Source: Bacteroidota bacterium (lineage in GTDB: Bacteria; Bacteroidota; Bacteroidia; Bacteroidales; UBA7960). From it: a stretch of DNA of 64,000 bases. Position 1 is the first letter of the stretch, and each line of letters opens with the position of its first letter. The position numbers were made by a program, and so were the translations under genes. This document shows, in pieces, positions 1 to 64,000 of the stretch. The stretch spans positions 23,893 through 87,892 of the forward strand of contig REDJ01000102.1 of assembly GCA_007693555.1 (NCBI GenBank), written 5' to 3'. The notes beneath the pieces were generated by a model. The model did not search any database and had not been told where the DNA came from. It saw only the letters and a list, made by a program, of their open reading frames with translations.

Positions 1-674
1 CGGGTATAATTGCAAGGATACTCACTCCCCGTCTTGGGTTGCAATCATACCTGGTGCAGGGAGCACGAAAAAGCAAGTCAAGGATCAGGGCTATTCTTTT
101 TCAGCCTCTTACCCTGCTGGATATGGTAGTGTATCACAAAGAAAAATCAGGGTTGCAGCGCATAAAGGAGGCACGTTGCTCCCATCCTTTTCACACCCTG
201 GCCACTGATATACGAAAAACAACCCTCGCCATATTTATTTGCGAAATGCTTATGAATGCTTTCAAACATCAGGAACCACAGAAGGAAGCCTTTGATTTCA
301 TCTTTCATGCCGCTCAAAAGCTTGACAGTGAAGAAGATAATCTGTCTGTTTTTCACATGGTATTTCTGTTGCAGTTGAGCAAATTCCTTGGGTTTTCACC
401 GGGTAAAAACTACTCCGATCTCAAATGTTTTTTCAACCTGAAGGAAGGTATGTACCAGTCGCAATACGATAATGCGGTCCTTTGCCTTACCCGCGAAGAA
501 AGCAATTATTTTTTCCGGTTATCGGGAGTCAATCTGCAGGATACATCCAAACTGGCCATACCAGCTGCCATGCGTAAAATTCTGCTGCAAAAAACCATTG
601 ACTTTTACCGTTACCACATGGAAGGATTTAAAGAGATAAAATCGCATCGTATATTGGAGAGTGTTTTTCATTGA
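1..674 (+). CDS. recO: DNA repair protein RecO (5'-truncated by the window edge)
   Basis: The frame is open from position 3 (GIIARILTPRLGLQSYLVQGARKSKSRIRAILFQPLTLLDMVVYHKE...). This is typical of the RecO OB-fold to helical region, and the listed ORF Met at 39 is internal. Confidence 0.8.
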   Translation, partial: GIIARILTPRLGLQSYLVQGARKSKSRIRAILFQPLTLLDMVVYHKEKSGLQRIKEARCSHPFHTLATDIRKTTLAIFICEMLMNAFKHQEPQKEAFDFIFHAAQKLDSEEDNLSVFHMVFLLQLSKFLGFSPGKNYSDLKCFFNLKEGMYQSQYDNAVLCLTREESNYFFRLSGVNLQDTSKLAIPAAMRKILLQKTIDFYRYHMEGFKEIKSHRILESVFH

Positions 675-684
675 TTTGATTTAT

Positions 685-692
685 TAAATTTG
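685..692 (+). promoter_or_regulatory. Bacteroidota sigma-A -7-like motif TAAATTTG upstream of the GT2 gene
   Basis: Exact match to the TAnnTTTG consensus, 60 nt upstream of the ATG at 752. Confidence 0.3.
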
Positions 693-751
693 CAGGGATA
701 ATATACAAAAGGATTTTTAATCAAATATCCATTCAATATAAAAATTAACCC

Positions 752-1696
752 ATGCATCAAGCCAAGGTAATTAGTATTGTAATCTCAGTATTTAATGAAG
801 ATAAAAACCTGTCAGAACTATATAAAGTTTTAGCAGATACTGTTTCTGACTTGCCATATAGTTTTGAATTTTTATTTGTTAATGATGGCAGTACTGATAA
901 TTCCTTCACTATTTTAAGTGAATTACTACAAAAAGACCAGAGGGTAAAGATTGTAAATCTTGGAAAAAACTTTGGACATGAAATTGCCATGACTGCAGGG
1001 ATGGATCATGCACGTGGTGATTGTATTATTTTTATGGATGCAGACCTGCAGCATCCTCCTTCCCTTATTCCCGATATGCTTGATAAATGGAGTAATGGCA
1101 TTGACCTTGTTCTTACTTTAAGAAAGGATAATAAGGATAAGGGCTTTTCAAGCAAAGTTATAAATAAGGTTTTTTATGCATTAATCAACACATTATCTGA
1201 TGATAAGATACCTGCCAATATGCCCGACTTCAGGCTTATTGATAAAAAATATATAGAAGTGCTTAAAGGAATGCGCGAGCAAAAGCGACTGTTCAGGGGA
1301 CTTATCAATTGGATGGGCATAAAAAACCATGCGGTAATTGAATTTGAAGCACCAAAACGATATGCTGGCAAGACCAAATACAATGTAAGGAAATTGATAT
1401 CTCTCGCTTTAGACTCTATCATTTCATTTTCTATTAAACCCCTTCGTATTGCCAGCTATTTTGGCATATTTACAGCACTGCTTGCCATTTTGCTGGGTAT
1501 CTATTTTGTTTTTGAATTTCTAAATAACCCTGATTATACTTTCAGCGGTTTTGGAACTACACTGGTTATGGTAGTACTTATGGGTTCTGTGCAGTTGGTT
1601 GTTCTGGGAATAATTGGTGAATACATTGGCAGAATACATCTGGAATCAAAAAAAAGACCCTTGTATTTTGCTGACTTCATAGAACGGAAATCTTAA
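752..1696 (+). CDS. Family 2 glycosyltransferase, polyprenol-phosphate sugar synthase type (GtrB/ArnC-like) with C-terminal TM helices
   Basis: N-terminal 'ISIVISVFNEDKNL', 'VNDGSTDNS' and a DxD-like 'FMDADLQHPP'. Two hydrophobic helices lie near the C-terminus (IASYFGIFTALLAILLGIYF, TLVMVVLMGSVQLVVLGIIG). Confidence 0.85.
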   Translation: MHQAKVISIVISVFNEDKNLSELYKVLADTVSDLPYSFEFLFVNDGSTDNSFTILSELLQKDQRVKIVNLGKNFGHEIAMTAGMDHARGDCIIFMDADLQHPPSLIPDMLDKWSNGIDLVLTLRKDNKDKGFSSKVINKVFYALINTLSDDKIPANMPDFRLIDKKYIEVLKGMREQKRLFRGLINWMGIKNHAVIEFEAPKRYAGKTKYNVRKLISLALDSIISFSIKPLRIASYFGIFTALLAILLGIYFVFEFLNNPDYTFSGFGTTLVMVVLMGSVQLVVLGIIGEYIGRIHLESKKRPLYFADFIERKS

Positions 1697-1737
1697 CAAT
1701 CTCTCATTCATAGCTTACTGCAAAAAATCAAAAACCA

Positions 1738-4062
1738 ATGATATTTAAATCTGTTCAGTCACGGCAGTTAGGTTTAATAGTTACTATTGTCTCAGGCTTT
1801 TTCATATTGGTTGTTTTTTACCAGGGGCCGCTTTTAAACCCGAATACCACCTTTTTTGCAGCAGGTGGAGATGGATTAAAAGATTATTACAACACTGTAT
1901 ATTATGTAACACACGACAGCACGGTATTTCACTCTAAATCAATGAACTACCCGCACGGAGAGCATATTTTCTATACCGGTAATCAACCATCGATAAGTTT
2001 TATTCTGAAATTTATTCACAATGATATTGCAGATATCAGTGATAAGATTGTAGGGATTCTGAATCTGACAATGTTAATTTCACTTATTTTAGGTGCGGTT
2101 TTTTTATATTTACTTTTTGTACACTTCAAACTCCCTGTTTTTTACAGTGTTATTATAAGTATAGGAATTACTTTTCTATCTCCCCAACTGGCACGTATGC
2201 CAGGCCATTTTTCATTATCCTATGTTTTTGCCATTCCGGCCATGCTTTACCTGATAGCTAAATTTGATCAAAGAAACCGATATTATATCAGTATAATCAT
2301 CGGACTTTTTATTTTGTGGGCATTGGGTACACATATTTATATGCTTGGATTTCATGCTTCCATTGTTGTTTTTTACTGGTTCTGGAAATTTGCATTTGTC
2401 AATGGAAGCATTAAATCAAAGGAAAACTACTTTCATCTCGCATTACAGTTTATCATCCCTTTGGCTGTTTTTTTCAGCATAAATTTATTAACGGATCATA
2501 TTACTGACAGAACAGCTTACCCCTGGGGCTTTTTATATTACAGAGCCTACCCCGAAAGTATATTTTTACCTATAGGTAAATCTTATGGGCAGTTTCTTTA
2601 TCAATTTTCAAATTTTAAACACATTGACTGGGAAGGATTTGCCTATGTAGGTTTGACTGCAACCCTGGGGTTTTTTACAGCCGTTGTATTATTTTTCAAG
2701 TATTTATTCCAACTGAAGATAAATCGTATTCTAAATCCTGCTGAAAACAATATTCTCAATATTTTTTTCTGGGCTTCGTTTTTCACACTTTTATACTCCT
2801 TCGGTCTTCCCTTTATTATTGGCGGCCTTGATCGCCTGGTGCATTATATTGGTCCTTTAAAACAAATGCGGGGAATTGCAAGATTTTCATGGTTATTCTT
2901 TTATGTAATTAATATTTACGTTTTTTATCATATATGGAATTTAAAAGATCGTGGCTTAAATAAATATATATGGTATGCTTTGGTAATAACAGCTACCACC
3001 TTTTTATACTATGATGCATATCTTAATGTTAAATTTTGGTCAAAATTTGTGGATAACCGAATACCTGCACTCACTGATCATAAGAACGAAACAGAAGAAA
3101 ACCAATGGTATCATATGATCGATAGCCGTGATTATCAGGCTGCAATTCCAATTCCTTATTTTCATATTGGATCAGAAAATACCTGGATTGAAGCCGAATG
3201 TGGAATTACCAAACCTACATATATTGTTTCATGGAAAACCGGGTTACCAACAATGGGGGTAAAATTAAGTCGTACATCTATCTCACAATCATACGAAAAC
3301 ATTGAACTTTTTATCGAACCCTACCGAAGACCTGCTATCCTTGATAAGCTGATCCCTGGTAAAAGTTTCCTGATAATTACCCGCGACGATTGCACCAATA
3401 TTCCCCAAATACAACAAAAACTGATTGACAGCTCTATAGCTTTGTATCAGTCCACTGAATTCAGTCTTTATGAATGCCCATGGGATAGCCTGGTAAGTGT
3501 CCACGATAATCTCTTCTATGCAATTTTTTCAGAATTAAATAAGAAAGACCTTTTTGAACATGGATCATACCTTTCCGACCATACAGTCATGAATTTCCAA
3601 ATTGAGAACTTTTCTGAAAACCCGGGCGATAATTATTATTTACTGCCAGGAAGTTTTACCGGCAAACTTAGAAAAGGAAACTGGATTTATCACAAAGATA
3701 TCCCTGAAATGAAAATTGATGAAGATTATATCATATCATTTTGGGTAAATGGCCTGCACAAAGATCTTTTCATGCGCTCACACCTGGAGTTGCAACTAAG
3801 AGACTCTTTAAATCATGGACATGATGAATGGAGGTCTCAGCTATTTCGAATTGCAAAGGTATTTGATGGCGACTGGGTATTGATCGAAATGAACTTCTCA
3901 TTTAAGAATTCTGGTGATATGATTCGCTGGCGCATAACAAACAACGATTTAAGAAAATCTGATTACACAGTCAATCATGTCTTGGTAAGGCCTGCCCACA
4001 CAAATATTTACAGAAAGGAGAATGGATGGTTTATGAAAAACAACCGGTTTTATATACCATAA
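1738..4062 (+). CDS. Large polytopic membrane protein (about 12 TM N-terminal half plus about 330-aa soluble C-terminal domain); possible GT-C-like transferase, function unknown
   Basis: 774-aa ORF starting 42 nt after the GT2 gene. It has many hydrophobic segments up to about residue 440, followed by a hydrophilic C-terminal domain. I recognise no family with certainty. Confidence 0.6.
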   Translation: MIFKSVQSRQLGLIVTIVSGFFILVVFYQGPLLNPNTTFFAAGGDGLKDYYNTVYYVTHDSTVFHSKSMNYPHGEHIFYTGNQPSISFILKFIHNDIADISDKIVGILNLTMLISLILGAVFLYLLFVHFKLPVFYSVIISIGITFLSPQLARMPGHFSLSYVFAIPAMLYLIAKFDQRNRYYISIIIGLFILWALGTHIYMLGFHASIVVFYWFWKFAFVNGSIKSKENYFHLALQFIIPLAVFFSINLLTDHITDRTAYPWGFLYYRAYPESIFLPIGKSYGQFLYQFSNFKHIDWEGFAYVGLTATLGFFTAVVLFFKYLFQLKINRILNPAENNILNIFFWASFFTLLYSFGLPFIIGGLDRLVHYIGPLKQMRGIARFSWLFFYVINIYVFYHIWNLKDRGLNKYIWYALVITATTFLYYDAYLNVKFWSKFVDNRIPALTDHKNETEENQWYHMIDSRDYQAAIPIPYFHIGSENTWIEAECGITKPTYIVSWKTGLPTMGVKLSRTSISQSYENIELFIEPYRRPAILDKLIPGKSFLIITRDDCTNIPQIQQKLIDSSIALYQSTEFSLYECPWDSLVSVHDNLFYAIFSELNKKDLFEHGSYLSDHTVMNFQIENFSENPGDNYYLLPGSFTGKLRKGNWIYHKDIPEMKIDEDYIISFWVNGLHKDLFMRSHLELQLRDSLNHGHDEWRSQLFRIAKVFDGDWVLIEMNFSFKNSGDMIRWRITNNDLRKSDYTVNHVLVRPAHTNIYRKENGWFMKNNRFYIP

Positions 4063-5375
4063 AGCAACAAAAATGAAGCACTCTCAGGAAAAGTAAAAAT
4101 GTGTAGCATATTATTCCAGTCCCAAGGTGAATCCCACCATAACCAGGTGCTGTATTTATAACTAAAGAGTATATTAAAGACCACAAAGAAAATTAACAAT
4201 ATTGTGGCTGAACCTTTCAAAAGTTTATGATGGCTATAATATACTTTATGGATGAAAAAGGCCAGAGGAATAGCCATAAAGGGCAGAAACTCGATCAATG
4301 CCCGGTAACCAACCGCTGCGCTAAATGTGGGCACCCACCAGCTTCCGTTTAGATAAACTATAATGGCCATAATTAACAATATAACAACTCCATTCAACTG
4401 TCTTTTCAATGCCAGGTAAATCAGTGACAGGGAAGCCATAAACATTAAAGGTGTGTAAATATACCAGCCGTTGCGAGCCCCAAAAAGTACAGTGGTGATG
4501 TGGGGGCTTAAAATGTGGGGAAAACCTTCACTTTGGTAAGAATACACAAACAGGGTTCCGGTAACTTTATACCAATATGCCATTTGTGGAACAAATACAA
4601 ATACCCCCACCATTAGCATCATAAGTATATATTTCCATTGGGTAGCCAGAAGTTTAATACGCTCTTTACTATCCTTCCATCCACTTATACCATAGAAAAC
4701 AAAATACAACCCTGCAATAAGATTGGTTGGCCTGATTAGGGTTGCCATGGCAAGGGGCAGAATCATTCTGAGGGTTGAGGCGAATCCCGGGTTTTTATAA
4801 AAATCCGGCACATAATAGATAAACATTGAAATAAGGGCAAAAGAATACACATGCGACATGCCCGGGCTAAAAATAGTATAATAATACAGATTGGTGGCAA
4901 AAAAAAGAAGTGCTGCAGTTACAAGTGATTCCATTTCAGGAAAAATCTTCTTCAGTGTTTTGTATACAAATACAAACCCCAGTGTGGCATAAAATAGTGC
5001 CGCAATAAATACAAAGGAAAAGTGGATGTTTGAATACCCATTTTGCGTATCTACCTGAAAAAAAAGTGCCGTAACCTGAGCTGCAAGGAAGAAGGGAGCC
5101 TGCATAATGGCAACACCACAGGTATAAATATTTAGTGTTTTGCCTTCCTCATAGGGTTTAGCGTAGGGAAGTCGCTCAAAATTATCCCAGTCATGTAAAA
5201 AAAAGTAGGGCAGATACTGGTAATATCCTTCCATATCCGAACCCATCACAAAATGCCTGATATTTACCGTTTTAATATTGCGATGTGCTATACTAGATAT
5301 GATTCCTGCCAAAACAAAGATTAGTGCAATCTGGGTAAGACGGCTTACAACAATAGTGCGGTTAATAATTTTCAT
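4050..5375 (-). CDS. Polytopic membrane protein, ArnT/PMT-like (GT-C fold) candidate glycosyltransferase
   Basis: 441-aa ORF that is hydrophobic throughout. Its first extracytoplasmic loop carries acidic and aromatic residues (GSDMEGYYQYLPYFFLHDWDNFERLPY), as in lipid-linked-sugar-dependent transferases. It sits downstream of a DPM1-like GT2 on the same strand. Confidence 0.5.
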   Translation of the reverse strand: MKIINRTIVVSRLTQIALIFVLAGIISSIAHRNIKTVNIRHFVMGSDMEGYYQYLPYFFLHDWDNFERLPYAKPYEEGKTLNIYTCGVAIMQAPFFLAAQVTALFFQVDTQNGYSNIHFSFVFIAALFYATLGFVFVYKTLKKIFPEMESLVTAALLFFATNLYYYTIFSPGMSHVYSFALISMFIYYVPDFYKNPGFASTLRMILPLAMATLIRPTNLIAGLYFVFYGISGWKDSKERIKLLATQWKYILMMLMVGVFVFVPQMAYWYKVTGTLFVYSYQSEGFPHILSPHITTVLFGARNGWYIYTPLMFMASLSLIYLALKRQLNGVVILLIMAIIVYLNGSWWVPTFSAAVGYRALIEFLPFMAIPLAFFIHKVYYSHHKLLKGSATILLIFFVVFNILFSYKYSTWLWWDSPWDWNNMLHIFTFPESASFLLLYGI

Positions 5376-5499
5376 CTGTTTATAATTTGATTAAATGAAC
5401 AGATGGAACTCGCCAGCGCCATTTATGATAGTTATCGTAAGCAGGCGTGATATAATCATACTCGTGTGAATCAATAACATTGTCATGCCCCGGTTCATC

Positions 5500-6209
5500 C
5501 TATTTACTCCAGATGTTATATTTTACAATACACCATAGGGCCCTGAAACCATCTTTCCAGTTTATTTTTTTCCCTTCATCGTAAGTACGGCCATAGTAAG
5601 ATATCCCTACTTCATATATCCTGATGCCCGGGTACCTTGAGACCTTGCTGTAACCTCCGGTTCAAATCCAAACCGTCTCTCATTCAGCTTCAGGCTTTTC
5701 AATACCGGCGCTTTGAAAAACTTATAGCAGGTTTCCATGTCTGTGAGGTTTAGGTTTGTGAACATGTTGGAAAGAAAAGTGAGAAACCTGTTTCCTATAG
5801 TATGCCAGAAAAATAAAATCCGATGGGGATTTGAACCAATAAACCGCGATCCGTAAACCACATCTGCATTGCCTTCGAGTATCGGCTTGAGAAGATCACT
5901 ATATTCACGGGGGTCGTATTCAAGATCTGCATCCTGAATGATGATATAATCGCCAATGGCTTCTTTAATCCCCCGGTGAAGGACAGCCCCCTTTCCCATA
6001 TTTTTTTCCTGATTGTATATCCGGATATCTGAACTGTGATGATCTTTTAAAAAACCTTCCAGCACCGCTATAGTGTTATCTCTGCTACAGTCATTCACGA
6101 TTACAAGTTCCTTTTCAATCCCATCAAGTTCCACGGAAAGAATTCTTTTCAAAATTTCGGTGATGGTTTTTTCTTCATTAAACACAGGGATAACAACAGA
6201 AAGCTTCAT
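5500..6209 (-). pseudogene. Family 2 glycosyltransferase (DPM1/Ppm1-like, soluble) interrupted by a -1 nt frameshift near 5645
   Basis: The listed 200-aa ORF (5607..6209) ends '...[21 protein letters not shown]'. Shifting one base at 5644-5648 (plus-strand cttgc) gives '[48 protein letters not shown]', ending at 5500. I recognise this as the usual C-terminus of this GT2 family. Confidence 0.75.
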
Positions 6210-6241
6210 AATTTAATTTATTGCAAGTTAAATTTGGAATA

Positions 6242-9200
6242 TTAAAATGCAGGACGTAATACCTGAACTTTCCTGGTAAAAATTTCTTTAACTGTAAAGA
6301 TACGTACTAGATAAATACCTGTGTTAAAATTAAATAAATTAAGTTTATGATTATTGCATGTACAATCATACTCATAAAGCAACCGTCCTGAAAGATCATG
6401 AAGTTGAATGAGGTTAATTTCATTTTCAGATGCGACGAAAAGAGCATCTGATGCAGGATTGGGATAGACCACAACCGAATTATTATCACCAAATAACCAG
6501 GGAGCATAAGCAAAAGAAGCTCTCAGCTCATGATTTTTATATGGGCTTTCAAACAAATAGGTGCCATAAAAATTATCTATGATTTCCACATCATCAAGTA
6601 TACTGACTCCATCCAGCCAAACGTTTTCTATGATATGGTTTGCATTGGGAACAACTAAAAACTCTTTTCTGGAACAGCAACTTATATTCATAATACCTGA
6701 TGGAAAGATCTGTCCATTATCCTCAGCAAGGCTTTTAAGAGTATATGCCATACAGACTACCCCATCAAGGGTGATATTGTTAAATATTACCCGCTTTTCA
6801 TTCTGAGCCCAAGGATTATCTGAAATAAACCTTATGCGTACCTTAAGGTGGGGGTTGTCGTAGGTGGCTTCCACATTACTGAGGTCAAGCTCTACAAGCT
6901 GGTACTGATCTGTAAGAGGGATAGTATTGGAGTTGCGTAATGATTGCCAGCTAATTTCTTCTGTAGTTGAATAATCAATCAGCAGCCCCTTTGCGGCTCC
7001 CTCATCTTTGACAGCAAAACGCAAAATCGGATCCTTAATATCAGGAGTTGGCAAGTGCAGCAACAGTGAACTCACATTATCGCCAAAAGCTAGGGGTTGC
7101 TTTATTTGTATGGCTCGCATCGCAGATTCATTGTACGGTAAGTCATTGTTACCTGCCGGACGGTAGTTTAAGGGTGTGGGTTCGTTACGCCGTTCCATAG
7201 AGCCCATTCGCCAATACTGGTGTCCTTCATAATAAGGGTAATCGGGCATACATGATATAAAATCTATTTTTGCACCACCAGCAATACTATAGTGTGGTTG
7301 TATTTCTTCAAGAGGCATATCATTAGCAAGCTGATTATCGAGCAACCAGTAATATACAAGCAATTCTTCACCGGTGGTAACAAAATGAGCAGTAACACTA
7401 AAATCACCCTCAGGATTCACAGAAAGTATGCTATCGTTGCTTGCATAATCTCCATCCCAGTGGCTAAACCTGTAGCCTTTAGCAGGTAACGCCACCAGTT
7501 CTATTGGCACTCCTTTGAAATAGTAACCTCTCCACGGGAATGGGTTTACATCTACTCCTGGTGTATCACCATGAATCTCTATAGAATTTACTTTTATATG
7601 TCCATGATATGGGTGTGATACATTTGCATTTATAACAACTTTACTATCAAGTTCAAAAAAGTCTGTCAAATGTTCTCTTATATAATTGTGCCTGTTGATA
7701 GCGAACTCCCTCATTACATTAACTTTAGCATCCCATGTCTCCAAATTTTCCCAATTTGACCAGCGCTGAAAATGTTCTTCCATTGCAGGAGTAATTGTAC
7801 TTTTCATCTCTTCAATAGTCTGAAGAACATATTGATGATGAAAACAAGTATTGAGTAAATCTGCAAAACGAATAATAAATTTATGTTTAAACTGTTCGTT
7901 TTCGAGGAAGCTTCTAAGCATAAATGTTGACCAATCAGGATTGGGCCAATTCTGTAAACCTACAGCGGTTGCAAACTCAAGGGTATTATGTTTATAAGAC
8001 TTTGGTTCACCAACAAGACCAAAACCAAAATCTGTATCGTACAACAACCAACGCCACCGGCCATCATGTCCATAAGGAGCATCAGGGGTGAATTGCTCGG
8101 TTCTTTTACGCCAATAATCTATATTGTTACCTGGCCAATCAGTATTCCGCAGGTAAATATTGGCTATTTGGTAATCCATAAAGCTTTTCTCATCAATTCT
8201 GGTAAGGATATATTGATAATTCTGATCATCACTTAAACTATTCTCCTCTATAAAATCAAGAGTTTGATTATAATGTACATTATCACCTTCTATAGGATCA
8301 TTGCGCATGGTTAACAAATCAATACTATCGGAATGTAATCCATAAACTCTTTCCAGATAATGTTTGTCATATCTTTCCCTTATATTATGTAAACCCCAGT
8401 ATTCTCCGTTAATAAAAACAATTACAGGTTCATAGAGTTGAATGTCAAAGTGCAGATGATTTACCAACCTCTGACTCATTGCATCACGAAACATTGTTTG
8501 GGGATTTTCGCCTTGTCCCCAGTGAGTTGTTAGAAAGTCCTGACCCCCATTTCGCAATATCAGCCTTTTAAATTCATCATATTCAGACCCTTTAAAAAAG
8601 GGATAACCAAAAGTATTTTCCCCATAAACTCCCCTGGCATATAAACGCAGAGATTTCATCGGGAATGAACGCGTCCCTCCACCATGAATCCTTATCCCAA
8701 GTCCCTGGTTCAGAACACTGAAAGACTCATCTTCGGGAATAAACTCCATATTACCAAAATATTCATAATCAATACCACGACGATGAAAATTACCAGGGAA
8801 AGGCCATGAAAAAGGTTGGTCAGGAAAACTGACTCGCCAATCATCTGCATCAATACCAGGAGTATAAATTCCTTTCTCATAATCGAAAAAATAGTTTTCC
8901 TGAATGGCAATGGAGACCACCGGCAAGGGTATTCTGCTTCTGCCCTGTTGTGAGATAAAAAAGGTATGGCTCGCGGTTTGACTTGGCAGCATTCCTTCGC
9001 GGTATGCCTTTGCACCAATTACCGTACCTTTAAAAACCGGTTCTTCAGGAAAATAATTGGGTGTTTGAACCGTAGTAGCCTTATGGGTTAGTTTATCTTC
9101 AAATGGTGTTCGATCTACAATTTCAATGGGAGAAGAATAAACATTTGACATAAACTGGTTTACCAGGAGTTCACCATCTTCGGAATCTGGATAGAAAGCA

Positions 9201-9889
9201 TATTGATTTTTGTAGAAATAGGTTTTCCCGCTCAGATTGGCGGTAGTAGGATTAGAGCCATCTGTTGTGTAAATGATTATTGCTTCAGGATCAGAATGAG
9301 TCAATATAAGGTTAAAACTTTCTTCATAAAACCCTCCGTGATGAGAAAATTCAGGAGGAGGAAGTATACCATAAAACCCTTCTGTAACATTGGGTAATCC
9401 CGGTGTAGGTTCATCAAAATAAAACCAGTCTCCCGTACCATCAGGCTTGCGACCATAGGATATGTCTGTAGGTACAGCAATTGGATTTACAACATCAACC
9501 CAGTTACCCGAGGGGTGCACGAGCAGCAATTCTTCTCCGGAAGCATCAATACTAAAGTTGGTATGCAATACGCCTTGTTTACGATCTTTACCTGAAGCCC
9601 ATACCAGCAGATATTCACCGGGCCCTATTGCTATATCAGGAAAAACCCAGCGAAAGGGATTTGAAAAATCATCTGATAATCCCCAGCCTTCAAGATACAC
9701 AGGGTCATCACCATAATTATAGAGCTCTATCCAGTCTTCAAAATCACCATCTTCATCGCTGATGGTTGATGAGTTGGAAGCCATAAATTCGTTGATGGAA
9801 AGGGTTTGGGCATGCAAAACCAACTGCCAGGAAAGAATTATTGCAGCAAAAAAAATATATCGGTACAACTTAAATTGCAGTGATTTCAC
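6242..9889 (-). CDS. Secreted CotH kinase-family protein with an N-terminal lamin-tail domain and a T9SS C-terminal sorting domain
   Basis: Signal peptide (…LVLHAQ). LTD-like 'INEFMASNSSTISDEDGDFEDWIELYNYGDDPVYLEGWGLSD'. CotH-like 'VIVFINGEYWGLHNIRERYDKHYL' and 'WRWLLYDTDFGFG'. C-terminus 'VVVYPNPASDALFV...GIYLVRIFT'. Confidence 0.85.
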   Translation of the reverse strand: MKSLQFKLYRYIFFAAIILSWQLVLHAQTLSINEFMASNSSTISDEDGDFEDWIELYNYGDDPVYLEGWGLSDDFSNPFRWVFPDIAIGPGEYLLVWASGKDRKQGVLHTNFSIDASGEELLLVHPSGNWVDVVNPIAVPTDISYGRKPDGTGDWFYFDEPTPGLPNVTEGFYGILPPPEFSHHGGFYEESFNLILTHSDPEAIIIYTTDGSNPTTANLSGKTYFYKNQYAFYPDSEDGELLVNQFMSNVYSSPIEIVDRTPFEDKLTHKATTVQTPNYFPEEPVFKGTVIGAKAYREGMLPSQTASHTFFISQQGRSRIPLPVVSIAIQENYFFDYEKGIYTPGIDADDWRVSFPDQPFSWPFPGNFHRRGIDYEYFGNMEFIPEDESFSVLNQGLGIRIHGGGTRSFPMKSLRLYARGVYGENTFGYPFFKGSEYDEFKRLILRNGGQDFLTTHWGQGENPQTMFRDAMSQRLVNHLHFDIQLYEPVIVFINGEYWGLHNIRERYDKHYLERVYGLHSDSIDLLTMRNDPIEGDNVHYNQTLDFIEENSLSDDQNYQYILTRIDEKSFMDYQIANIYLRNTDWPGNNIDYWRKRTEQFTPDAPYGHDGRWRWLLYDTDFGFGLVGEPKSYKHNTLEFATAVGLQNWPNPDWSTFMLRSFLENEQFKHKFIIRFADLLNTCFHHQYVLQTIEEMKSTITPAMEEHFQRWSNWENLETWDAKVNVMREFAINRHNYIREHLTDFFELDSKVVINANVSHPYHGHIKVNSIEIHGDTPGVDVNPFPWRGYYFKGVPIELVALPAKGYRFSHWDGDYASNDSILSVNPEGDFSVTAHFVTTGEELLVYYWLLDNQLANDMPLEEIQPHYSIAGGAKIDFISCMPDYPYYEGHQYWRMGSMERRNEPTPLNYRPAGNNDLPYNESAMRAIQIKQPLAFGDNVSSLLLHLPTPDIKDPILRFAVKDEGAAKGLLIDYSTTEEISWQSLRNSNTIPLTDQYQLVELDLSNVEATYDNPHLKVRIRFISDNPWAQNEKRVIFNNITLDGVVCMAYTLKSLAEDNGQIFPSGIMNISCCSRKEFLVVPNANHIIENVWLDGVSILDDVEIIDNFYGTYLFESPYKNHELRASFAYAPWLFGDNNSVVVYPNPASDALFVASENEINLIQLHDLSGRLLYEYDCTCNNHKLNLFNFNTGIYLVRIFTVKEIFTRKVQVLRPAF

Positions 9890-9953
9890 TCCGGATGATT
9901 TTGCGAATGGTTATGCACCAATTCCCCCAGTAAGATAGTTTGATCCATTCCTG

Positions 9954-9961
9954 CAAAAATA
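9954..9961 (-). promoter_or_regulatory. TAnnTTTG -7-like motif (TATTTTTG on the minus strand) upstream of the CotH gene
   Basis: Plus-strand caaaaata; 65 nt upstream of the start codon at 9889. Confidence 0.25.
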
Positions 9962-10005
9962 AACAATTAATACATAACTTCATATCTGGCAGTTAATATG
10001 TGTAT

Positions 10006-10047
10006 TTGAAAAAATAAGCCCCGGAAGTTTATGTTGCACCCGGGGCT
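10006..10047 (-). terminator. Rho-independent terminator after the beta-helix gene
   Basis: Perfect 9-bp stem aagccccgg / ccggggctt, followed on the minus strand by a T-run (plus-strand gaaaaaat). Confidence 0.6.
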
Positions 10048-10072
10048 TAATGTTGAAGTTTTAATGATAATA

Positions 10073-12298
10073 TTATTTGATTATGTTGAGTTTTCCTACA
10101 AAAGCTTTGTTGCCGGCTTGAAGGGTTACCACATAAATACCATTGGGAAGATGACCCACATCAATACTTTCTGTGGGGTTTTCAATCGTTTTTTGAAGAA
10201 CCGTTCTTCCGGTAAGATCGTTGATCATGATATCAGCTGATCCTTCTCCTTTCATATTTAAAACAAAATACGAATCGGCAGGATTGGGATAAATGCTAAG
10301 TTTTCCGGCTGCAAATTCGGGTACTGAAACCATAAATTCGAGTACAATATTCAGTTCAACATCGGCATCGGTTATTTCAATGGATCCTTCAAAATCCTGA
10401 TAATCTTCCGCATATATGACATATTCATAAACTCCCTGTAACAAATTCTCAAAGATATACTGCCCGGGATTGTATTCAACTTCATTCAGTTCTATTATTG
10501 CACCGGTAACATCCTGACCTTCCACATCCTTGATCACAAAGGTGAGAGTATAGGTCACCAATTCCATTATAACCGTAAGGAATACATCTTCATCAGTAAC
10601 CTCCAGGCTTCCTTCAACAGTATGATAACCAAAAAGTGTAATTATATATTCGTAGGTTCCGGGCAATACTTCTTCAAACACATAATCACCGGCATCATTG
10701 GTAATTCCATCGAAAGAAATGGCAGCATCGGTAAGCTCATTTTCTTCTTCATCCAAAATTGAAAAAGTTACCGTAAAGGTCTCAGGTTCCTCTGCTTCCA
10801 CAATCACATTCCACTCCACCTCCTCTCCGTGAGGGACGCTTGCAATGTATAAAACCGGTTCTGTAAAATCCTGTGCTTCACCCAAACCAGGTGTAACAGA
10901 AACGCCGGGTGGTAATTCAATATCAGGGACCAATTCAGTAACATCAGTAAACGCAGGGAAAAAGAAATAAATCTCCTGGTTTTCTTCATCAAAAATACCG
11001 GCATAATCTTCATCAAGACCGGGATTCAGGGCCTGTGTAAAACTAAATGACAGGATTTCGGGATGAAGGGTCATTATGGGATCGTACAAAATGGTTGTAA
11101 CTCCATCTTCGTCCGGCCTGGGCCATAAGGTATTTGAAGCCTGCTCAATATCATTATACCCAAGATAATTACCAATTGCAGAAATGATATTAGATGTTGC
11201 ATTGGCAATGGAGTGGATGAAAGCATCCTGATCAGCATAAAAATCATTTTCGTTTTCAAAAATGATGTTTCCCCCGTGATCATCTTCAGTGCCTATATCA
11301 GGTAATGCAGAATTTTGAATGGTTATACCCCAGAGATTTCCTGAGATAAGGTTATTTCTTACCACAGAAAAATTATTAGTATTCCCCAGAAAGTTTAATC
11401 CACTACCACCTAATCCAGGATTGCCCTGGATGTCATTGTCAAGAATAATATTATCACGTATAAGCGAGCTTATGTTATTACCTATTTGAGCATAACCGTA
11501 ACGATTAGCTATAATGGTATTATCTGCAACATGAGCAAGAGTATTGCCCAGGCCAACAAAATTACTTATTGCTATTCCCCCGGCATTGTCATTTAATCCC
11601 TCGACATAATTTCCAACAATATAAATTGTATCAGATGCACCAGGACCGAGATTTACTTGTGGTCGGTTGCTATTATTCATGGTATTATGAATAAAGGTGT
11701 TGTTAATAATATGTGGGGACCCGGTTACATTGGCCCCAGAAGCTATAGCAGAATTGGCGTTTGCTCTGAATTCAGTATTAAGTATAAACGGGCTGGAATT
11801 GCTGTAAGTAATGGCTGCACTTACATTGGAATCTCCGTTGTTTCGAAGCACACAATACTCAAACAGAGCTTCGGTGCCAATTAGCTGAATTCCACCACCG
11901 TATTTTACCACTGTATTTCGGAAAATGGCAGTATCCGCATCTTCAAAACGGAAGCCCCGGAAGTTATTTGCAGTAACCGTAGTATCCTGGGCGGTAAAGA
12001 CCACCTGGCCATCGGCAGGATCAGAAAGAAACTTTCCGGATACCTCAATCCTGATGTTGGCAGCCACCCGGATGGTTTCCGGTTGCATAATTTTCAATGT
12101 ATCGGTTGCAGAAATGATAAGGGTGTTGTTAACAAAATAATCGCCATCAGATGTGGTTACAACACCACCCGACAGGGTAACCAGGTCATCAAAAGTCAGA
12201 CTAAGATTGTTGCCGGGGGTTGTGTATTGAGCATTTGCATTGGTAAAAATAAAAATGATAGCAATAGAGTTTAATAAAAAGCGTAGTGATTTAGTCAT
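10073..12298 (-). CDS. Secreted right-handed parallel beta-helix repeat protein with two CarboxypepD_reg-like domains and a T9SS sorting domain
   Basis: Signal peptide MTKSLRFLLNSIAIIFIFTNANAQ, with the start chosen at 12298. Repetitive N/G-rich beta-helix turns (…NNTFIHNT…, …VGNYVEG…, …ADNTIIAN…, …RDNIILDN…, …VRNNLISGN…). Tandem roughly 70-aa repeats at residues 521-667. C-terminus 'SIYPNPADSYFVL…GIYVVTLQ'. Confidence 0.8.
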   Translation of the reverse strand: MTKSLRFLLNSIAIIFIFTNANAQYTTPGNNLSLTFDDLVTLSGGVVTTSDGDYFVNNTLIISATDTLKIMQPETIRVAANIRIEVSGKFLSDPADGQVVFTAQDTTVTANNFRGFRFEDADTAIFRNTVVKYGGGIQLIGTEALFEYCVLRNNGDSNVSAAITYSNSSPFILNTEFRANANSAIASGANVTGSPHIINNTFIHNTMNNSNRPQVNLGPGASDTIYIVGNYVEGLNDNAGGIAISNFVGLGNTLAHVADNTIIANRYGYAQIGNNISSLIRDNIILDNDIQGNPGLGGSGLNFLGNTNNFSVVRNNLISGNLWGITIQNSALPDIGTEDDHGGNIIFENENDFYADQDAFIHSIANATSNIISAIGNYLGYNDIEQASNTLWPRPDEDGVTTILYDPIMTLHPEILSFSFTQALNPGLDEDYAGIFDEENQEIYFFFPAFTDVTELVPDIELPPGVSVTPGLGEAQDFTEPVLYIASVPHGEEVEWNVIVEAEEPETFTVTFSILDEEENELTDAAISFDGITNDAGDYVFEEVLPGTYEYIITLFGYHTVEGSLEVTDEDVFLTVIMELVTYTLTFVIKDVEGQDVTGAIIELNEVEYNPGQYIFENLLQGVYEYVIYAEDYQDFEGSIEITDADVELNIVLEFMVSVPEFAAGKLSIYPNPADSYFVLNMKGEGSADIMINDLTGRTVLQKTIENPTESIDVGHLPNGIYVVTLQAGNKAFVGKLNIIK

Positions 12299-12370
12299 AT
12301 AATAAATTTTTAAATGAAAAAAATGCATGTTAAGCAAAGTTATTCATATTATTTGGGGAAAGCAATTGAA

Positions 12371-12407
12371 AAGGGTTGTCCGGAAAAATCCGGGCAACCC
12401 TTTTTTT
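12371..12407. terminator. Hairpin terminator between the GH13 3' end and the beta-helix gene start
   Basis: The 13-bp stem aagggttgtccgg / ccgggcaaccctt has one wobble. There is a T7 run on the plus strand and CTTTTC on the minus strand. Confidence 0.5.
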
Positions 12408-12426
12408 AAATTCATCAAAAAAGTTT

Positions 12427-14289
12427 TTATTCCAATTCCAGTACCAACGCCGTATTAGCCGGGATTCTCCATGTGCCGAACCCCCGAAATACCTGCCCGC
12501 TGACTACATCGGTGGCCATATTGTATCCATGGGTGGACTCCTGAAAACGGCGGGTATTGAGTTCCATTTCCCTGGCATTGTTATTCAAAACTACCATAAC
12601 CGTTTCATCTTCATTATACCGGAAGTAAACATAAATATTGTTTTCGGGTACAAAATGTTTCAGCCAGCCATAGTGCAGTACCTCCTTATCTTTCCGATAA
12701 TTGAGAAGTTTGGTCAGGTAATCTACGATTTCATTCTGTTCTGCTGTTCGGCCTTCACGTGTAAAGGCATTTACGGGGTCACCGGTCCAGCCGCCGGGAA
12801 AAGTTACCCTGAGTTTACCATGCCCCTCATGCTCACGAGCCGATTCCAAAGTTTCAATACCGGTATAAAACTGTGGAATTCCGCGGGTAGTTACCAGAAA
12901 TGCAATAGCCATTTTCAGTTTATCCATATCTTCACCAACCCGGGTAAAAATCCTGTCGGTATCGTGGTTATCGCCAAAGATCACCAGGTTATAAGGATTA
13001 GCATATAAAAAGTCCTGGGCAAGGGAATTGTACAACCTCATCATTCCTGAACTCCATCCCTGCTCTTCCTGGAATGCCATACCAATGGCATCATAAAGGG
13101 AAAAATCAAAAACCGCAGGGAAATTTGAGTTGTAACCGTCGTGTTGTACTTTTCCTCCCTGAAAATAGCTGGTAAGTACCGGGTTGCCACTCCAGGACTC
13201 TCCTACGATATTAAAATTTGGATATTCTGCCATAACATAAGCCGCCCAGTCTGCCATAAAAAACCTGTCAGCATAAGGCTGTGTATCCATGCGGATACCG
13301 TGAATACCGGAGTATTCGATCCACCATACGCTGTTTTGAATGAGATAGAGTGCCAGCAAGCGGTTGCGCTGGTTCAGGTCGGGCATATTGGTATCGAACC
13401 ATCCATTCACCATAATGTCGTAATCAGATTGTGCAAAATAGGGATCCACGATGGTGGTCATACGATAAGATGTGCGTGTAAATTCATCCCATTGGTTCAG
13501 CCAGTCGGAGGTGGGCAGATCTTTCATCCACCAGTGATAATGGCCACAATGGTTGAATATTTTATCCTTGATGATCTTTAAGCCTTTGCTTTCGGCTTCT
13601 TTTACGAGGCGCACGTAATCTTCGTTACTGCCAAATCGTGCATCGATATTGTAAAAATCGGTGGTGGCATAACCGTGATAGGAATAGCGGGGCTGATTGT
13701 TTTCAAGCAGCGGATTGATCCAGATGGCGGTAAAACCCATCCCGGCAATATGATCAAGATGGTTTATGATACCCTGTATATCACCTCCCTGGCGTGCGTC
13801 GGGGTTGGTGCGATCAACCTTCTCAAGCATTCCCGGCAGATTGTCAAGCGCAGGATTACCATTGGCAAAACGATCGGGCATAAGAAGGTAGATAGCATCG
13901 GAATTGTCGAAACCCTCATGATAGCGGGCATTTTCCCGTCGTTCGCGTAATTCAAAATTATAGGAATAGCGGGTGCGCCTTCCGGCCACAAATTCAATAT
14001 CAAACATACCCGGTTGTGCACCGGTAATGTCCAGGTAAATAAAAAGGTAGTTGGGGCTTTCCACTGCAACCACTTCTCTGAGTTTTACTCCGGGGTGATC
14101 GATCTTAACACGGGTCTGCCCTATGTCTTCACCATATACCATAATCTGCAACTCCTTGTGATACATATCTGCCCACCAGAAGGGAGGCTCAACACGCTCA
14201 GGCACATTGCGCGCAATACTTTGCAACGAAACCAGCAGTATCACTGCAAAAAGCAGCATCATCCTTTTCATTCCGATATTTTGTTTCAT
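12427..14289 (-). CDS. Glycoside hydrolase family 13 (cyclomaltodextrinase/neopullulanase-like, SusA-like), exported
   Basis: Signal peptide MKQNIGMKRMMLLFAVILLVSLQSIA. N-terminal 'PPFWWADM…LQIMVYGEDI' domain. GH13 regions 'DAIYLLMPDRFANG', 'GFTAIWINP', 'KIIKDKIFNHCG', 'GIRMDTQPY', 'VGESW', 'FGDNHDTDR'. Confidence 0.9.
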   Translation of the reverse strand: MKQNIGMKRMMLLFAVILLVSLQSIARNVPERVEPPFWWADMYHKELQIMVYGEDIGQTRVKIDHPGVKLREVVAVESPNYLFIYLDITGAQPGMFDIEFVAGRRTRYSYNFELRERRENARYHEGFDNSDAIYLLMPDRFANGNPALDNLPGMLEKVDRTNPDARQGGDIQGIINHLDHIAGMGFTAIWINPLLENNQPRYSYHGYATTDFYNIDARFGSNEDYVRLVKEAESKGLKIIKDKIFNHCGHYHWWMKDLPTSDWLNQWDEFTRTSYRMTTIVDPYFAQSDYDIMVNGWFDTNMPDLNQRNRLLALYLIQNSVWWIEYSGIHGIRMDTQPYADRFFMADWAAYVMAEYPNFNIVGESWSGNPVLTSYFQGGKVQHDGYNSNFPAVFDFSLYDAIGMAFQEEQGWSSGMMRLYNSLAQDFLYANPYNLVIFGDNHDTDRIFTRVGEDMDKLKMAIAFLVTTRGIPQFYTGIETLESAREHEGHGKLRVTFPGGWTGDPVNAFTREGRTAEQNEIVDYLTKLLNYRKDKEVLHYGWLKHFVPENNIYVYFRYNEDETVMVVLNNNAREMELNTRRFQESTHGYNMATDVVSGQVFRGFGTWRIPANTALVLELE

Positions 14290-14389
14290 TTTGTTTATTT
14301 TGAAATGTGAATAATTTTTTACGGTTATGGCTAACTGGTAAGAAATGCAAATATACATCAGGCTTATGAATCCATATTCAAAAAGAATT

Positions 14390-17300
14390 CTAATTTCTGA
14401 TGATTTTCAGTTGTCTGGTTCCGTTTTTGGTTTTTACATTGAGTAAATAAATACCCGGGCCAATATCTGAAAGATCGACAATAGCTTCCCGTTTTCCCAG
14501 TGATTCCTTTCTAAGAAGCAGGCTGCCTGCAATATCAAATATTTCAATTACTTCGATCTCTTCATCAGCAGAAATATGGAAACGATCCCTGGAAGGATTA
14601 GGATATACTTTTACTTCGGGTAATGCAAAACTAATGGTACCTGTAGGGATATATTCAACACCTTTCAGTGTAATATTATCAAAACGGTTGTTACCGGTAC
14701 TTTGGGATGTGTTTCCACTGAATTCAATCCGGATGTGAAAATCGGGATTGTTATTTACTTCAGGAATATGCGAAAAATCCACTGTTACCATCTCATATTC
14801 TTCTCCAATGTCAAATGAAGTTTGTTGCAGATCATCCTGGATGAAGCTGACACCATCGATTGAGTAATAAATGTAATGATTCAGCATTCCCTGCAAAGAA
14901 CGTTGCACGGCATATGAGAAAACCAGATCCTGATACCCATCGGAAGGCATGTTAAAAAGCAAAGATCTATTGAGTGAGGGATTACGCACCCTCACCGCCT
15001 GACCGGCTTCTTCTATAAACTGCAGATTGAGGTCGGAACCTTCAGGAAAAACATCCATATCCCTTGCCCCGTAACCCTCATAATATATCCTTGCATTAGC
15101 ATCTTCATATATCTGATAATCGGCATATACATATCTTATGTCGTCACCGCTTGTTTCCAAATCATTGAAATGCCAGTAATACAGAAGTTCTTTTTCATCT
15201 GCAAAGGGATTATGGAAAACTGCCGTTATTTCACCCTCTTCCTGCAGTTCAAATAGCAGAACAGGATCAAGAGAATCTGCCTGCAAAATATGATTGTCTG
15301 CCTCCCAGTGACTGAAAGTCCATGCTCCTCTACCCCTGGCCTCCAGCCGTGTATCTATTCCACCGTATAAAACGGCATCAAAAGGATAATCAGTTAACCA
15401 TACCGAATTCATTTTTATCTGCCCGGTAAATTCGGGATATACATTGATATTAAAGCTATACGGACCTTCCAGGTTATAGCAACTTATCAGCCCATGAACC
15501 AGAGCTTCGCAGCGTTGATAAAGAAAATCCCTGACATCCTGCACATTGGACAGCCAGGTGTTTATATTTCCACCCCAGCGTGCAATTTGCCCGGGCATTT
15601 CAGGTTCAATCACAGCAACCATACTGTCAAGTACATGAATTGCATTTTCGCACGAAAGATGGGTATTGAGCAGATCTATATACCTGGTAACATACTTGCG
15701 CCACACATATTCATTTTCAGTAATGAGTTTGTTAAGGCTCTGGGCGTGACCATTACCCACATTGAGGTTTTCAACATTGCATGGTAGAGCATTTGCCGTA
15801 ATGTCTGGAATACCTGTATAATTGTGGAAATGCCCAAGTGCAGCTTCCATATCCCATAAAATATACCTCCATTGTTTAGCACCTCCGTCGGGATGAAGCC
15901 CCCGCCACCAACCGGTGTTGTAGTTCAGCCAGTCACGCGAAACTATATAGGAGTTGAACACAAAGTAATCTATCAGACTCTCCAGGTTCATGAGACTGTC
16001 AACGTAGGCAAAAGCCGCATGGTCACCCATGAAATTATTGCTGATAAAACTCCTTATGTGGTTCCAATCGTCAACAGCTTGCTGTTCTCCATACTTGGGA
16101 TGGGTAGCTCCCCAGGTTTTCAGAAACTGAATATATTCGGTACTTCCTTTGTATTTACGGGGCTGATTATAGTAAAACTCGGTATAATCTTTATCATCAA
16201 CCTTTTCCCTGAGGTCATAAACCCCCCAGTACTCACCGTTAACATAAAGGATAACATTGAGGGAACTTCTGACATCAAGATCAAGATCAATGAGTTGCGA
16301 TAACGACTGAATGTAAGAATCTCTGATATGTGCTCCGCCATTTTCAAAGGGGTAATTGTCGTTGGCAGCTGCCTTTACCATAAGGCGCTGGAACTTGGTA
16401 CGTTCTGATGTGGGAAAAAACTCATGAGTAAGATAACGGTTATAGCCGTATTCATCTCGTGATATAAAATCGACACCCCTTTGCGGATAGTTCCATGAAT
16501 CATTTCCGTGCTTGTTAAAATCGCCCACCGACTTGTCAACAAAAACTCCATCAGAATCAAAGTACTCAAAGGCACCTATGGTTTCAATCTGCGTGCCCCC
16601 AAAAAGCACAAACAACTCATCACCGCTGAAAGAAAATACAGGCAGGGTATATGATTTGCTTATAAAGAATGTTTTGGTTTCTATGAAACCCGGTATGATC
16701 TGTGGGTTTTCGGAAAAGGTTCTTGCCCTGATAACAGTGGTCTCGTCAATCAAAATTGGCTCCGTATAAAGAGCAGAATGGGAAGTGGGCTCTGAACCGT
16801 CAACCGTATATCGTATCACTGCATTGTTATCAGGAGTGGTAATAGTCAGATGGAAAGGTTCATCATAAAAACCTGCTTCGTGCGATATCAAAGGCATTGA
16901 AGTATAGGCCGACCTATGATTCATATTGAACGAGCCGGGGGTGGGGTTTTCAAAAATGCCCCAGGTGCCGTCACCACTTGTGGTGCGACCGAATGAGTGA
17001 CCATTTTGTGTTACAAACAGGGGGTAGCTTTCAAGCATATTTCCATCGGGGTCAGAAAAGATGATACTTTCGGGTTTTAGCTGGGTAAGACGAAAATTGG
17101 TGTGAGGCGTCTCACCTGCCATGGCATCTCTGCCCGAGCAAATGACCAGCAGGTGACCTCCGGGAGGTAAGATACCACCCGGAAACTGCCACTTCAAAGG
17201 ATTATCAGGATCGTCACTCAGATAATAGCCGGTTAAATCCACATAATCACCCGAAGGATTATAAAGCTCAACCCAATCTTCATAGTTCCCAAACTGATCC

Positions 17301-18142
17301 AACATCTGGCGGTTTGATGCTGAATATTCGTTTATCACAACCTCACCTTCTCCAAATTCAATTTCACCATGTGTAATTTCAACGTATCTCCTGCTTAAAT
17401 AATTAAAATTGGTATTGCACCCTGAACCTCCCCAAACTCTTGACGAATAAAAAGTCAGTTCTACCTGCCCGTCGGATATACCTGATGCCAGACCAGAGTT
17501 TAGCGAATAAGTTTGCGTACCCGCATTATTGCCACTACCCTGAAAAACCTGTGTCTGACCGGTAGGTCCACTCACATATGATCTTTGATCAGACATCCAC
17601 GCATTGCTCCCTTCCACAGCTACAAAATCCCAAAGTAAAAAGGTATTTAGGATAAAATGGTCCTCGGGAATGGGAATATTTAAAGCACTTTCGTAATAAT
17701 GCGGGAAAAAGCATGATGGTATAATAGTGTAATCATCAATCGAGGTGGAGTCCAGATCAGAGGATATGTAATTCTTTGGCAGGTAATCAGTTGAACGTAA
17801 CCATCCGCTGCTGTCAGTGTAATGCAGGGGAGTATCTGATTTTACCGTAGTGAAACTACCATCGGCATTAAGGAATAATCTTGTATAAGAAGTTCTCTTA
17901 TGTATCAGCTCAAGGCTTTCTCTCTGGTCATGGTTTTTCAACCGGGTAGCACCAAATTCAGGATGCTGATGGTAATACTCCGGAATTTCCTGTTGCCAGA
18001 GAATATTAGCAGGCTTATATTGACCATTGATAACTCCGGCTTTACCGGCAGCTGATAAAAATGTCTGCCCAATTAGCGAATTCATTAAAATGAAAAAAAC
18101 TATAAGGACACACGGGAACCAAAAATTGTAAATGCTTTTCAT
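14390..18142 (-). CDS. Secreted CotH kinase-family protein (second paralogue) with an internal lamin-tail domain and a T9SS sorting domain
   Basis: Signal peptide. LTD-like 'VVINEYSASNRQMLDQFGNYEDWVELYNPSGDYVDLTGYYLSDD'. CotH-like 'NVILYVNGEYWGVYDLREKVDDKDY' and 'WRYILWDMEAALGHF'. C-terminus 'KVYPNPSRDRFHI…GIYLLNVKT'. Confidence 0.85.
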   Translation of the reverse strand: MKSIYNFWFPCVLIVFFILMNSLIGQTFLSAAGKAGVINGQYKPANILWQQEIPEYYHQHPEFGATRLKNHDQRESLELIHKRTSYTRLFLNADGSFTTVKSDTPLHYTDSSGWLRSTDYLPKNYISSDLDSTSIDDYTIIPSCFFPHYYESALNIPIPEDHFILNTFLLWDFVAVEGSNAWMSDQRSYVSGPTGQTQVFQGSGNNAGTQTYSLNSGLASGISDGQVELTFYSSRVWGGSGCNTNFNYLSRRYVEITHGEIEFGEGEVVINEYSASNRQMLDQFGNYEDWVELYNPSGDYVDLTGYYLSDDPDNPLKWQFPGGILPPGGHLLVICSGRDAMAGETPHTNFRLTQLKPESIIFSDPDGNMLESYPLFVTQNGHSFGRTTSGDGTWGIFENPTPGSFNMNHRSAYTSMPLISHEAGFYDEPFHLTITTPDNNAVIRYTVDGSEPTSHSALYTEPILIDETTVIRARTFSENPQIIPGFIETKTFFISKSYTLPVFSFSGDELFVLFGGTQIETIGAFEYFDSDGVFVDKSVGDFNKHGNDSWNYPQRGVDFISRDEYGYNRYLTHEFFPTSERTKFQRLMVKAAANDNYPFENGGAHIRDSYIQSLSQLIDLDLDVRSSLNVILYVNGEYWGVYDLREKVDDKDYTEFYYNQPRKYKGSTEYIQFLKTWGATHPKYGEQQAVDDWNHIRSFISNNFMGDHAAFAYVDSLMNLESLIDYFVFNSYIVSRDWLNYNTGWWRGLHPDGGAKQWRYILWDMEAALGHFHNYTGIPDITANALPCNVENLNVGNGHAQSLNKLITENEYVWRKYVTRYIDLLNTHLSCENAIHVLDSMVAVIEPEMPGQIARWGGNINTWLSNVQDVRDFLYQRCEALVHGLISCYNLEGPYSFNINVYPEFTGQIKMNSVWLTDYPFDAVLYGGIDTRLEARGRGAWTFSHWEADNHILQADSLDPVLLFELQEEGEITAVFHNPFADEKELLYYWHFNDLETSGDDIRYVYADYQIYEDANARIYYEGYGARDMDVFPEGSDLNLQFIEEAGQAVRVRNPSLNRSLLFNMPSDGYQDLVFSYAVQRSLQGMLNHYIYYSIDGVSFIQDDLQQTSFDIGEEYEMVTVDFSHIPEVNNNPDFHIRIEFSGNTSQSTGNNRFDNITLKGVEYIPTGTISFALPEVKVYPNPSRDRFHISADEEIEVIEIFDIAGSLLLRKESLGKREAIVDLSDIGPGIYLLNVKTKNGTRQLKIIRN

Positions 18143-18188
18143 GTTTAATTTTAATTTCTGTTATCATTTAAGGTTGAAATACATTTTA

Positions 18189-19274
18189 TCACCCGATAGC
18201 CTTCTGTATCAGTAAGAATTCATTGACGTTTTCCAAATCAAGAATACCCTTGAATTTCTCATTCTCAATTACCGGTACCAGATCATACCCGCTTTTTCGT
18301 AATTCCACATAGGCCTCAAACAAAGGCATATCAGAATTTACAGATTTTATATCCCGGCTCATTACCTCCTTAACCTTGCCTTCTTTTCCATGCGAACTTA
18401 ATCCTTTTATAAGGTCATTTTTGGTAAGTATTCCTGCATACTCACCCTCTGATTTAATAATAAATCCTCTGTCGGATATCTGAACAAGTTTTTGAGCAGC
18501 CTCACCCAGTGTATCCTCAGCATCCAGGTTTGAATAATCTTCAGTGAGAACATCTTTTACAGTATAATTGTCAAGAATATCCTGGTATTTTATCATCTGA
18601 TGCTCTCCTTTGGCACCCAGTAAAATGAAAAAACCGATAATGATCAGGAAAGGGTTGATAAACAATCCGGCAATAATAAAAATTATGGCAAATATCTGTC
18701 CAATATCTTTGGCAATGGTGGTGGCTTTCAACCGGCTCATTTTCATGGACAATGCTGAGCGGAAAAGCCGGCCGCCATCCATGGGAAATGCGGGTATAAG
18801 GTTAAAGGCAACTATAAAAAGGTTGGCTGCCAACAGCATGAGCGGGAAGTTACTTATCGTAATGGTTTCAAACTCCATGTCGCTTACTTTTACCGGATGG
18901 ATAAAAGCCAGGTAAAGCCAGAGAATAGCAGCAATTACAACATTTACAGCCGGACCTGCTGCCGAAACCAGGAATTCTTCCCTGGGTTTCTCAGGCATTT
19001 TGGATAAATTGGCCATGCCTCCAATTGGAAGAAGTGTAATACTTTCAACCTTTCCTCCAAACCTGATAGCAACAAGCGAATGACCGAATTCGTGCAATAC
19101 AACACATACAAATAATGCGAGTACAAATACAATATGCATGAGAATCTGCTCAATGCCAAGTCCGCGATTTAAACTTACAAATACAATCCAGGCAATTAAC
19201 AATGAAAAAGTCCAGTGTACTGATACCCGGATTCCGAATGGGTTTCCTAAATTCAGTGAATATCTGCTTTGCAT
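18189..19274 (-). CDS. M50-family site-2 metalloprotease with a C-terminal CBS domain pair
   Basis: HExxH motif 'LHEFGHSLVA' in a TM helix and a second metal-ligand region 'NLIPAFPMDGGR'. The C-terminal half has two CBS-like repeats. Confidence 0.85.
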   Translation of the reverse strand: MQSRYSLNLGNPFGIRVSVHWTFSLLIAWIVFVSLNRGLGIEQILMHIVFVLALFVCVVLHEFGHSLVAIRFGGKVESITLLPIGGMANLSKMPEKPREEFLVSAAGPAVNVVIAAILWLYLAFIHPVKVSDMEFETITISNFPLMLLAANLFIVAFNLIPAFPMDGGRLFRSALSMKMSRLKATTIAKDIGQIFAIIFIIAGLFINPFLIIIGFFILLGAKGEHQMIKYQDILDNYTVKDVLTEDYSNLDAEDTLGEAAQKLVQISDRGFIIKSEGEYAGILTKNDLIKGLSSHGKEGKVKEVMSRDIKSVNSDMPLFEAYVELRKSGYDLVPVIENEKFKGILDLENVNEFLLIQKAIG

Positions 19275-19496
19275 AAGTAAATCTTTTTACGGATCGGGTT
19301 CCGGAAACTTTAAGAAATTGACACACATATGAACCCGAAATTCCTTGTTATCATATCAAAAATAAGGCTTTCTTGTCAAATGGTCATTATAACAATGATA
19401 AAGTTTAAATAACGTGCTTTTCAAATCGGTAATATAACCTAAAATATTTACTACTTTTATCTTTAAGTTTTCTGTTTAAAAGGTAAAACTGAAATT

Positions 19497-20624
19497 ATGG
19501 ACCTGATAATAAAAGAGGTAACTACCCCGGAAGAACTTAAAGATTTTATCAGATTTCCAGATAATCTGTATAAAGATTGTAAATACTACATTCCATCAAT
19601 ACATAAAAATCAGTTTAATACACTTTCAAAGGAACAAAATCCGGCATTTGAACATTGCGAAGCCCGCTACTGGCTTGCCATGAAAGGATCTGTTATAGTT
19701 GGAAGAGTTGCAGGTATTATAAACCATCGTTATAACCAGGAACGTAATGTTAAAATAATGCGATTTGGGTGGATGGATTTTGTTGAGGATCAAAAAATTG
19801 CAAATGCACTCCTGCAGCAGGTAGAAAAATGGGCAAAAGAAAAAGGTATGACAGGTGTTCATGGTCCTTTGGGGTTTACATCATTTGATGCATCGGGAGT
19901 ATTGGTTGAGGGCTTTGACGAATGGCCCACTTCTTTTGGGCATTACAATTTTCCTTACTACGATAAAATGCTTCAAAATGCAGGTTACAACAAGGAAGTT
20001 GATTGGATAGAATTTAACATTAAAGTACCTGATGTATTGCCTCCTAAAGTAATAACAGCCTCCAAGCTGGTGGAAAAACGATACTCGTTACGCAATGCTT
20101 CATTAAAAAATAAAAATGATATCGGTAAATACGCAAACGAAGTATTTGAACTGCTTAATACAGTTTATAAAGACTTACACTGCTTTTCATCACTAACCCC
20201 TGCCCAGATAAAAGACCTTACAAAAGATTTCATGTCATTTATGCAACCCGACTATGTTTCATTCATACTGAATAATAAAGATGAATTAGTTGCTTTCGGA
20301 ATTGTAATGCCATCCCTTACCAAAGCATTAAAAAAGGCAAAGGGGAGATTGTATCCGTTCGGTATTCTGCATATTATTTGGGCTTTGAATTTTAATGACA
20401 CGGTTGATATGCTGTTGATCGGCGTAAGACCCGATTATCAGAACAAAGGAGTTCATGCACTCATCTTCAGCAAGATCGGACAAACTTTTGTTCGTAAGGG
20501 AATAAAGCAGGTAGAAACTACCCGGGAACTGGAAGATAATCAAAAGGTACAGCAGTTATGGGCAGGGTATGAGACACGCCAACATAAAAGGGCAAGGTGT
20601 TATGTGAAGAATCTTTCCTTATGA
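19497..20624 (+). CDS. Conserved hypothetical protein, GNAT-like N-acyltransferase fold (tentative)
   Basis: 375-aa ORF with no TM segments or signal peptide. The N-terminal 'IKEVTTPEELKDFIRFPDNLYKD' and 'RVAGIINHRYN…RFGWMDF' resemble an uncharacterised acyltransferase-like family that I recognise only loosely. Confidence 0.45.
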   Translation: MDLIIKEVTTPEELKDFIRFPDNLYKDCKYYIPSIHKNQFNTLSKEQNPAFEHCEARYWLAMKGSVIVGRVAGIINHRYNQERNVKIMRFGWMDFVEDQKIANALLQQVEKWAKEKGMTGVHGPLGFTSFDASGVLVEGFDEWPTSFGHYNFPYYDKMLQNAGYNKEVDWIEFNIKVPDVLPPKVITASKLVEKRYSLRNASLKNKNDIGKYANEVFELLNTVYKDLHCFSSLTPAQIKDLTKDFMSFMQPDYVSFILNNKDELVAFGIVMPSLTKALKKAKGRLYPFGILHIIWALNFNDTVDMLLIGVRPDYQNKGVHALIFSKIGQTFVRKGIKQVETTRELEDNQKVQQLWAGYETRQHKRARCYVKNLSL

Positions 20625-20649
20625 AGTGAGACGAAGAGCCCGATTTGCT

Positions 20650-21156
20650 TTAAAAATAGATGGTAATACTCACCATAGTGGCGGTATTAAAATTGATTTT
20701 GTCGGGATTGCCAAAACGGGTGGAGAATTCATCAGATTTGGTGAAATTGGCCTGCGCTTCCACACCGGCACTCAGATGAGGTGTAATAAAATATTCCAGC
20801 CCGAAAAGCCCGCCAAGTAAATAGTCTACGCGGGTATCAAGATTTGTGAATGTCTCCGACGATGGAGTAAAGAATAATGCTCCACCCCTTAATCCATAAT
20901 AGGGTTTTACTGCTTCCTCTCTTAAATAAAACCTTGTAGCGAGGGCAAAGCCAAAATCAGCACCCACATCTTCAACATACATTATATCAATTGAAGGAGC
21001 CAGAACAAATTTCTCACCCAACCACATTGGTACAGAAATCCCAAACTGACTGCCCTGAAGGGTTCCGCTTAATCCAATCCAGGGTTTGCTTTGGGAAAAA
21101 ACAAAGTTTGTACTAAACAAAAGGAACAGGGCAATAATTACTTGTCGTGCTTTCAT
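20650..21156 (-). CDS. Small outer-membrane beta-barrel protein (OmpW/porin-like, about 8 strands)
   Basis: Signal peptide …FVFSQ, alternating hydrophobic beta-strand pattern, and a C-terminal '…ITIYF' aromatic terminus. Confidence 0.6.
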   Translation of the reverse strand: MKARQVIIALFLLFSTNFVFSQSKPWIGLSGTLQGSQFGISVPMWLGEKFVLAPSIDIMYVEDVGADFGFALATRFYLREEAVKPYYGLRGGALFFTPSSETFTNLDTRVDYLLGGLFGLEYFITPHLSAGVEAQANFTKSDEFSTRFGNPDKINFNTATMVSITIYF

Positions 21157-21170
21157 GTTTTTGAATTGTT

Positions 21171-21710
21171 TTATTGATATGGATTGAAATTTCTGTCTAT
21201 CACCAGGTTGTCATAAAAAATCTGACCCTGCACTTTCAGGTAGACACGGTAATAACCATCCGGTAGTTCTGATAGATTTAAAAACATATGGTTTCCGGTA
21301 AACTCACCATATACCAAAGGAAAACCACCGGCAACCATATTGCCCATACCATCCATTTGGGGAATAGCCGTAAAACCAGGTGGACGAAAAAGTGCATGGG
21401 TAATCCAGAATTTTCTGGGTAAATCTCCGGAAGGAATTTTTGAATAAATGCTCAAAAAGTTATGAATCGGATTTGGATAAAAGTAAAAAAAGAACGGAGA
21501 TGAAAAATCGTCGGATTGATCGCCCAGCTTCACGTTGGGTGTACTATAGCCTAAAGAACCCATAGTAATGCCCACTTCATCCCTTAACCAGAAACCGTGT
21601 ATAACCGGAACACCCAATTCAGGATAACGAAAGTCGTTTTCTTCCTTCGAGCAACCGCTCGCAATCATCAGAATAATCAGAAATGGAAAAATTGCAGGTT
21701 TTAAATTCAT
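21171..21710 (-). CDS. Hypothetical lipoprotein with a T9SS-CTD-like C-terminus
   Basis: Start chosen at MNLKPAIFPFLIILMIASGC (lipobox). The C-terminal part has 'FYFYPNPIHNFLSIY…GYYRVYLKV'. Confidence 0.5.
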   Translation of the reverse strand: MNLKPAIFPFLIILMIASGCSKEENDFRYPELGVPVIHGFWLRDEVGITMGSLGYSTPNVKLGDQSDDFSSPFFFYFYPNPIHNFLSIYSKIPSGDLPRKFWITHALFRPPGFTAIPQMDGMGNMVAGGFPLVYGEFTGNHMFLNLSELPDGYYRVYLKVQGQIFYDNLVIDRNFNPYQ

Positions 21711-21883
21711 AAATTTTATATGTGATTGTATTTTTCTCCTGAATACATCACAAATATATAATACATTTTTAATTAAGAATAAAGGTTTTTCAGAAATCAT
21801 AGATATAATGCGATGCCTAAAGGTAAATAAATTGAATTTCACAATCTGATTCAGTGTTTATAAAAGCAATTTACAGTGAGGAC

Positions 21884-22051
21884 TTAGAAGCATGTGTAAA
21901 TTGGACAAAAAGGATAATTGTTCGCAGATATTGCAAGGCTAATAAAGGTTAATAGATTTCCCTTGAACTTCTCTATATCACTGTGGTTGGGCTTTAACTC
22001 AAGAAAGGCCTTGTTGAGGACTTTGCTTGGTTTGATGGGGCTTGTCTTCAT
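21884..22051 (-). pseudogene. Possible N-terminal remnant of a DNA methyltransferase/type IIG restriction-modification gene (55 codons)
   Basis: Translation is MKTSPIKPSKVLNKAFLELKPNHSDIEKFKGNLLTFISLAISANNYPFCPIYTCF*. The first roughly 35 aa resemble the N-termini ('…ALNKAFLK.KP.R..IE.FK.NL…') of Bacteroidota Eco57I-like methylases as I remember them. The similarity then stops. Confidence 0.25.
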
Positions 22052-22168
22052 ACAATAACTATTTCCTGGCTAAAACAGGATTTTATATGCAAATTTGCGG
22101 TGAGAAACGAAAAAAAATCTTTCTATTGTTGCAGATTATGAGAGGATTACAAGGAAGTTACAGTGCAG

Positions 22169-22200
22169 AAAAAACTAAAAAGCCCCCTGATCAGGGAGCT
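22169..22200 (-). terminator. Terminator hairpin downstream of tRNA-Leu
   Basis: Minus strand reads AGCTCCCTGATCAGGGGGCT followed by TTTTAGTTTTTT. Confidence 0.5.
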
Positions 22201-22214
22201 ATACCTGTTTTTTG

Positions 22215-22298
22215 TACCCAGGGCCGGGGTCGAACCGGCACGATATTGCTATCACTGGTGTTTGAGACCAGCGCGTCTACCAATTCCGCCACCTGGGC
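22215..22298 (-). tRNA. tRNA-Leu (anticodon CAA), class II with a long variable arm
   Basis: Reverse complement is GCCCAGGTGGCGGAATTGGTAGACGCGCTGGTCTCAAACACCAGTGATAGCAATATCGTGCCGGTTCGACCCCGGCCCTGGGTA. Acceptor stem is 7 bp, the anticodon loop is CTCAAAC, and the T-loop is GGTTCGACC. No CCA is encoded. Confidence 0.9.
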
Positions 22299-22403
22299 AT
22301 GTAATGAGCATTTTTTTGTGAGTGCAAATTTATACAATATTTCGGTATGGCAAAAAAAAATACATTTTCATAAAGTAAAGAGTTTAAAGTAGTATTAATT
22401 TTC

Positions 22404-22411
22404 TAAATTTG
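22404..22411 (+). promoter_or_regulatory. TAnnTTTG -7-like motif (TAAATTTG) upstream of prs
   Basis: Exact consensus match 37 nt upstream of the ATG at 22448. Confidence 0.3.
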
Positions 22412-22447
22412 TCATGGATTGTTCAACCCTACAAAAGCACTTTTCTC

Positions 22448-23392
22448 ATGACCTGCAATGTTCAAATATTTTCTGGTTCTGCATCCCGTTATCTTGCAAA
22501 TAAAATCGCCAAGGAGTATGGAAAAGCACTGGGCAATGAGATTGTTGCCAAATTCAGTGATGGTGAATTTCAACCCTCCTTTGAAGAAACCATTCGTGGC
22601 AGTGATGTTTTTATTATTCAAAGTACCTTTGCACCTTCCGACAACCTGATGGAGCTTTTACTTATGATTGATGCCGCCAAGCGTGCATCGGCCAAGCAGG
22701 TTGTTGCCGTAATACCCTATTATGGCTTTGCCCGGCAGGACCGAAAGGATAAACCCAGGGTTCCCATAGGTGCCAAACTGATTGCCAACCTGCTAACTGC
22801 TGCAGGTGTTGGCCGGATTATTACAATGGACCTGCATGCCGACCAGATACAGGGATTCTTTGACGTGCCGGTTGACCACATGTATGCCTCATCTATTTTT
22901 GTTCCTTATATAAAAAGTTTGAACCTTCCTAACCTTATTATGGCATCACCCGATACCGGAGGAACCAGAAGAGCAGGAGCCTATGCCAAATTCCTCAACT
23001 GCGAAATGGTTATCTGCTACAAGCAACGCAGCAAGGCCAATGAAGTGGGCAGAATGGTGCTTATCGGCGATGTAACGGGAAAGGATGTGGTATTGGTTGA
23101 TGATATCATTGATACAGGAGGTACAATTACAAGGGCTGCAAAAATGATGATCGAAAAAGGAGCCAATAGCGTCAGAGGTTGTTGTACCCATCCTATCCTG
23201 TCAGCTAACGCATATAAAAAAATCGAAGAAAGCCCGTTTGATGAATTTATTGTTTCCGATACCATACCCCTGAGAAAAAAGAGTGAAAAAATTACTGTGC
23301 TCTCTACTGCCAAACTTTTTGCAGATGTAATAAAAAGAGTTAGCAGTCATGAGTCCATAAGTACCCATTTTGAATTTACTACCATACTCTGA
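22448..23392 (+). CDS. prs: Ribose-phosphate pyrophosphokinase
   Basis: 'IFSGSASRYLANKIA', 'VIPYYGFARQDRK', 'ITMDLHADQIQGFF' and the PRPP loop 'VLVDDIIDTGGTI'. The start at 22448 was chosen over 22409, which lies next to the promoter motif. Confidence 0.9.
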   Translation: MTCNVQIFSGSASRYLANKIAKEYGKALGNEIVAKFSDGEFQPSFEETIRGSDVFIIQSTFAPSDNLMELLLMIDAAKRASAKQVVAVIPYYGFARQDRKDKPRVPIGAKLIANLLTAAGVGRIITMDLHADQIQGFFDVPVDHMYASSIFVPYIKSLNLPNLIMASPDTGGTRRAGAYAKFLNCEMVICYKQRSKANEVGRMVLIGDVTGKDVVLVDDIIDTGGTITRAAKMMIEKGANSVRGCCTHPILSANAYKKIEESPFDEFIVSDTIPLRKKSEKITVLSTAKLFADVIKRVSSHESISTHFEFTTIL

Positions 23393-23417
23393 TTTTTTAA
23401 AAAAATATTATAAAAAA

Positions 23418-23451
23418 CCGGCTGCAAAGTATTACCTTTGCAGCCGGTTTT
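23418..23451 (+). terminator. Rho-independent terminator after prs
   Basis: The 12-bp stem ccggctgcaaag / ctttgcagccgg is followed by TTTT. Confidence 0.65.
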
Positions 23452-23495
23452 GCAAAAGGCAATACCATTTTTATTCATCTAAAAATCAATAACAA

Positions 23496-24194
23496 ATGAA
23501 AACAGTATCTGTGAGCGGTTCTCTCAGGGAGAACGTAGGGAAAAAAGATGCTAAGGATTTACGCCGCCAGGGGCTCATACCCTGCGTGCTTTACGGAGGA
23601 GAAAAACAAATTGCTTTCTCACTTCCTGAACTGGCGTTTCGCGACATTATTTACACTCCCGATTCTTGTATCATAAATATGGAAATCGGGAAAAAAACCT
23701 ACAAGGTAATTCTGCAGGATGCACAGTTTCATCCGGTAACAGACCGTATTTTACATTGCGACTTCCTGGAAGTATTTGACGACAGGCCTTTAAAAATTGA
23801 TGTTCCCATTGAACTAAAAGGTACCTCACCTGGTGTAATCAAAGGTGGTAAGCTTCTTACCAAGCTGAGAAAACTCAGAATCAAAGGTCTGCTGGATGCA
23901 TTGCCCGACAGAGTTGAAATTAACATTTCCGAACTTGAAATCGGAGATTCGGTTAAAGTAGGTGAACTGAGCCTTGAGGGTATAGAATTTATGAACCCGC
24001 ACAATGCCGTGGTAGTAATTGTTAAATCTGCAAGGGCGGCCATGATGGCACCTGTTGATGCCGAAGAAGATGAAGAAGGAGAAGCAGAAGAGGGTGCTGA
24101 GGGTGCTGAAGGTGCTGAAGGCGCTGAAGGTGAAGCAAAAGAAGGTGGTGAGGACAAAGGTGGAGAAGCCAAAAAGGAAGAAAAATCAGAATAG
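23496..24194 (+). CDS. rplY: 50S ribosomal protein L25 / general stress protein Ctc, with a long acidic low-complexity tail
   Basis: 'RENVGKKDAKDLRRQGLIPCVLYGGEK' and the two-domain Ctc form. The C-terminal tail reads EEDEEGEAEEGAEGAEGAEGAEGEAKEGGEDKGGEAKKEEKSE. Confidence 0.9.
   Translation: MKTVSVSGSLRENVGKKDAKDLRRQGLIPCVLYGGEKQIAFSLPELAFRDIIYTPDSCIINMEIGKKTYKVILQDAQFHPVTDRILHCDFLEVFDDRPLKIDVPIELKGTSPGVIKGGKLLTKLRKLRIKGLLDALPDRVEINISELEIGDSVKVGELSLEGIEFMNPHNAVVVIVKSARAAMMAPVDAEEDEEGEAEEGAEGAEGAEGAEGEAKEGGEDKGGEAKKEEKSE
24090..24134 (+). repeat. Five tandem 9-bp units (GARGGYGCT-like) encoding (EGA)n within the rplY tail
   Basis: gagggtgct gagggtgct gaaggtgct gaaggcgct gaaggtgaa, read directly from the sequence. 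Confidence 0.8.
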
Positions 24195-24226
24195 ACTTTT
24201 TATAACTTCAGGGTTACTTGCAATAC

Positions 24227-24264
24227 AAGGCATAAAGGTTTTATCTTTATGCCTTGCTTTTTTT
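24227..24264 (+). terminator. Rho-independent terminator after rplY
   Basis: The stem aaggcataaag / ctttatgcctt is followed by gcTTTTTTT. Confidence 0.65.
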
Positions 24265-24277
24265 AACCAAATGGCAA

Positions 24278-24970
24278 ATGTTCAAATTTTTAACCAGTCT
24301 TTGGAGGCACAAAACACCCAAAGAAAAAAATGAAAGTCAGGAAGTGAAATATCTGATTGCAGGCCTGGGCAATATCGGCCCTGACTATGAAAAAACCCGT
24401 CATAATATAGGTTTCATGGTACTTGACCATGTTGCGAATTCAAGAAACGTGAGCTTTGAACCTGCACGCTATGGCGATAAAACCTCTTTCCGTTTCAAGG
24501 GTCGTACTTTTATCATGATAAAACCCAGCACCTATATGAATCTGAGCGGGAAAGCCATACATTACTGGCTCGCAAAGGAGAAGGTTCCTCTGGAAAATCT
24601 GCTGGTTATTGTTGATGATGTTGCACTTCCCCTGGGAACACTTCGTTTGAAGGCAAAGGGAAGCGACGGTGGCCATAACGGCCTTGCCAGCATAATATCT
24701 GTATTGGGAACAAATATGTTTCCCCGACTGCGATTTGGAATCGGTGATGATTTTCAAAAGGGAGGCCAGGTACATTATGTTTTGGGGAGGTGGGAAGACT
24801 GGGAGTTGGAAATCATTGAACCGATTGTCAAAAAATGCCATGACCTGATAACAAGCTTTGCAACCATTGGAATTGAAAGAACCATGAATTTTTTCAATAC
24901 AAAATCAAAACCTGTAAAAAAGAATCCCCCAGAGGAAAATTCCTCTGAAGACAATCTCAAAGATGCCTGA
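24278..24970 (+). CDS. pth: Peptidyl-tRNA hydrolase
   Basis: 'YLIAGLGNIGPDYEKTRHNIGF', 'IKPSTYMNLSG' and 'DDVALPLGTLRLKAKGSDGGHNGL'. The start at 24278 (MFKFL…) was chosen because the 24254 start overlaps the rplY terminator. Confidence 0.9.
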   Translation: MFKFLTSLWRHKTPKEKNESQEVKYLIAGLGNIGPDYEKTRHNIGFMVLDHVANSRNVSFEPARYGDKTSFRFKGRTFIMIKPSTYMNLSGKAIHYWLAKEKVPLENLLVIVDDVALPLGTLRLKAKGSDGGHNGLASIISVLGTNMFPRLRFGIGDDFQKGGQVHYVLGRWEDWELEIIEPIVKKCHDLITSFATIGIERTMNFFNTKSKPVKKNPPEENSSEDNLKDA

Positions 24971-25367
24971 TATCTTTCTCATACCTGTATGCTGTGCAAT
25001 TATTGAACACGAAGGCAAAGTTTTGATTGCACAACGACATGCACACACCAGCAATGCATATTATTGGGAGTTTCCGGGAGGAAAACAGGAAGAAAATGAA
25101 AGCGCCGAAGAATGCCTGATACGGGAAATCAGGGAGGAGTTATCTGTAAAAATCCATATTAAGGAACAACTTAAACCGGTAGTACATCATTATCCTGATA
25201 AATCCATTGAACTTATCCCATTTGTATGCAACTATGATGGAAGCCCTGTAAAACCCGAAGAACACAAAAAAGTACTCTGGATTCAAATAGAGCAGTTCGG
25301 CGATTTTCAATGGTCAGCAGCAGATGTAAAAGTCTGGGAGCAATATATCAACCGATTCAGGAAATAA
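24963..25367 (+). CDS. Nudix hydrolase (MutT-like (d)NTP pyrophosphohydrolase)
   Basis: Nudix box 'GGKQEENESAEECLIREIREELSV'. The ATG overlaps the pth stop by 8 nt (ATGCCTGA). Confidence 0.8.
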   Translation: MPDIFLIPVCCAIIEHEGKVLIAQRHAHTSNAYYWEFPGGKQEENESAEECLIREIREELSVKIHIKEQLKPVVHHYPDKSIELIPFVCNYDGSPVKPEEHKKVLWIQIEQFGDFQWSAADVKVWEQYINRFRK

Positions 25368-25371
25368 AAAA

Positions 25372-25409
25372 GGTTGTTACACAACTATTCTGTAAACAAC
25401 CCTTTTTTT
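25372..25409. terminator. Bidirectional terminator between the convergent Nudix and kinase genes
   Basis: The stem ggttgtt / aacaacc is flanked by an A-run upstream and a T7 run downstream. Confidence 0.5.
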
Positions 25410-25431
25410 ACATTTATGGGAAAAACTTATT

Positions 25432-26559
25432 TCATATAGTTCCGCAATTTACTTCGGCCCATTTTTTCATAAAGTCACTCAAATCATCTCTTGAAGCTGA
25501 GCGTGCATTTCTCACATAAAACCCTGAAGAACAAACGCCCAAAGCAAGGGATTCTGCCGGTTCCATTCCGGCAAGCCAACCGGTGCAAAATCCTGCATTA
25601 AAATTATCACCGGCTCCTGTTGTAAGTTTAGGCTTGGCAGTAAAAGGTCCGTCAACCCATTTACTTTGTTTTTCTGTAGCTATTGCGGCTCCATTTGTTG
25701 GATGGATAACTACGCCGGCTATGCCCAGTTTTTCCCTGATCAGAATAGCGCGGGTGAGAATCTCATCCTCTTTGATACCCAGATTAAGAGAAATGATGGT
25801 AGATTCACTCAGGTTCATACTCAGGATAGTCTCTGCTTTCATCCCTGATATGATTTGCAGTACTTCGCGTATATCTGCATGGGTTCTTTTTTTCGGGTCT
25901 GCAAGGTCAATAAAAATGAAAGGTTTCTTTTTTTGCTTTGAAATAATCTTATTGAATTCCGTGATGATTCCATTTAAATTAGACAACATGGTCCAATTGG
26001 TAAAAGCAATCATATCAACCTGTTCAAGCAGTTTTACCAGTTCCGGCCTGGAAAGTTTTTCCAAAAGATTTTCAATATTTACTTCAACCAGGTTGTTCAT
26101 TTTTCCCATCATTATTTTTCCGTCGTAAAACTCCAGGGCATCTGTATAGCCTGGCTCTGTGAGGGAATACACATTTTTGCAGGAGTCTGCGAACTCGCGA
26201 AAAACGGGATGTATAAAATGCTTGCCTAACGCACCGATATAAGTAACTTCGTGATCCTGGGCAATAACGGCATTTCCCATGATAGGCCCGTTACCTCCAA
26301 GTTTTGTTTGAATGGGTACCTTTTCAATATTTGCACTCAATCCTGCAACCTGCGCAATACGTTCAGCAAATGATTTTATGTCCGCAATTCTATCGTAATC
26401 CTTATCATTTTTCCTTTTATCAACCATATGGATGATCTCATCAACAAAACCGTCAAATCCCACAAGCAAATGTTTGCTTTCATTGAACTTTTCAAGTTTT
26501 TCAACTGCATTTTTTACAATACTGGTTTGTTTCATAAATCTGTGTTTTACCTGTTTCAA
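25432..26559 (-). CDS. Ribokinase-superfamily (PfkB-like) sugar kinase
   Basis: C-terminal 'TTGAGDNFNAGF' matches the PfkB signature 2. 'KLGGNGPIMGNA' resembles the large-domain Gly-rich motif of ADP-dependent and PfkB kinases. It is the last gene of the MFS-malQ operon. Confidence 0.7.
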   Translation of the reverse strand: MKQVKHRFMKQTSIVKNAVEKLEKFNESKHLLVGFDGFVDEIIHMVDKRKNDKDYDRIADIKSFAERIAQVAGLSANIEKVPIQTKLGGNGPIMGNAVIAQDHEVTYIGALGKHFIHPVFREFADSCKNVYSLTEPGYTDALEFYDGKIMMGKMNNLVEVNIENLLEKLSRPELVKLLEQVDMIAFTNWTMLSNLNGIITEFNKIISKQKKKPFIFIDLADPKKRTHADIREVLQIISGMKAETILSMNLSESTIISLNLGIKEDEILTRAILIREKLGIAGVVIHPTNGAAIATEKQSKWVDGPFTAKPKLTTGAGDNFNAGFCTGWLAGMEPAESLALGVCSSGFYVRNARSASRDDLSDFMKKWAEVNCGTI

Positions 26560-26660
26560 TAAAAGTAAGCCAAAAGGCCTATGGCATTAAAGATAGAAAT
26601 ATCAATTCAAATAACAAAGGTCATCAATTAACAGATGCCAGAAAAATTATATGCTAATTG

Positions 26661-28142
26661 CTATCTGCCGTACAATCGGGTTATCTTCATGAGTTCATCT
26701 TCATGCTTATCAGTAAGCATGTTTTTATTGAAGCGCCATTTCCAGTAGCCAGAAGCTTTCCCGGGATAGTTCATACGGGCCTGAGTGTCCAGTCTAAGTA
26801 AATCCTGAAGTGGTGCAATGGCCACATCACCTACAGTTGACCATGCAAGTTTTATAAACGACCAGGCAGGGTCCTTCTTATCTACATAAAAATAATCTTG
26901 CATAAGTTGCAAATCCGATTCATTGCTTTGATTGAACTGACCCAAAGTAGTATCATTATCATGCGTGCCTGTATATACTACACAATTCTTGTCATATGTG
27001 TGCGGCATAAAGTCATTTTCTTCGCCTGAATCAAAAGCAAACTGGAGGATTTTCATCCCCGGCAAACCAAATCTTTTTCTTAATTCCACTACGTCAGGAG
27101 TGATAACACCCAGGTCTTCAGCAATAATGGGGAGCGAACCCAACGCATCAAAAACAGCCTGGAGCATCTCACCGCCCGGCGCCTCAATCCACTGGCCGTT
27201 AACGGCAGTCTTTTCACCATAGGGCACAGCCCAAAATGCAGCCAGCCCCCTGAAGTGATCAATGCGAAGTATATCGTACAAAGTAAAATTGGCTTCGATA
27301 CGATCAATCCACCACCGGTAATTATCTTCTTTCAGTTTATCCCATTTGTATAGCGGGTTGCCCCACAATTGCCCGGTTTCACTAAAGTAATCGGGGGGCA
27401 CACCGGCTACTTTAACGGGGTTCATCTGTTCATCAAAATCAAAAATTTCAGGATTGGCCCATGCATCGGAGCTGTCAAAAGCCACATACAATGGAATATC
27501 TCCTATGATACTTATTTCGTTGAGATTGGCATAGGCTTTTAACTCCAGCCATTGTGAAAAAAACAAATACTGTATGAATCTGAAATAGTTGATATCATCT
27601 TTCAAATGCTCACGGTAATAATTAACAGTGTCTTCATTCTTTAGCTTGATATCCTCTTCCCAGTCAGTCCATGCCAATCCTTTAAAATGCTTTTTTAAAG
27701 CCATAAAGAAGGCATAATCTTCCAGCCATTTATCATTTTTTCGGCAAAAATTATCAAACCGGATATTTCTCAGTTTATTTTTTTGTCCTTTGAAATTATC
27801 ATAGGCTTTTCTCAGTAAAGGATATTTGGTTTCATGCACTTTCCCATAATCAACATATTCATCGTCAAAATAAATATTATCAGGCAAATCCTGTTTTTTC
27901 AACAACCCGTCTTCAACAAGTTTTTCGAGGTCAATCAGAAGTGGATTACCCGCAAATGCCGAATAGCACTGATAGGGAGAATCACCATAACCGGTGTGTC
28001 CCAGTGGCAATATCTGCCAGATTTTCTGACCTGATTTCACAAGAAATTCCACAAAATTATAGGCTTCCCTTCCCATGGTTCCGATTCCATGTTTTCCGGG
28101 AAGTGAGGTTATATGCAATAAAATTCCGCTGCTTCTTTCCAT
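26661..28142 (-). CDS. malQ: 4-alpha-glucanotransferase (amylomaltase, GH77)
   Basis: 'SGILLHITSLPGKHGIGTMG', 'LPLGHTGYGDSPYQCYSAFAGNPLLI', 'LRIDHFRGL' and 'IIAEDLGVITPDV'. Confidence 0.92.
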   Translation of the reverse strand: MERSSGILLHITSLPGKHGIGTMGREAYNFVEFLVKSGQKIWQILPLGHTGYGDSPYQCYSAFAGNPLLIDLEKLVEDGLLKKQDLPDNIYFDDEYVDYGKVHETKYPLLRKAYDNFKGQKNKLRNIRFDNFCRKNDKWLEDYAFFMALKKHFKGLAWTDWEEDIKLKNEDTVNYYREHLKDDINYFRFIQYLFFSQWLELKAYANLNEISIIGDIPLYVAFDSSDAWANPEIFDFDEQMNPVKVAGVPPDYFSETGQLWGNPLYKWDKLKEDNYRWWIDRIEANFTLYDILRIDHFRGLAAFWAVPYGEKTAVNGQWIEAPGGEMLQAVFDALGSLPIIAEDLGVITPDVVELRKRFGLPGMKILQFAFDSGEENDFMPHTYDKNCVVYTGTHDNDTTLGQFNQSNESDLQLMQDYFYVDKKDPAWSFIKLAWSTVGDVAIAPLQDLLRLDTQARMNYPGKASGYWKWRFNKNMLTDKHEDELMKITRLYGR

Positions 28143-28197
28143 ATTTTAACTTGGGTTTTCTTTTAAGAAGTAATAAAGTTATATCAAAAACATATTA

Positions 28198-29982
28198 TCA
28201 AATAACAGAGTCAAGCTCCTCATATCGCTTCTTGATCAATTCCTCATCGGGATCATGCACCACAAAAATCATCATGATTGCGCCAATGAAAAGTGAGACT
28301 CCTCCGAAAACCAACCCAAAAATAGGCTGGCCTTTGGCCACAATACTGATAAATGAGCCCAGCACACTGGCGGCCACAATCTGGGGCATAACAATAAAGA
28401 TATTAAACAGCCCCATGTATGTCCCCATTTTGTGAGAAGGGAGTGACCCCGTTAAAATTGCATAGGGCATAGCAAGAATACTTGCCCATGCAATTCCCAC
28501 TCCTATCATAGAAGCTGCAATCCATAGGGGATGGGGCACAATAAGTATTGAAAGATATCCTAAAGACCCCATTGTAAGAGCCATTGCATGTGTGTATCTG
28601 CGGTTGGTCCAGCGTGCAAGATAAGGGATCAGAAATGCAAACAATGCAGCAATACCATTGTAAATGGCAAAGGTAAACCCAACCCAGTTTGCACCGCGAT
28701 TGTATTCTTCTTCTATACTCAGTAACTCCCCTTGTATACTTGAAGGGACCATCAACTCATCTCTGAACCTCTGGAAAAACCTGACTACACGCATTGAAAT
28801 AACAATTTCTGACTTGCCTTCCTGAATCTGCTCAACATAAAAATCCAAATCATTCCGGATAGCTTGTGCCCGTTCTATTAATTCCTCATTATCAGTCAAA
28901 CCTACCTGGTCTGTTGCCTGAATAAGGGTCATTACATCATCATTGGAAAGCTTCATATCATAGTGGTGGCTGGTGATGCCTGGAGTGGCAAAAGTCCAGA
29001 GTGTAAATAAGCCAACCCACGAGAAAAACTGAACCACAGCAAGCTGGCCCATGGTTTTAGGCATTCGGTAAAGGTCATTGAGAACTACTACAAACCCGTT
29101 ATCTGTTTTATTGTTTTTTATTAAACGACCGGCAATAAACTGAATGATGCCGAAAAGCATAAACCCAATGCCTAAAATATACAGGTCTGCCCGAATAAAA
29201 TCATACCGTTGCACCAGAAATGTAATAACAGCCCCCAGTATTATCCAGTAAAATGAAGGATTGCTGAATTTGTGATAAGGTAGTATCTCACTTGATTTAT
29301 GGTCTTCCTTAACCCTTTCAGCACCTTTTTCCAGTTCTTCAAATTCTTTTAACTGCTCAGGTGTATATTCCCTGGTGCGTGTTACTGTCACGAGTATTGC
29401 CCCAAGTAATACTGCTCCTCCGATAAGGAAGGAAATTGTAACTGATGGGGGCACCTTGCCATCGGGAGAAATATTTGCAACACTGAGAACATTGGTAAGG
29501 AACCATGGCAATATGGAGGCTATGATTGAGCCTGTTCCGATAAAGAAGCTCTGCATAGCAAATCCCCTGTTTCGCTGTTCGGGAGGCAACATATCACCCA
29601 CAAAAGCCCTGAAAGGCTCCATACACATATCAATACTTGCACCTAAAATCCAGAAAATACCTACTGCAATCCAAAGCAAAGGAGCATTTGGTAAAAGCAC
29701 AAGAGCTACTGAGGCACCAATTGCACCAAAAAGAAAATATGGCCTCCTTCGCCCAAGCCGTGTCCATGTATTATCACTCATATAACCCACAATGGGTTGC
29801 ACTATCAGACCAGTTACCGGAGCTGCAATCCACAGGATAGGGATGGCTTCAACCTGTGCTCCAAGAGTTTCAAAAATTCGGCTGACATTGGCATTTTGAA
29901 GGGCAAATCCAAATTGAATTCCAAGGAAACCAAAACTCATGTTCCAGATTTGCCAAAACGATAATCGGGGTCTGGTTTTCAT
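28198..29982 (-). CDS. MFS sugar transporter (SLC45/GPH-like, probable maltose/maltodextrin importer) with extra inserted segments
   Basis: 'FWQIWNMSFGFLGIQFGFALQNANVSRIF' and 'GYMSDNTWTRLGRRRPYF'. There are 12 or more TM helices. It is the first gene of the operon with malQ. Confidence 0.8.
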   Translation of the reverse strand: MKTRPRLSFWQIWNMSFGFLGIQFGFALQNANVSRIFETLGAQVEAIPILWIAAPVTGLIVQPIVGYMSDNTWTRLGRRRPYFLFGAIGASVALVLLPNAPLLWIAVGIFWILGASIDMCMEPFRAFVGDMLPPEQRNRGFAMQSFFIGTGSIIASILPWFLTNVLSVANISPDGKVPPSVTISFLIGGAVLLGAILVTVTRTREYTPEQLKEFEELEKGAERVKEDHKSSEILPYHKFSNPSFYWIILGAVITFLVQRYDFIRADLYILGIGFMLFGIIQFIAGRLIKNNKTDNGFVVVLNDLYRMPKTMGQLAVVQFFSWVGLFTLWTFATPGITSHHYDMKLSNDDVMTLIQATDQVGLTDNEELIERAQAIRNDLDFYVEQIQEGKSEIVISMRVVRFFQRFRDELMVPSSIQGELLSIEEEYNRGANWVGFTFAIYNGIAALFAFLIPYLARWTNRRYTHAMALTMGSLGYLSILIVPHPLWIAASMIGVGIAWASILAMPYAILTGSLPSHKMGTYMGLFNIFIVMPQIVAASVLGSFISIVAKGQPIFGLVFGGVSLFIGAIMMIFVVHDPDEELIKKRYEELDSVI

Positions 29983-30499
29983 TCTTCTAAAATAAAATTA
30001 TTAATCCTTTAATTCCAGTTATCCGGTAGTTTTAAACAAAGCATTCTGAATATAAATGAATCAGAAAAGTATTTACCTTAAAAGTCTTTGCGGGGAAATA
30101 TTCAGTTACCGGACCATTTGTCTGACTGTATGCTTTATTCCCCGGTTTTATCAAGCGCGCAAAATAATAAAAAAAGCCTGAAGCATTGCAAAACTAATAA
30201 GGAAAAAACTTCAGGACTATCTCAACCAAATGTTCTTTTTATCAGGGAAGAACATTTGATTTTAAAGAGCCTCAAAATTAATGGTTTTTTTCAGCGATGG
30301 GAAAAATATGCGAATACTTTTATGTTTTTTTTCACTGTTACCCGGTTGAAGTAGAAATTTAGGATTGATGTTCTTCGCTTCACTCTATTAAGCCCGGCAT
30401 CTCATAATTTTCAACAGATACTACACGTTTTTTGCTATCGGACAGAGAAAATGCAATGGGTCGAAAAGAAAAAGACAGAAAAAATCCAATAACCAGTTC

Positions 30500-31975
30500 C
30501 TAAATGGGAGCTATCAGATGCAGGTAAACTCCCATATCGCCATGGCGGGTAACAGAAAATTCTGTTCTGAAAACTTTATCATAATAGGTAACCAGATCAA
30601 GCCCGATACCGCTTCCGCTAAGAAAAGAATTTGAATAAGGGTTACCTTGAAAGAAATAGGTATCGCGCACATATCCTATATCCGTAAAAAAATTGATATA
30701 GAGCGCATAATGAATCAGAGAGAATTTTTCGTTGTTAATAAATCCTATTCGGGTAACTGTATTGGGAATCAGTTCATATTTGAAGTTTGATTTCAATACT
30801 GCAAAGTGTTGTCCGTCAATAACAAAGTTTTCGTATCCTCTGACAATATCTCCCTTAAATCCCAGTCCACGCTGCATATAATAGGGTTGAAAATCGCCAA
30901 ATGATACTTTGGCATTGATACCTGTTGCAAAAAACCACCTCGGATGAAGTTGCCAAAATCTCCGGATAGAGGTTTCGGCTATCGTCATATCCATTTCTTC
31001 ATTGTCAAGCAAACCCAATCCATTGCGCTGAATACGAATATCAAAATAATGCCCCCTGAGAGGATAAGCCCTAATATCACGATAATCATTCTTAAACTCA
31101 TATCCAATTGAGAAAAAAGGTGCATGAGTTTTTGACCCAGGAGAAAACTGGGGGTTAAGAACGAGTAATGAGTCGGCAAATCTGTAACTGTTATATCCCA
31201 GCATTAAATTGTGTGTGCGATGAATCCCATCACGATACAATAATCGGGTATTTACATAAAAATGTCTTAAAGCATTGATCCCGTCTTCCGAATAAAACAA
31301 CTGAACATTTCCCAGGGTCATATATTCTATTTCATTGCGAATATTCATACCCACATTGAAGCCCAACCCCAGTTTTTGTGCCTGATTAATATAGGGTATG
31401 GTATAATTGATGCTGTAATTTTGGCGGTAGCCGGCCCTGGCAAGTATGCTGATTCTCTCCATGCGGCCGCGGAAATTTTCTTTTACAATATATGCCCCGT
31501 AATTGGTGCGATGGAAACTGGGGCTTCTCAACCAATCATTCAGATTCCTCTCGGCTACTTCAAAAATGGGAAAAGGCCAAACATACCAGCGTTCAACAAA
31601 AGTAAACCTTACATTTGCTGCAGGTAAAAAATCATGCACAAAAAGCGAAACATTGACGAAATTGAATAATGAGGTATTCAAAAGGTTTTCACGGCTTTGC
31701 TCAAGAATACGCGATAAATCTTCTGCGTAAATTGTATCTCCGTGAGAAAAAACCAATTCTCTTTGAATGATATGTTGACGGGTTGATTCGTTTCCCTCAA
31801 ACTCTATATCCTGAATGACAATATAATCTGAAGAAATAATACCTTCCGGAATGGTTTCTTTAAAATCGTGACGGCTCATAAAAGTGCCTGACTCAAGTGA
31901 TGCCAGTTGCACTTGTGCTGCGAGAAGAGTGGGAGTAAAAAATACTGATATGAAAAGTATAATCCGGTAAAGCAT
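30500..31975 (-). CDS. Omp85/BamA-family outer membrane protein (single POTRA plus surface-antigen barrel)
   Basis: Signal peptide. POTRA-like 'IVIQDIEFEGNESTRQHIIQRELVFSHGDTI'. The rest shows a beta-barrel alternation pattern. Confidence 0.75.
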   Translation of the reverse strand: MLYRIILFISVFFTPTLLAAQVQLASLESGTFMSRHDFKETIPEGIISSDYIVIQDIEFEGNESTRQHIIQRELVFSHGDTIYAEDLSRILEQSRENLLNTSLFNFVNVSLFVHDFLPAANVRFTFVERWYVWPFPIFEVAERNLNDWLRSPSFHRTNYGAYIVKENFRGRMERISILARAGYRQNYSINYTIPYINQAQKLGLGFNVGMNIRNEIEYMTLGNVQLFYSEDGINALRHFYVNTRLLYRDGIHRTHNLMLGYNSYRFADSLLVLNPQFSPGSKTHAPFFSIGYEFKNDYRDIRAYPLRGHYFDIRIQRNGLGLLDNEEMDMTIAETSIRRFWQLHPRWFFATGINAKVSFGDFQPYYMQRGLGFKGDIVRGYENFVIDGQHFAVLKSNFKYELIPNTVTRIGFINNEKFSLIHYALYINFFTDIGYVRDTYFFQGNPYSNSFLSGSGIGLDLVTYYDKVFRTEFSVTRHGDMGVYLHLIAPI

Positions 31976-31990
31976 AAATCCGGCAAAAAA

Positions 31991-32656
31991 CTAAATGTTT
32001 AAATAATTCATTAGTGAACCAAAACGTTCCTTCAGCAAATCTTCGTAATTGTTTTCCTCTGAGAATGATGCCGAAACCTGATAGTTAAACCTGTAAAAAG
32101 TTTGAATAACATTGGAAACATCAATTTTATCCAGTTTTAGAGTTACTTCTATCATATTGGTGTCTTCGAAAGTGCGCATGCAACTGCTCAGAATCCTGGC
32201 ATCATTAGATTCAACCAATCGCGAAATTTCATGCAACGAATAATCAGAAATATTCATCCGCAATACAATGATTCCGCCCGGTTGACCAATAGAGCCTGTT
32301 TCCGCAAATTCCTTGACAATACGTGACAGGGTAATGCAACCCATGTAGTTTTCGTTTTCATCAAGTACAGGGATCAGTGTCAAATCCATGGAAGCCAAAA
32401 TACGTATCACTTCAAATAAGTGCTGATCATCAAATACATAAGGCCTGGCCAGTGAAAGCTGATAACTTCCCAAAGGCTCATCAGGGTCGTTTAGATTGTA
32501 AATGTCCTTCTCAGAAACCAACCCGAGAAATGACTCATTATTAACAATTGGCAAATGAGCTACGCGCAATTCATCCATCCAGCTTAAGGCAGTATTACCT
32601 GTATCTGAAGTACGAAGAGGAAGTATCACATCACTTATGAGTTCATTGGCCAACAT
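31991..32656 (-). CDS. CBS domain pair protein with a C-terminal ACT-like domain
   Basis: Two CBS repeats ('…HLPIVNNESFLGLVSEKDI…', '…LIPVLDENENYMGCITLSRIV…'). It lies 15 nt upstream of the Omp85 gene. Confidence 0.75.
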   Translation of the reverse strand: MLANELISDVILPLRTSDTGNTALSWMDELRVAHLPIVNNESFLGLVSEKDIYNLNDPDEPLGSYQLSLARPYVFDDQHLFEVIRILASMDLTLIPVLDENENYMGCITLSRIVKEFAETGSIGQPGGIIVLRMNISDYSLHEISRLVESNDARILSSCMRTFEDTNMIEVTLKLDKIDVSNVIQTFYRFNYQVSASFSEENNYEDLLKERFGSLMNYLNI

Positions 32657-32880
32657 AAAAAAGATTTTGGTCTATAAATTTAATCAATTTGTTTGAAATA
32701 AGTCAATTTTATAACGTCTGATTTCATTTTGTTAAAAAAAATGACTTTTATAATCTCTTTGCAAAGCTACTCGTTTTTTCATCATCAATATCTTAAAAAC
32801 TTGTTGTCAAATAGTTAAAACGCCATAATATCCAAAATTGTTGGTAAAACAAATTTATCCACAATTTCATGAATGTTTAA

Positions 32881-32888
32881 TAGCTTTG
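32881..32888 (+). promoter_or_regulatory. TAnnTTTG -7-like motif (TAGCTTTG) upstream of pdxJ
   Basis: Exact consensus match 16 nt upstream of the ATG at 32904, which implies a very short leader. Confidence 0.3.
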
Positions 32889-32903
32889 TAAAAAAACGTA
32901 ACT

Positions 32904-33623
32904 ATGACCCGTTTAAGTGTAAATATAAATAAAATAGCTACAATTCGCAATGCACGGGGAGGCAACTTACCTGATGTTGTCAAAGCAGCCCTTGATTGCG
33001 AAAGATTTGGCGCACAAGGCATTACGGTTCACCCCAGGCCTGATGAGCGACACATACGGCGCAAAGATGTATATGATCTCAAACCCCTGTTAACAACAGA
33101 ATTTAACATTGAGGGATATCCTACCCGAAAGTTTATGGACATGGTTATTGAAGTACAACCTGCCCAGGTTACCCTCGTTCCTGACCCGCCAAATGCACTT
33201 ACTTCCAGTGCGGGATGGGATACCATAAAGCATTTTGATTTTTTAAAAAAGGTAATTGCTGAATTCCGGTCAAATAATATCAGAACTTCTGTTTTCATAG
33301 AAACGGACCCTGAAAGGATTTTCAAAGCTGCAGAAACCGGTACAGACCGGGTGGAATTATATACTGAACCTTATGCAAGTCAGTTTATTAAAAATAAGGA
33401 ACAGGCAATTGAACCCTTTATCAGGGCTGCAGAAGCTGCCCATAAGGCCGGACTTGGAATTAACGCAGGTCATGATCTGAATCTGGACAATTTAAAATAT
33501 TTTGCTCAAAATATTCCCCATCTGCTGGAAGTTTCAATTGGGCATGCACTCATTTCAGATGCACTGTATTTTGGTTTGGAAAATACCATTCAGATGTACC
33601 TCAGGGAATTGAAAGTAAATTAA
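32904..33623 (+). CDS. pdxJ: Pyridoxine 5'-phosphate synthase
   Basis: '[17 protein letters not shown]', '[12 protein letters not shown]', 'VTLVPD', '[10 protein letters not shown]' and 'NAGHDLN'. Confidence 0.93.
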
Positions 33624-33628
33624 GGGAA

Positions 33629-33756
33629 GATTGAGAGGCTGAGCGAGAGAAAGGTTGAACGAAGTGAAATCCCTAGACCAAAGGAATTCGGGATTGAAAG
33701 GCTGAGCGAGAGCGAAGTCCCGAGAGCTAAAGCGATTCGGGATTGAGAGGTTTAGG
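33629..33756. repeat. Three degenerate direct repeats (GATTGARAGGCTGAGCGAGAG-like) in a GC-richer patch just after pdxJ
   Basis: Copies are gattgagaggctgagcgagag (33629), (aattcggg)attgaaaggctgagcgagag (33685-33712) and (gattcggg)attgagaggtttagg (33734-33756). Confidence 0.6.
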
Positions 33757-33855
33757 TATCAATCTATTGAGAGAGAGAACTTATCCAAATTACCGGAATT
33801 AAACAACATTCTTTTTAGCTTGTTATTTTAACCGATTCAAATCATTTTTTTCATT

Positions 33856-34617
33856 ATGGAATTAAATTATCAGCAGGAAGGCTCTGGCCATCCGTTAATC
33901 ATACTTCATGGCCTTTTTGGCATGCTCGATAACTGGGTCAGTATTTCCCGAAAACTGGCAGAAAAATATTCCGTTTATATAATTGATCAGCGCAATCATG
34001 GACGCTCTCCAAGGCACAATGTTTTTAATTACCCTGCTATGGTTGATGATTTACTGGAGTTTATGGAAGGGTATGATATCAAAAGTGCATACCTGCTCGG
34101 GCATAGCATGGGAGGGAAAACGGCTATGCAATTCAGCTTTGATTACCCCGAAAAAGTAGATAAGCTTATTGTTGCTGATATAAGCCCCGAGGAATACGAC
34201 CATAGGCATGACACCTTAATTGAAGCAATGATGTCAGTTGATTTGTCAAAATATGAATCACGTGCTGAGGTTGATGCTGATTTAAAAGAGAAGATAAAAA
34301 GCTCACGCATTCGTCAGTTTTTATTGAAAAACCTTTACTGGAAAGACCGTTCATCTCTCGGCTGGAAAACCAACCTGGAGGTAATTCTTGATAATCTTCA
34401 GGAAATCTTTAAAGAACTAAAACCTGACGACTCTTTTAAAAAACCTGTTCTTTTTATCAGGGGCTCAGAAAGCCCTTATATTACCGATTTGCATATACCC
34501 AGAATAAAAGAACTTTTTCCAAATTCTGAAATTGAAACCATTGATGATGCATCACATTGGTTACATGCTGAAAAACCCCGGGAATTCATAAAGATTACCG
34601 AAAACTTCCTTCAATAA
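33856..34617 (+). CDS. Alpha/beta-fold hydrolase (YbfF-like esterase)
   Basis: 'PLIILHGLFG', the nucleophile elbow 'GHSMGGK' and a C-terminal 'ASHWLHAEKP' histidine. Confidence 0.8.
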   Translation: MELNYQQEGSGHPLIILHGLFGMLDNWVSISRKLAEKYSVYIIDQRNHGRSPRHNVFNYPAMVDDLLEFMEGYDIKSAYLLGHSMGGKTAMQFSFDYPEKVDKLIVADISPEEYDHRHDTLIEAMMSVDLSKYESRAEVDADLKEKIKSSRIRQFLLKNLYWKDRSSLGWKTNLEVILDNLQEIFKELKPDDSFKKPVLFIRGSESPYITDLHIPRIKELFPNSEIETIDDASHWLHAEKPREFIKITENFLQ

Positions 34618-34886
34618 GATCAATTTAATTGGGAAATGCTTTTATGTGAAATATGTCTGATAACATGACAAGCAAATGATATTCAGGGCAAACATTTGAG
34701 GAACAGAACATTTCTTAAAAAAACCAAAATCATTTCTTTTGCTTGCAAATCAATCGATATTGACTTTTCTTTGCCACTTTGATTTCTCAGATATGCATAT
34801 GTTTTTAAATTACTGAGATGTTCAAATTACCAGAAATTCTCACTATTATTTACTTATAAATAGTTTTTTACCAAAAACTCATAAAC

Positions 34887-36917
34887 ATGAACAAGCTAAA
34901 AACTTTATTGACTCTGATTTCTGCTTGTGCAATAATTTTCTCTTATGCACAAACAGAGATTTTTACCGCAGAAAAAATGTGGCAGATGGAGCGTATAGGT
35001 GCCTTTGATGTATCACCCGACGGCAAATGGGCCGTTTTCCCGGTAACGGAATATGATATTGAAAAAAACACCTCATCCTCTGATCTTTATCTTCTGAATT
35101 TGGAAGACGGAACCACTCGTCAGCTTACTTTTTCAGGCAGGGAAGGCTCACCGGTTTGGAGCCCGGATGGGGAAAGAATTGCATTTGTATCGCGCCGACA
35201 TGATGGCCCGGGACAAATTTATATTTTAAGCATGAAAGGTGGTGAAGCCAGGAAAATTACCGACCTTCCGGTAGGTGTGTTTTCCATCAAATGGTTTCCT
35301 ACAGGAGACCGTATTGCCTTTGGAGCCAATATTCTACCTGAATATGACGGAGATTTTGACAAGCTGAAAAAGCTGATGGATGAGAAGAGAGAAAGTAAAG
35401 TAACAGCCAAAGTAACTGAAAACACCATGTATCGCTTTTGGGACCGTTGGCTTACCGATGGTTACTACCCCAGGCTTTTCAGTGTGGATGTAAACAGCAA
35501 AGATGTTACCGACCTCATGCCCAATACAGTTAATTATTTCAATATGATGGGCGGAGTTTCCTATGATATATCACCTGATGGAAATGAAATTGCTGTGAGT
35601 ATGAATTCAACCGAGCCTCCTTATGACAGGTTAAACCATGCAATATTTCTGCTGGCCACCGACGGCAGTGGCACAATGAGAAATATTACAGCCTATAACG
35701 AGGCAGGTGACCACAACCCGGTATACAGCCCCGATGGTAATTACATTCTTTACGGGAAACAAAATATCTATCATTTTTACGCTGATAAGGTGGAGATGGT
35801 GAAATACAACCGCAATAACGAATCATTTACCAATCTGACTTCTGATATCGACCTATCCTGCGCAAACTGGATATGGTCGCAGGATGGACGTACCATATAT
35901 TTTCATGCTGAGCATAATGCACGTAATGCTATCTTCAGCATTCCGGCCAATGGTGGAGAGCCAACCAAAATTTTTGGTGAAGGTACAAATGGCAATGTGA
36001 GTATTGCCGGGCGTCGTGGCCGTGACCTGGTTTTCACCCATCAGAATTTAAACCAGCCGACCGAGGTTTACAGGATAGATAACCGTGGCCGCAACTTAAC
36101 ACAGCTTACAGGATTTAACCAGGAGCGCCTGGCCAATCTAAATTTCGGAAGAGTTGAGGATGTAACTTATAAAGGTGCCGATGGGGCAGACGTTCAAATG
36201 TTTATTGTTTATCCTCCCGATTTTGATTCCAATAAAAAATACCCACTTGTGCATATGATACATGGGGGGCCTCATGGTACATTTGGCGATTTCTGGCATT
36301 ATCGCTGGAATGCCCATTTGTTTGCTGCACCCGGCTACGTAGTAGCCATGTCAAACTTCCATGGCTCAACAAGCTTTGGGCAGGATTTTGCCATCTCCAT
36401 ACATGGAGAGCATGCCAACAAACCTTTCCGCGATATAATGAAAGCAACCGATTTTATGATAGAACGGGGCTATATTGACAAAAACCGTATGGCCGCTACC
36501 GGTGGAAGCTATGGTGGCTATATGGTAAGCTGGATCGCAGGACATACCGACAGGTTTGCTGCTCTTGTAAACCATGCCGGTGTATATGATCTGCATCTTC
36601 AGTTTGCTTCCGATTATGCCGGCAACAGGGCCTATCAATACGGAGGTACTCCCTGGGAAAACTTTGATATACTTAATTCGCAGAACCCATCACAATTTGC
36701 ACATAATTTCAAAACTCCCATGCTTATCATCCACGGGCAACTTGATTACAGGGTACCTGTAGCACATGCATTCCTGGTTTATGGCATTTATAAAGGAATG
36801 GGGCTGGATGCCCGCCTGGTTTACTTCCCCGATGAAAACCACTGGATTCTAACCCCCCAGAACTCCATATACTGGTATGAAGAACTGCATAACTGGCTGG
36901 AGAGGTATTTGAAGTAA
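34887..36917 (+). CDS. S9-family serine peptidase (beta-propeller plus prolyl oligopeptidase catalytic domain), exported
   Basis: Signal peptide. TolB-like 'SPDG' propeller repeats. Catalytic residues in 'GGSYGGYM', 'HGQLDYRVP' and 'DENHWI'. Confidence 0.88.
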   Translation: MNKLKTLLTLISACAIIFSYAQTEIFTAEKMWQMERIGAFDVSPDGKWAVFPVTEYDIEKNTSSSDLYLLNLEDGTTRQLTFSGREGSPVWSPDGERIAFVSRRHDGPGQIYILSMKGGEARKITDLPVGVFSIKWFPTGDRIAFGANILPEYDGDFDKLKKLMDEKRESKVTAKVTENTMYRFWDRWLTDGYYPRLFSVDVNSKDVTDLMPNTVNYFNMMGGVSYDISPDGNEIAVSMNSTEPPYDRLNHAIFLLATDGSGTMRNITAYNEAGDHNPVYSPDGNYILYGKQNIYHFYADKVEMVKYNRNNESFTNLTSDIDLSCANWIWSQDGRTIYFHAEHNARNAIFSIPANGGEPTKIFGEGTNGNVSIAGRRGRDLVFTHQNLNQPTEVYRIDNRGRNLTQLTGFNQERLANLNFGRVEDVTYKGADGADVQMFIVYPPDFDSNKKYPLVHMIHGGPHGTFGDFWHYRWNAHLFAAPGYVVAMSNFHGSTSFGQDFAISIHGEHANKPFRDIMKATDFMIERGYIDKNRMAATGGSYGGYMVSWIAGHTDRFAALVNHAGVYDLHLQFASDYAGNRAYQYGGTPWENFDILNSQNPSQFAHNFKTPMLIIHGQLDYRVPVAHAFLVYGIYKGMGLDARLVYFPDENHWILTPQNSIYWYEELHNWLERYLK

Positions 36918-36946
36918 AGGCAACATCTTTATCTTTACAAACAGAG

Positions 36947-36988
36947 AAAGGCTGCATTCAACCCGAAATGCAGCCTTTTCTTTTTCTT
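36947..36988. terminator. Bidirectional terminator between the S9 peptidase and tonB
   Basis: The 12-bp stem aaaggctgcatt / aatgcagccttt is followed by tcTTTTTCTT. Confidence 0.7.
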
Positions 36989-37006
36989 AATTTTAAAAAG
37001 TGAAAA

Positions 37007-37684
37007 TCACCTGTTCAGTCTGAAACTCACCGGTACAGTGTATCTTACCCTTACAGTTTGTGTTCCCTGACGGCCTGGTATCCAGTTTGGCATGTTTTTC
37101 ACTGCCCTGAGAGCTTCTTCGTCACAGCCCCCGCCAATTCCTCTCATTACATGAACATTGCTTACGCTACCGTCTCTTTCCACAATAAAACTTATAATAA
37201 CTACCCCTTCGAGCCCAACCTCCTGGGCCATTCTTGGATAATGAATAGTGCGACTAAAGTATCTGAAGAGTTCTGTCTGTCCGCCCGGAAATTCGGGCAT
37301 TTGCTCTACAATGACATGAATATCGTCCGTAGGATCAGGCTTCTCATCAATTATCTCAACAGGAAAATAATGCGGAACTTTCAAATCGGCATGCGCATCG
37401 ACATCCACTTCCGGAAAATAATCTTCCTCGATGAGTTCATCAGGTGCCGGGATTATTTCATGTGACTCAGGCGGAGGTGGCGGAGGTGGCTTGGGAATAT
37501 TGGGCGGTATATAATCATGATCCACAAAATCCCGAGCATCTTGTGGAATAATAGTATTGTTTCTTTCTGTTATGCGATACTGAAAGGCAAGCAATATCAT
37601 AGCCAGCACCAGTACAAATCCGATTTCCAGAAACAAGCTTCTCTTGTTTTCCAGGTTTTTGCCTGGAGATTTTTTTGTGTTCAT
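37007..37684 (-). CDS. tonB: Energy transducer TonB
   Basis: N-terminal TM anchor, a proline-rich spacer 'PPNIPKPPPPPPPES', and a C-terminal TonB domain 'MPEFPGG…G…V…F.V..DG.V…V'. Confidence 0.85.
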   Translation of the reverse strand: MNTKKSPGKNLENKRSLFLEIGFVLVLAMILLAFQYRITERNNTIIPQDARDFVDHDYIPPNIPKPPPPPPPESHEIIPAPDELIEEDYFPEVDVDAHADLKVPHYFPVEIIDEKPDPTDDIHVIVEQMPEFPGGQTELFRYFSRTIHYPRMAQEVGLEGVVIISFIVERDGSVSNVHVMRGIGGGCDEEALRAVKNMPNWIPGRQGTQTVRVRYTVPVSFRLNR

Positions 37685-37954
37685 AGCATCAGGTTTTGGT
37701 TTATAAATCTATTATAAATGCTAATCAACACTTTGCGCGCAAAGAGCGAAAAAAACCGGTGTTTAGTATAATAACGATATGTTTTTGTAAAATATTGTTA
37801 ATGCAAAATCAGAATATATGTCTTTTTTAAATTCTGAGTATACGAATAAGAAAGGTTAATTAAACCATTTGGCGGATATCATTGTTGGTTATCCTAAATA
37901 ACAGGAAAATCTTCCTGATACAATAAATTGTTTTCACTAATTTTTTTAATAATA

Positions 37955-38569
37955 ATGCACGAATATAAAATTACTGAACGCGGCGTTCCACTTGATAAGG
38001 CAGAAAAAGCTATCATTTTAATTCATGGCAGGGGCGCACCCCCGGAAGATATTCTGTCGTTGGCAGATTTTTTTGAAACCCAAAAATCATATATCGTTGC
38101 ACCGGAAGCAACCCATTATGTGTGGTATCCGCTTAGTTTCCTTGCCCCGAGAGATCAAAACCAACCCTGGCTTGATAGTGCTCTTGAAAACATTAACAGA
38201 CTCATAAATGATATCCAAAAACACATTACCACCGAAAATATCTTTATAATGGGCTTTTCCCAGGGTGCTTGCCTTACGGCGGAAGTTACCTCACGGAATG
38301 CTCAGAAATACGGGGGTATTGCAATTTTTACCGGTGGCCTGATTGGAGCCGAAATTGACAGCAAAAACTATGAAGGAAACTTTGACGGCACCCCGGTTTA
38401 TCTGAGCAACGGAGATAACGACCCACATATCCCCTTGAAAAGGACAGAAGACACCTTCGAAATTCTCGGGCAAATGGGGGCAAAGGTTACCAAAGAAATC
38501 TTGCACGGCCGACCACACACTATCCAGATGCAGGAAATTGACAAAGTAAAGCAACTTTTCGGCTTATAA
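37955..38569 (+). CDS. Phospholipase/carboxylesterase-family alpha/beta hydrolase
   Basis: 'ILIHGRGA' and the nucleophile elbow 'GFSQGAC', plus 'NGDNDPHIP' and 'RPHTI'. Start chosen at MHEYKI. Confidence 0.75.
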   Translation: MHEYKITERGVPLDKAEKAIILIHGRGAPPEDILSLADFFETQKSYIVAPEATHYVWYPLSFLAPRDQNQPWLDSALENINRLINDIQKHITTENIFIMGFSQGACLTAEVTSRNAQKYGGIAIFTGGLIGAEIDSKNYEGNFDGTPVYLSNGDNDPHIPLKRTEDTFEILGQMGAKVTKEILHGRPHTIQMQEIDKVKQLFGL

Positions 38570-38660
38570 ATTTTTCATAAGCTGAAATTAATAACTTGCC
38601 TGAAGAGGCTTATTACCTTTTGTTTTAGATTTTTTGAATTTCTCGCCCGGCTATAATTGC

Positions 38661-38668
38661 TATCTTTG
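38661..38668 (+). promoter_or_regulatory. TAnnTTTG -7-like motif (TATCTTTG)
   Basis: Consensus match 73 nt upstream of the ATG at 38741. Confidence 0.25.
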
Positions 38669-38740
38669 CGGCTATTCTTTTGATTTTTCAAGGAATTATT
38701 CAAAAAGGGAGCCGGTAAAACTTACATTAATTAATCTCGT

Positions 38741-39628
38741 ATGTCAAAAATTCTGAGAATTTCATTCATAGTGCTGATTTTCATATCTGCCTGCTCCACC
38801 CCCAGGCAGTTAACTGAACTAATTGTCAATGCCGGCGAGGCATTCAAATCTGAGGATTACAATGAATCACTCAGGTTGTTCGAAGAATTTATGGCAAGTC
38901 AAAATAATGACCCGTTGCATATTCCCGACAGCATCTACAGGGGAGCCGGATTATCTGCTTTCAACCTTGAAAAATCTGACAAAGCACTGCGATATCTCAA
39001 TCAGATCAGGCACTCTGAAGTTGCCGACTACAAGGTGCATTTTGCCCTGGCCCACCTTAACCGCGAAATTGATAATCTTTCAAGGGAAATAACTGCACTT
39101 GAATCTTATTTTGAGACCAAACCCGCTGATAAGCCTGACCGGGAACTAAAAAAGAGACTTTTTGAAACCTATGTTGAGAGTAGAAATTATGAAAAAGCCC
39201 TCGAAGTGTGGGCTGAAATAGAAACCTATGCCTCAAAAAATGAAAAACTGCTTAACCGGTATTTCAGCATCAATCAGGCTTTGGAAAATGAAGAAAATCT
39301 TGATTATATAGCCCGGGATTTACTGGCTTTAAATCCCAATAATACGGATGCATTGTTTCATCTTGCAAAACATTATTTCTGGCGGGCAGAAAACCGATAT
39401 CAATCAGAAATGGAAACATACGAGCGTAACCGCACACACAGGCAGTATGCACAATTATTAAGGGCTTTTGAAGTTTTAAATGCCGATTTTCATACTTCTC
39501 TGAATTATTTCCTGCGGCTTTACAAAATGGACCCAAAACCCAGCTATGCCCGCTACATCGGAAATATTTACCTGCGATTTGATGATAAAAGCAAGGCCAG
39601 ATATTATCATGGCAAGGCAGAAGGGTGA
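38741..39628 (+). CDS. Hypothetical helical-repeat (TPR-like) lipoprotein
   Basis: Lipobox 'FISACS' and helical repeat character. No family recognised. Confidence 0.5.
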   Translation: MSKILRISFIVLIFISACSTPRQLTELIVNAGEAFKSEDYNESLRLFEEFMASQNNDPLHIPDSIYRGAGLSAFNLEKSDKALRYLNQIRHSEVADYKVHFALAHLNREIDNLSREITALESYFETKPADKPDRELKKRLFETYVESRNYEKALEVWAEIETYASKNEKLLNRYFSINQALENEENLDYIARDLLALNPNNTDALFHLAKHYFWRAENRYQSEMETYERNRTHRQYAQLLRAFEVLNADFHTSLNYFLRLYKMDPKPSYARYIGNIYLRFDDKSKARYYHGKAEG

Positions 39629-39687
39629 AAGACAGGTTAAGATCAAGGTTGAGGTCGGGTAAAAGTTGAGAATGAACCCTATCTGTT

Positions 39688-40344
39688 TTACTGAATGTTT
39701 CTCTTCACCGGCCATTTATGCATTTTCTCCGACTCAATTATGTTCATGCCCGAAGGGGCTTTCTTCATAGTATCAATCATACAGCCTGCAACCTGCGAGG
39801 CATGAATTCCCCTATAACGCTTTGGGAAAAGAAACCACAATGCCCGAACAAAGACTTTTCCGACTTCCTCTCCGGTACGGAATTCCTTTCTTGGCCCAAG
39901 TAGCATGGATGGTCTGTGGATTTGAAGTGAACGAAACGGAATTTCCTGAAGCTTTACCTCTACTTCGCCTTTTACCCGGTTGTAAAATATCTTTGATTTG
40001 CTGTTAGACCCAATGGCTGTTACAATACTGAAATTCTGAGCCCCTGCTTTTTGCGTGCCCTGAGCTATCTGTAACGGATAGTCAAAATCAACTTTTATAA
40101 AAGCTTCTTTTGAGCCTGCGTTTTTGATGGTTGTGCCCAGGCAGCAGTATACATCATCTACTTTCAGTTTTTCAATTTCAGGATTTTCATAATCATATAT
40201 GATCTGCTCCAAAGCAGGATGATTCAAATCAACCGGCTTTCTAACAAGAATTTTCACCTTATCGTAATATCCATCATCCAGAAGCATTTTTACAAGAAAA
40301 GAGCCTACCAGACCGGTGGCTCCTGAAATTAGTGCGGTTTTCAT
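39688..40344 (-). CDS. NAD(P)-binding Rossmann protein (atypical SDR / NAD(P)H-binding family)
   Basis: 'MKTALISGATGLVGSFL' is a glycine-rich dinucleotide motif. Length is about 218 aa. Confidence 0.75.
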   Translation of the reverse strand: MKTALISGATGLVGSFLVKMLLDDGYYDKVKILVRKPVDLNHPALEQIIYDYENPEIEKLKVDDVYCCLGTTIKNAGSKEAFIKVDFDYPLQIAQGTQKAGAQNFSIVTAIGSNSKSKIFYNRVKGEVEVKLQEIPFRSLQIHRPSMLLGPRKEFRTGEEVGKVFVRALWFLFPKRYRGIHASQVAGCMIDTMKKAPSGMNIIESEKMHKWPVKRNIQ

Positions 40345-40420
40345 ATTATATCACCTGATTGTTATCACTCTATTTTCAAACGAAAAAAGAAAGCTTTGAA
40401 GTTGTTTAAACCTATGTTGA

Positions 40421-41272
40421 TTAGAAAAGTTTCTTTTCTTCAACCTGCAGGATTTCCATACTTGAATTCATTACATAAACCACCACGGAACAATTCGCTG
40501 CAACCCAGTCCGAATCGAGATTAAAATTATAATTCCGGTGCTGTGAATCATCAACACCAAACAATCCTTCACTGATCTTTTCACCCCAAATATCAGTGAT
40601 ACCCTTTCTAAGCACATGATTATGCACATAATCCAGTATTTCGCCATCAGGATAATCGGGGTGATTGATTTTCTGCGGTTTAATAATTCCGTCCTCAATT
40701 ACAAGAGCCACAAGATAAATTTCACCTTCCTGGTCTTTCAGGGATGTAACACCGGCATCGAGCCTGTAATTTCCTCCCGACATATTGGTAATTCCGATAT
40801 CCAGTCTGAAACCGGGTTCTGCATCCTCTATTACCTGCATTGCTGAACCCCATGATGCCGGGGTCAGCAGCAATGCTCCTTCAAACTCGGTGCGATTTAC
40901 CATACCAATAGGATTCTGTGTAATTCCGAAGTGATTATTCAACGCAGTTCCTTCCGGTGTTCTGAAATCATAATTAAAGGGTTCACTCATTGGGTTGGCA
41001 AAAAAACCTGCATGAACAGATACAATAACTAACCTGTCGCCATAAAAATTCTTCAGCGTTTTGGCAATTTGGCTTCCTGCAGGACAATTTGGGCAGCGAT
41101 GCCCTGTAAACTCTTCCAAAAGAAATTTATGAATTACTTCCACTTCGCCATTTTCACCGTTGTCACCATTTTGTTGTGTGGTAGTCATATAGGGTGGTTC
41201 TATGATATCGCAACTAACAAATAGCAGGATAAAAAAAAGAACTCCGGGAATTACCAATTTAAAGAGTTTCAT
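40421..41272 (-). CDS. Omp28-related outer-membrane lipoprotein with a CxxC motif
   Basis: Lipobox 'LLFVSC'. 'LLEEFTGHRCPNCPAGS…VIVSVHAG' is characteristic of the Omp28-related family. It aligns by eye with the N-terminus of the 45039..47408 product. Confidence 0.7.
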   Translation of the reverse strand: MKLFKLVIPGVLFFILLFVSCDIIEPPYMTTTQQNGDNGENGEVEVIHKFLLEEFTGHRCPNCPAGSQIAKTLKNFYGDRLVIVSVHAGFFANPMSEPFNYDFRTPEGTALNNHFGITQNPIGMVNRTEFEGALLLTPASWGSAMQVIEDAEPGFRLDIGITNMSGGNYRLDAGVTSLKDQEGEIYLVALVIEDGIIKPQKINHPDYPDGEILDYVHNHVLRKGITDIWGEKISEGLFGVDDSQHRNYNFNLDSDWVAANCSVVVYVMNSSMEILQVEEKKLF

Positions 41273-41291
41273 ATTTCAGGAAATTTTTTCA

Positions 41292-42953
41292 TTAAAAACT
41301 ACTTGTAACGCTCAAAGTAAATCCTGTGGATGCCGGAACAACTCTGCACACTCCACCAATACATATGATTCCTTCGCGCTGGCGACCCCAGCCCAGGGCA
41401 AATCGATTGGCATTTTTGTTATAACCCATATTTATGGTATAGTAGTGCAATTGCCGGTCGCTGTCATCATTTCCATAGTTGTACTGGTCCGATACTGCAA
41501 AAAACCAATTGGGAGAAATATTGTACTCAAGCAGCAACATGGCCCAGTTGCCATTATCCTGCGCGGTTGATAAATGCTGAACTTCCCACCTGAGTGATCT
41601 TCTGCGCTCAAGCCTCAAAGTCATATCGGCTACAAAAATATGTGCCTTAACATTTTCCTTATCCAGGTACCCTTCAATCACATTCTGGTTGTAAAACAAA
41701 TTCATATAAGTAAAAGTACCCCTGAGATTTCTGCTGAACCTGCGGCTGACCTCAATGTTAAAGTCCTGGAAGTATTTTTCGTCACCCAGGGCAAAAAACC
41801 GTGAAGTGTAACCATCGGTTCCCGGCTGGCCAATTGCGATAGTATCACTAATGGGTTGCTTATCAATAGAATTTGCAATGCTTGAATTGATGGTGATTGT
41901 GGTACCAAAAGGTCCGCCAAGCAAGGATTCTCTGGGCAACCTGAACGTGAGTTCAGCCAGAGCACCTATTTCGCCGGTTGGTTGGGTAGCATAGGGATAC
42001 ATCCCTGTAAGACTGTAAAGATGTTGCCGTGTCATTGCCGGCAGATAATTGATGTGCAGGTCATTTACTGTTGCATTTCTGTTGGACCGGAAACCCATAT
42101 TGTCAATTCTTTTAGCAGAGAGCAGCAATCCGAACCCAGTGAAAGAATAGGAGCTGCTAACCATCAGAGCTTCACCATGGCGGTAAATAAAATTATTATC
42201 AGCTGATGGGTCATTGGCCTTCCAGGCGTACTCTGAATTGATATTAAGTCCGCCACGGGTAAAATTCAACCGGCCTGCAAAAGCTGCTACATTCTCAGGT
42301 AAAATAAAAATAGGATCCAAATCTCTCTGATATTTGCTTACACCACTCAGACCTACTATCCATTGATTTTGTATTTCTGAAAGCCTGCCGAATGCCTGAT
42401 TCAGATGAATCTCAGCATCACCTCCCCTGACAATTCCCGGCCCTTTATCCCAGTAAAACCTTTGCTGGCCTATAAGCGTGCGGAGTGTAACACCGCCAGC
42501 CGGACGATAGAGCAACCTTATGCCGTCAAATGAATTATCAAGACCCAGATTGGGTTCCACATAACTTCTCAGCACCATCCCGTTTCCGTATTGCTCATAA
42601 AAATTCCCCAGGGTAACCTCCAGGTTATCCTGGGTATAGCTGGCAAACCGGTAAGGAATTCCGCTGCCACGGAACCGAGAGTCAAAACCCAGCAATGGAT
42701 TCTGGTAGCTTTCATATCTCATACCCACTGTGAAACCCCGGAACTCAGCGTTGATGTTAGCGAAGGCATTCATAAGTATTTTTTCCGGTACTTCAGGTGC
42801 CCCGATAAGAGTATCGCTTTGGTAGTATTGAGCGTCCATCTGAAAATTTCCCCAAATTCTTGTGCCCGGAAGTAATTCCTGCGCCAAAACAGTTGTCCCC
42901 ATAAGCATTCCAACCATCAGGATCAGAACTGCAAATTCCCCTCTTTTTATCAT
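41292..42953 (-). CDS. Large outer-membrane beta-barrel protein (I recall this family as DUF6029; not verified)
   Basis: Signal peptide …TVLAQ, strand-like alternation throughout, 'VTLGNFYEQYGNGMVLRSY', and a C-terminal '…VTSSF'. Confidence 0.6.
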   Translation of the reverse strand: MIKRGEFAVLILMVGMLMGTTVLAQELLPGTRIWGNFQMDAQYYQSDTLIGAPEVPEKILMNAFANINAEFRGFTVGMRYESYQNPLLGFDSRFRGSGIPYRFASYTQDNLEVTLGNFYEQYGNGMVLRSYVEPNLGLDNSFDGIRLLYRPAGGVTLRTLIGQQRFYWDKGPGIVRGGDAEIHLNQAFGRLSEIQNQWIVGLSGVSKYQRDLDPIFILPENVAAFAGRLNFTRGGLNINSEYAWKANDPSADNNFIYRHGEALMVSSSYSFTGFGLLLSAKRIDNMGFRSNRNATVNDLHINYLPAMTRQHLYSLTGMYPYATQPTGEIGALAELTFRLPRESLLGGPFGTTITINSSIANSIDKQPISDTIAIGQPGTDGYTSRFFALGDEKYFQDFNIEVSRRFSRNLRGTFTYMNLFYNQNVIEGYLDKENVKAHIFVADMTLRLERRRSLRWEVQHLSTAQDNGNWAMLLLEYNISPNWFFAVSDQYNYGNDDSDRQLHYYTINMGYNKNANRFALGWGRQREGIICIGGVCRVVPASTGFTLSVTSSF

Positions 42954-42957
42954 GATT

Positions 42958-43473
42958 TTATTCGTTTTCCAAAAGCTCTATGAGTTTATCAAGCATTTCC
43001 CATTCCATGCCATCGGCAAATGATGTATGTTGGCTTACGATTTCACCTTTTCCATTAATTATGAATGTGTGGGGCACCATATTAACACCCATGGTACGTC
43101 GGAAATCTCCGTTTTCATCATGATAAAACTCATATTCCCAGCCACGCCCGTTTACCATGGGCAGAATGTTGGCCCGTGTGCGGGCATCGTCAGTGCTGAC
43201 AGCAATTACTTTGAAACCCATATCCTGCCATTCGTCATAGATCTCGGCGATGGCGTTGAGTTCTTTTATACAGGGCCGGCACCACGTTGCCCAGAAGCTT
43301 AAAACGAAAGGCTTACCATCATTTTCAAAAGCTGATGTTTGGAAATCACGCCCGTCAAGTGTTTTGATTGTATGATCAGGAATAGTGCGCGCACCTGTTC
43401 CTTGAGAAAAACTGTAGGTTACAATCAGTATCAGGGCGAACCCTGTAAAAAAATGTTTAAATTTTGCTATCAT
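42958..43473 (-). CDS. TlpA-family thiol:disulfide oxidoreductase (thioredoxin-like, exported)
   Basis: Signal or anchor segment, then 'PFVLSFWATWCRPCIKELNAI' and 'VPHTFIINGKGEIV'. Confidence 0.88.
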   Translation of the reverse strand: MIAKFKHFFTGFALILIVTYSFSQGTGARTIPDHTIKTLDGRDFQTSAFENDGKPFVLSFWATWCRPCIKELNAIAEIYDEWQDMGFKVIAVSTDDARTRANILPMVNGRGWEYEFYHDENGDFRRTMGVNMVPHTFIINGKGEIVSQHTSFADGMEWEMLDKLIELLENE

Positions 43474-43511
43474 GTTTGATATCGATTAAGTTGATTGATT
43501 TAAGCTTCGGT

Positions 43512-44888
43512 TTATCTTATTATGGAGATTTTTTCCCTGAAGATCTGGTTCCCTGATTCAATTAATAAATAATAAACCCCGGCAGAAATGTCACTGACAT
43601 CAATTTGATATGTATTTTGCAGGGTTTTAATAAGTCTTCCCTGCAAATCAAATACCATAATTTGTTCAGGTGTCACAAAATTCATATCGCCCCTGAGTCT
43701 GATGAACTGGTTTGCAGGATTGGGGTACACCACAAACGGGTTTTTTTCAGAAAGTCCTGAAATATACGTAGCGTCATCTCCATCATCATCTTCAGGTGCC
43801 TCATATTCAAGCCTTAAAACCTGCGAAATCTCTGTGGTACCCATTTCCTGGACAAAAGCTATCAAACTCATATTTTCCGTTTCAAGGCTTTCAAACCAGG
43901 GCATAACAAAATCTTTTGAAAAGGTTGTTTTATTCTCTTCAGCAACAAGTTTTGTGCCTTGTGCATCTGGTGCAAAAAACCTCATTACATGATAAAAATC
44001 CTTCTCATGATTTGAGCCTGGCGGTTCATCAAAATGCACACTCTCCTCAATACCTGCAATCAAGAGTCTATAATCTTTATCGGTTGTATTAACAAATATT
44101 TCTCCTTCAAGGGTAATAAATAAGGAATCGTTTTCCACATACCAGTTTCCATCCAGAGAGAAACCTGCCCACTTCTGCAATTCCAGTTGCATAAGCATTT
44201 CTTCAACTCCTTCACTTCCTCCCTTATAAAGGTTTCCTATGGCTGACCAGGGTGTATAAAAGACATCGTAATAGTCACGCCGGATATTTTGATCTTTTGG
44301 GTTAAAGTTATACAATGGGCTGTTCTCATAATGCAATGGATGATAATAGATTTTAACAAACTTATCATCATTTTCATCCACAATCTTTCTTAATGCCGGA
44401 GTAACAGTGGCACAACTCCCGCAATTGATACTTGAGAAACTCTCAAGCAGGGCCATTTGTCTTTCAGCCAGATGATCATAAACCTCCACAAAAACACTTA
44501 CTGTATCACTAACACCCTCATCAGGAGCACCCCCGTTAAGTTCAGTAAACCAAATTTTGATTTCATGCTCACCTTCGTTTTCAGGAATCCACTTTTCACT
44601 TACTAAATATCTGAATGGTACATAAGGATTAACATTAATATTATCAAATAACTCAGAAGCCGGTTCTTCTCCATTTACCTGATAATGTATCCTGATTGAC
44701 ATCAGGGGATTGTTCCCCAGATAGGCTATCTCTCCACGCAGTTCATACTCTTCATGGACTTTGTGAATGGGACCGCCAAAGAAATTGTCAATCCTGATGA
44801 CGTAGGTTTTGTCACCGGCAATGGCAAAACTCAGGATAAAAAATATTGTAAATAAGGAAATTGTGATGCGTAATATATTATTTTTCAT
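43512..44888 (-). CDS. T9SS-sorted protein with a divergent Omp28-like CxxC domain
   Basis: Start chosen at MKNNILRITISLFTIFFILSFAIAG. 'LLESFSSINCGSCATVTP' and 'DFYHVMRF' align with the other two paralogues. C-terminus 'VVYPNPANQFIRL…GVYYLLIES'. Confidence 0.6.
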   Translation of the reverse strand: MKNNILRITISLFTIFFILSFAIAGDKTYVIRIDNFFGGPIHKVHEEYELRGEIAYLGNNPLMSIRIHYQVNGEEPASELFDNINVNPYVPFRYLVSEKWIPENEGEHEIKIWFTELNGGAPDEGVSDTVSVFVEVYDHLAERQMALLESFSSINCGSCATVTPALRKIVDENDDKFVKIYYHPLHYENSPLYNFNPKDQNIRRDYYDVFYTPWSAIGNLYKGGSEGVEEMLMQLELQKWAGFSLDGNWYVENDSLFITLEGEIFVNTTDKDYRLLIAGIEESVHFDEPPGSNHEKDFYHVMRFFAPDAQGTKLVAEENKTTFSKDFVMPWFESLETENMSLIAFVQEMGTTEISQVLRLEYEAPEDDDGDDATYISGLSEKNPFVVYPNPANQFIRLRGDMNFVTPEQIMVFDLQGRLIKTLQNTYQIDVSDISAGVYYLLIESGNQIFREKISIIR

Positions 44889-45038
44889 AAATGTAAAATT
44901 TAATCTAAACTGATGACAGGGAGAAAATCCAGTTTTGTCTGGCACCCCCTGTCACCATGTTTTTCAGATATTTGACTTTTATGAAGTTACGAATTATTTC
45001 CTTTTTAATCAAATATCCGGACTATTGCATCTCTTAAC

Positions 45039-47408
45039 TTATTGAACTACAGTTATTTTTTTCCGTGCAATCTTTCCATCAGCGAATATTTCAACAAAAT
45101 AGATGCCTGCTGAAAACTGCGAAGTATCAATTTTAACACTTGATCCCTGTGTACGTGTTTCATAGGCAAGCTGCCCGTTTATATGGAACAGCCTGATGTT
45201 TACATCGCTGTGAACCGGAGGCAACTCAATGAATATATCGCCTTTGGCGGGATTTGGGAAAATACTTATGGAAGCCGGATCAAATTCATTCACAAATAAA
45301 GCTTCTTCCGTTGTAAATGAGATGTAAACCGGTTCACTGATTTCATCATCCACTCCCATTAAAGCATCTATACCAAGAACATATAACTGATTGTTAGCCA
45401 GATTTGCAAGAGGGCTAACAGTGATTTGGGTTTTTTCGCTGTTTATGGTTGCAGTATAGTTGACCGCATCACCGTGCATGTCATCTTTACGGAAGGTGAG
45501 CAGTTGCCCGATATTCAGGATAGTGATATTCGAACCATCTGCGTGACGTACAGATTGATTGAATTCAATGGTAAATGTATGATTAACAGGAACATCTGAT
45601 TCATGGTCCATTATATCAAACGTGGCAACCGGTGCACCCAGGGATTCGCGCGTAGTAAAGGTTATACTTACAGGTTCGGATATTACTCCATTTGCTCCTA
45701 AAACCGGTGAAATTTCAATAAAATACTGGGTATTGAAATCAAGAATTACATCCGGAATAATGGAAATAGTCTTCTTATCTTCACTAATTGTAGCAGTGAA
45801 TGCTACCGGAGTGCCTGATTTATCAATTTGTGTATAAGTTATGAGTTCATGAACATTGGCATTGGTGATTTCTGTTCCGTCGGTAAAAGTAACTGGTAAG
45901 CTAAAGGTTACATTCACTTCTCCATCAAGTTCTATTCCCTCACTAAGGTCGTCAACATCAAAATTGATTAATAAATCTTCTTCCATCACTCTAAACTTTC
46001 TGGATGCAATAAATGTAAAACTGTTACCTGGTATATTTAACAGTATTTCTCCATCATCAATTATCCTTATATAACCACCTCCAAGTATCCCATCACCGAA
46101 GGAGTCATTTATAGTTAATTTGTAATTACCTAATGGAAGTGAAACATCATGATTATGGGTATTTGTAGCGTTTGGGTATGGCCCTCCATTGGCAACAACT
46201 GCACCCTCTTGCGTCGTAATGTTCCATGTAGTTTCACTACCATACTGATCTGTTCTAACCTGCACGACAAGATCATTATTTGATGTGCCGGGTGCCAGAG
46301 CAAAATTAACAGTAATACTGTTATCCTCTGGGCTGTCGTCTTCATTTAAGATGTTAATTACCAGCTCATTCTGTTCAAGAATATCAAACTGTATCTCAGG
46401 CAGAGTAACTTCTTCAGTTTGTCCGAAATTTAACGAACCTGTCCATTCATACGTATGAACACTACCATCATTTACGTAATATTCTATATCAAGTGAAGTA
46501 AGTTCCTGGCAATAGCTCTTAATCTCAAAAACCGGTTCTAGTATACCATCCCATAGTTCGGAAGGAATAGAATGGCCTGAAATAGCATATTCAAATTCAG
46601 GAGCATTAATAAAAAAAGGTGAAACCTGAACACCGGAAATTATTACCTGTGTATTTTCAGCCACAAATACTGCAACTCTCATATTTTCAAGTTCAGCAGG
46701 TACTTGATTGTAATTATCAGGAATAGTATAATTAAAGGTTTCTGAATGCAGTGAGCCTTCCGTTGTAGTGGTAATATCAACACCCCATTGGCCGCTTATT
46801 AAGTGTACGAGGCGATTATTATGCTCGTAATCGGGGCCACCACCAGACTGAAAAGCATAAGTCTTGTCCTGAAGAAGGGCTACGTTAAGTTTATTGGTAG
46901 AAAAAGGGCTGTTTCCAGTGTAATAAACTTCCACATTTACTGTCAATTCACGGGTTTCTAAATCAATTTGTGCTTCTGCACCCACATTAAGATATGATGG
47001 CTGAGCCAAAATCTGATTGGAAGCATTAGTCCAGTTTCCTCTTCCCATGCCTGTTCCACCTGGAGTCATTTCAAGACCGGGAAAAACATGCCTGTTTACT
47101 GTTCCTCCAGGAAATCCGGTTATTCCGGTTTGCGCTAACAATGAAGGACCAAATGGAGTTCTGAAATCAGGTTGTCCGGCCTGGGGATTCGCAAACCCAC
47201 CTGCATGCACTGCAATAACAACAACACGATCGGGGTTTGCATTGTAAATCTGGTTGGCAATGGTTGAACCTTGTGGACAAAAAACACAGTTTATTCCAGT
47301 ATATTGCTCAAGAATAACATTTTTATTTTGTGGTTCAGTATCAACAATGGTTTGCCCGTAAACAAACAAAGGTAAAACTAATAATAGAGTAGAGATTACT
47401 TTTTTCAT
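45039..47408 (-). CDS. T9SS-sorted protein: N-terminal Omp28-like CxxC domain, two Ig-like (SbsA-Ig type) domains and a sorting domain
   Basis: Signal peptide. 'ILEQYTGINCVFCPQGS…VVIAVHAGGFANP'. Tandem roughly 95-aa repeats ending '…EPVSITFTTRE' and '…EPVYISFTTEE'. C-terminus 'SIFPNPAKGDIFI…GIYFVEIFA'. Confidence 0.7.
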   Translation of the reverse strand: MKKVISTLLLVLPLFVYGQTIVDTEPQNKNVILEQYTGINCVFCPQGSTIANQIYNANPDRVVVIAVHAGGFANPQAGQPDFRTPFGPSLLAQTGITGFPGGTVNRHVFPGLEMTPGGTGMGRGNWTNASNQILAQPSYLNVGAEAQIDLETRELTVNVEVYYTGNSPFSTNKLNVALLQDKTYAFQSGGGPDYEHNNRLVHLISGQWGVDITTTTEGSLHSETFNYTIPDNYNQVPAELENMRVAVFVAENTQVIISGVQVSPFFINAPEFEYAISGHSIPSELWDGILEPVFEIKSYCQELTSLDIEYYVNDGSVHTYEWTGSLNFGQTEEVTLPEIQFDILEQNELVINILNEDDSPEDNSITVNFALAPGTSNNDLVVQVRTDQYGSETTWNITTQEGAVVANGGPYPNATNTHNHDVSLPLGNYKLTINDSFGDGILGGGYIRIIDDGEILLNIPGNSFTFIASRKFRVMEEDLLINFDVDDLSEGIELDGEVNVTFSLPVTFTDGTEITNANVHELITYTQIDKSGTPVAFTATISEDKKTISIIPDVILDFNTQYFIEISPVLGANGVISEPVSITFTTRESLGAPVATFDIMDHESDVPVNHTFTIEFNQSVRHADGSNITILNIGQLLTFRKDDMHGDAVNYTATINSEKTQITVSPLANLANNQLYVLGIDALMGVDDEISEPVYISFTTEEALFVNEFDPASISIFPNPAKGDIFIELPPVHSDVNIRLFHINGQLAYETRTQGSSVKIDTSQFSAGIYFVEIFADGKIARKKITVVQ

Positions 47409-47634
47409 TATTAATTGGTTTTGGTTAAAACTGATTGTAAGATTTTTTTCTGATCATGCAAAGTTAAAACAATTTAAAAATATTTATAAATAAATGATTA
47501 ATTAAAAAAAAGTATTAATATCTGCCGTTTTTATATCAAGCTGATTTTTAATATCTTTATAAAATTACAAATTTGAAATTTTAATTTTCCGTATCAGTTA
47601 TTGGTCTGATTATTGCTTGAAAAATTATAATTGT

Positions 47635-47642
47635 TAACTTTG
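47635..47642 (+). promoter_or_regulatory. TAnnTTTG -7-like motif (TAACTTTG) in the 315-bp AT-rich divergent region
   Basis: Consensus match 82 nt upstream of the ATG at 47724. Confidence 0.25.
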
Positions 47643-47723
47643 CAAATATTACGTTAAGATAAAGTAAAACCATAATTTAGGTACATTTTATCTTTTAAAT
47701 GAAATCACCAAATATATACGACT

Positions 47724-48467
47724 ATGAAGAAATTAATACTACCGCTTTTATATATAATGCTATTTCCTTTTTTTGCACAAGCGCAATTAGTCATTCTTGA
47801 CTCGGAAATGGATGACATTACAGATCAAACCATTACAGTGGATGGAACACTTGAAGATTCTTATTTTAAAGTAGATGTATTCTTGAAAAATTCCGGAGAT
47901 GAAACCATTGAAATCTTTGTGCAAAAGATTGAAATAGATGTGATGGATGGGGCTTATATCACATTTTGCTGGAAAGAATATTGCTTTCCGCCGGAAGTAT
48001 TCAATGTGCAGGAACCTATAATACTGGAAGGTGATCAAACTACACGTGATACTGATTTTTACATTGAGTTTCATAATGGTGAAACTGGAGGAATATCAGA
48101 AGCAAGGTTTGAATTCTACAGCGAAAATGAAAGTTTTGATACCGTTTCTATAACTGTAAAGTTTGATATTTCTATACCAACTTTTACAGATGATTTCGCT
48201 CCTCGGAGTAGCTTTCATCTCTCCGATGCCCAACCCAACCCTGCCCGTGGTCATACATGGATCAACTATTCTGTTCCTTCTCACAACACAAATGCCCGGA
48301 TTGTAATCAGAAACCTTCTTGGCAAAGAAGTTCACACTCAAAATCTTGATATTAATAGCAACCGGGTGCGCATTGATACCCAAAGATTTACAAACGGAAT
48401 TTATATTTACTCACTGATGATTGACAACCAGATTGTGGAAAGCAAACGGCTGGTTGTGGCTAACTAA
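47724..48467 (+). CDS. Small T9SS-sorted hypothetical protein
   Basis: Signal peptide …FFAQAQ and a C-terminal sorting domain 'AQPNPARGHTWINY…GIYIYSLMI'. The N-terminal domain is unrecognised and contains 'FCWKEYC'. Confidence 0.6.
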   Translation: MKKLILPLLYIMLFPFFAQAQLVILDSEMDDITDQTITVDGTLEDSYFKVDVFLKNSGDETIEIFVQKIEIDVMDGAYITFCWKEYCFPPEVFNVQEPIILEGDQTTRDTDFYIEFHNGETGGISEARFEFYSENESFDTVSITVKFDISIPTFTDDFAPRSSFHLSDAQPNPARGHTWINYSVPSHNTNARIVIRNLLGKEVHTQNLDINSNRVRIDTQRFTNGIYIYSLMIDNQIVESKRLVVAN

Positions 48468-48487
48468 ACACCGAAAAAATCTTTTAC

Positions 48488-48512
48488 GGCCGGAACAATC
48501 CGGCCTTTTTTT
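48488..48512 (+). terminator. Rho-independent terminator
   Basis: ggccgg aacaat ccggcc followed by TTTTTTT. Confidence 0.6.
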
Positions 48513-48552
48513 ATGTTTCTTTTTCGTTATTATTTCCTAAAATAAGAATCAG

Positions 48553-51500
48553 ATGCAACTCAAAATACCATTTGTTAAAAGCTTTTTGCTCGCAGGCCTG
48601 CTATTTTTCAATACTCTGATTTTTGGTCAGATTTCGCAACCCGCTACACCGCCAAGTTTCGAACTTATCAACCTGAAAGAAGAGGTTCAGGCCATCCAAA
48701 TGGAAAAAGTTGATGTGGAAAGATTATTACAGGAAGATCAGATTTTTGATTCCATTAAAGATATACCCTGGCGATTTGGAGAAAATCTGTATGTAAATAT
48801 AAATCCTCAGAACTCAGGTAATTGGGACATCCTGGAGAACGGAGATAAGATTTGGAGGGCATCCATTCATTCAGAAGGAGCCTACACAATTAATCTTACA
48901 TTTGATCAATACAGGTTACCACCGGGTGCTCAGCTATTTGTATACAACAAAGATCAAAGCAGGATACTTGGTGCTTTTACAGATTTCAACAACCAGGAGG
49001 ACGGATATTTCGCTACTACGTTAATTGAAGGTGATTATATTACCATTGAATATTTTGAACCCAAAAATGTAAACTTTCCCGGAGAACTGAACCTTAAGAT
49101 GGTAACCCATGCCTATCGTGATCCTTTTAAATTCGCCAAGGGATTTGGAGATAGCGGCTGGTGTAACCTGAATGTTGCATGCCCCGAATCTGAAGGATGG
49201 GAACAACAGATAAGGTCGGTAGTAATGCTGGTTTCAGGAGGAAATGGATTCTGCTCCGGAGTGATTATCAACAATACGGAATTTGATCAAAAGCCCCTTG
49301 TCCTTTCTGCCAATCACTGTTACCGAAATCCGGCAACAGTTGTATTCTGGTTTAACTGGCAAAGTGAAACCTGCGATAATCCCACATCACCTCCCCCTTA
49401 TAACTCTATGTCGGGCGCTACTCAAAAAGCAAGGCATTCATCGTCAGATTTTTGGCTTATGGAACTTAATCAGGCCATACCGGATGATTACAACCCCTAT
49501 TTCGCCGGATGGAATCGCACGAGTGAAGCATTATTGAATGAAACTATTACCGGCATTCATCATCCACGTGGAGACATAAAAAAATTCAGCTATGCCACTG
49601 GTGGTGTTCAGGCTGCCGCTTATGGCGGAGCACCCGGCTCAGGCACAACGCATTGGCGAATAGTTTGGAGCGGTGGCACAACAACAGAGCCTGGTTCCAG
49701 CGGCTCTCCGATTTTTGATGCTCAGGGCAGGATCCTTGGGCAGTTGCATGGCGGAGGAGCAGCTTGTGGGAACACCCTGCCTGACTGGTATGGAAGATTC
49801 GGTATATCATGGGTTGGAGGAGGAACACCGGCTACCCGGTTGAGCGACTGGCTTGATCCTCTCGGAATGAATTTTACAGCAATAAATGGCCTTGATCCAT
49901 TTGCACCCGGAGTTCTTAATCCCCTGGATTTCACAGCTGAAGCAAACTCAGAGAACGAAGTCTTGTTACAATGGCAACTCAATGTTCAGGAAGATTTTGT
50001 AATGATTGCGGTGAACACCGAGCCTGTTTTTGGTCAACCTGAGGGTAGTTATACATTGGGTGAGGAAATAACAGGCGGGGGAACGGTAATTTATATGGGA
50101 AATGAAGAGGATTTTTTACACATTAATTTGCATCCATCAACAGATTATCATTATGCAATCTGGTCGTATGCCAAACCCGGGCCGGTTTATTCTGAAGGGC
50201 TAACCACTTCCGCAACTACATTTTGCAGCGAAGTAGTTCAGTTTCCTTATTTTGAGGGATTCAATAACTCTGAAATTTCAATTTGCTGGACACAGGAATA
50301 CGTTGTAAATGAACTTAACTGGCAGGTAGGTGTGGGTAATAATGATGGTTATCCGGTTTCGGCCTGGGAAGGTGAAAGCAATGTGTTTTTCAGAACTACA
50401 GAAATTTCTGAAGATGGCAGTAGAACCAGCTTAGTAAGCCCTGAGATGAATCTTTCACTTCACGACCATGCACAACTTTCATTTTATTTTGCAAATCCAT
50501 CATTTGTTGGCAGGCAGGATATACTTAGGATTTATTACAGGACCGAACCTTCACAGGAATGGCAGATTCTTGAAACTTTGGATTTCAACCAATTTACCTG
50601 GACAAATGTAATTCTTGATTTACCCGAATTATCTGACCGTATCCAGATTGCATTTGAAGGGCAGGCAAACCGGGGCAGGGGGATTTCGCTGGACCAGGTT
50701 GAGATCTTTGCCGGGTTCGAACAACAAATCCCCAATCCGGTAAATCTTTCCTTTAATATTGTGGAAGACAATTTCACAGAACTTAGCTGGGAAAATGTTT
50801 TTGAAAATAAAGGAAATTTAGGAATACAAATAAAATCATCAGTGGCAGGTATAAATGTATACAGGGATGGCAGCCTGATTTTTGCCGGGTCAGATATTAA
50901 CCAGACCAACTATACCGATGGTCCTCTTGCTGTGGGAGGTTATACATATTATGTTGCCGGTCGTCAGGTAAATGGAGAGTTATCCGAGCCCTCCAATGAA
51001 GTAAATGTAAATATTCCCGCTCAGGGCAATGAGCATTTGCTCAGCATAGGCAAAACCGGACAGGGTAATATCAGTATTCCTGAAGGTGAATACCATTATA
51101 AACCCGGTACGACAATAGAGCTTGAAGCCATACCAGACGAAAACTGGACACTCCAGCAATGGGTCATAAACGGAGAAGAATCAGGCAACTCCCAATCCAT
51201 AATGATCACCCTCGATATGGATAAGGTAGTTGAAGTAATTTTTATTGCAGATACATGGGAGATAACCGTAAATGCTTCTCCTGAAAACGCAGCCGATGTC
51301 CTGGACGGAGCCGGTATTTATGAACATGGTGAAATAATAACACTTTCTGTTATCCCAAACATTGGTTATATTTTCCTGCACTGGCTGGATGATGATAAAA
51401 TCATATCCACAAAAGAAACAACACAGATCATTGTTAATTCCGATAAAGAATTTACTGCCGTACTTGAATCCCGGGATTTTACAGTGGATGTTAAAATAAA

Positions 51501-52191
51501 ACCTGAAGGCAGTGGTTCAGTAACCGGTGCAGGCACCTTTGGTGCAGGTGAGGAAATAGTCCTTACAGCTACTCCTGAGCCGGGTTGGTTATTCAAAAAC
51601 TGGACAATTGATACCAATTCTGGTGGGTCAGAAGTATCAACCAATAACATTTACACCTTCACCCTAAAAAATAATATTGAACTTACAGCCAATTTTGAGG
51701 CATTTTCACCAACTCTTACCATATCGACAGAAGGACAGGGAACAACTGACCCGGAACCTGGTGAATATAGTTTTGATTACGGACATGAACTTACTTTGAT
51801 CGCAACAGGAACTCATCCATGGGTATTCAGCAAATGGATAATCAATGGCAATGACTTTACAGATGATCAGATCAGTTTGAGTATGATTGAAAATAAGGAC
51901 GCAATTGCAGTTTTCGCTGAAACAACCCATACAGATAACTTCGCATTCATTGAAGAACCTAATCTTTATCCAAATCCTGCTTCCGGCAGATTAAATATCG
52001 TTTTACCCGAAAACGGAAACTGGCAAATTCACATATTTGACATTACGGGGCAATTGCTTGAAAACAGAATGATGGAATTTTTAGCAGGAACTCCGGTAAC
52101 TTTGGATATATCAAATTTAAGGAGTGGGGTTTATATCTTCAGGATTCAAAACGAGGGCAAAGTATTTAACCGCAGGATTCTGGTGGAATAA
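48553..52191 (+). CDS. Secreted trypsin-fold (S1-like, lysyl-endopeptidase-like) serine protease with MAM/choice-of-anchor-like, Fn3-like and repeated InlB-B-repeat-like domains plus a T9SS sorting domain
   Basis: His region 'LVLSANHC' and Ser region 'EPGSSGSPIF'. 'FPYFEGFNN…CWTQ'. Five repeats of the '…GW.F..W…' type. C-terminus 'NLYPNPASGRLNI…GVYIFRIQN'. Confidence 0.75.
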   Translation: MQLKIPFVKSFLLAGLLFFNTLIFGQISQPATPPSFELINLKEEVQAIQMEKVDVERLLQEDQIFDSIKDIPWRFGENLYVNINPQNSGNWDILENGDKIWRASIHSEGAYTINLTFDQYRLPPGAQLFVYNKDQSRILGAFTDFNNQEDGYFATTLIEGDYITIEYFEPKNVNFPGELNLKMVTHAYRDPFKFAKGFGDSGWCNLNVACPESEGWEQQIRSVVMLVSGGNGFCSGVIINNTEFDQKPLVLSANHCYRNPATVVFWFNWQSETCDNPTSPPPYNSMSGATQKARHSSSDFWLMELNQAIPDDYNPYFAGWNRTSEALLNETITGIHHPRGDIKKFSYATGGVQAAAYGGAPGSGTTHWRIVWSGGTTTEPGSSGSPIFDAQGRILGQLHGGGAACGNTLPDWYGRFGISWVGGGTPATRLSDWLDPLGMNFTAINGLDPFAPGVLNPLDFTAEANSENEVLLQWQLNVQEDFVMIAVNTEPVFGQPEGSYTLGEEITGGGTVIYMGNEEDFLHINLHPSTDYHYAIWSYAKPGPVYSEGLTTSATTFCSEVVQFPYFEGFNNSEISICWTQEYVVNELNWQVGVGNNDGYPVSAWEGESNVFFRTTEISEDGSRTSLVSPEMNLSLHDHAQLSFYFANPSFVGRQDILRIYYRTEPSQEWQILETLDFNQFTWTNVILDLPELSDRIQIAFEGQANRGRGISLDQVEIFAGFEQQIPNPVNLSFNIVEDNFTELSWENVFENKGNLGIQIKSSVAGINVYRDGSLIFAGSDINQTNYTDGPLAVGGYTYYVAGRQVNGELSEPSNEVNVNIPAQGNEHLLSIGKTGQGNISIPEGEYHYKPGTTIELEAIPDENWTLQQWVINGEESGNSQSIMITLDMDKVVEVIFIADTWEITVNASPENAADVLDGAGIYEHGEIITLSVIPNIGYIFLHWLDDDKIISTKETTQIIVNSDKEFTAVLESRDFTVDVKIKPEGSGSVTGAGTFGAGEEIVLTATPEPGWLFKNWTIDTNSGGSEVSTNNIYTFTLKNNIELTANFEAFSPTLTISTEGQGTTDPEPGEYSFDYGHELTLIATGTHPWVFSKWIINGNDFTDDQISLSMIENKDAIAVFAETTHTDNFAFIEEPNLYPNPASGRLNIVLPENGNWQIHIFDITGQLLENRMMEFLAGTPVTLDISNLRSGVYIFRIQNEGKVFNRRILVE

Positions 52192-52281
52192 ACCCAAAGC
52201 TGAAATGATTTTCACCCGGACGAATCATAAGTAATAAATGAGGCTTTTATAATAAGAAAAGGCTTTTGATTCAGCTAATTC

Positions 52282-54681
52282 TTACTCACTTTTTATAGCA
52301 TCTACAGGGTTACTTTTTGCCACCTGTAATGTTTGGCCTGATATGGCTATAACAGCAATGAGTAATGAAATAACTCCGGCAACCAAAAGGTACAATGGGG
52401 AAATATTAATTCTGTAAGGAAATTCCTGCAACCACATTTGCATAAAATACCATGCCACCGGCCAGGCAATAAGATTAGCCAAAAGCACCCATCTTATAAT
52501 ATCTCGTAACAATACCCATGAAACCTGCAACCCGGAAGCACCCATAATTTTTCTTACCCCAATTTCTTTTTTACGAGACATAACCATATAAGTAGAAAGT
52601 CCTAAAACTCCCAGCATAGCAATGATAACAGCAAGTGCTGATGCATAATTCAGGATTTTGTTGTTACTTTCTTCCTGCCGGTACAAATTAAGGAAATAGT
52701 TGTCAAGATAAAACTCCCGGGCTTGATAACCGGGATCAAAAGCATGAAAAGTTTCAGCAATATGATGTAATGCATCTTCAAACTGATCGTCACTTAGTTT
52801 GACAGAAATAAAAAAAATCTGTTGCGAATATGCTGTTATTACCAAAGGAGTAATAAGATTTACCAATGAACTGATATGAAAATCTTCCACAACCCCTATA
52901 ATTCGTCCTCTTCTTTGCCACATGAACACTTCCTGCCCTATAGGTTCATTTAATCCAAGTGCTTTAGCAGCTGTTTCATTTACAACAAAGTTTTCCCTGT
53001 CAGTACTGCTGTCAAAATCAAACCACCTCCCCTCTTTTAGCTTTAATCCGAATGTTTCCATGAATCCATCATTCACCCTATACTCTGAAACAGAAATGTC
53101 AACCCCCAGCTCATCCTCTGCCTTTCTCAGAGACATACCGCTTCCGGATGCTCCCGGATAAGCATGGGAAGATGTAACAGCCTTAATTCCAGGGTGAAGA
53201 AGTAATTCATACTGAATAGCATCCCATGAATTTATTATGCGGTTTGTGAGGCCTGAATACACAAGGACATTTTCGGGAGAAAACCCAAGGTCGGAAGTTT
53301 TCATATGGTTGATTTGCCTGTTGAAAACAATAATGGCCGTAATCAGTATTACTGATATGGAAAACTGGACAATAACCAGTATAATCCTCAACAATGGGTT
53401 TCTTCTTCCACCGCGGGCTTTGCCCCTCAGAATTTCTGCCGGCCGGTATTTTGAAAACATAATAGCCGGATAGGCTCCGGCAAGGAAACCCACAACCGGA
53501 GCAAGTAATATAAATAATAATAACCGATTAATACTTAACTGACCAATAAGGTCAAGATCTCGGCCCAGTAAATTTGAAAAAGGCCCCACAAAAACCTCTG
53601 CCAGCAAAAGAGCTATTAGCAATGCAATCATACTTACCAGTATCGCTTCCCCGAGAAACTGAAATACAATATTGATTCTTTTTGCACCTGATACTTTTCT
53701 TATGGCAGCTTCTACAGCTCTTTTTTCAGAACGTGCTGTTACCAGGTTTATAAAATTGATTATGGCTATGAAAATGATAAAAAATGCCAGTATTGAAAAT
53801 ACGTAAATCAGCTCAATATTTCCTCTTACTCCTATATCATAACCATAATTCCGGCCAAAATGAATATCATGCATTGGCTGAAGATCAAAACTTATTATTT
53901 CCCGGAATTCCTCCCCATAAAGACCCAGCGCATATTCTTTTATTACATTGCAGAGATTTTGTATATCCTGTTCCGATAGAATATTATTTGTTTTAAAATA
54001 AACAAACACATCATTTGCAAAACTTGCGGAATAATGCGGATCGTAAGAATCATAAGATTTCAGGACATCAAACTGTAAATGTGTGTTTAAAGGAATGGGT
54101 TCTAAAACCGCACCCACTTTAACAGAAATATATTTTCGGGATAACCGTTGCAGTTCTTCATCAAAAAAATGGTGTTGCACCTCCATTACCTTACCAACAG
54201 GATACTCATCTCCAAAAAGCTTTTCTGCCATATTATCGGATATGGCCACTGATAATGGATCAGATAAAGTTTGGTATAAATCTCCTGATTTCACTTTAAA
54301 ATCAAACACCTCTCCGAATGAGGGATCTGTCATCAGGAATTTTTCATTTCTGTATTCTGTGTACCCAAACCTGATATCCTTCCTTTCCGGTTTAAACCTT
54401 ACTGTTTCTTCTACTGCAGGAATGCTCTCTTTTATTACTTCCGCTGCCCCGGGCAGTGTTCTTGGAAGCACATCACTAACTTCACCTCCAAAGCTTGAAA
54501 TAATCCTGTAAATTTTTTCTCCATCCTTATGAAAATGATCGTATGAAGACTCATGCTGTATGTAGAGAAATAACATAATAGCCGCCGCCATACCTATAGC
54601 AAGCCCGAAGATATTGATGAAACTGAACCATTTTTGTCTCACCACATTTCTCCAGGCAATCTTTAAATAATTTTGAAACAT
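52282..54681 (-). CDS. ABC transporter permease, duplicated MacB-periplasmic-core/FtsX type
   Basis: 'MFQNYLKIAWRNVVRQKWFSFINIFGLAIGMA' is the typical N-terminus. Two FtsX modules each have 4 TM segments. Confidence 0.88.
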   Translation of the reverse strand: MFQNYLKIAWRNVVRQKWFSFINIFGLAIGMAAAIMLFLYIQHESSYDHFHKDGEKIYRIISSFGGEVSDVLPRTLPGAAEVIKESIPAVEETVRFKPERKDIRFGYTEYRNEKFLMTDPSFGEVFDFKVKSGDLYQTLSDPLSVAISDNMAEKLFGDEYPVGKVMEVQHHFFDEELQRLSRKYISVKVGAVLEPIPLNTHLQFDVLKSYDSYDPHYSASFANDVFVYFKTNNILSEQDIQNLCNVIKEYALGLYGEEFREIISFDLQPMHDIHFGRNYGYDIGVRGNIELIYVFSILAFFIIFIAIINFINLVTARSEKRAVEAAIRKVSGAKRINIVFQFLGEAILVSMIALLIALLLAEVFVGPFSNLLGRDLDLIGQLSINRLLLFILLAPVVGFLAGAYPAIMFSKYRPAEILRGKARGGRRNPLLRIILVIVQFSISVILITAIIVFNRQINHMKTSDLGFSPENVLVYSGLTNRIINSWDAIQYELLLHPGIKAVTSSHAYPGASGSGMSLRKAEDELGVDISVSEYRVNDGFMETFGLKLKEGRWFDFDSSTDRENFVVNETAAKALGLNEPIGQEVFMWQRRGRIIGVVEDFHISSLVNLITPLVITAYSQQIFFISVKLSDDQFEDALHHIAETFHAFDPGYQAREFYLDNYFLNLYRQEESNNKILNYASALAVIIAMLGVLGLSTYMVMSRKKEIGVRKIMGASGLQVSWVLLRDIIRWVLLANLIAWPVAWYFMQMWLQEFPYRINISPLYLLVAGVISLLIAVIAISGQTLQVAKSNPVDAIKSE

Positions 54682-54769
54682 CTTATGGAATCATTTATGC
54701 AGTTTTGAAACAAATTCAGTTATTATCAAATACTCTCTTTTAAAAACTATCAAACAGGGTTTTATAAAA

Positions 54770-57184
54770 TTATTCAGCCCTAAGTGCGTTAACCGGATTA
54801 AGTGTAGCAGATTTGTAAACGTGAAAACTGACTGTTATCAGGGCAACAAACAGGGCAAGAACTGCTGAAATTATAAAAGGTTCAGGCAGGATATCAATAC
54901 TATAAATAAAACTTTCCAGCCAGCGCTGAAGCAGATACCAGCTAAACGGGATTGTAATAACTGTAGCAATGATTACCAGCAAGGAGAATTCTTTATAAAA
55001 CATCCCCAAAATGTTTACAATCGAAGAACCCAGTACTTTCCTAACACCTATTTCTCGTTTCCTTTGCTCGGTTAAATAAGATGACAATCCAAACAACCCC
55101 AAAAATGAAATGATTATACAAATCAGGGCAAAAACTGCAAATATCTTCCCCAGTCTTTCTTCAGCTTCAAATTGTTCTCTGTATCCTTTATCCACAAAAC
55201 TAACTATGGGATAATTTTCAGGATCGAGCTCCTGCAACGTTGTTTCCAGAAAGCTGACAATTTCACGGTCCTTTCCAGGTTCAAATTGCACTATCAGATG
55301 CTGATAAACATTACTCTGCTCAGGCAGAATATACATGACCGGCTCCACCGGATGATTGAGGTTGAGAAGGTTATGATCTTCCACCACCCCGATAACCCTT
55401 GCACTGATCTGTGGATTTCCTATGCTATCAAACTGCCATTGAATAAGTTGCCCCAGGGGCTCATCATGCCAGCCAAAATAATTTGCAGCTGTTCTGTTTA
55501 TAATAACAGAAGAATTTGCGTCAGAAACCATATCTTCCTGAAAATTCCTTCCCTCAGTAATTTCTATTTCAAAGAGTTCTAAAAACTGATGGTCTATATG
55601 ATTGGTAGTGATGGTAGCCTCAGCCATCTCATTGCCTGACTGAATAAGTACAGCATATTTATTAAACCCTCGTCCTGGTACCGACATGGATTTGGTAGTG
55701 CCGATAACATCAGGTTTTTGTTGAACGATTGTTTCGAGTGTTCTGATTCTTTCTCTTAATTCCGGACTTTGCATTCTGACAGCAGCACGGTTCTCGGCTT
55801 TAAGACCCAGATCTTTATCCTGTAAAAATTTCAATTGCCTCTCAACTGTTAAAGTTCCAGTTATGAGAGTAATGGAAATGGCAAACTGAAAAACTACCAG
55901 TGCTTTTCGCAAAAGACCTGAGCCCCCACCGGGCAATCCCTTACTCCCTTTAAGAATAAGTGCCGGGTTCATTCCACTGACAAAAACTGCCGGATAAATA
56001 CCTGCCAGAATACCTGTAATTAAAACAATAAGAGGGATGTATATTATTAGCGGCCATGTAAGTAATTGCGACAATGAGAATGACTTTTCAGCCAGAAGAT
56101 TAAATGCCGGCAAAACAATTTCTATTAACAAAAGAGAAAAAGCCAGGGAGATGAATGCAACAAGAATGGACTCTGACAAAAACTGCGTAAAAATCTGTAT
56201 ACGCGAAGCACCTGATGCTTTTCTTACACCAATCTCCATAGCACGCACGGATGCCCTGGCAGTGGCAAGATTGGTGTAATTAACAGAAGCTATAATGACT
56301 AAAAAAACTGCTACAATGCTTAACACCATCAGAGTTGAAGCTGAAGTAGACTCAGGAGAGAAAATAATTCTGCTGAAACGAACCTCTTTTAAAGGGGTGT
56401 AAGTAAAATCCATTGTACCTCCAATCATCTTGCCCACGGGTTGAGTGTATTTTTCATGGAATGCATCCATGTCTTGAAATATCTCTTCAATATCGGCCTC
56501 CCCATGCATAAGAATGTATGTGTAATTGGAATTTATATTCCAAAATAATCTCGGAGAAAGAGAATACACTGTTTGGTTATCGAGTGTAATCATTGACAAA
56601 AAAGCCTTAAGTTGTAAATGGCTATTAGGTGGTGTATCCTCAATAACTGCAGTAATTTTGAAATTATCCTGGTTGATCTTCAAGGTTTGTCCTACAGGAT
56701 TTTCATCCGGAAAGTATTTATTACTTAAGCTGCGTGTCAATACAACAGTATTAGGTTCACTAAGAGCTCCATGCGGACTTCCGTGCACAAATTCAAAGCT
56801 GAAAACATCAAAAACCATTGAATCGGTAAAAGCCATATAATCTTCAAGGAATCTTCTGTCATCAATACTTACCGAAACCTCCTCCTGAAAAAAGAATCTT
56901 ACATATTCTTTTACTCCACTAAATTCTTCCTTTAGGGCAACTCCCAATGGAAATGCGGTTATTGCCAGATGATTATCATTACCTGCAATGGAATATTTAC
57001 CCTCAACACGATAAATGTTTTCATGATTTTCATGAAAAGTATCATAAGATAATTCGTGATTGACGAAAAGTGTGATAAGGATGGCCCCGGTAATTCCCAC
57101 CGAAAGACAAAAGATGTTGATAAGCGTATACAGCTTGCTGCGCTTCATATTTCGCCATGCTGTGAGAAGATAGTTTTTAATCAT
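54770..57184 (-). CDS. ABC transporter permease, duplicated MacB-periplasmic-core/FtsX type (paralogue)
   Basis: 'MIKNYLLTAWRNMKRSKLYTLINIFCLSVGIT', with the same architecture as the neighbouring gene. Confidence 0.88.
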   Translation of the reverse strand: MIKNYLLTAWRNMKRSKLYTLINIFCLSVGITGAILITLFVNHELSYDTFHENHENIYRVEGKYSIAGNDNHLAITAFPLGVALKEEFSGVKEYVRFFFQEEVSVSIDDRRFLEDYMAFTDSMVFDVFSFEFVHGSPHGALSEPNTVVLTRSLSNKYFPDENPVGQTLKINQDNFKITAVIEDTPPNSHLQLKAFLSMITLDNQTVYSLSPRLFWNINSNYTYILMHGEADIEEIFQDMDAFHEKYTQPVGKMIGGTMDFTYTPLKEVRFSRIIFSPESTSASTLMVLSIVAVFLVIIASVNYTNLATARASVRAMEIGVRKASGASRIQIFTQFLSESILVAFISLAFSLLLIEIVLPAFNLLAEKSFSLSQLLTWPLIIYIPLIVLITGILAGIYPAVFVSGMNPALILKGSKGLPGGGSGLLRKALVVFQFAISITLITGTLTVERQLKFLQDKDLGLKAENRAAVRMQSPELRERIRTLETIVQQKPDVIGTTKSMSVPGRGFNKYAVLIQSGNEMAEATITTNHIDHQFLELFEIEITEGRNFQEDMVSDANSSVIINRTAANYFGWHDEPLGQLIQWQFDSIGNPQISARVIGVVEDHNLLNLNHPVEPVMYILPEQSNVYQHLIVQFEPGKDREIVSFLETTLQELDPENYPIVSFVDKGYREQFEAEERLGKIFAVFALICIIISFLGLFGLSSYLTEQRKREIGVRKVLGSSIVNILGMFYKEFSLLVIIATVITIPFSWYLLQRWLESFIYSIDILPEPFIISAVLALFVALITVSFHVYKSATLNPVNALRAE

Positions 57185-57372
57185 AGTAAACCGGTAGTTT
57201 AATAACCTATATATTTTTTCTACTCACGGGTTAATTTGCAGTGCATCCAAATAGATTTGGAATACAAAAAATATTCTCGTGGAGAAACTCACATCAGCCA
57301 ACAGGAACAGGTAAGACACTTTCTTTTTAGGAAAATAAGCATCTTTCCTGCCCTGTCTGAATAGTAGAAAAA

Positions 57373-58077
57373 TTATTTCGAAACAGAAGTAAGCACAAAT
57401 TCTGTTGTTTTGTCTTCCGTAACAATCTGCCCGTCAAATAATCTGACGATTCTCTGGGCATATGAAGCATCACGTTGCGAGTGGGTAACCATAATTATGG
57501 TAGTTCCGTTTTTATTCAGGTCTTCAAGGAGGTTCATCACTTCATCACCGTGTGTAGAATCGAGGTTACCGGTAGGCTCATCGGCGAGTATTAAGTGTGG
57601 ACGTGCAACCACTGCACGACATACAGCAACCCTTTGTTGCTGACCGCCAGAAAGTTGAAGGGGGAAGTGGTTTTTCCGATGCATGATCTGCATCTGATTT
57701 AATACTTCTTCTACTCTTTTTTTGCGTTCAGATGAGCTGTATCCCAGGTAAATCAGAGGTAACTCTATATTTTCAAAAACACTGAGCTCATCAATGAGAT
57801 TAAAATTCTGAAATACAAAACCAATGTTCTTCTTGCGCAAATTAGCTCTTTGCTTTTCTGAAAAACCGGATACTTCGTTGTTCAGAAAATAATATTCTCC
57901 ATTGGTTGGATTGTCAAGCAAGCCAAGGATATTCAGCAAGGTGGACTTGCCACATCCTGAAGGTCCCATAATGGCCACAAACTCACCTTCATTGATTTCA
58001 AATGACACCTCATTAAGTGCAGTAGTTTCCACTTCTTCTGTGCGAAACACTTTGGTTAAATTAACAGTTTTAATCAT
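57373..58077 (-). CDS. ABC transporter ATP-binding protein (MacB/LolD-type)
   Basis: Walker A 'GPSGCGKST', signature 'LSGGQQQR', Walker B 'ILADEPT' and H-loop 'VTHS'. Confidence 0.93.
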   Translation of the reverse strand: MIKTVNLTKVFRTEEVETTALNEVSFEINEGEFVAIMGPSGCGKSTLLNILGLLDNPTNGEYYFLNNEVSGFSEKQRANLRKKNIGFVFQNFNLIDELSVFENIELPLIYLGYSSSERKKRVEEVLNQMQIMHRKNHFPLQLSGGQQQRVAVCRAVVARPHLILADEPTGNLDSTHGDEVMNLLEDLNKNGTTIIMVTHSQRDASYAQRIVRLFDGQIVTEDKTTEFVLTSVSK

Positions 58078-58135
58078 GGTTGATTTATTTTAAAGTTGCA
58101 ATAATATAAATATTGGATCATTTTTTCAACATTAT

Positions 58136-59386
58136 TTATCTGAATATAAGACGTTCACGACCTCCGAAGGCATCATAAGATGAGGTAATAACTTGTTCAC
58201 CAGGCTCAAGACCCTCAAGCACTTCGTAGTGATGAATATTCTGACGACCGATACGGATTCTTCTTTTGGTAGCCTGGCTTCCTGATGGGTCAAGTACATA
58301 TATCCAGTTACCACCGGTTTCCTGGTAAAAACCTCCGCGTGGAATAATTAATGCATCAGCGACTCCGCTGAACTGCAGTCGTAATTGAATGGTTTGTCCT
58401 CTTCTTATGCCCTCAGGGTCATTACCTGTAAAGTGGAGGTCTACCTCAAATGCTCCTCCTGTAATATTACTATAAATTTTCTGAATTTCAAGCTGAAAGT
58501 TTTGCCCTGCATAATCAAACTGTGCCGGTTGACCTAAAAATGTTCGGTTTATGTATCTTTCGTCAATTCGTGCCCGTAATTTGAACCCATCCAGGACGTC
58601 AATCTGACCCAGGTTTTCACCAGAATGTTTTGTTTCGCCCCTTTCAGCATTAAATGAAGATAGCTGCCCGCTTATGGGAGCCGTAATGATTAAATTCTCA
58701 AGATTTCTGTTAAGCATATTCAGGTTGTCCTGCATACGTTCAATGGATTCCTTGATCTGTATCATCTGGGTTTCTGTATAAATAGAATCATGCTGCATAG
58801 CACGATATGCTATACCGTACCTTTTATTGGCAAACCGGTATTCCCTTTCTGCATTTTCAAATTCTTCCAGTGAAATATGGCCACCTTCAAAATATACCTT
58901 TTTCCTGTTAAAATCTTTGGTGGCAACCTCTCTCTGATAGAGCAGATCGGCCATTTGCCTTTCCAGTGTAAATTTATTTCTTTCAAGATTCAAACGGGTA
59001 TTCTGGTAATTATTCAAAACTTCCAGAAGATTATTTTCCCGATACATGTAATCCATCTCAATGCTTGCATTGGATAATCTTAAAATAGGCTCTCCCTCGT
59101 CAACAAAAGCTCCGTCTCTGACATATATTTCTTCTACCCTGCCTCCGAATACAGCATCCACGTAAATGGTGAGTATTGGTTGTACAACACCGTCAACCGG
59201 AATAAACTCCTGAAAGCTTCCCTGTTGAACTGTAGATATGGTCATCCGGTCCCTGTCAACATACAATCGGCTGCTGTTATCGCGAAAAAACAAAAGATAA
59301 ATAACGAAAAAGCCGAACAGCCCAATCAATGCAGTAATAGTTATGCGAGCGGGAGTCCATTTTTTCTTTTTTATTATGCGGTCCAT
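58136..59386 (-). CDS. HlyD-family periplasmic adaptor (membrane fusion protein)
   Basis: N-terminal TM anchor, lipoyl-like 'GRVEEIYVRDGAFVDEGEPILRL', a long coiled-coil and beta-barrel domains. Confidence 0.85.
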   Translation of the reverse strand: MDRIIKKKKWTPARITITALIGLFGFFVIYLLFFRDNSSRLYVDRDRMTISTVQQGSFQEFIPVDGVVQPILTIYVDAVFGGRVEEIYVRDGAFVDEGEPILRLSNASIEMDYMYRENNLLEVLNNYQNTRLNLERNKFTLERQMADLLYQREVATKDFNRKKVYFEGGHISLEEFENAEREYRFANKRYGIAYRAMQHDSIYTETQMIQIKESIERMQDNLNMLNRNLENLIITAPISGQLSSFNAERGETKHSGENLGQIDVLDGFKLRARIDERYINRTFLGQPAQFDYAGQNFQLEIQKIYSNITGGAFEVDLHFTGNDPEGIRRGQTIQLRLQFSGVADALIIPRGGFYQETGGNWIYVLDPSGSQATKRRIRIGRQNIHHYEVLEGLEPGEQVITSSYDAFGGRERLIFR

Positions 59387-59714
59387 ATTTTAAAATTACT
59401 GTGGTTTTAAAAAAAATAAGCCAACATTATGCCAATAGCCCCTTAACTCTTATTTCCAGAATGTTACAAATTAGCAAATGCAGGTTTTACTTATAAAGTG
59501 TCCGCATTCGACCAGTGCATGTATCATAATAGGACAACATTGGATTCCGTATTTTTCCCCTATGCAAAATTGGTAAAAACCCGAGGATTCATACTGTTCT
59601 ATTTTCATATATTTGAGAACTTTAGACCGGTATTTTTATATTTCCTTAAAAAAAGAAAATTTTTGGTCAGGAGCCCAAAATTAAAGATAAACAGGAAAAC
59701 AGAACAGCAAAAAG

Positions 59715-62700
59715 TTGGAAAGTGTTAATAAAAGCCTGAAAGCACAACTTATACTTGAAATCTCTGAGTTCTTATCAGAGACGGATAGCTCTGTTATAAA
59801 AGATGCGATAGTAAAATTCCTGGGCAAATTTTCATCTTTGATTGAAACAAACAGAGCCATGCTGTTTTGGGTTGATCCTACCGGTGAAGAATTTACAGCT
59901 GATTTTGAATGGTATTCAGAAGGTTCGAACCCTTTGAAAAGATCTTTAAAGAATCTTCGTTTTGACCAATATGCTTTATGGGAAAAATTTGCCCACGACA
60001 GGACTACGCTTCAAATCACTGATACAGAAAATATTCCCGATAGTTACACATCCTGCAAAAAACTACTAAATGCTATGGAGGCGAAAGCGTTTTTGCAAAT
60101 TCCCATGTTGCATGGTAACAAACTTGTGGGATTTCTTTCATTTTCCAAAAACAAAAAAGGAATAAGCTGGGATGAGCAGGATATAATGTTTGGGCGAACA
60201 ATTTCTGAACTTTTGGTTTTCTTAAAAATGAAAATCAAACAGGGTGATAATGGTTATGAGTCTTCCAAAGCTATTGATATTAAAAGTGAAACTTTACCAT
60301 TTCAACGCCAGGGTGAAGCGTTTTTTAATGACCGAAAACTTAATAAAAACATACTTGAAAGCCTAAATCATGGTATTGCAATTTTTGATACACAAACAGA
60401 GCGCTTCATATACAGCAATAGAAAATGTGCTGATTTATTGAATATCAAAAAAAGAAGTTTACCCGATAAAGAAAAAATTTTCAGGCTTTTTAAAGATAAT
60501 GGCTATAAAACCAGTGATTTCTTCATATTTGATGAAAAAATTACAACAAAAGACTTTTCACTCTATTTCGAACAGAAGCATCTTAGCGGCACTATTATAC
60601 CTGTTGCAGAAACTGAATGGGTTTCATTAAATCTATATGATATTACACCTATCATAAAATATGAAGAGAATGAAAAAACTCTTGGTAAGCAATTAAGAAC
60701 CTTGTCCGAAGCTGCCATAAAACTGCTTTCCATAAAAGATGAAGACATTTATAAATTTATAGGCGATACTGCTAACTTATTGCAAAATGATGCCATTGTA
60801 TGCGTAACAAGTTATGAGAAACAGGAGGGATACCTGAAGCCCAGGTATATAAAAGGCATCAGCAACTCATGGGATAGAATTATCAATCTGCTGGGCAAGC
60901 ACCCTTTAAATAAGAAGTTCCCCCTCGACCCCAAAAGTGATTTGTACAGCGAAATCTCCTCCTCAAGAGTAAAAGAAATAAAAGGTGGAGTTCTGGAACT
61001 TTCATTATACACCCTTTCTAAACCCGTAGCATCAAAAATTGAGAAAATTCTGAAAATAAAAAAGTTTTACGGGTGCGGGCTTTTTTCAGATGGCAAACTT
61101 TACGGCACTATTGCAATACTAATGCCTGAAGATTCCTTTATTCATCCTTTCATATTTGAAACATTTTCACAACTTGCATCCAATGGTATACATGCTTTGA
61201 GAATGAAGCAAAAGCTTGAGACCACCAAGACTGCTTTATGGAACGCTGCAGCAATTGCCAGACTCGGTTACTGGCAATATGAATTTTGCTCCCGCACTAT
61301 TACCATTGATAAAGGATTATTGAGAGATTTTAATGATCAGGAAAGCGATGAAAAAATATCTATACCTCTCGAAAGGTTTTTAAACAGATATGCCAGTGAG
61401 GAAGATAAAAAGAAAATACTTGAGAAATTCAGGAAAGCTGCCGAAAACCTGAAAAATGAAAACTATACAGCTGATTTTGAATGGAAGTTTATCAGAAAAA
61501 ATAAGCCTCCTTTACATTTGTATACAAGAGGTGTAATGAAAAAGGGAGGTATAATTACAGGAATAGCCCAGGACATCAGTGCAATCAGGGAAGCTGAGCA
61601 GAACCTCTGGGAAAGTGAAAGGAAGTTCAAAAACCTTATCCAGCAATCACTTGATCCTATCATTGTTATTCAGGATGATGGCATAATAACTGAATGGAAT
61701 TCCAGTGCTGAAAAAAACTCAGGTGTTAACGCCGAAGACGCGATTGGTAAATTTATATGGGATGTGGAATCGGAAATAACTTTCAAACCTGCAGAAAAAA
61801 AAGATTTTATTGAATATCCTAAGGAAAAATTCAAAGAAAATTTTTTCAGGTATTTTGAAGAAGATGAGGCTAAAAAGCCCGTTTCCAAGGATATTTCTGT
61901 AAAAACAAGTTATGGTGATATACTGCATCTTACTGTCACCAGTTTTATATTTATTGACAGTAACCGAAAATATCTTTGCCGGATATTCAAGGACGTAACA
62001 CTTGAAAAAGAAAAGCAGGAAAGAGAAAAACAACTTGAAATCAAGGCAAGGGCCGAGAAAGCAAAGGAACTGTTTCTTGATAACATGAATCATGAGATGC
62101 GCACTCCATTGAGTGGTATAATAGGAATGACTGATATTTTACTTCGTACAGGATTGAATGAACATCAAACCGAATTGCTGAAAGTTTTGAAAGAATCATC
62201 TGACAGCCTTCTGGAACTCATTAGTAACATCCATGAGCTTTCAGCAATTGAATCTGAGGGTATTATCATCAGACGCAACCGCTTCTCGCTTTATGAACTA
62301 CTTGACAAATCCCTGGGTATGTTCAGGGCATCAGCCATGCAAAAGGAGATAGACCTGGATTCACAAATCAATGTAAAAGATGAAATTTTTCTTCTGGGTG
62401 ATGAATTCCGTCTTCAGCAAATTCTTACCAACCTTATAGCCAATGCAATCAAATTTACTCCTTCCAGGGGAGAGGTAAAAGTCATCACGGAGGTTGACCC
62501 CATCCCGGACAACCAGGTAAACCTCAGAATAACCGTCAAAGATACTGGAATTGGTATCCCAAAAGACAAAATACCTATTCTGTTTGATAAGTTTACCCAG
62601 GCCGACAGTTCCTATACCCGCGAACACGAAGGCGCCGGAATAGGGCTGGCTATCTGCAAGGACCTTATAGAAATGATGGGAGGACAAATTGGGGTTTACA

Positions 62701-62756
62701 GTGAGGCTGAAAAAGGTTCAACTTTCTGGGTAAGGCTTACTCTTCCTAAAGCATAA
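59715..62756 (+). CDS. Cytoplasmic multi-sensor histidine kinase (GAF plus several PAS-like domains plus HisKA plus HATPase_c), no receiver domain
   Basis: H-box 'FLDNMNHEMRTPLSGI', N-box 'NLIANAIKFT', G1 'DTGIGI' and G2 'GAGIGLAI'. No TM helices. The only in-frame start before the GAF region is TTG at 59715. Confidence 0.85.
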   Translation: MESVNKSLKAQLILEISEFLSETDSSVIKDAIVKFLGKFSSLIETNRAMLFWVDPTGEEFTADFEWYSEGSNPLKRSLKNLRFDQYALWEKFAHDRTTLQITDTENIPDSYTSCKKLLNAMEAKAFLQIPMLHGNKLVGFLSFSKNKKGISWDEQDIMFGRTISELLVFLKMKIKQGDNGYESSKAIDIKSETLPFQRQGEAFFNDRKLNKNILESLNHGIAIFDTQTERFIYSNRKCADLLNIKKRSLPDKEKIFRLFKDNGYKTSDFFIFDEKITTKDFSLYFEQKHLSGTIIPVAETEWVSLNLYDITPIIKYEENEKTLGKQLRTLSEAAIKLLSIKDEDIYKFIGDTANLLQNDAIVCVTSYEKQEGYLKPRYIKGISNSWDRIINLLGKHPLNKKFPLDPKSDLYSEISSSRVKEIKGGVLELSLYTLSKPVASKIEKILKIKKFYGCGLFSDGKLYGTIAILMPEDSFIHPFIFETFSQLASNGIHALRMKQKLETTKTALWNAAAIARLGYWQYEFCSRTITIDKGLLRDFNDQESDEKISIPLERFLNRYASEEDKKKILEKFRKAAENLKNENYTADFEWKFIRKNKPPLHLYTRGVMKKGGIITGIAQDISAIREAEQNLWESERKFKNLIQQSLDPIIVIQDDGIITEWNSSAEKNSGVNAEDAIGKFIWDVESEITFKPAEKKDFIEYPKEKFKENFFRYFEEDEAKKPVSKDISVKTSYGDILHLTVTSFIFIDSNRKYLCRIFKDVTLEKEKQEREKQLEIKARAEKAKELFLDNMNHEMRTPLSGIIGMTDILLRTGLNEHQTELLKVLKESSDSLLELISNIHELSAIESEGIIIRRNRFSLYELLDKSLGMFRASAMQKEIDLDSQINVKDEIFLLGDEFRLQQILTNLIANAIKFTPSRGEVKVITEVDPIPDNQVNLRITVKDTGIGIPKDKIPILFDKFTQADSSYTREHEGAGIGLAICKDLIEMMGGQIGVYSEAEKGSTFWVRLTLPKA

Positions 62757-62840
62757 TAATTAAAATTTTTCAAACATTCTATTGCGGCATATTTTTTGAT
62801 TTTGTCGCTGTAGTTTTTACTGAATTATTCTTTTACTAAT

Positions 62841-62848
62841 TACATTTG
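62841..62848 (+). promoter_or_regulatory. TAnnTTTG -7-like motif (TACATTTG)
   Basis: Consensus match 47 nt upstream of the ATG at 62895. Confidence 0.3.
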
Positions 62849-62894
62849 CATACAGTTTCAGAGAAATAAACATTAACCTTTAAATATGTTGAAT

Positions 62895-63479
62895 ATGAAA
62901 AAGATTTCATTAATCGTAATTCTGGCCGCTGTTGTGGCCCTTGGAAGTTGCCAGAGAAGAACCGTTACCCGGGTAGATACCGATAGAACTATTGATTTGA
63001 GTGGCCGCTGGAATGACTCCGACTCGCGAATGGTTGCCCAGGAAATGATAAATGATGTACTGAACAGGCCCTGGCTATCAAGGTTTGAATCGCGTAACAA
63101 CCGCATTCCTGTTCTTATTGTTGCCGATGTAAAAAACCGCACACATGAGCACATTGATGCGGAAACCTTTATGCGTAATATGGAACGTGAACTTCTGAAC
63201 AGTGGTATGGTTCGTATTGTACAAGGCCGTGAGTTTCGCGAAAGTATACGTGAGGAAAGAGCCGACCAGCAAGAATTTGCCGCTCCGGAAACAGTAGCCC
63301 GCTGGGGGCGCGAATTGGGTGCCGATTACATGTTTACAGGTACGATTAACTCAATTGTTGACCAATACAGAAGACAAAGAGTAATTTTTTACCAGGTAAA
63401 CCTTGAACTTACCGATATGGAAACCAATGAAAAAGTTTGGATTGGCGAAAAACAAATCCGTAAAGTGGTTACTAACTAA
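62895..63479 (+). CDS. LpoB-like (COG3417-type) lipoprotein, annotated in databases as penicillin-binding protein activator LpoB
   Basis: Lipobox 'VVALGSC'. 'IDLSGRWNDSDSRMVAQEMINDVL', 'IVADVKNRT' and 'ADYMFTGTINSI' are typical of this family. Confidence 0.7.
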   Translation: MKKISLIVILAAVVALGSCQRRTVTRVDTDRTIDLSGRWNDSDSRMVAQEMINDVLNRPWLSRFESRNNRIPVLIVADVKNRTHEHIDAETFMRNMERELLNSGMVRIVQGREFRESIREERADQQEFAAPETVARWGRELGADYMFTGTINSIVDQYRRQRVIFYQVNLELTDMETNEKVWIGEKQIRKVVTN

Positions 63480-63640
63480 AATATCATAACCCCGGTGTTG
63501 TATCAAAGCCAGATTTTATTCGGACGCTGAGCTTATCGAAGGGGGTATCTGGCTGGTAATCAGATTTCGTTTCGGCAGGCTCAACGACCAACTCGCACTT
63601 TTGAGACAGCCCCATTTTTGGTTTAAACCCATTGCTTAAA

Positions 63641-64000
63641 ATGATCCGGAAATTTACAATTCCAATAATATTGCTCTCTTTTCTGTTGAGTGGATGCCGA
63701 ACCTACTACCAGCGGCAGCAGGAGTTCAGTCAACTCTTCCGCACCGGTCAGATTCAAGAGGCTGCAGACGTTCTTGAAAGGGATCGCAGAGGTGCAAAAA
63801 GGCGAACAAGATTGTTGCACCTGATGAATATGGGTGTTGTGCATCATATGCTGGGGAATTATACACAGAGTAATGAATTTTTTGAAGAAGCTTTTATTTT
63901 GAGCGAGGACCAGTTGAGAAACCCTCTTGATGAGGCCCTTGCTCTCTTTTCCAACCCCAATATGACAGAATACCGGGGCGAAGATTTTGAAATTCTGATG
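63641..64000 (+). CDS. Hypothetical lipoprotein (3'-truncated by the window edge), helical-repeat N-terminus
   Basis: Translates as MIRKFTIPIILLSFLLSGCRTYYQRQQEF…LLHLMNMGVVHHMLGNYTQSNEFFEEAF… and is open to the end of the window. It has a lipobox and lies downstream of the LpoB-like gene. Confidence 0.6.
   Translation, partial: MIRKFTIPIILLSFLLSGCRTYYQRQQEFSQLFRTGQIQEAADVLERDRRGAKRRTRLLHLMNMGVVHHMLGNYTQSNEFFEEAFILSEDQLRNPLDEALALFSNPNMTEYRGEDFEILM

Follow-up and report, generated by a model that had tools for sequence, protein, structure and literature searches.

CotH of Bacillus, a spore-coat Ser/Thr kinase, has one domain and ~360 amino acids and works inside the mother cell on the coat proteins CotB and CotG; in the B. 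subtilis protein D228 and D251 are positions whose change inactivates in experiments (PMC7821199). Gram-positive pel operons bear cotH together with a polyphosphate polymerase gene and DUF4956 (PMC7112168). For the pel accessory genes of S. intermedius (SIR_1592-1594), genetic evidence ties the CotH-like protein to an extracellular polysaccharide phenotype (PMC7112168, PMC12345266), bacteria without the secreted CotH-like SIR_1594 showing lower Pel-dependent aggregation (PMC12345266). The two proteins described here, CotH1 and CotH2, are members of a large, very common and already annotated family of T9SS-exported LTD–CotH multidomain proteins. At least 6765 database proteins are related to the CotH1 core at E ≤ 1e-10; the best 120 of these matches share the domain set LTD/CotH/CHB_HEX_C/Fn3_assoc/Flg_new_2/Por_Secre_tail, and some of the 120 carry the NCBI name 'CotH kinase family protein'. 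We put at roughly 0.6 the probability of a reading that takes together this family membership, export by the T9SS, a putative phosphoryl transfer and an incidental neighbourhood.

The window, i.e. the whole 64-kb stretch of DNA analysed, comes from a soda-lake Bacteroidales bacterium. Features of the locus are collected in Table 1. The preliminary description had given the open reading frames and lengths of both CotH proteins exactly. Its account of a same-strand CotH pair flanking a T9SS cargo gene (P0003, 754 amino acids) and a GH13 gene (P0004), with an M50/CBS site-2 protease gene ending 46 nt upstream of the CotH2 start, was likewise reproduced from the reading frames and Pfam.

Table 1. 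Features of the CotH locus, numbered from the first letter of the window
Feature	Position	Strand	Description and basis
CotH1 gene (P0001)	6242..9889	minus	1215 aa; ORF and translation, Pfam, NCBIfam
CotH1 T9SS type A C-terminal sorting domain, residues 1141-1209	6263..6469	minus	PF18962 40.6 bits; TIGR04183 41.3 bits
CotH1 C-module, residues about 838-1045	6755..7378	minus	Predicted CBM-like beta-jelly-roll, via homology to modelled CotH2 C-module
CotH1 kinase-like core, residues 399-737	7679..8695	minus	PF08757, 173.7 bits, profile 1-322 (full)
CotH1 lamin-tail domain (LTD), residues 28-135	9485..9808	minus	PF00932, 59.1 bits vs cut-off 34.3
TATTTTTG -7 box	9954-9961	minus	Between P0003 hairpin and CotH1 start; motif scan
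Intrinsic-terminator-like hairpin and U-run after P0003 stop	10008..10049	minus	Fold -19.3 kcal/mol, z -4.8
P0003	10073..12298	minus	T9SS cargo: N-rich repeat region, two CarboxypepD_reg-like domains, type A CTD; likely start ATG at 12298
TAACTTTG -7 box	12335-12342	minus	Past GH13 hairpin, ahead of P0003; motif scan
Intrinsic-terminator-like hairpin after GH13 stop	12372..12401	minus	Fold -20.2 kcal/mol, z -5.2
GH13 (P0004)	12427..14289	minus	SusA/neopullulanase-like; signal peptide, no T9SS tail; likely start ATG at 14289
TATATTTG -7 box	14348-14355	minus	Upstream of GH13 start at 14289; motif scan
CotH2 gene (P0002)	14390..18142	minus	1250 aa; ORF and translation, Pfam, NCBIfam
CotH2 T9SS type A C-terminal sorting domain, residues 1179-1248	14399..14608	minus	PF18962 43.9 bits; TIGR04183 47.4 bits
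CotH2 C-module, residues 976-1175	14618..15217	minus	AF2 pLDDT 90.8; beta-jelly-roll resembling carbohydrate-binding modules
CotH2 kinase-like core as modelled, residues 490-900	15443..16675	minus	AF2, Foldseek and residue conservation
CotH2 N-terminal extension, residues about 26-264	17351..18067	minus	Conserved within CotH2 subfamily
M50 metalloprotease with two CBS domains	18189..19274	minus	Peptidase_M50 81.6 bits; CBS 62.5 bits (2 stretches)

The HMM domain scan found LTD, CHB_HEX_C, CotH and the T9SS CTD in both proteins. CotH1 consists, in order, of a signal peptide, LTD, CHB_HEX_C_1/Fn3_assoc (Pfam, residues 185-309), the CotH core, an InlB-B-like module, a CBM-like C-module and a T9SS type A CTD. 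CotH2 runs from a signal peptide through an N-terminal extension, LTD (Pfam, residues 265-372), CHB_HEX_C_1 (423-478), the CotH core, a diverged InlB-B-like segment and a CBM-like C-module to a T9SS type A CTD. The common architecture claimed earlier thus stands for the LTD, CotH and T9SS tail, but the two proteins are similar rather than identical, CotH2 having an extra N-terminal region. A Pfam search at E ≤ 1 with these ~240 amino acids gave no match; CotH2 relatives at L022 and L023 align from residues 3-5 on, so the extension is common to the subfamily. The InlB-B module ascribed to both proteins was found by Pfam in CotH1 (Flg_new_2, InlB B-repeat-like, residues 789-837, 24.3 bits versus a cut-off of 23.6); in CotH2 it is visible by pairwise alignment to CotH1 only and the HMM gave no match. 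For the CotH1 C-module no match was obtained in Pfam or among PDB sequences. The modelled CotH2 C-module gave CBM22, CBM4, CBM27, CBM15 and CBM11 as best Foldseek matches, followed by MAM and gingipain adhesin domains (E 2e-5 to 1e-3).

CotH1 matches PF08757 more strongly than CotH2 (173.7 versus 88.9 bits; gathering threshold 23.8 bits), the CotH2 match covering residues 603-879 and profile positions 46-320 only. With 26% identity in pairwise alignment, the two are distant paralogues of different subfamilies. CotH genes number at least eight in this genome (seven full matches and, where contig C203 begins, an eighth that is truncated). Across the genus, too, this is a multicopy family, with 1-9 matches in 30 of 41 related genomes. 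A protein identical to the 1215-amino acid CotH1 is already in the database (P0007), and the CotH2 subfamily also occurs in Gammaproteobacteria, there without a T9SS tail.

The AF2 kinase model was made for the CotH2 core and gave a full two-lobe fold (pLDDT 91.9). Its top PDB matches were the B. cereus CotH structures 5JDA (E 4.3e-13, TMt 0.77) and 5JD9 (E 8.3e-13, TMt 0.75), over 418-425 aligned columns (Foldseek). In profile alignment, D228 and D251 of the B. subtilis protein fall on D224 and D247 of B. cereus CotH. The counterparts of 5JD9 D224/N229/D247/D249 are catalytic-loop D584 and N589 and metal-site D618 and D620 in CotH1, and catalytic-loop D737 and N742 and metal-site D764 and E766 in CotH2. 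The Asp/Asn/Asp set is invariant in 81/81 CotH2-subfamily members, as well as in CotH1 and four other paralogues, and an NGxYWG...E motif is invariant in the same 81 sequences, which cover several phyla. At the B. cereus D249 position, where CotH2 has Glu, 17 of the 81 have E and 64 have D. Conserved basic residues are present in the N-lobe, with K and R exchanged at two positions between subfamilies; sequence-profile alignments of B. cereus CotH (5JD9) begin only at residue 84 or 106, leaving the N-lobe start uncovered. By alignment, and for CotH2 by the predicted model, the complete CotH atypical-kinase fold with its catalytic Asp/Asn/Asp is intact in both proteins. The earlier suggestion of an extracellular or surface kinase or pseudokinase is therefore supported in its first half, the catalytic residues being kept, and not supported in its second, D/N/D being invariant in 81/81. 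An extracellular or surface kinase, its activity putative, is the best reading of the sequences.

By inspection, both proteins begin with a hydrophobic N-terminus with predicted cleavage at LHA|QT (CotH1) and LIG|QT (CotH2). The predicted N-terminal Gln fits the Bacteroidetes Q-rule, i.e. Gln after signal-peptide cleavage (PMC5837995). The C-terminal domains of both proteins exceed the cut-offs for TIGR04183 (NCBIfam, 23 bits) and PF18962 Por_Secre_tail (27 bits). Export of both is plausible because the genome has the SprA translocon (SprA_N, 575.6 bits in a 2435-amino acid ORF) and 114 Por_Secre_tail ORFs; PorP/SprF genes adjoin 42/80 homologous loci. Among the papers searched, none joined CotH with T9SS biology, in agreement with the earlier statement that no role for T9SS-exported CotH proteins is established in Bacteroidota. 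Metatranscriptome contigs with 90-95% identity span CotH2, GH13, P0003 and M50; these come from related strains and may include DNA, and expression of the genes is possible.

A Sec signal peptide would start export of each CotH protein, and release or covalent tethering at the cell surface would, by analogy with other type A cargo, most likely follow; both proteins are probably surface-attached. The LTD, CHB_HEX_C/Fn3_assoc, InlB-B-like and CBM-like beta-sandwich modules probably serve to hold the enzyme against a polymeric target outside the cell, and the most likely mechanism is a putative phosphoryl transfer onto a protein or glycan of the surface or matrix. Against this stands that extracellular ATP is, to our knowledge, not expected, so that kinase activity at the surface would call for an unexplained phosphoryl donor.

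The genes around the CotH pair were then considered. No match was found for the N-terminal 480 amino acids of P0003 in Pfam (E ≤ 1) or among PDB sequences (E ≤ 10). The beta-helix protein of the preliminary description had no beta-helix/PbH1 or solved-structure match behind it, and a repeating motif alone was seen, [IVLFA]x[NDG]Nx[IVLF], recurring every 23-33 residues; from this pattern the N-rich region is a possible beta-helix. GH13 (Cyc-maltodext_N 102 bits, Alpha-amylase 161.8 bits, Cyc-maltodext_C 80.8 bits; Pfam) matches the periplasmic SusA type, and as a SusA-like starch enzyme it fits the GH77/MFS/kinase maltodextrin operon 11 kb away. The M50 protein shows the HExxH motif as 'LHEFGH'. 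A -7 box was looked for in the gap between M50 and CotH2 and none was found, so co-transcription of these two genes is possible.

We read the placing of CotH1 and CotH2 around P0003 and GH13, with M50 upstream, as incidental: separate transcription units brought side by side in this lineage, with no support for a functional module. The opposing view, a five-gene unit (two CotH, P0003, GH13 and perhaps M50) that jointly modifies the surface layer or matrix, draws on co-orientation within 13 kb, on T9SS cargo making up three of the five genes, on the CBM-like fold of the C-module and on partial synteny: GH13, P0003 and CotH1 stay in order in one genome of the genus (G005, L020) and P0003–CotH1 in two more (G021, G002). 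We regard it as very improbable. CotH2 orthologues in G005 and G012, of the same genus, lie among unrelated genes (HTH/TPR and RND efflux genes, or MacB/HlyD and a TonB receptor gene), and the M50–CotH2 adjacency is not conserved there. Within 10 kb of the 80 CotH2-like loci, tblastn found GH13, M50, P0003-like, VTC or DUF4956 genes in none. The P0003–CotH1 pair alone recurs, kept in four genomes of the genus and absent in at least three others, P0003 orthologues lying away from CotH in G012, G015 and G017; given this adjacency, CotH1 may still have a link to P0003 alone. Strong hairpins follow GH13 and P0003, each succeeded by a Bacteroidota-type -7 box ahead of the next gene (P0003 and CotH1, respectively). 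GH13 lacks a T9SS tail, and cargo genes are frequent neighbours in a genome with 114 such ORFs. The surface-layer or matrix-modification module put forward earlier is not supported by these findings.

Two further explanations concern what the CotH domains do. One or both proteins could be pseudokinase scaffolds or adhesins that use the CotH fold as a binding surface only, much as the fungal CotH invasins presumably do. This view is favoured by the lack of ATP outside the cell, the many binding-type domains, and the Glu and partial Pfam match of CotH2. Mucorales CotH proteins are receptors for host GRP78 (PMC9973265). The replacement of D by E is conservative, though, and polymorphic within the CotH2 subfamily, the full two-lobe fold of the CotH2 core is predicted with high confidence, and invariance of Asp/Asn/Asp and NGxYWG...E throughout 81 sequences from several phyla is what selection for catalysis would be expected to produce. 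A purely binding role therefore seems unlikely to us. Marginally less so, and still doubtful, is that the secreted CotH enzymes work with VTC-like polyphosphate polymerase/DUF4956 modules, e.g. by using or decorating exported polyphosphate. Two HlyD-like/VTC/DUF4956 modules are present in the genome (contigs C226 and C120), CotH and VTC co-occur in 25/41 related genomes (odds ratio 13, p 0.0014, phylogeny ignored) and are adjacent in three (G010, G024, G026), DUF2490 barrels adjoin 28/80 CotH2-like loci, and the pel operons described above offer a parallel. Genomes from outside the genus show no significant co-occurrence (6/4/3/6, p 0.37). VTC and DUF4956 are absent from the 64-kb window, neither CotH gene being adjacent to them, and the nearest copies lie on C226 and C120. 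Bolder, and improbable, is a version in which T9SS-displayed CotH proteins are extracellular phosphotransferases drawing on polyphosphate or another exported carrier from VTC-like/DUF4956 modules, with CBM- and Ig-like modules directing them to glycans or proteins in the matrix that the cell itself makes and with swapping of the core cassette. If it were true, polyphosphate or another exported donor would solve the absence of extracellular ATP, and a rapid exchange of kinase-core cassettes among paralogues would diversify the substrate range.

The preferred reading, of family members exported by the T9SS with a putative phosphoryl transfer, can be set against the known systems. Common to the pel accessory set and this genome are a secreted CotH-like protein, a non-sporulating host and VTC/DUF4956 modules; the differences are that CotH1 and CotH2 are not beside VTC/DUF4956, that a pel operon is absent here and that the predicted export is through the T9SS. 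Fam20-type kinases are eukaryotic Golgi enzymes to which lumenal ATP is accessible, and some phosphorylate glycans instead of proteins, a precedent for a glycan substrate here. These secretory-pathway kinases were reportedly treated by Nguyen et al. (PNAS, 2016); any homology is presumably distant, and the likeness is that of a kinase fold acting in an extracytoplasmic compartment. With Bacillus CotH (B. subtilis; B. cereus 5JD9/5JDA), CotH1 and CotH2 share PF08757, the atypical kinase fold, the catalytic Asp, the Asn and the metal-binding Asp, at about 11-12% identity over the structural alignment. Unlike it, they are 1215-1250 amino acids long, take a predicted Sec and T9SS route, carry the core among LTD, CHB_HEX_C, InlB-B-like and CBM-like modules, and have no CotB/CotG-like neighbour. 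Closest are the T9SS 'CotH kinase family proteins' known from Bacteroidota and their allies, which have the same domain order and size and 50-70% identity over the CotH core; nothing essential differs from them, CotH2 forming a separate subfamily with its additional N-terminal region.

CotH1 (P0001) and CotH2 (P0002) are ordinary members of the CotH family, probably active and putatively exported by the T9SS. The ORFs and domains of the preliminary description, including the M50/CBS protease gene 46 nt upstream of P0002, were borne out by the ORFs themselves, Pfam and NCBIfam. The reading of the T9SS cargo protein P0003 as a beta-helix was left with a repeat motif spaced 23–33 residues in its favor; against it, Pfam and PDB searches with the N-terminal region gave no family or sequence match to a beta-helix. 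The source genome is a 4.2-Mb bin of 247 contigs, in which the window occupies C7:23893–87892, and the stretch is present in public runs labelled soda lake metagenome.

Features of the CotH locus and of the related sets elsewhere in the source genome
Feature	Position	Strand	Description
P0001 (CotH1)	window 6242–9889	minus	1215-aa ORF
P0001 LTD	residues 28–135		Lamin-tail domain (Pfam)
P0001 CHB_HEX_C_1/Fn3_assoc	residues 185–309		Pfam
P0001 CotH	residues 399–737		Pfam, 173.7 bits
P0001 Flg_new_2	residues 789–837		Pfam, 24.3 bits, barely over cut-off
P0001 Por_Secre_tail/TIGR04183	residues 1141–1209		Pfam, NCBIfam
P0002 (CotH2)	window 14390–18142	minus	1250-aa ORF
P0002 N-terminal extra region	window 17351–18067	minus	~240 residues
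P0002 LTD	residues 265–372		Pfam
P0002 CHB_HEX_C_1	residues 423–478		Pfam
P0002 CotH	residues 603–879		Pfam, 88.9 bits, profile 46–320
P0002 Por_Secre_tail/TIGR04183	residues 1179–1248		Pfam, NCBIfam
C-module of P0001	window 6755–7378	minus	~200 aa
C-module of P0002	window 14618–15217	minus	~200 aa
P0003	between P0001 and P0002		754-aa ORF; type A sorting domain, CarboxypepD_reg-like domains (Pfam, NCBIfam)
P0004	between P0001 and P0002		643-aa ORF; GH13 with cyclomaltodextrinase N- and C-domains (Pfam)
P0005	end 46 nt upstream of P0002		361-aa ORF; M50 protease, two CBS domains (Pfam)
GT2 gene 3′ of CotH1	window 5607–6209	minus	200 aa
HlyD-like (361 aa)/VTC/DUF4956 set	C226:97–2509		
HlyD-like (361 aa)/VTC/DUF4956 set	C120:47151–49658		

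Single-sequence phmmer searches of the PDB with P0001 and P0002 gave no CotH match; B. cereus CotH (5JD9) was reached only by profiles, built either from the paralogues or from the P0002 subfamily, in alignments that begin only at residue 84 or 106. Freitas et al. 2020 supplied the catalytic positions, and the B. cereus equivalents were obtained by counting along the 5JD9 alignment, which places D224, N229 and D247 within "NFDGFVHN" and "PWDYD". The 23-residue spacing between D224 and D247 equals that between D228 and D251 of B. subtilis CotH, substitution of either of which inactivates the kinase (PMC7821199). A residue alignment was made of 81 P0002-subfamily sequences, P0001, four other paralogues from the same genome and the 5JD9 fragment. 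The three catalytic positions are D/N/D in every sequence (D584/N589/D618 in P0001 and D737/N742/D764 in P0002), and the NGxYWG...E motif is invariant throughout the P0002 subfamily. The sole difference in the acidic motif is Glu766 of P0002 in place of B. cereus D249, a position occupied by D in 64 subfamily members and by E in 17. Two conserved basic positions of the N-lobe are K/R in P0001-type and R/K in P0002-type sequences. The pair had been proposed as either surface kinases or pseudokinase scaffolds; with the catalytic residues of Bacillus CotH retained in both proteins and in all aligned sequences, the pseudokinase reading finds no support.

An AlphaFold2 model of P0002 residues 490–900 (pLDDT 91.9, 85-sequence alignment) had strong PDB matches only to 5JDA (E 4.3e-13, TMt 0.77) and 5JD9 (E 8.3e-13, TMt 0.75), with HipA and PI-kinase folds as distant runners-up. 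The partial Pfam match of P0002 thus reflects a diverged N-lobe sequence and not a missing N-lobe. Taken together, P0001 and P0002 are both plausibly active CotH enzymes.

The N termini of both proteins resemble Sec signal peptides with predicted cleavage before Gln, in keeping with the Bacteroidetes Q-rule (PMC5837995), and their C termini score above the threshold of the curated type A sorting-domain model (NCBIfam). The source genome encodes a SprA translocon together with 114 ORFs carrying Por_Secre_tail. In P. gingivalis, type A cargo is cleaved and then joined to anionic LPS (PMC8545088), and by analogy we infer that P0001 and P0002 may be tethered at the surface. Among loci of Flavobacteriales P0002 relatives (L031–L099), the CotH gene has a PorP/SprF gene directly after it in the order of the locus in 42/80, a small lipoprotein lies beside CotH in 33/80 and a DUF2490 outer-membrane barrel in 28/80.

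Alignment of P0001 with P0002 gave 26% identity over ~1065 residues (E 3e-83), so the two are homologous for most of their length and anciently diverged. The N-terminal extra region of P0002 received no family assignment (Pfam, E≤1) and nothing usable from a PDB sequence search; it is kept in full-length subfamily members of other phyla. Seven full CotH matches were found in the source genome, every ORF being 1061–1417 aa, and an eighth gene is cut off at the start of contig C203, giving a total of at least 8; CotH matches occur in 30 of 41 related genomes, with 1–9 in each. Ahead of the sorting tail, P0001 and P0002 share the C-module, which had no Pfam or PDB sequence match and ends in a 'GNNRFDNI(S/T)LxG'-type strand. 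It was modelled as a beta-jelly-roll (pLDDT 90.8, 36-sequence alignment), with CBM22, CBM4, CBM27, CBM15 and CBM11 and also MAM and gingipain adhesin domains as nearest structures (E 2e-5 to 1e-3, TM-scores 0.35–0.67). The model indicates a generic ligand-binding fold and would be compatible with glycan binding. A 1.84-billion-protein library held 3439 cluster representatives with the module at E≤1e-3, often in 2–5 tandem copies per protein; the source genome has it at least 10 times, including in non-CotH proteins on contigs C107 and C115.

The preliminary description had also joined the CotH pair with glycan-active neighbors in a surface-layer or matrix-modification module. Orthologues of P0002 were found in related genomes G012 and G007 (66% identity) and G005 (54%); the G005 orthologue has HTH/TPR genes on one side and an RND efflux operon on the other, and that of G012 has MacB/HlyD genes and a TonB-dependent receptor. 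By tblastn of public genomes, homologues of GH13, P0003, M50, VTC and DUF4956 lay within 10 kb in 0/80 subfamily loci. Orthologues of P0001 in G020 and G005 retain the downstream GT2 and membrane-protein genes, the order GH13–P0003–CotH1 is retained in G005, and P0003–CotH1 in G021 and G002; in G012, G015 and G017 the P0003 orthologue lies away from every CotH gene. A lineage-restricted P0003–CotH1 synteny remains.

Hairpins follow the stop codons of GH13 (−20.2 kcal/mol, z −5.2) and P0003 (−19.3 kcal/mol, z −4.8, with a U-run), and a Bacteroidota-type TAnnTTTG box precedes the likely starts of GH13, P0003, CotH1 and M50, with none for CotH2. These box positions are only suggestive, because the Bacteroidota −7 motif is no commoner in the window as a whole than chance predicts (77 observed, 78 expected); a sigma-70 consensus scan of the window (56 sites, 42 expected) is uninformative for Bacteroidota. 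From hairpins and boxes together, the likely transcription units are M50–CotH2, GH13, P0003 and CotH1 onwards. The GH13 protein (P0004) has a signal peptide without a sorting tail, shares its domain set with periplasmic SusA-type enzymes and lies 11 kb from a GH77/MFS/PfkB-type kinase operon, which fits a role in starch or maltodextrin use and not in surface modification. With orthologues placed elsewhere, 0/80 loci and terminators, the glycan module is not supported; synteny and terminators led us to reject an operon or module reading of the locus, and we conclude that the CotH bracket around P0003 and GH13 is incidental. The observation of the preliminary description is confirmed and its interpretation supported in part: probably active, T9SS-exported CotH proteins stand, whereas the glycan module and the pseudokinase alternative find no support.

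An alkali-sediment metatranscriptome contained contigs 90–95% identical to parts of P0003, GH13, CotH2 and M50 (window 10500–19300), with CotH1 little covered, which hints that relatives express these four genes in situ. CotH1 is a mosaic relative to its positional orthologue in G020 (L016:5863–9450): identity is 88% in the LTD, 73% in the C-module, 75% in the sorting domain and 83–97% in the flanking genes, but only 39–46% from CHB_HEX_C to the CotH core. This sequence pattern suggests that the kinase-core cassette was replaced, or is evolving very fast. The adjoining GT2 gene stops at 200 aa, its G005 counterpart being a 237-aa ORF, and the match in G020 is divided between two frames; the short form would fit a frameshift or an error in sequencing. 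P0002-subfamily proteins of 52–55% identity were also present in gammaproteobacterial bins, Wenzhouxiangella among them, from sediments of soda lakes and elsewhere (L024–L027, L029). They have two C-modules without a T9SS tail, and their genes have 54–61% GC on contigs of 61–65% GC, which points to cross-phylum transfer with the sorting signal lost or swapped.

One idea for the CotH phosphoryl-donor problem is polyphosphate. VTC adjacency was rejected for the window CotH genes: the two HlyD-like/VTC/DUF4956 sets of the source genome lie on C226 and C120, with none in the window and 0/80 at the subfamily loci. Among related genomes, 25 have both CotH and VTC, 5 CotH only, 3 VTC only and 8 neither, an odds ratio of 13 (p 0.0014) whose significance holds only while phylogeny is left uncorrected; outside the genus, co-occurrence was not significant (p 0.37), and adjacency was seen in three relatives only. 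Contig C226 (2.5 kb) ends inside DUF4956, and C203:3–8852 opens within a CotH gene followed by two more, so the assembly may have broken a VTC-plus-triple-CotH locus across the two contigs.

Bacteroidota and allied phyla are very rich in secreted CotH-family proteins, with thousands in public data, and we know of no substrate, donor or phenotype for them. Were one to prove an active surface phosphotransferase, the question of bacterial extracellular phosphorylation would be opened. To that question the window locus adds nothing special, its gene neighborhood being uninformative; better entry points are VTC/DUF4956-linked loci or loci of cultured Flavobacteriia adjoining PorP/SprF genes.

The P0001 core matched at least 6765 database proteins at E≤1e-10. 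The 120 best of these have 50–70% identity over the core and the same domain set; some of them, belonging to bins of Bacteroidales, Bacteroidia and Balneolales, bear the name "CotH kinase family protein" or else "T9SS ... domain-containing protein". The architecture of the family is therefore known and annotated, its function being without annotation. Searches of the literature for CotH together with T9SS or with the lamin-tail domain brought up cellulosome and fungal papers only, and none that connects CotH with T9SS. Among the nearest systems with a functional literature is the spore-coat CotH kinase of Bacillus (PMC7821199). Gram-positive pel operons carry cotH, polyphosphate-polymerase and DUF4956 as accessory genes (PMC7112168), and in S. 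intermedius Pel-dependent aggregation was lowered when the secreted CotH-like SIR_1594 was deleted (PMC12345266).

What the first reader, a model, noticed from the sequence alone, without database searches (positions are those of the whole stretch)
40421..47408. Five-gene operon joining three Omp28-like CxxC paralogues, a TlpA reductase and a large beta-barrel: a candidate envelope or surface thiol-redox system
**Seen in sequence.**
- Five co-oriented minus-strand genes have gaps of about 150, 38, 4 and 19 nt.
- Three products share an N-terminal module with a Cys-x-x-Cys in the same position: 'LEQYTGINCVFCPQG', 'LESFSSINCGSCAT' and 'LEEFTGHRCPNCPAG'. They also share a downstream 'D(Y/F)xH' block.
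- The three use different localisation signals. Two carry T9SS C-terminal sorting domains and one has a lipoprotein lipobox.
- Between them lie a classical periplasmic TlpA ('WATWCRPC') and a 553-aa barrel ending in Phe.

**Established knowledge.** TlpA proteins pass reducing equivalents in the periplasm. The Omp28-related family, named after P. gingivalis Omp28, has no established function.

**Inference.** The pairing suggests one of two things. It could be a relay that brings thiol-redox chemistry to the outer membrane or cell surface. Alternatively, it could be a TlpA-dependent maturation route for surface CxxC proteins, with the barrel acting as partner or conduit.
Basis: partly seen in the sequence, partly recalled or inferred. 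Interest (0 to 1): 0.7.

Follow-up and report, generated by a model that had tools for sequence, protein, structure and literature searches.

The report
Conserved outer-membrane thiol-redox gene cassette
This Bacteroidota genome carries an uncharacterised three-gene cassette, also found around the Omp28 gene of the gum pathogen Porphyromonas gingivalis, that pairs a periplasmic disulfide reductase with a very large outer-membrane barrel and a thioredoxin-like lipoprotein, and probably brings thiol chemistry to the outer membrane or cell surface.

Summary
Five co-oriented minus-strand genes encode three Omp28-related CxxC proteins (two with T9SS sorting domains, one a lipoprotein), a TlpA-like reductase and a DUF6029 barrel.

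The conserved unit is the last three genes, not all five. TlpA sits directly upstream of DUF6029 in 64 of 68 related loci. An Omp28 lipoprotein sits directly downstream in 67 of 72. The same trio surrounds omp28 in P. gingivalis. The T9SS paralogues are lineage-specific additions.

The lipoprotein models confidently as a thioredoxin-type domain plus a beta-sandwich. Its best structural match is P. gingivalis HBP35, a T9SS surface protein with proven cysteine-dependent thioredoxin activity. DUF6029 models as a plug-less barrel of about 24-26 strands.

Two points are new. The barrel's only two cysteines form a near-invariant CxGGxC hairpin. A divergent small T9SS gene (47724-48467) with a conserved Cys pair belongs to the neighbourhood and occurs fused to an HBP35-like module elsewhere.

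Best reading: a dedicated envelope thiol-disulfide module acting at the outer membrane. The direction of electron flow, the barrel's role and the substrates remain inferred. I found no published description of the cassette.

The parts
47724..48467 (+). G0: a 247-aa T9SS cargo protein, divergently transcribed from the operon. Its only two cysteines are C82 and C87 ('FCWKEYC', nt 47967-47984).
   Evidence: It matches PF18962 at E=1e-10. Homologues lie upstream of the cassette in 22 related loci, and the FCW..C pair is conserved. A weak homologue with the Cys pair aligned lies directly after omp28 in P. gingivalis (E=2e-5). In L076 the domain is fused to an HBP35-like module.
47459..47466 (-). 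Candidate Bacteroidota-type -7 promoter element TAACTTTG, 51 nt upstream of the G1 start codon.
   Evidence: It was found by the pattern search. The motif is not enriched in the window overall, so only its position is suggestive. No such motif lies in the gaps between the five genes, and no terminator-like site lies in any of those gaps; two weak terminator-like matches on this strand fall inside coding sequence.
45039..47408 (-). G1: a 789-aa T9SS cargo protein. Parts in order: signal peptide; Omp28/HBP35-like thioredoxin-type module (aa 21-257, nt 46638-47348) with CVFC at 47277-47288; an uncharacterised middle region; two Big_5 Ig-like domains; T9SS sorting domain (nt 45051-45263).
   Evidence: Pfam and NCBIfam hits are. 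The profile alignment is (E=4e-37). Coordinates were verified.
43512..44888 (-). G2: a 458-aa T9SS cargo protein counted from the ATG at 44888 (the GTG alternative is at 44945). Parts in order: signal peptide; N-terminal domain; divergent Omp28/HBP35-like module with CGSC at 44412-44423; T9SS sorting domain (nt 43521-43730).
   Evidence: Family hits are, and the profile hit (E=2e-10). The start codon was read. Orthologues in relatives keep 'LESFSSINCGSC' exactly or with a single substitution before the CGSC.
42958..43473 (-). G3: a 171-aa secreted TlpA/ResA-like thiol-disulfide oxidoreductase. Its active site is WCRPC (CRPC at nt 43270-43281), and these are its only two cysteines. Core gene 1 of the cassette.
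   Evidence: It matches AhpC-TSA, Redoxin and Thioredoxin_8 and is ResA-, DsbE- and TlpA-like in NCBIfam, below the equivalog cut-offs. A homologue sits directly upstream of DUF6029 in 64 of 68 loci. All 65 adjacent homologues carry WCxPC.
41292..42953 (-). G4: a 553-aa DUF6029 outer-membrane beta-barrel. It has a signal peptide, about 24 long strands, no plug or N-terminal domain, and a C-terminal Phe. Its only two cysteines are C531 and C536, in a short CIGGVC hairpin (nt 41346-41363) just before the last strand. Core gene 2.
   Evidence: It matches PF19494 at E=6e-182. The AF2 model has pLDDT 80 and pTM 0.74. Foldseek matches usher, MtrB, LptD and TonB-dependent-transporter barrels. The Cys pair is invariant in alignment A2. 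It is present in 74 of 80 loci and in 128 of 129 full-length family representatives.
40421..41272 (-). G5: a 283-aa Omp28-family lipoprotein. Parts in order: lipobox FVSC with the lipidated Cys21; conserved acidic mature N-terminus C-D-I-I-E-P-P-Y; flexible tether; thioredoxin-type domain with CPNC (C60 and C63, nt 41084-41095) and candidate cis-Pro P121; C-terminal beta-sandwich (aa 155-281). Core gene 3.
   Evidence: Family hits are. Invariant residues come from alignment A1. The AF2 model has pLDDT 92.7. Foldseek's best hit is HBP35, PDB 5Y1A, at E=1.6e-12. A homologue sits directly downstream of DUF6029 in 67 of 72 loci. The CxxC is present in all 70 such homologues.

Best explanation
**What it is.** The locus encodes a dedicated envelope thiol-disulfide module of Bacteroidota. 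Its conserved core is an operon of three genes.
1. A secreted TlpA-like oxidoreductase with a WCxPC active site.
2. A large, plug-less DUF6029 outer-membrane barrel.
3. An Omp28-family lipoprotein. Its N-terminal half is a thioredoxin-type domain with a CxNC active site. The whole two-domain module is homologous to P. gingivalis HBP35.

**Proposed mechanism (inferred).**
- TlpA is kept reduced by a CcdA/DsbD-type inner-membrane protein encoded elsewhere in the genome.
- TlpA exchanges electrons with the CxNC of the lipoprotein.
- The lipoprotein is held on or in the barrel, as a lipoprotein-barrel pair.
- This places disulfide reduction or exchange chemistry at the outer membrane and probably on the cell surface.

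**Local expansion.** In this genome the core is extended by two T9SS-delivered HBP35-like paralogues (G1, G2) and a small Cys-pair T9SS protein (G0). These are likely additional surface oxidoreductases and a client or partner.

**Shown.** Gene order and its conservation. Homology of the three modules. A thioredoxin-type fold with the CxxC at the helix N-cap. A large barrel. One conserved Cys pair in each component.

**Inferred.** The TlpA-lipoprotein electron transfer. The barrel-lipoprotein complex. Surface exposure. The direction of electron flow. The substrates.
For: **Conserved gene order.**
- Among 80 genome loci holding DUF6029 homologues of 39-89% identity, TlpA lies directly upstream in 64 of 68 and an Omp28 lipoprotein directly downstream in 67 of 72. 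Both are present in 55 of 62. Median gaps are 13 and 19 nt.
- No other gene family is broadly conserved within 10 kb on either side.
- TlpA-like hits number 65 adjacent against 6 elsewhere in 1.21 Mb. The Omp28-type CxxC motif occurs beside the barrel in 53 of 56 loci by pattern, and the other three carry it by eye (AEDYTG..CGNC). It occurs in 1 of 457 background ORFs.
- Starting instead from distant Omp28 lipoproteins, 4 of 4 informative look-ups returned the same trio. One of them is P. gingivalis omp28 itself.

**Thioredoxin-type lipoprotein.**
- The AF2 model of G5 has pLDDT 92.7. Its secondary-structure order is beta(50-56), C60xxC63, helix(63-80), beta(81-87), helix(106-115), P121, beta(122-125), helix(138-148), followed by a beta-sandwich.
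- Foldseek's best match is HBP35 (5Y1A, E=1.6e-12). Next come the DUF1223 thioredoxin-like protein 2AXO and the Omp28 C-terminal domain 2R2C.
- HBP35 reduces insulin faster than E. coli thioredoxin, and only when C48 and C51 are intact. An earlier study cited there found that hbp35 complements an E. coli dsbA mutant. It is a T9SS surface protein (PMC2907840).
- C60, N62, C63 and P121 are invariant in 61 homologues.
- NCBIfam holds a model named 'Omp28-related selenoprotein' (NF045500), which matches all three paralogues below its cut-off. From general knowledge, selenocysteine occupies catalytic redox positions.

**Cysteine economy.** TlpA, the barrel and G0 each contain exactly two cysteines, forming one pair each. 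The barrel's CxGGxC is kept in 128 of 129 full-length family representatives.

**Barrel size.** The barrel's fold matches are the 24-26-strand barrels that house proteins: FimD and PapC ushers, MtrB and LptD.

**Surface signal.** The mature lipoprotein N-terminus, C-D-K-(I/V)-(E/D), is acidic and conserved. It resembles the Bacteroidota lipoprotein export signal (PMC5080379).

**Fusion.** In L076 one protein joins an HBP35-like module, a G0 domain and a T9SS sorting domain.
Against: - There is no direct evidence of any protein-protein contact or electron transfer.
- No CcdA or DsbD gene lies in the window or is conserved near the cassette.
- The redox direction cannot be read from sequence. 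hbp35 is reported to complement dsbA (cited in PMC2907840), so an oxidising role is possible.
Cysteine exposure and the position of the barrel hairpin therefore rest on secondary-structure order and topology reasoning. The hairpin itself is modelled at only about pLDDT 57.
- The match to the lipoprotein export signal is approximate, not exact.
- HBP35 also binds hemin and supports growth at low hemin, so a ligand-binding role for the module is not excluded.
- A few loci lack the lipoprotein (5 of 72) or TlpA (4 of 68).
Confidence: 0.5

Rival explanations
1. Biogenesis or maturation route. The barrel and the T9SS cargo are clients rather than partners. TlpA and the Omp28 lipoprotein act as a reductase-isomerase or oxidase pair. 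They set or proof-read the single Cys pairs of the DUF6029 barrel hairpin, of G0 and of the HBP35-like cargo during periplasmic transit and outer-membrane insertion. The closest analogy is DsbA/DsbC acting on LptD.
For: - Every component has exactly one conserved Cys pair. The barrel's CxGGxC hairpin has cross-strand disulfide geometry.
- hbp35 is reported to complement E. coli dsbA (cited in PMC2907840).
- T9SS cargo can meet periplasmic TlpA only before export. This is an inference.
Against: - A lone two-cysteine hairpin needs no isomerase.
- It is unclear why a barrel would need its own private reductase and thioredoxin-like lipoprotein in essentially every genome.
- T9SS paralogues and G0 are absent from most loci that keep the trio.
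Confidence: 0.2
2. Nutrient capture system for heme or a thiophilic metal. The lipoprotein and the T9SS paralogues are surface binding proteins. Their CxxC, together with the invariant histidines, ligate heme or a metal. The barrel is the uptake channel. TlpA only keeps the ligand cysteines reduced, as TlpA does for the copper chaperone ScoI.
For: - HBP35 binds hemin through its C-terminal part, and hbp35 mutants grow poorly at low hemin.
- H87, H217, E193, Q200 and R222 are invariant alongside the CxxC.
- The barrel's fold hits include TonB-dependent transporters and the copper transporter OprC.
- The TlpA-ScoI precedent comes from my own knowledge and was not checked here.
Against: - The barrel has no plug domain, TonB box or N-terminal extension; strand 1 starts right after the signal peptide.
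- HBP35's hemin binding does not need its cysteines.
- The existence of a selenoprotein variant argues for catalysis rather than ligand binding.
- The cassette is found in free-living soda-lake, marine and rumen lineages alike, with no conserved metal or heme genes nearby.
Confidence: 0.15
3. Polysaccharide export. DUF6029 is a Wzi-like porin for a surface polymer, as suggested from HHpred similarity in a survey of OPX-linked barrels. The redox genes would then be incidental neighbours.
For: PMC9603273 reports that plug-less Wzi-like barrels near OPX genes resemble DUF6029.
Against: - No OPX, Wzx/Wzy or glycosyltransferase family is conserved near the 80 DUF6029 loci. Only TlpA and Omp28-like genes are.
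- Wzi is not among the 50 best fold matches. The model has about 24-26 strands; Wzi has 18 by my own knowledge, not checked here.
Confidence: 0.03

Closest known systems
HBP35 of Porphyromonas gingivalis (PDB 5Y1A)
   Same: It has the same two-domain module: a thioredoxin-type domain with a CxxC, followed by a beta-sandwich. It is the best structural match to G5 and is detectable by profile. Like G1 and G2 it is a T9SS cargo protein with a C-terminal sorting domain. Its cysteine-dependent thioredoxin activity has been demonstrated.
   Different: HBP35 carries WCGYC, whereas the window proteins carry CVFC, CGSC and CPNC. G5 is a lipoprotein, not T9SS cargo. G1 carries extra Big_5 domains. Whether HBP35 depends on the TlpA-DUF6029-Omp28 cassette is unknown. 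Hemin binding was not assessed for the window proteins.
Omp28 (PG2173) of P. gingivalis and its neighbours
   Same: It belongs to the same family as G5 and shares the lipobox, the acidic N-terminus 'CDIIDKDQ' and a CLNC motif. It sits in the same Redoxin-DUF6029-Omp28 gene order and is followed by a G0-like T9SS protein.
   Different: It is about 35-40% identical at most to G5. G5 scores below NCBIfam's cut-off for the Omp28 lipoprotein subfamily (132.9 against 150). No function is published for Omp28 or its neighbours in the literature I could search.
Periplasmic reductive pathways: CcdA/DsbD feeding TlpA, ResA or CcmG
   Same: G3 has the fold, the signal peptide and the WCxPC motif of this family. 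Such proteins are dedicated reductants for one client or a few clients. That statement is established knowledge and was not tested here.
   Different: Known clients are periplasmic or inner-membrane proteins such as apocytochrome c, ScoI and CoxB. Here the linked partners are an outer-membrane barrel and an outer-membrane lipoprotein. G3 does not reach any equivalog cut-off, so it is not ResA, DsbE or TlpA proper.
Barrel-plus-lipoprotein outer-membrane complexes (LptD-LptE, MtrB-MtrA/C, SusC-SusD, usher barrels)
   Same: DUF6029 is a barrel of comparable size, and these are its best fold matches. It is encoded next to an obligate lipoprotein partner. MtrCAB is the precedent for moving electrons across the outer membrane through a barrel.
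   Different: The fold matches are generic (TM-score 0.35-0.49). No complex has been shown. The chemistry would be thiol-disulfide exchange rather than heme-based electron transfer, lipopolysaccharide transport or glycan transport.
DUF1223 (PDB 2AXO, Agrobacterium AGR_C_4864)
   Same: It is the second-best structural match and shares the thioredoxin-like domain plus C-terminal domain architecture. One G5 homologue also hits PF06764.
   Different: It is a proteobacterial secreted protein of unknown function. It was not seen here in a barrel-TlpA context.

Membership tests
Pfam PF11551 Omp28 | Score at or above the gathering cut-off of 34.9 bits. | tested here: met
   G5 scores 102 bits and G1 scores 58.4 bits, so both pass. 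G2 scores 30.8-32.7 bits, just below the cut-off. G2's homology is nevertheless supported by the A1 profile (E=2e-10) and by NF045500 (E=3e-9). The Pfam model covers only the C-terminal part and not the CxxC-bearing half.
NCBIfam NF033782 Omp28 family outer membrane lipoprotein | Score at or above the cut-off of 150 bits. | tested here: not met
   G5 scores 132.9 bits over its full length. It is therefore best called Omp28-related, not a member of the curated subfamily.
NCBIfam NF033782 Omp28 family outer membrane lipoprotein | Lipoprotein signal peptide with a lipobox cysteine. | tested here: met
   G5 has the lipobox FVSC with Cys21, which is invariant in 61 homologues.
Thioredoxin fold oxidoreductase | Beta-alpha-beta / alpha / beta-beta-alpha topology, with the CxxC at the N-terminus of helix 1 and a cis-proline loop before strand 3. 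| tested here: met
   The order of secondary-structure elements in the AF2 model fits (pLDDT 92.7). C60xxC63 sits at the start of helix 63-80, and the invariant P121 directly precedes strand 122-125.
Thioredoxin fold oxidoreductase | Cysteine-dependent oxidoreductase activity. | not testable with these tools
   Activity is shown only for the relative HBP35 (PMC2907840).
HBP35-like T9SS surface thioredoxins | A thioredoxin-like plus beta-sandwich module, together with a T9SS type A C-terminal sorting domain. | tested here: met
   G1 and G2 each have the module and PF18962/TIGR04183. G5 has the module but a lipobox in place of the sorting domain.
HBP35-like T9SS surface thioredoxins | Hemin binding. 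| not testable with these tools
   No assay was possible. The histidine residues proposed for HBP35 were not mapped onto the window proteins.
TlpA/ResA/DsbE thiol-disulfide oxidoreductases | Redoxin/AhpC-TSA fold, secretion signal and a WCxxC active site. | tested here: met
   G3 scores 76.3 bits on PF00578 and 65.7 bits on PF08534. The motif is WCRPC. The N-terminal hydrophobic signal was read from the sequence.
TlpA/ResA/DsbE thiol-disulfide oxidoreductases | Membership of a named equivalog (ResA, DsbE/CcmG, TlpA or StoA). | tested here: not met
   All scores are far below the cut-offs: ResA 76.9 against 170, DsbE 55.9 against 123, and TlpA 52.5 against 230.
TlpA/ResA/DsbE thiol-disulfide oxidoreductases | An electron donor of the CcdA/DsbD type in the genome. 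| tested here: inconclusive
   No such gene was found among the 37 window proteins scanned or as a conserved neighbour. The rest of the genome was not available.
Pfam PF19494 DUF6029 | Score at or above the gathering cut-off of 27 bits, over the full length. | tested here: met
   G4 scores 606.4 bits, covering profile positions 11-538 of 538.
Wzi-like polysaccharide porins | Wzi-type barrel fold and linkage to OPX or capsule genes. | tested here: not met
   Wzi is not among the best 50 fold matches, and the model has about 24-26 strands. No polysaccharide-export family is conserved near DUF6029 in the 80 loci.
Barrel-lipoprotein outer-membrane complexes (LptDE-, MtrCAB- or SusCD-like) | A stable physical complex of the barrel with its lipoprotein. 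| not testable with these tools
   Only gene adjacency and barrel size are available. No multimer prediction was available.

The most novel reading that the evidence does not exclude
The cassette is a trans-outer-membrane thiol-disulfide relay. Reducing equivalents from periplasmic TlpA pass through the lumen of the 24-26-strand DUF6029 barrel to surface-exposed Omp28- and HBP35-type thioredoxins. The route could run via a lipoprotein domain lodged in the barrel, via the barrel's own CxGGxC hairpin, or via both. This would give Bacteroidota a rechargeable cell-surface disulfide reductase. It would be a thiol-based counterpart of the heme-based MtrCAB conduit. It would also explain how T9SS-anchored thioredoxins such as HBP35 are recycled outside the cell.
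Probability: 0.15. Interest if true: 0.85.

Novelty: new variant of a known kind. Interest (0 to 1): 0.62.

Why it matters
**A gap in known redox pathways.** To my knowledge, which I did not check here, extracytoplasmic thiol-redox pathways in Gram-negative bacteria are known to end in the periplasm or at the inner membrane. This cassette links a TlpA-type reductase to two outer-membrane proteins, tightly and across many lineages. The sampled genomes carry labels from several orders of Bacteroidota. One of them is the pathogen P. gingivalis, whose Omp28 gave the family its name but has no known function.

**What it would explain if the reading is right.**
- It assigns a role to three poorly understood families at once: DUF6029, Omp28 and one TlpA subgroup.
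- It offers an answer to how surface thioredoxins such as HBP35 could be kept active outside the cell.

**Testability.** The hypothesis can be tested directly in a genetically tractable organism. Omp28 has been described as immunoreactive. It was detected in P. gingivalis outer-membrane vesicles only after H2O2 stress (PMC12937337).

Tried and rejected
- **Selenocysteine variants.** I searched all 80 loci and the window for in-frame stop codons replacing either cysteine of the CxxC. No credible case was found.
- **Missing partners as ORF-calling artefacts.** A tblastn search showed that the few loci lacking TlpA or the lipoprotein next to the barrel truly lack them there. In L069 TlpA lies 3 kb upstream. 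L022 keeps a T9SS-type paralogue instead of the lipoprotein.
- **Literature on the cassette.** Searches for DUF6029, Omp28 with thioredoxin, barrel or selenoprotein, and PG2173, PG2174 and PG2175 found no functional study. The preprint that mentions HBP35-like thioredoxins (PMC13404670) does not describe this trio.
- **Sigma-70 promoter and terminator scan.** Counts were at or below shuffle expectation, so the scan was uninformative. The Bacteroidota -7 motif is not enriched in the window.
- **Single-sequence PDB searches with G1 and G2.** They found only T9SS sorting domains. Only the family profile and the structural model reach HBP35.
- **Pfam at relaxed thresholds.** It does not detect a thioredoxin family in the CxxC half. 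There is only a DSBA hint at E=0.2 for G2.
- **A conserved CcdA/DsbD or other fourth core gene.** Neighbourhood clustering found none. Only clade-restricted families appear.
- **Polysaccharide-porin reading of DUF6029.** Rejected; see the rival explanations.

Full report

Yes. ORF listing gives five minus-strand genes.
- G1: 45039-47408, 789 aa.
- G2: 43512-44945 from a GTG start. The sequence shows an ATG at 44888 that opens a typical signal peptide, 'MKNNILRITISLF'.
- G3: 42958-43473, 171 aa.
- G4: 41292-42953, 553 aa, ending 'VTSSF'.
- G5: 40421-41272, 283 aa.

The gaps are 150 nt (93 nt with the GTG start), 38, 4 and 19 nt.

Pfam and NCBIfam scans confirm the family assignments.
- The Omp28 family hits G5 (E=4e-29) and G1 (1e-15). 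G2 scores 3e-7, just under the curated cut-off.
- The T9SS sorting domain hits G1 and G2.
- G3 matches AhpC-TSA/Redoxin and is ResA-, DsbE- and TlpA-like.
- G4 matches DUF6029 at 6e-182.

A profile built from 61 G5 homologues aligns G1 (E=4e-37) and G2 (E=2e-10). The CxxC, the 'H' of the second strand, the loop proline and the D(Y/F)xH block are all in register. The three modules are therefore homologous. The window comes from a Bacteroidetes metagenome-assembled genome, since G5 is 100% identical to the product of locus tag EA393_06805.

**2. What is the conserved unit?**

I fetched 80 genome loci that encode DUF6029 homologues of 39-89% identity. Their record titles name Bacteroidales, Flavobacteriales, Sphingobacteriia, Saprospiraceae, Catalimonadaceae and Lentimicrobiaceae. 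I called ORFs in each locus and searched them with profiles.
- A TlpA-like gene lies directly upstream of the barrel on the same strand in 64 of 68 loci with enough flank.
- An Omp28-type lipoprotein gene lies directly downstream in 67 of 72.
- Both are present in 55 of 62. Median gaps are 13 and 19 nt.
- Of 71 TlpA-like hits in 1.21 Mb, 65 are at that one position.
- The Omp28-type 'hEx(F/Y)(T/S)..CxxC' motif is found beside the barrel in 53 of 56 loci by pattern. The other three carry it by eye (AEDYTG..CGNC). It occurs in 1 of 457 ORFs elsewhere.
- All-against-all clustering of the neighbourhoods found no other broadly conserved family.

Approaching from the other side gave the same answer. 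The P. gingivalis Omp28 lipoprotein, which gave the family its name, and three distant Omp28 lipoproteins all sit in Redoxin-DUF6029-Omp28 trios.

The large T9SS paralogues that correspond to G1 and G2 occur upstream in only 17 of 56 loci. All 29 such proteins keep a CxxC in the same sequence context, and they fall into several subtypes: CGSC, CPPC, WCxxC and a CxFC/CxYC group like G1. So the five-gene operon is a three-gene core plus lineage-specific accessories.

**3. What are the parts?**

*Lipoprotein G5.* The AlphaFold2 model built with the 61-sequence alignment is confident (pLDDT 92.7, pTM 0.84). After the lipobox and a disordered tether it shows strand 50-56, C60xxC63 at the start of helix 63-80, strand 81-87, helix 106-115, P121 directly before strand 122-125, and helix 138-148. 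That is the thioredoxin-fold order, with the CxxC at the helix N-cap and a candidate cis-proline loop. A beta-sandwich follows at 155-281. C60, N62, C63, H87, P121, R127, E193, Q200, H217 and R222 are invariant.

Foldseek against the PDB puts P. gingivalis HBP35 first (5Y1A, E=1.6e-12, TM 0.63). Next come the DUF1223 thioredoxin-like protein 2AXO and the Omp28 C-terminal domain 2R2C. The family profile also reaches 2R2C (8e-29) and HBP35 (4e-4) by sequence.

HBP35 is a T9SS-anchored surface protein. The recombinant protein reduces insulin faster than E. coli thioredoxin, and only when C48 and C51 are intact. An earlier study cited in the same paper found that an hbp35 plasmid complements an E. 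coli dsbA mutant. HBP35 also binds hemin through its C-terminal part (PMC2907840).

The Pfam Omp28 model covers only the C-terminal part of the module. This probably explains why the family description carries no redox annotation. NCBIfam, however, holds a model named 'Omp28-related selenoprotein', which matches all three paralogues below its cut-off.

The mature N-terminus of the lipoprotein is conserved and acidic: C-D-K-(I/V)-(E/D)-... in relatives, CDIIEPPY here, and CDIIDKDQ in P. gingivalis. It resembles, without exactly matching, the Bacteroidota lipoprotein export signal K-(D/E)2 or Q-A-(D/E)2 (PMC5080379). Surface exposure is therefore plausible but only inferred.

*Barrel G4.* The model (pLDDT 80, pTM 0.74) is all-beta, with about 24 long strands starting right after the signal peptide. 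It has no plug or N-terminal domain. The best fold matches are the protein-housing large barrels: FimD and PapC ushers, MtrB, LptD and TonB-dependent transporters. TM-scores are modest at 0.35-0.49. Wzi, which a survey paper proposed as a relative (PMC9603273), is not among the top 50.

They sit in a short hairpin, 'IICIGGVCRVV' (strands 528-532 and 535-539), immediately before the last strand. The pair is invariant in the 50-sequence alignment. It is present in 74 of 80 loci. In a profile search of 1.84 billion representatives, 128 of 129 full-length top hits keep it. That search found 1,745 family representatives, 436 of them at E<=1e-30.

The last strand must run from the outside toward the periplasm to place the C-terminal Phe correctly. 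The hairpin therefore hangs from the extracellular rim and points either outward or into the lumen. This is topology reasoning, not a measurement. The hairpin is also the least confident part of the C-terminal region, at about pLDDT 57.

*TlpA G3.* It is a generic member of the TlpA/ResA/DsbE family. It has a secretion signal and WCRPC as its only cysteines. It does not reach any named equivalog cut-off. The adjacent TlpA genes in other genomes form a coherent group (E from 1e-45 to 1e-106, all WCxPC). They are distinct from other TlpA-domain proteins in the same loci, which score 1e-4 to 1e-5.

*Extra gene G0.* The divergently transcribed gene at 47724-48467 (+) encodes a 247-aa T9SS cargo protein. 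Its only two cysteines form 'FCWKEYC'.
- Homologues with the same FCW..C pair lie upstream of the cassette in 22 loci.
- A weak homologue (E=2e-5) with the Cys pair aligned lies immediately after omp28 in P. gingivalis.
- In locus L076 the domain (aa 242-379, E=9e-35) is fused behind an HBP35-like WCPYC module and ahead of a T9SS sorting domain.

That fusion links G0 functionally to the thioredoxin-like module.

**4. How does it most likely work?**

Shown: an operon-like trio that is nearly obligate. Each component carries essentially one conserved Cys pair. One is a periplasmic TlpA-type oxidoreductase. One is a thioredoxin-type lipoprotein homologous to a protein with proven thioredoxin activity. 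One is a barrel large enough to house a protein domain.

Inferred:
- TlpA is charged by a CcdA/DsbD-type protein encoded elsewhere; none was found in the window or as a conserved neighbour.
- TlpA exchanges electrons with the lipoprotein's CxNC.
- The lipoprotein and barrel form a complex that positions this chemistry at the outer membrane or surface.
- In this genome the T9SS paralogues and G0 extend the system outward.

I put about 0.5 on this general model.

The rivals are as follows.
- A biogenesis or proof-reading route in which the barrel hairpin and the cargo are clients (0.2).
- A heme or metal capture system in which the cysteines and invariant histidines are ligands (0.15).
- Polysaccharide export (0.03).

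The direction of electron flow cannot be decided from sequence. The reported ability of hbp35 to complement dsbA keeps an oxidising role open.

**5. Comparison with what is known, and novelty.**

Every protein family here already exists in Pfam or NCBIfam. HBP35 supplies a biochemical precedent for T9SS surface thioredoxins. TlpA-type dedicated reductants are well known.

What I could not find described is the cassette itself. Searches covered DUF6029, Omp28 combined with thioredoxin, barrel or selenoprotein, and PG2173, PG2174 and PG2175. Undescribed elements are the obligate linkage of a TlpA subgroup to an outer-membrane barrel and a thioredoxin-type outer-membrane lipoprotein, the barrel's invariant Cys hairpin, and the G0 family.

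I therefore class it as a new variant of a known kind: an extracytoplasmic thiol-redox pathway with outer-membrane partners. The most novel reading not excluded is a thiol-disulfide relay across the outer membrane, analogous to MtrCAB. I give it about 0.15.

**6. Verdict.**

Interest is 0.62. The cassette is widespread and uncharacterised. It has a clear, testable hypothesis in P. gingivalis.

Noticed in passing
window 41346-41363 (-), and DUF6029 homologues generally: DUF6029 barrels contain a near-invariant C-x-G-G-x-C hairpin just before the last strand. In the window protein these are the only two cysteines among 553 residues. The pair is kept in 128 of 129 full-length family representatives.
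   Followed up: yes
window 47724-48467 (+); L083 8899-9621; L076 7836-9245 (-): A small T9SS cargo family with a conserved FCW..C cysteine pair and no Pfam domain apart from the sorting domain. It recurs next to the cassette, including in P. gingivalis. In L076 it is fused to an HBP35-like thioredoxin module.
   Followed up: partly
L013 65-2416 (-), L016 5145-6806 (-) and 7005-9152 (-): T9SS proteins whose N-terminal module carries WCxxC, as in HBP35. The module is fused to long arrays of roughly 70-aa repeats of the form 'TFDIKDEEGNEITDAVVTF...GDYVFE...YEYKVEKEGY'. This shows that the thioredoxin-like module is combined with many different passenger domains.
   Followed up: no
window 6242-9889 (-) and 14390-18142 (-): Two very large T9SS cargo proteins (1215 and 1250 aa), each combining a CotH kinase-like domain, a lamin-tail domain and a chitobiase C-terminal-like domain.
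   Followed up: no
window 48553-52191 (+): A 1212-aa T9SS cargo protein with a trypsin-like peptidase domain, a MAM domain and three InlB B-repeat-like domains. It lies directly downstream of G0 on the same strand.
   Followed up: no
window 52282-59386 (-): A MacB-type efflux cluster: two FtsX/MacB permeases of about 800 aa, an ABC ATPase and a HlyD-family adaptor.
   Followed up: no
window 12427-14358 (-) and 25432-29982 (-): Alpha-glucan utilisation genes are scattered through the window: a cyclomaltodextrinase, a GH77 4-alpha-glucanotransferase, an MFS sugar transporter and a prokaryotic ketohexokinase.
   Followed up: no
L052 and L055 (record titles 'uncultured Akkermansia sp.'): Two contigs labelled Akkermansia carry the Bacteroidota-type TlpA-DUF6029-Omp28 trio. 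This may reflect mis-binning or mislabelling of the metagenome-assembled genomes.
   Followed up: no
L088 909-1166: In one metagenome contig a small 85-aa ORF is inserted immediately upstream of the Omp28-like gene, where the barrel gene normally ends. It reads 'KFTEYDMNYFVYVLAEKG...' and may be GIY-YIG-like; that resemblance is by eye only.
   Followed up: no
PMC12937337, Table 1: P. gingivalis Omp28 is listed among the proteins detected only in outer-membrane vesicles from H2O2-treated cells. This is a weak hint of a link to oxidative stress.
   Followed up: no
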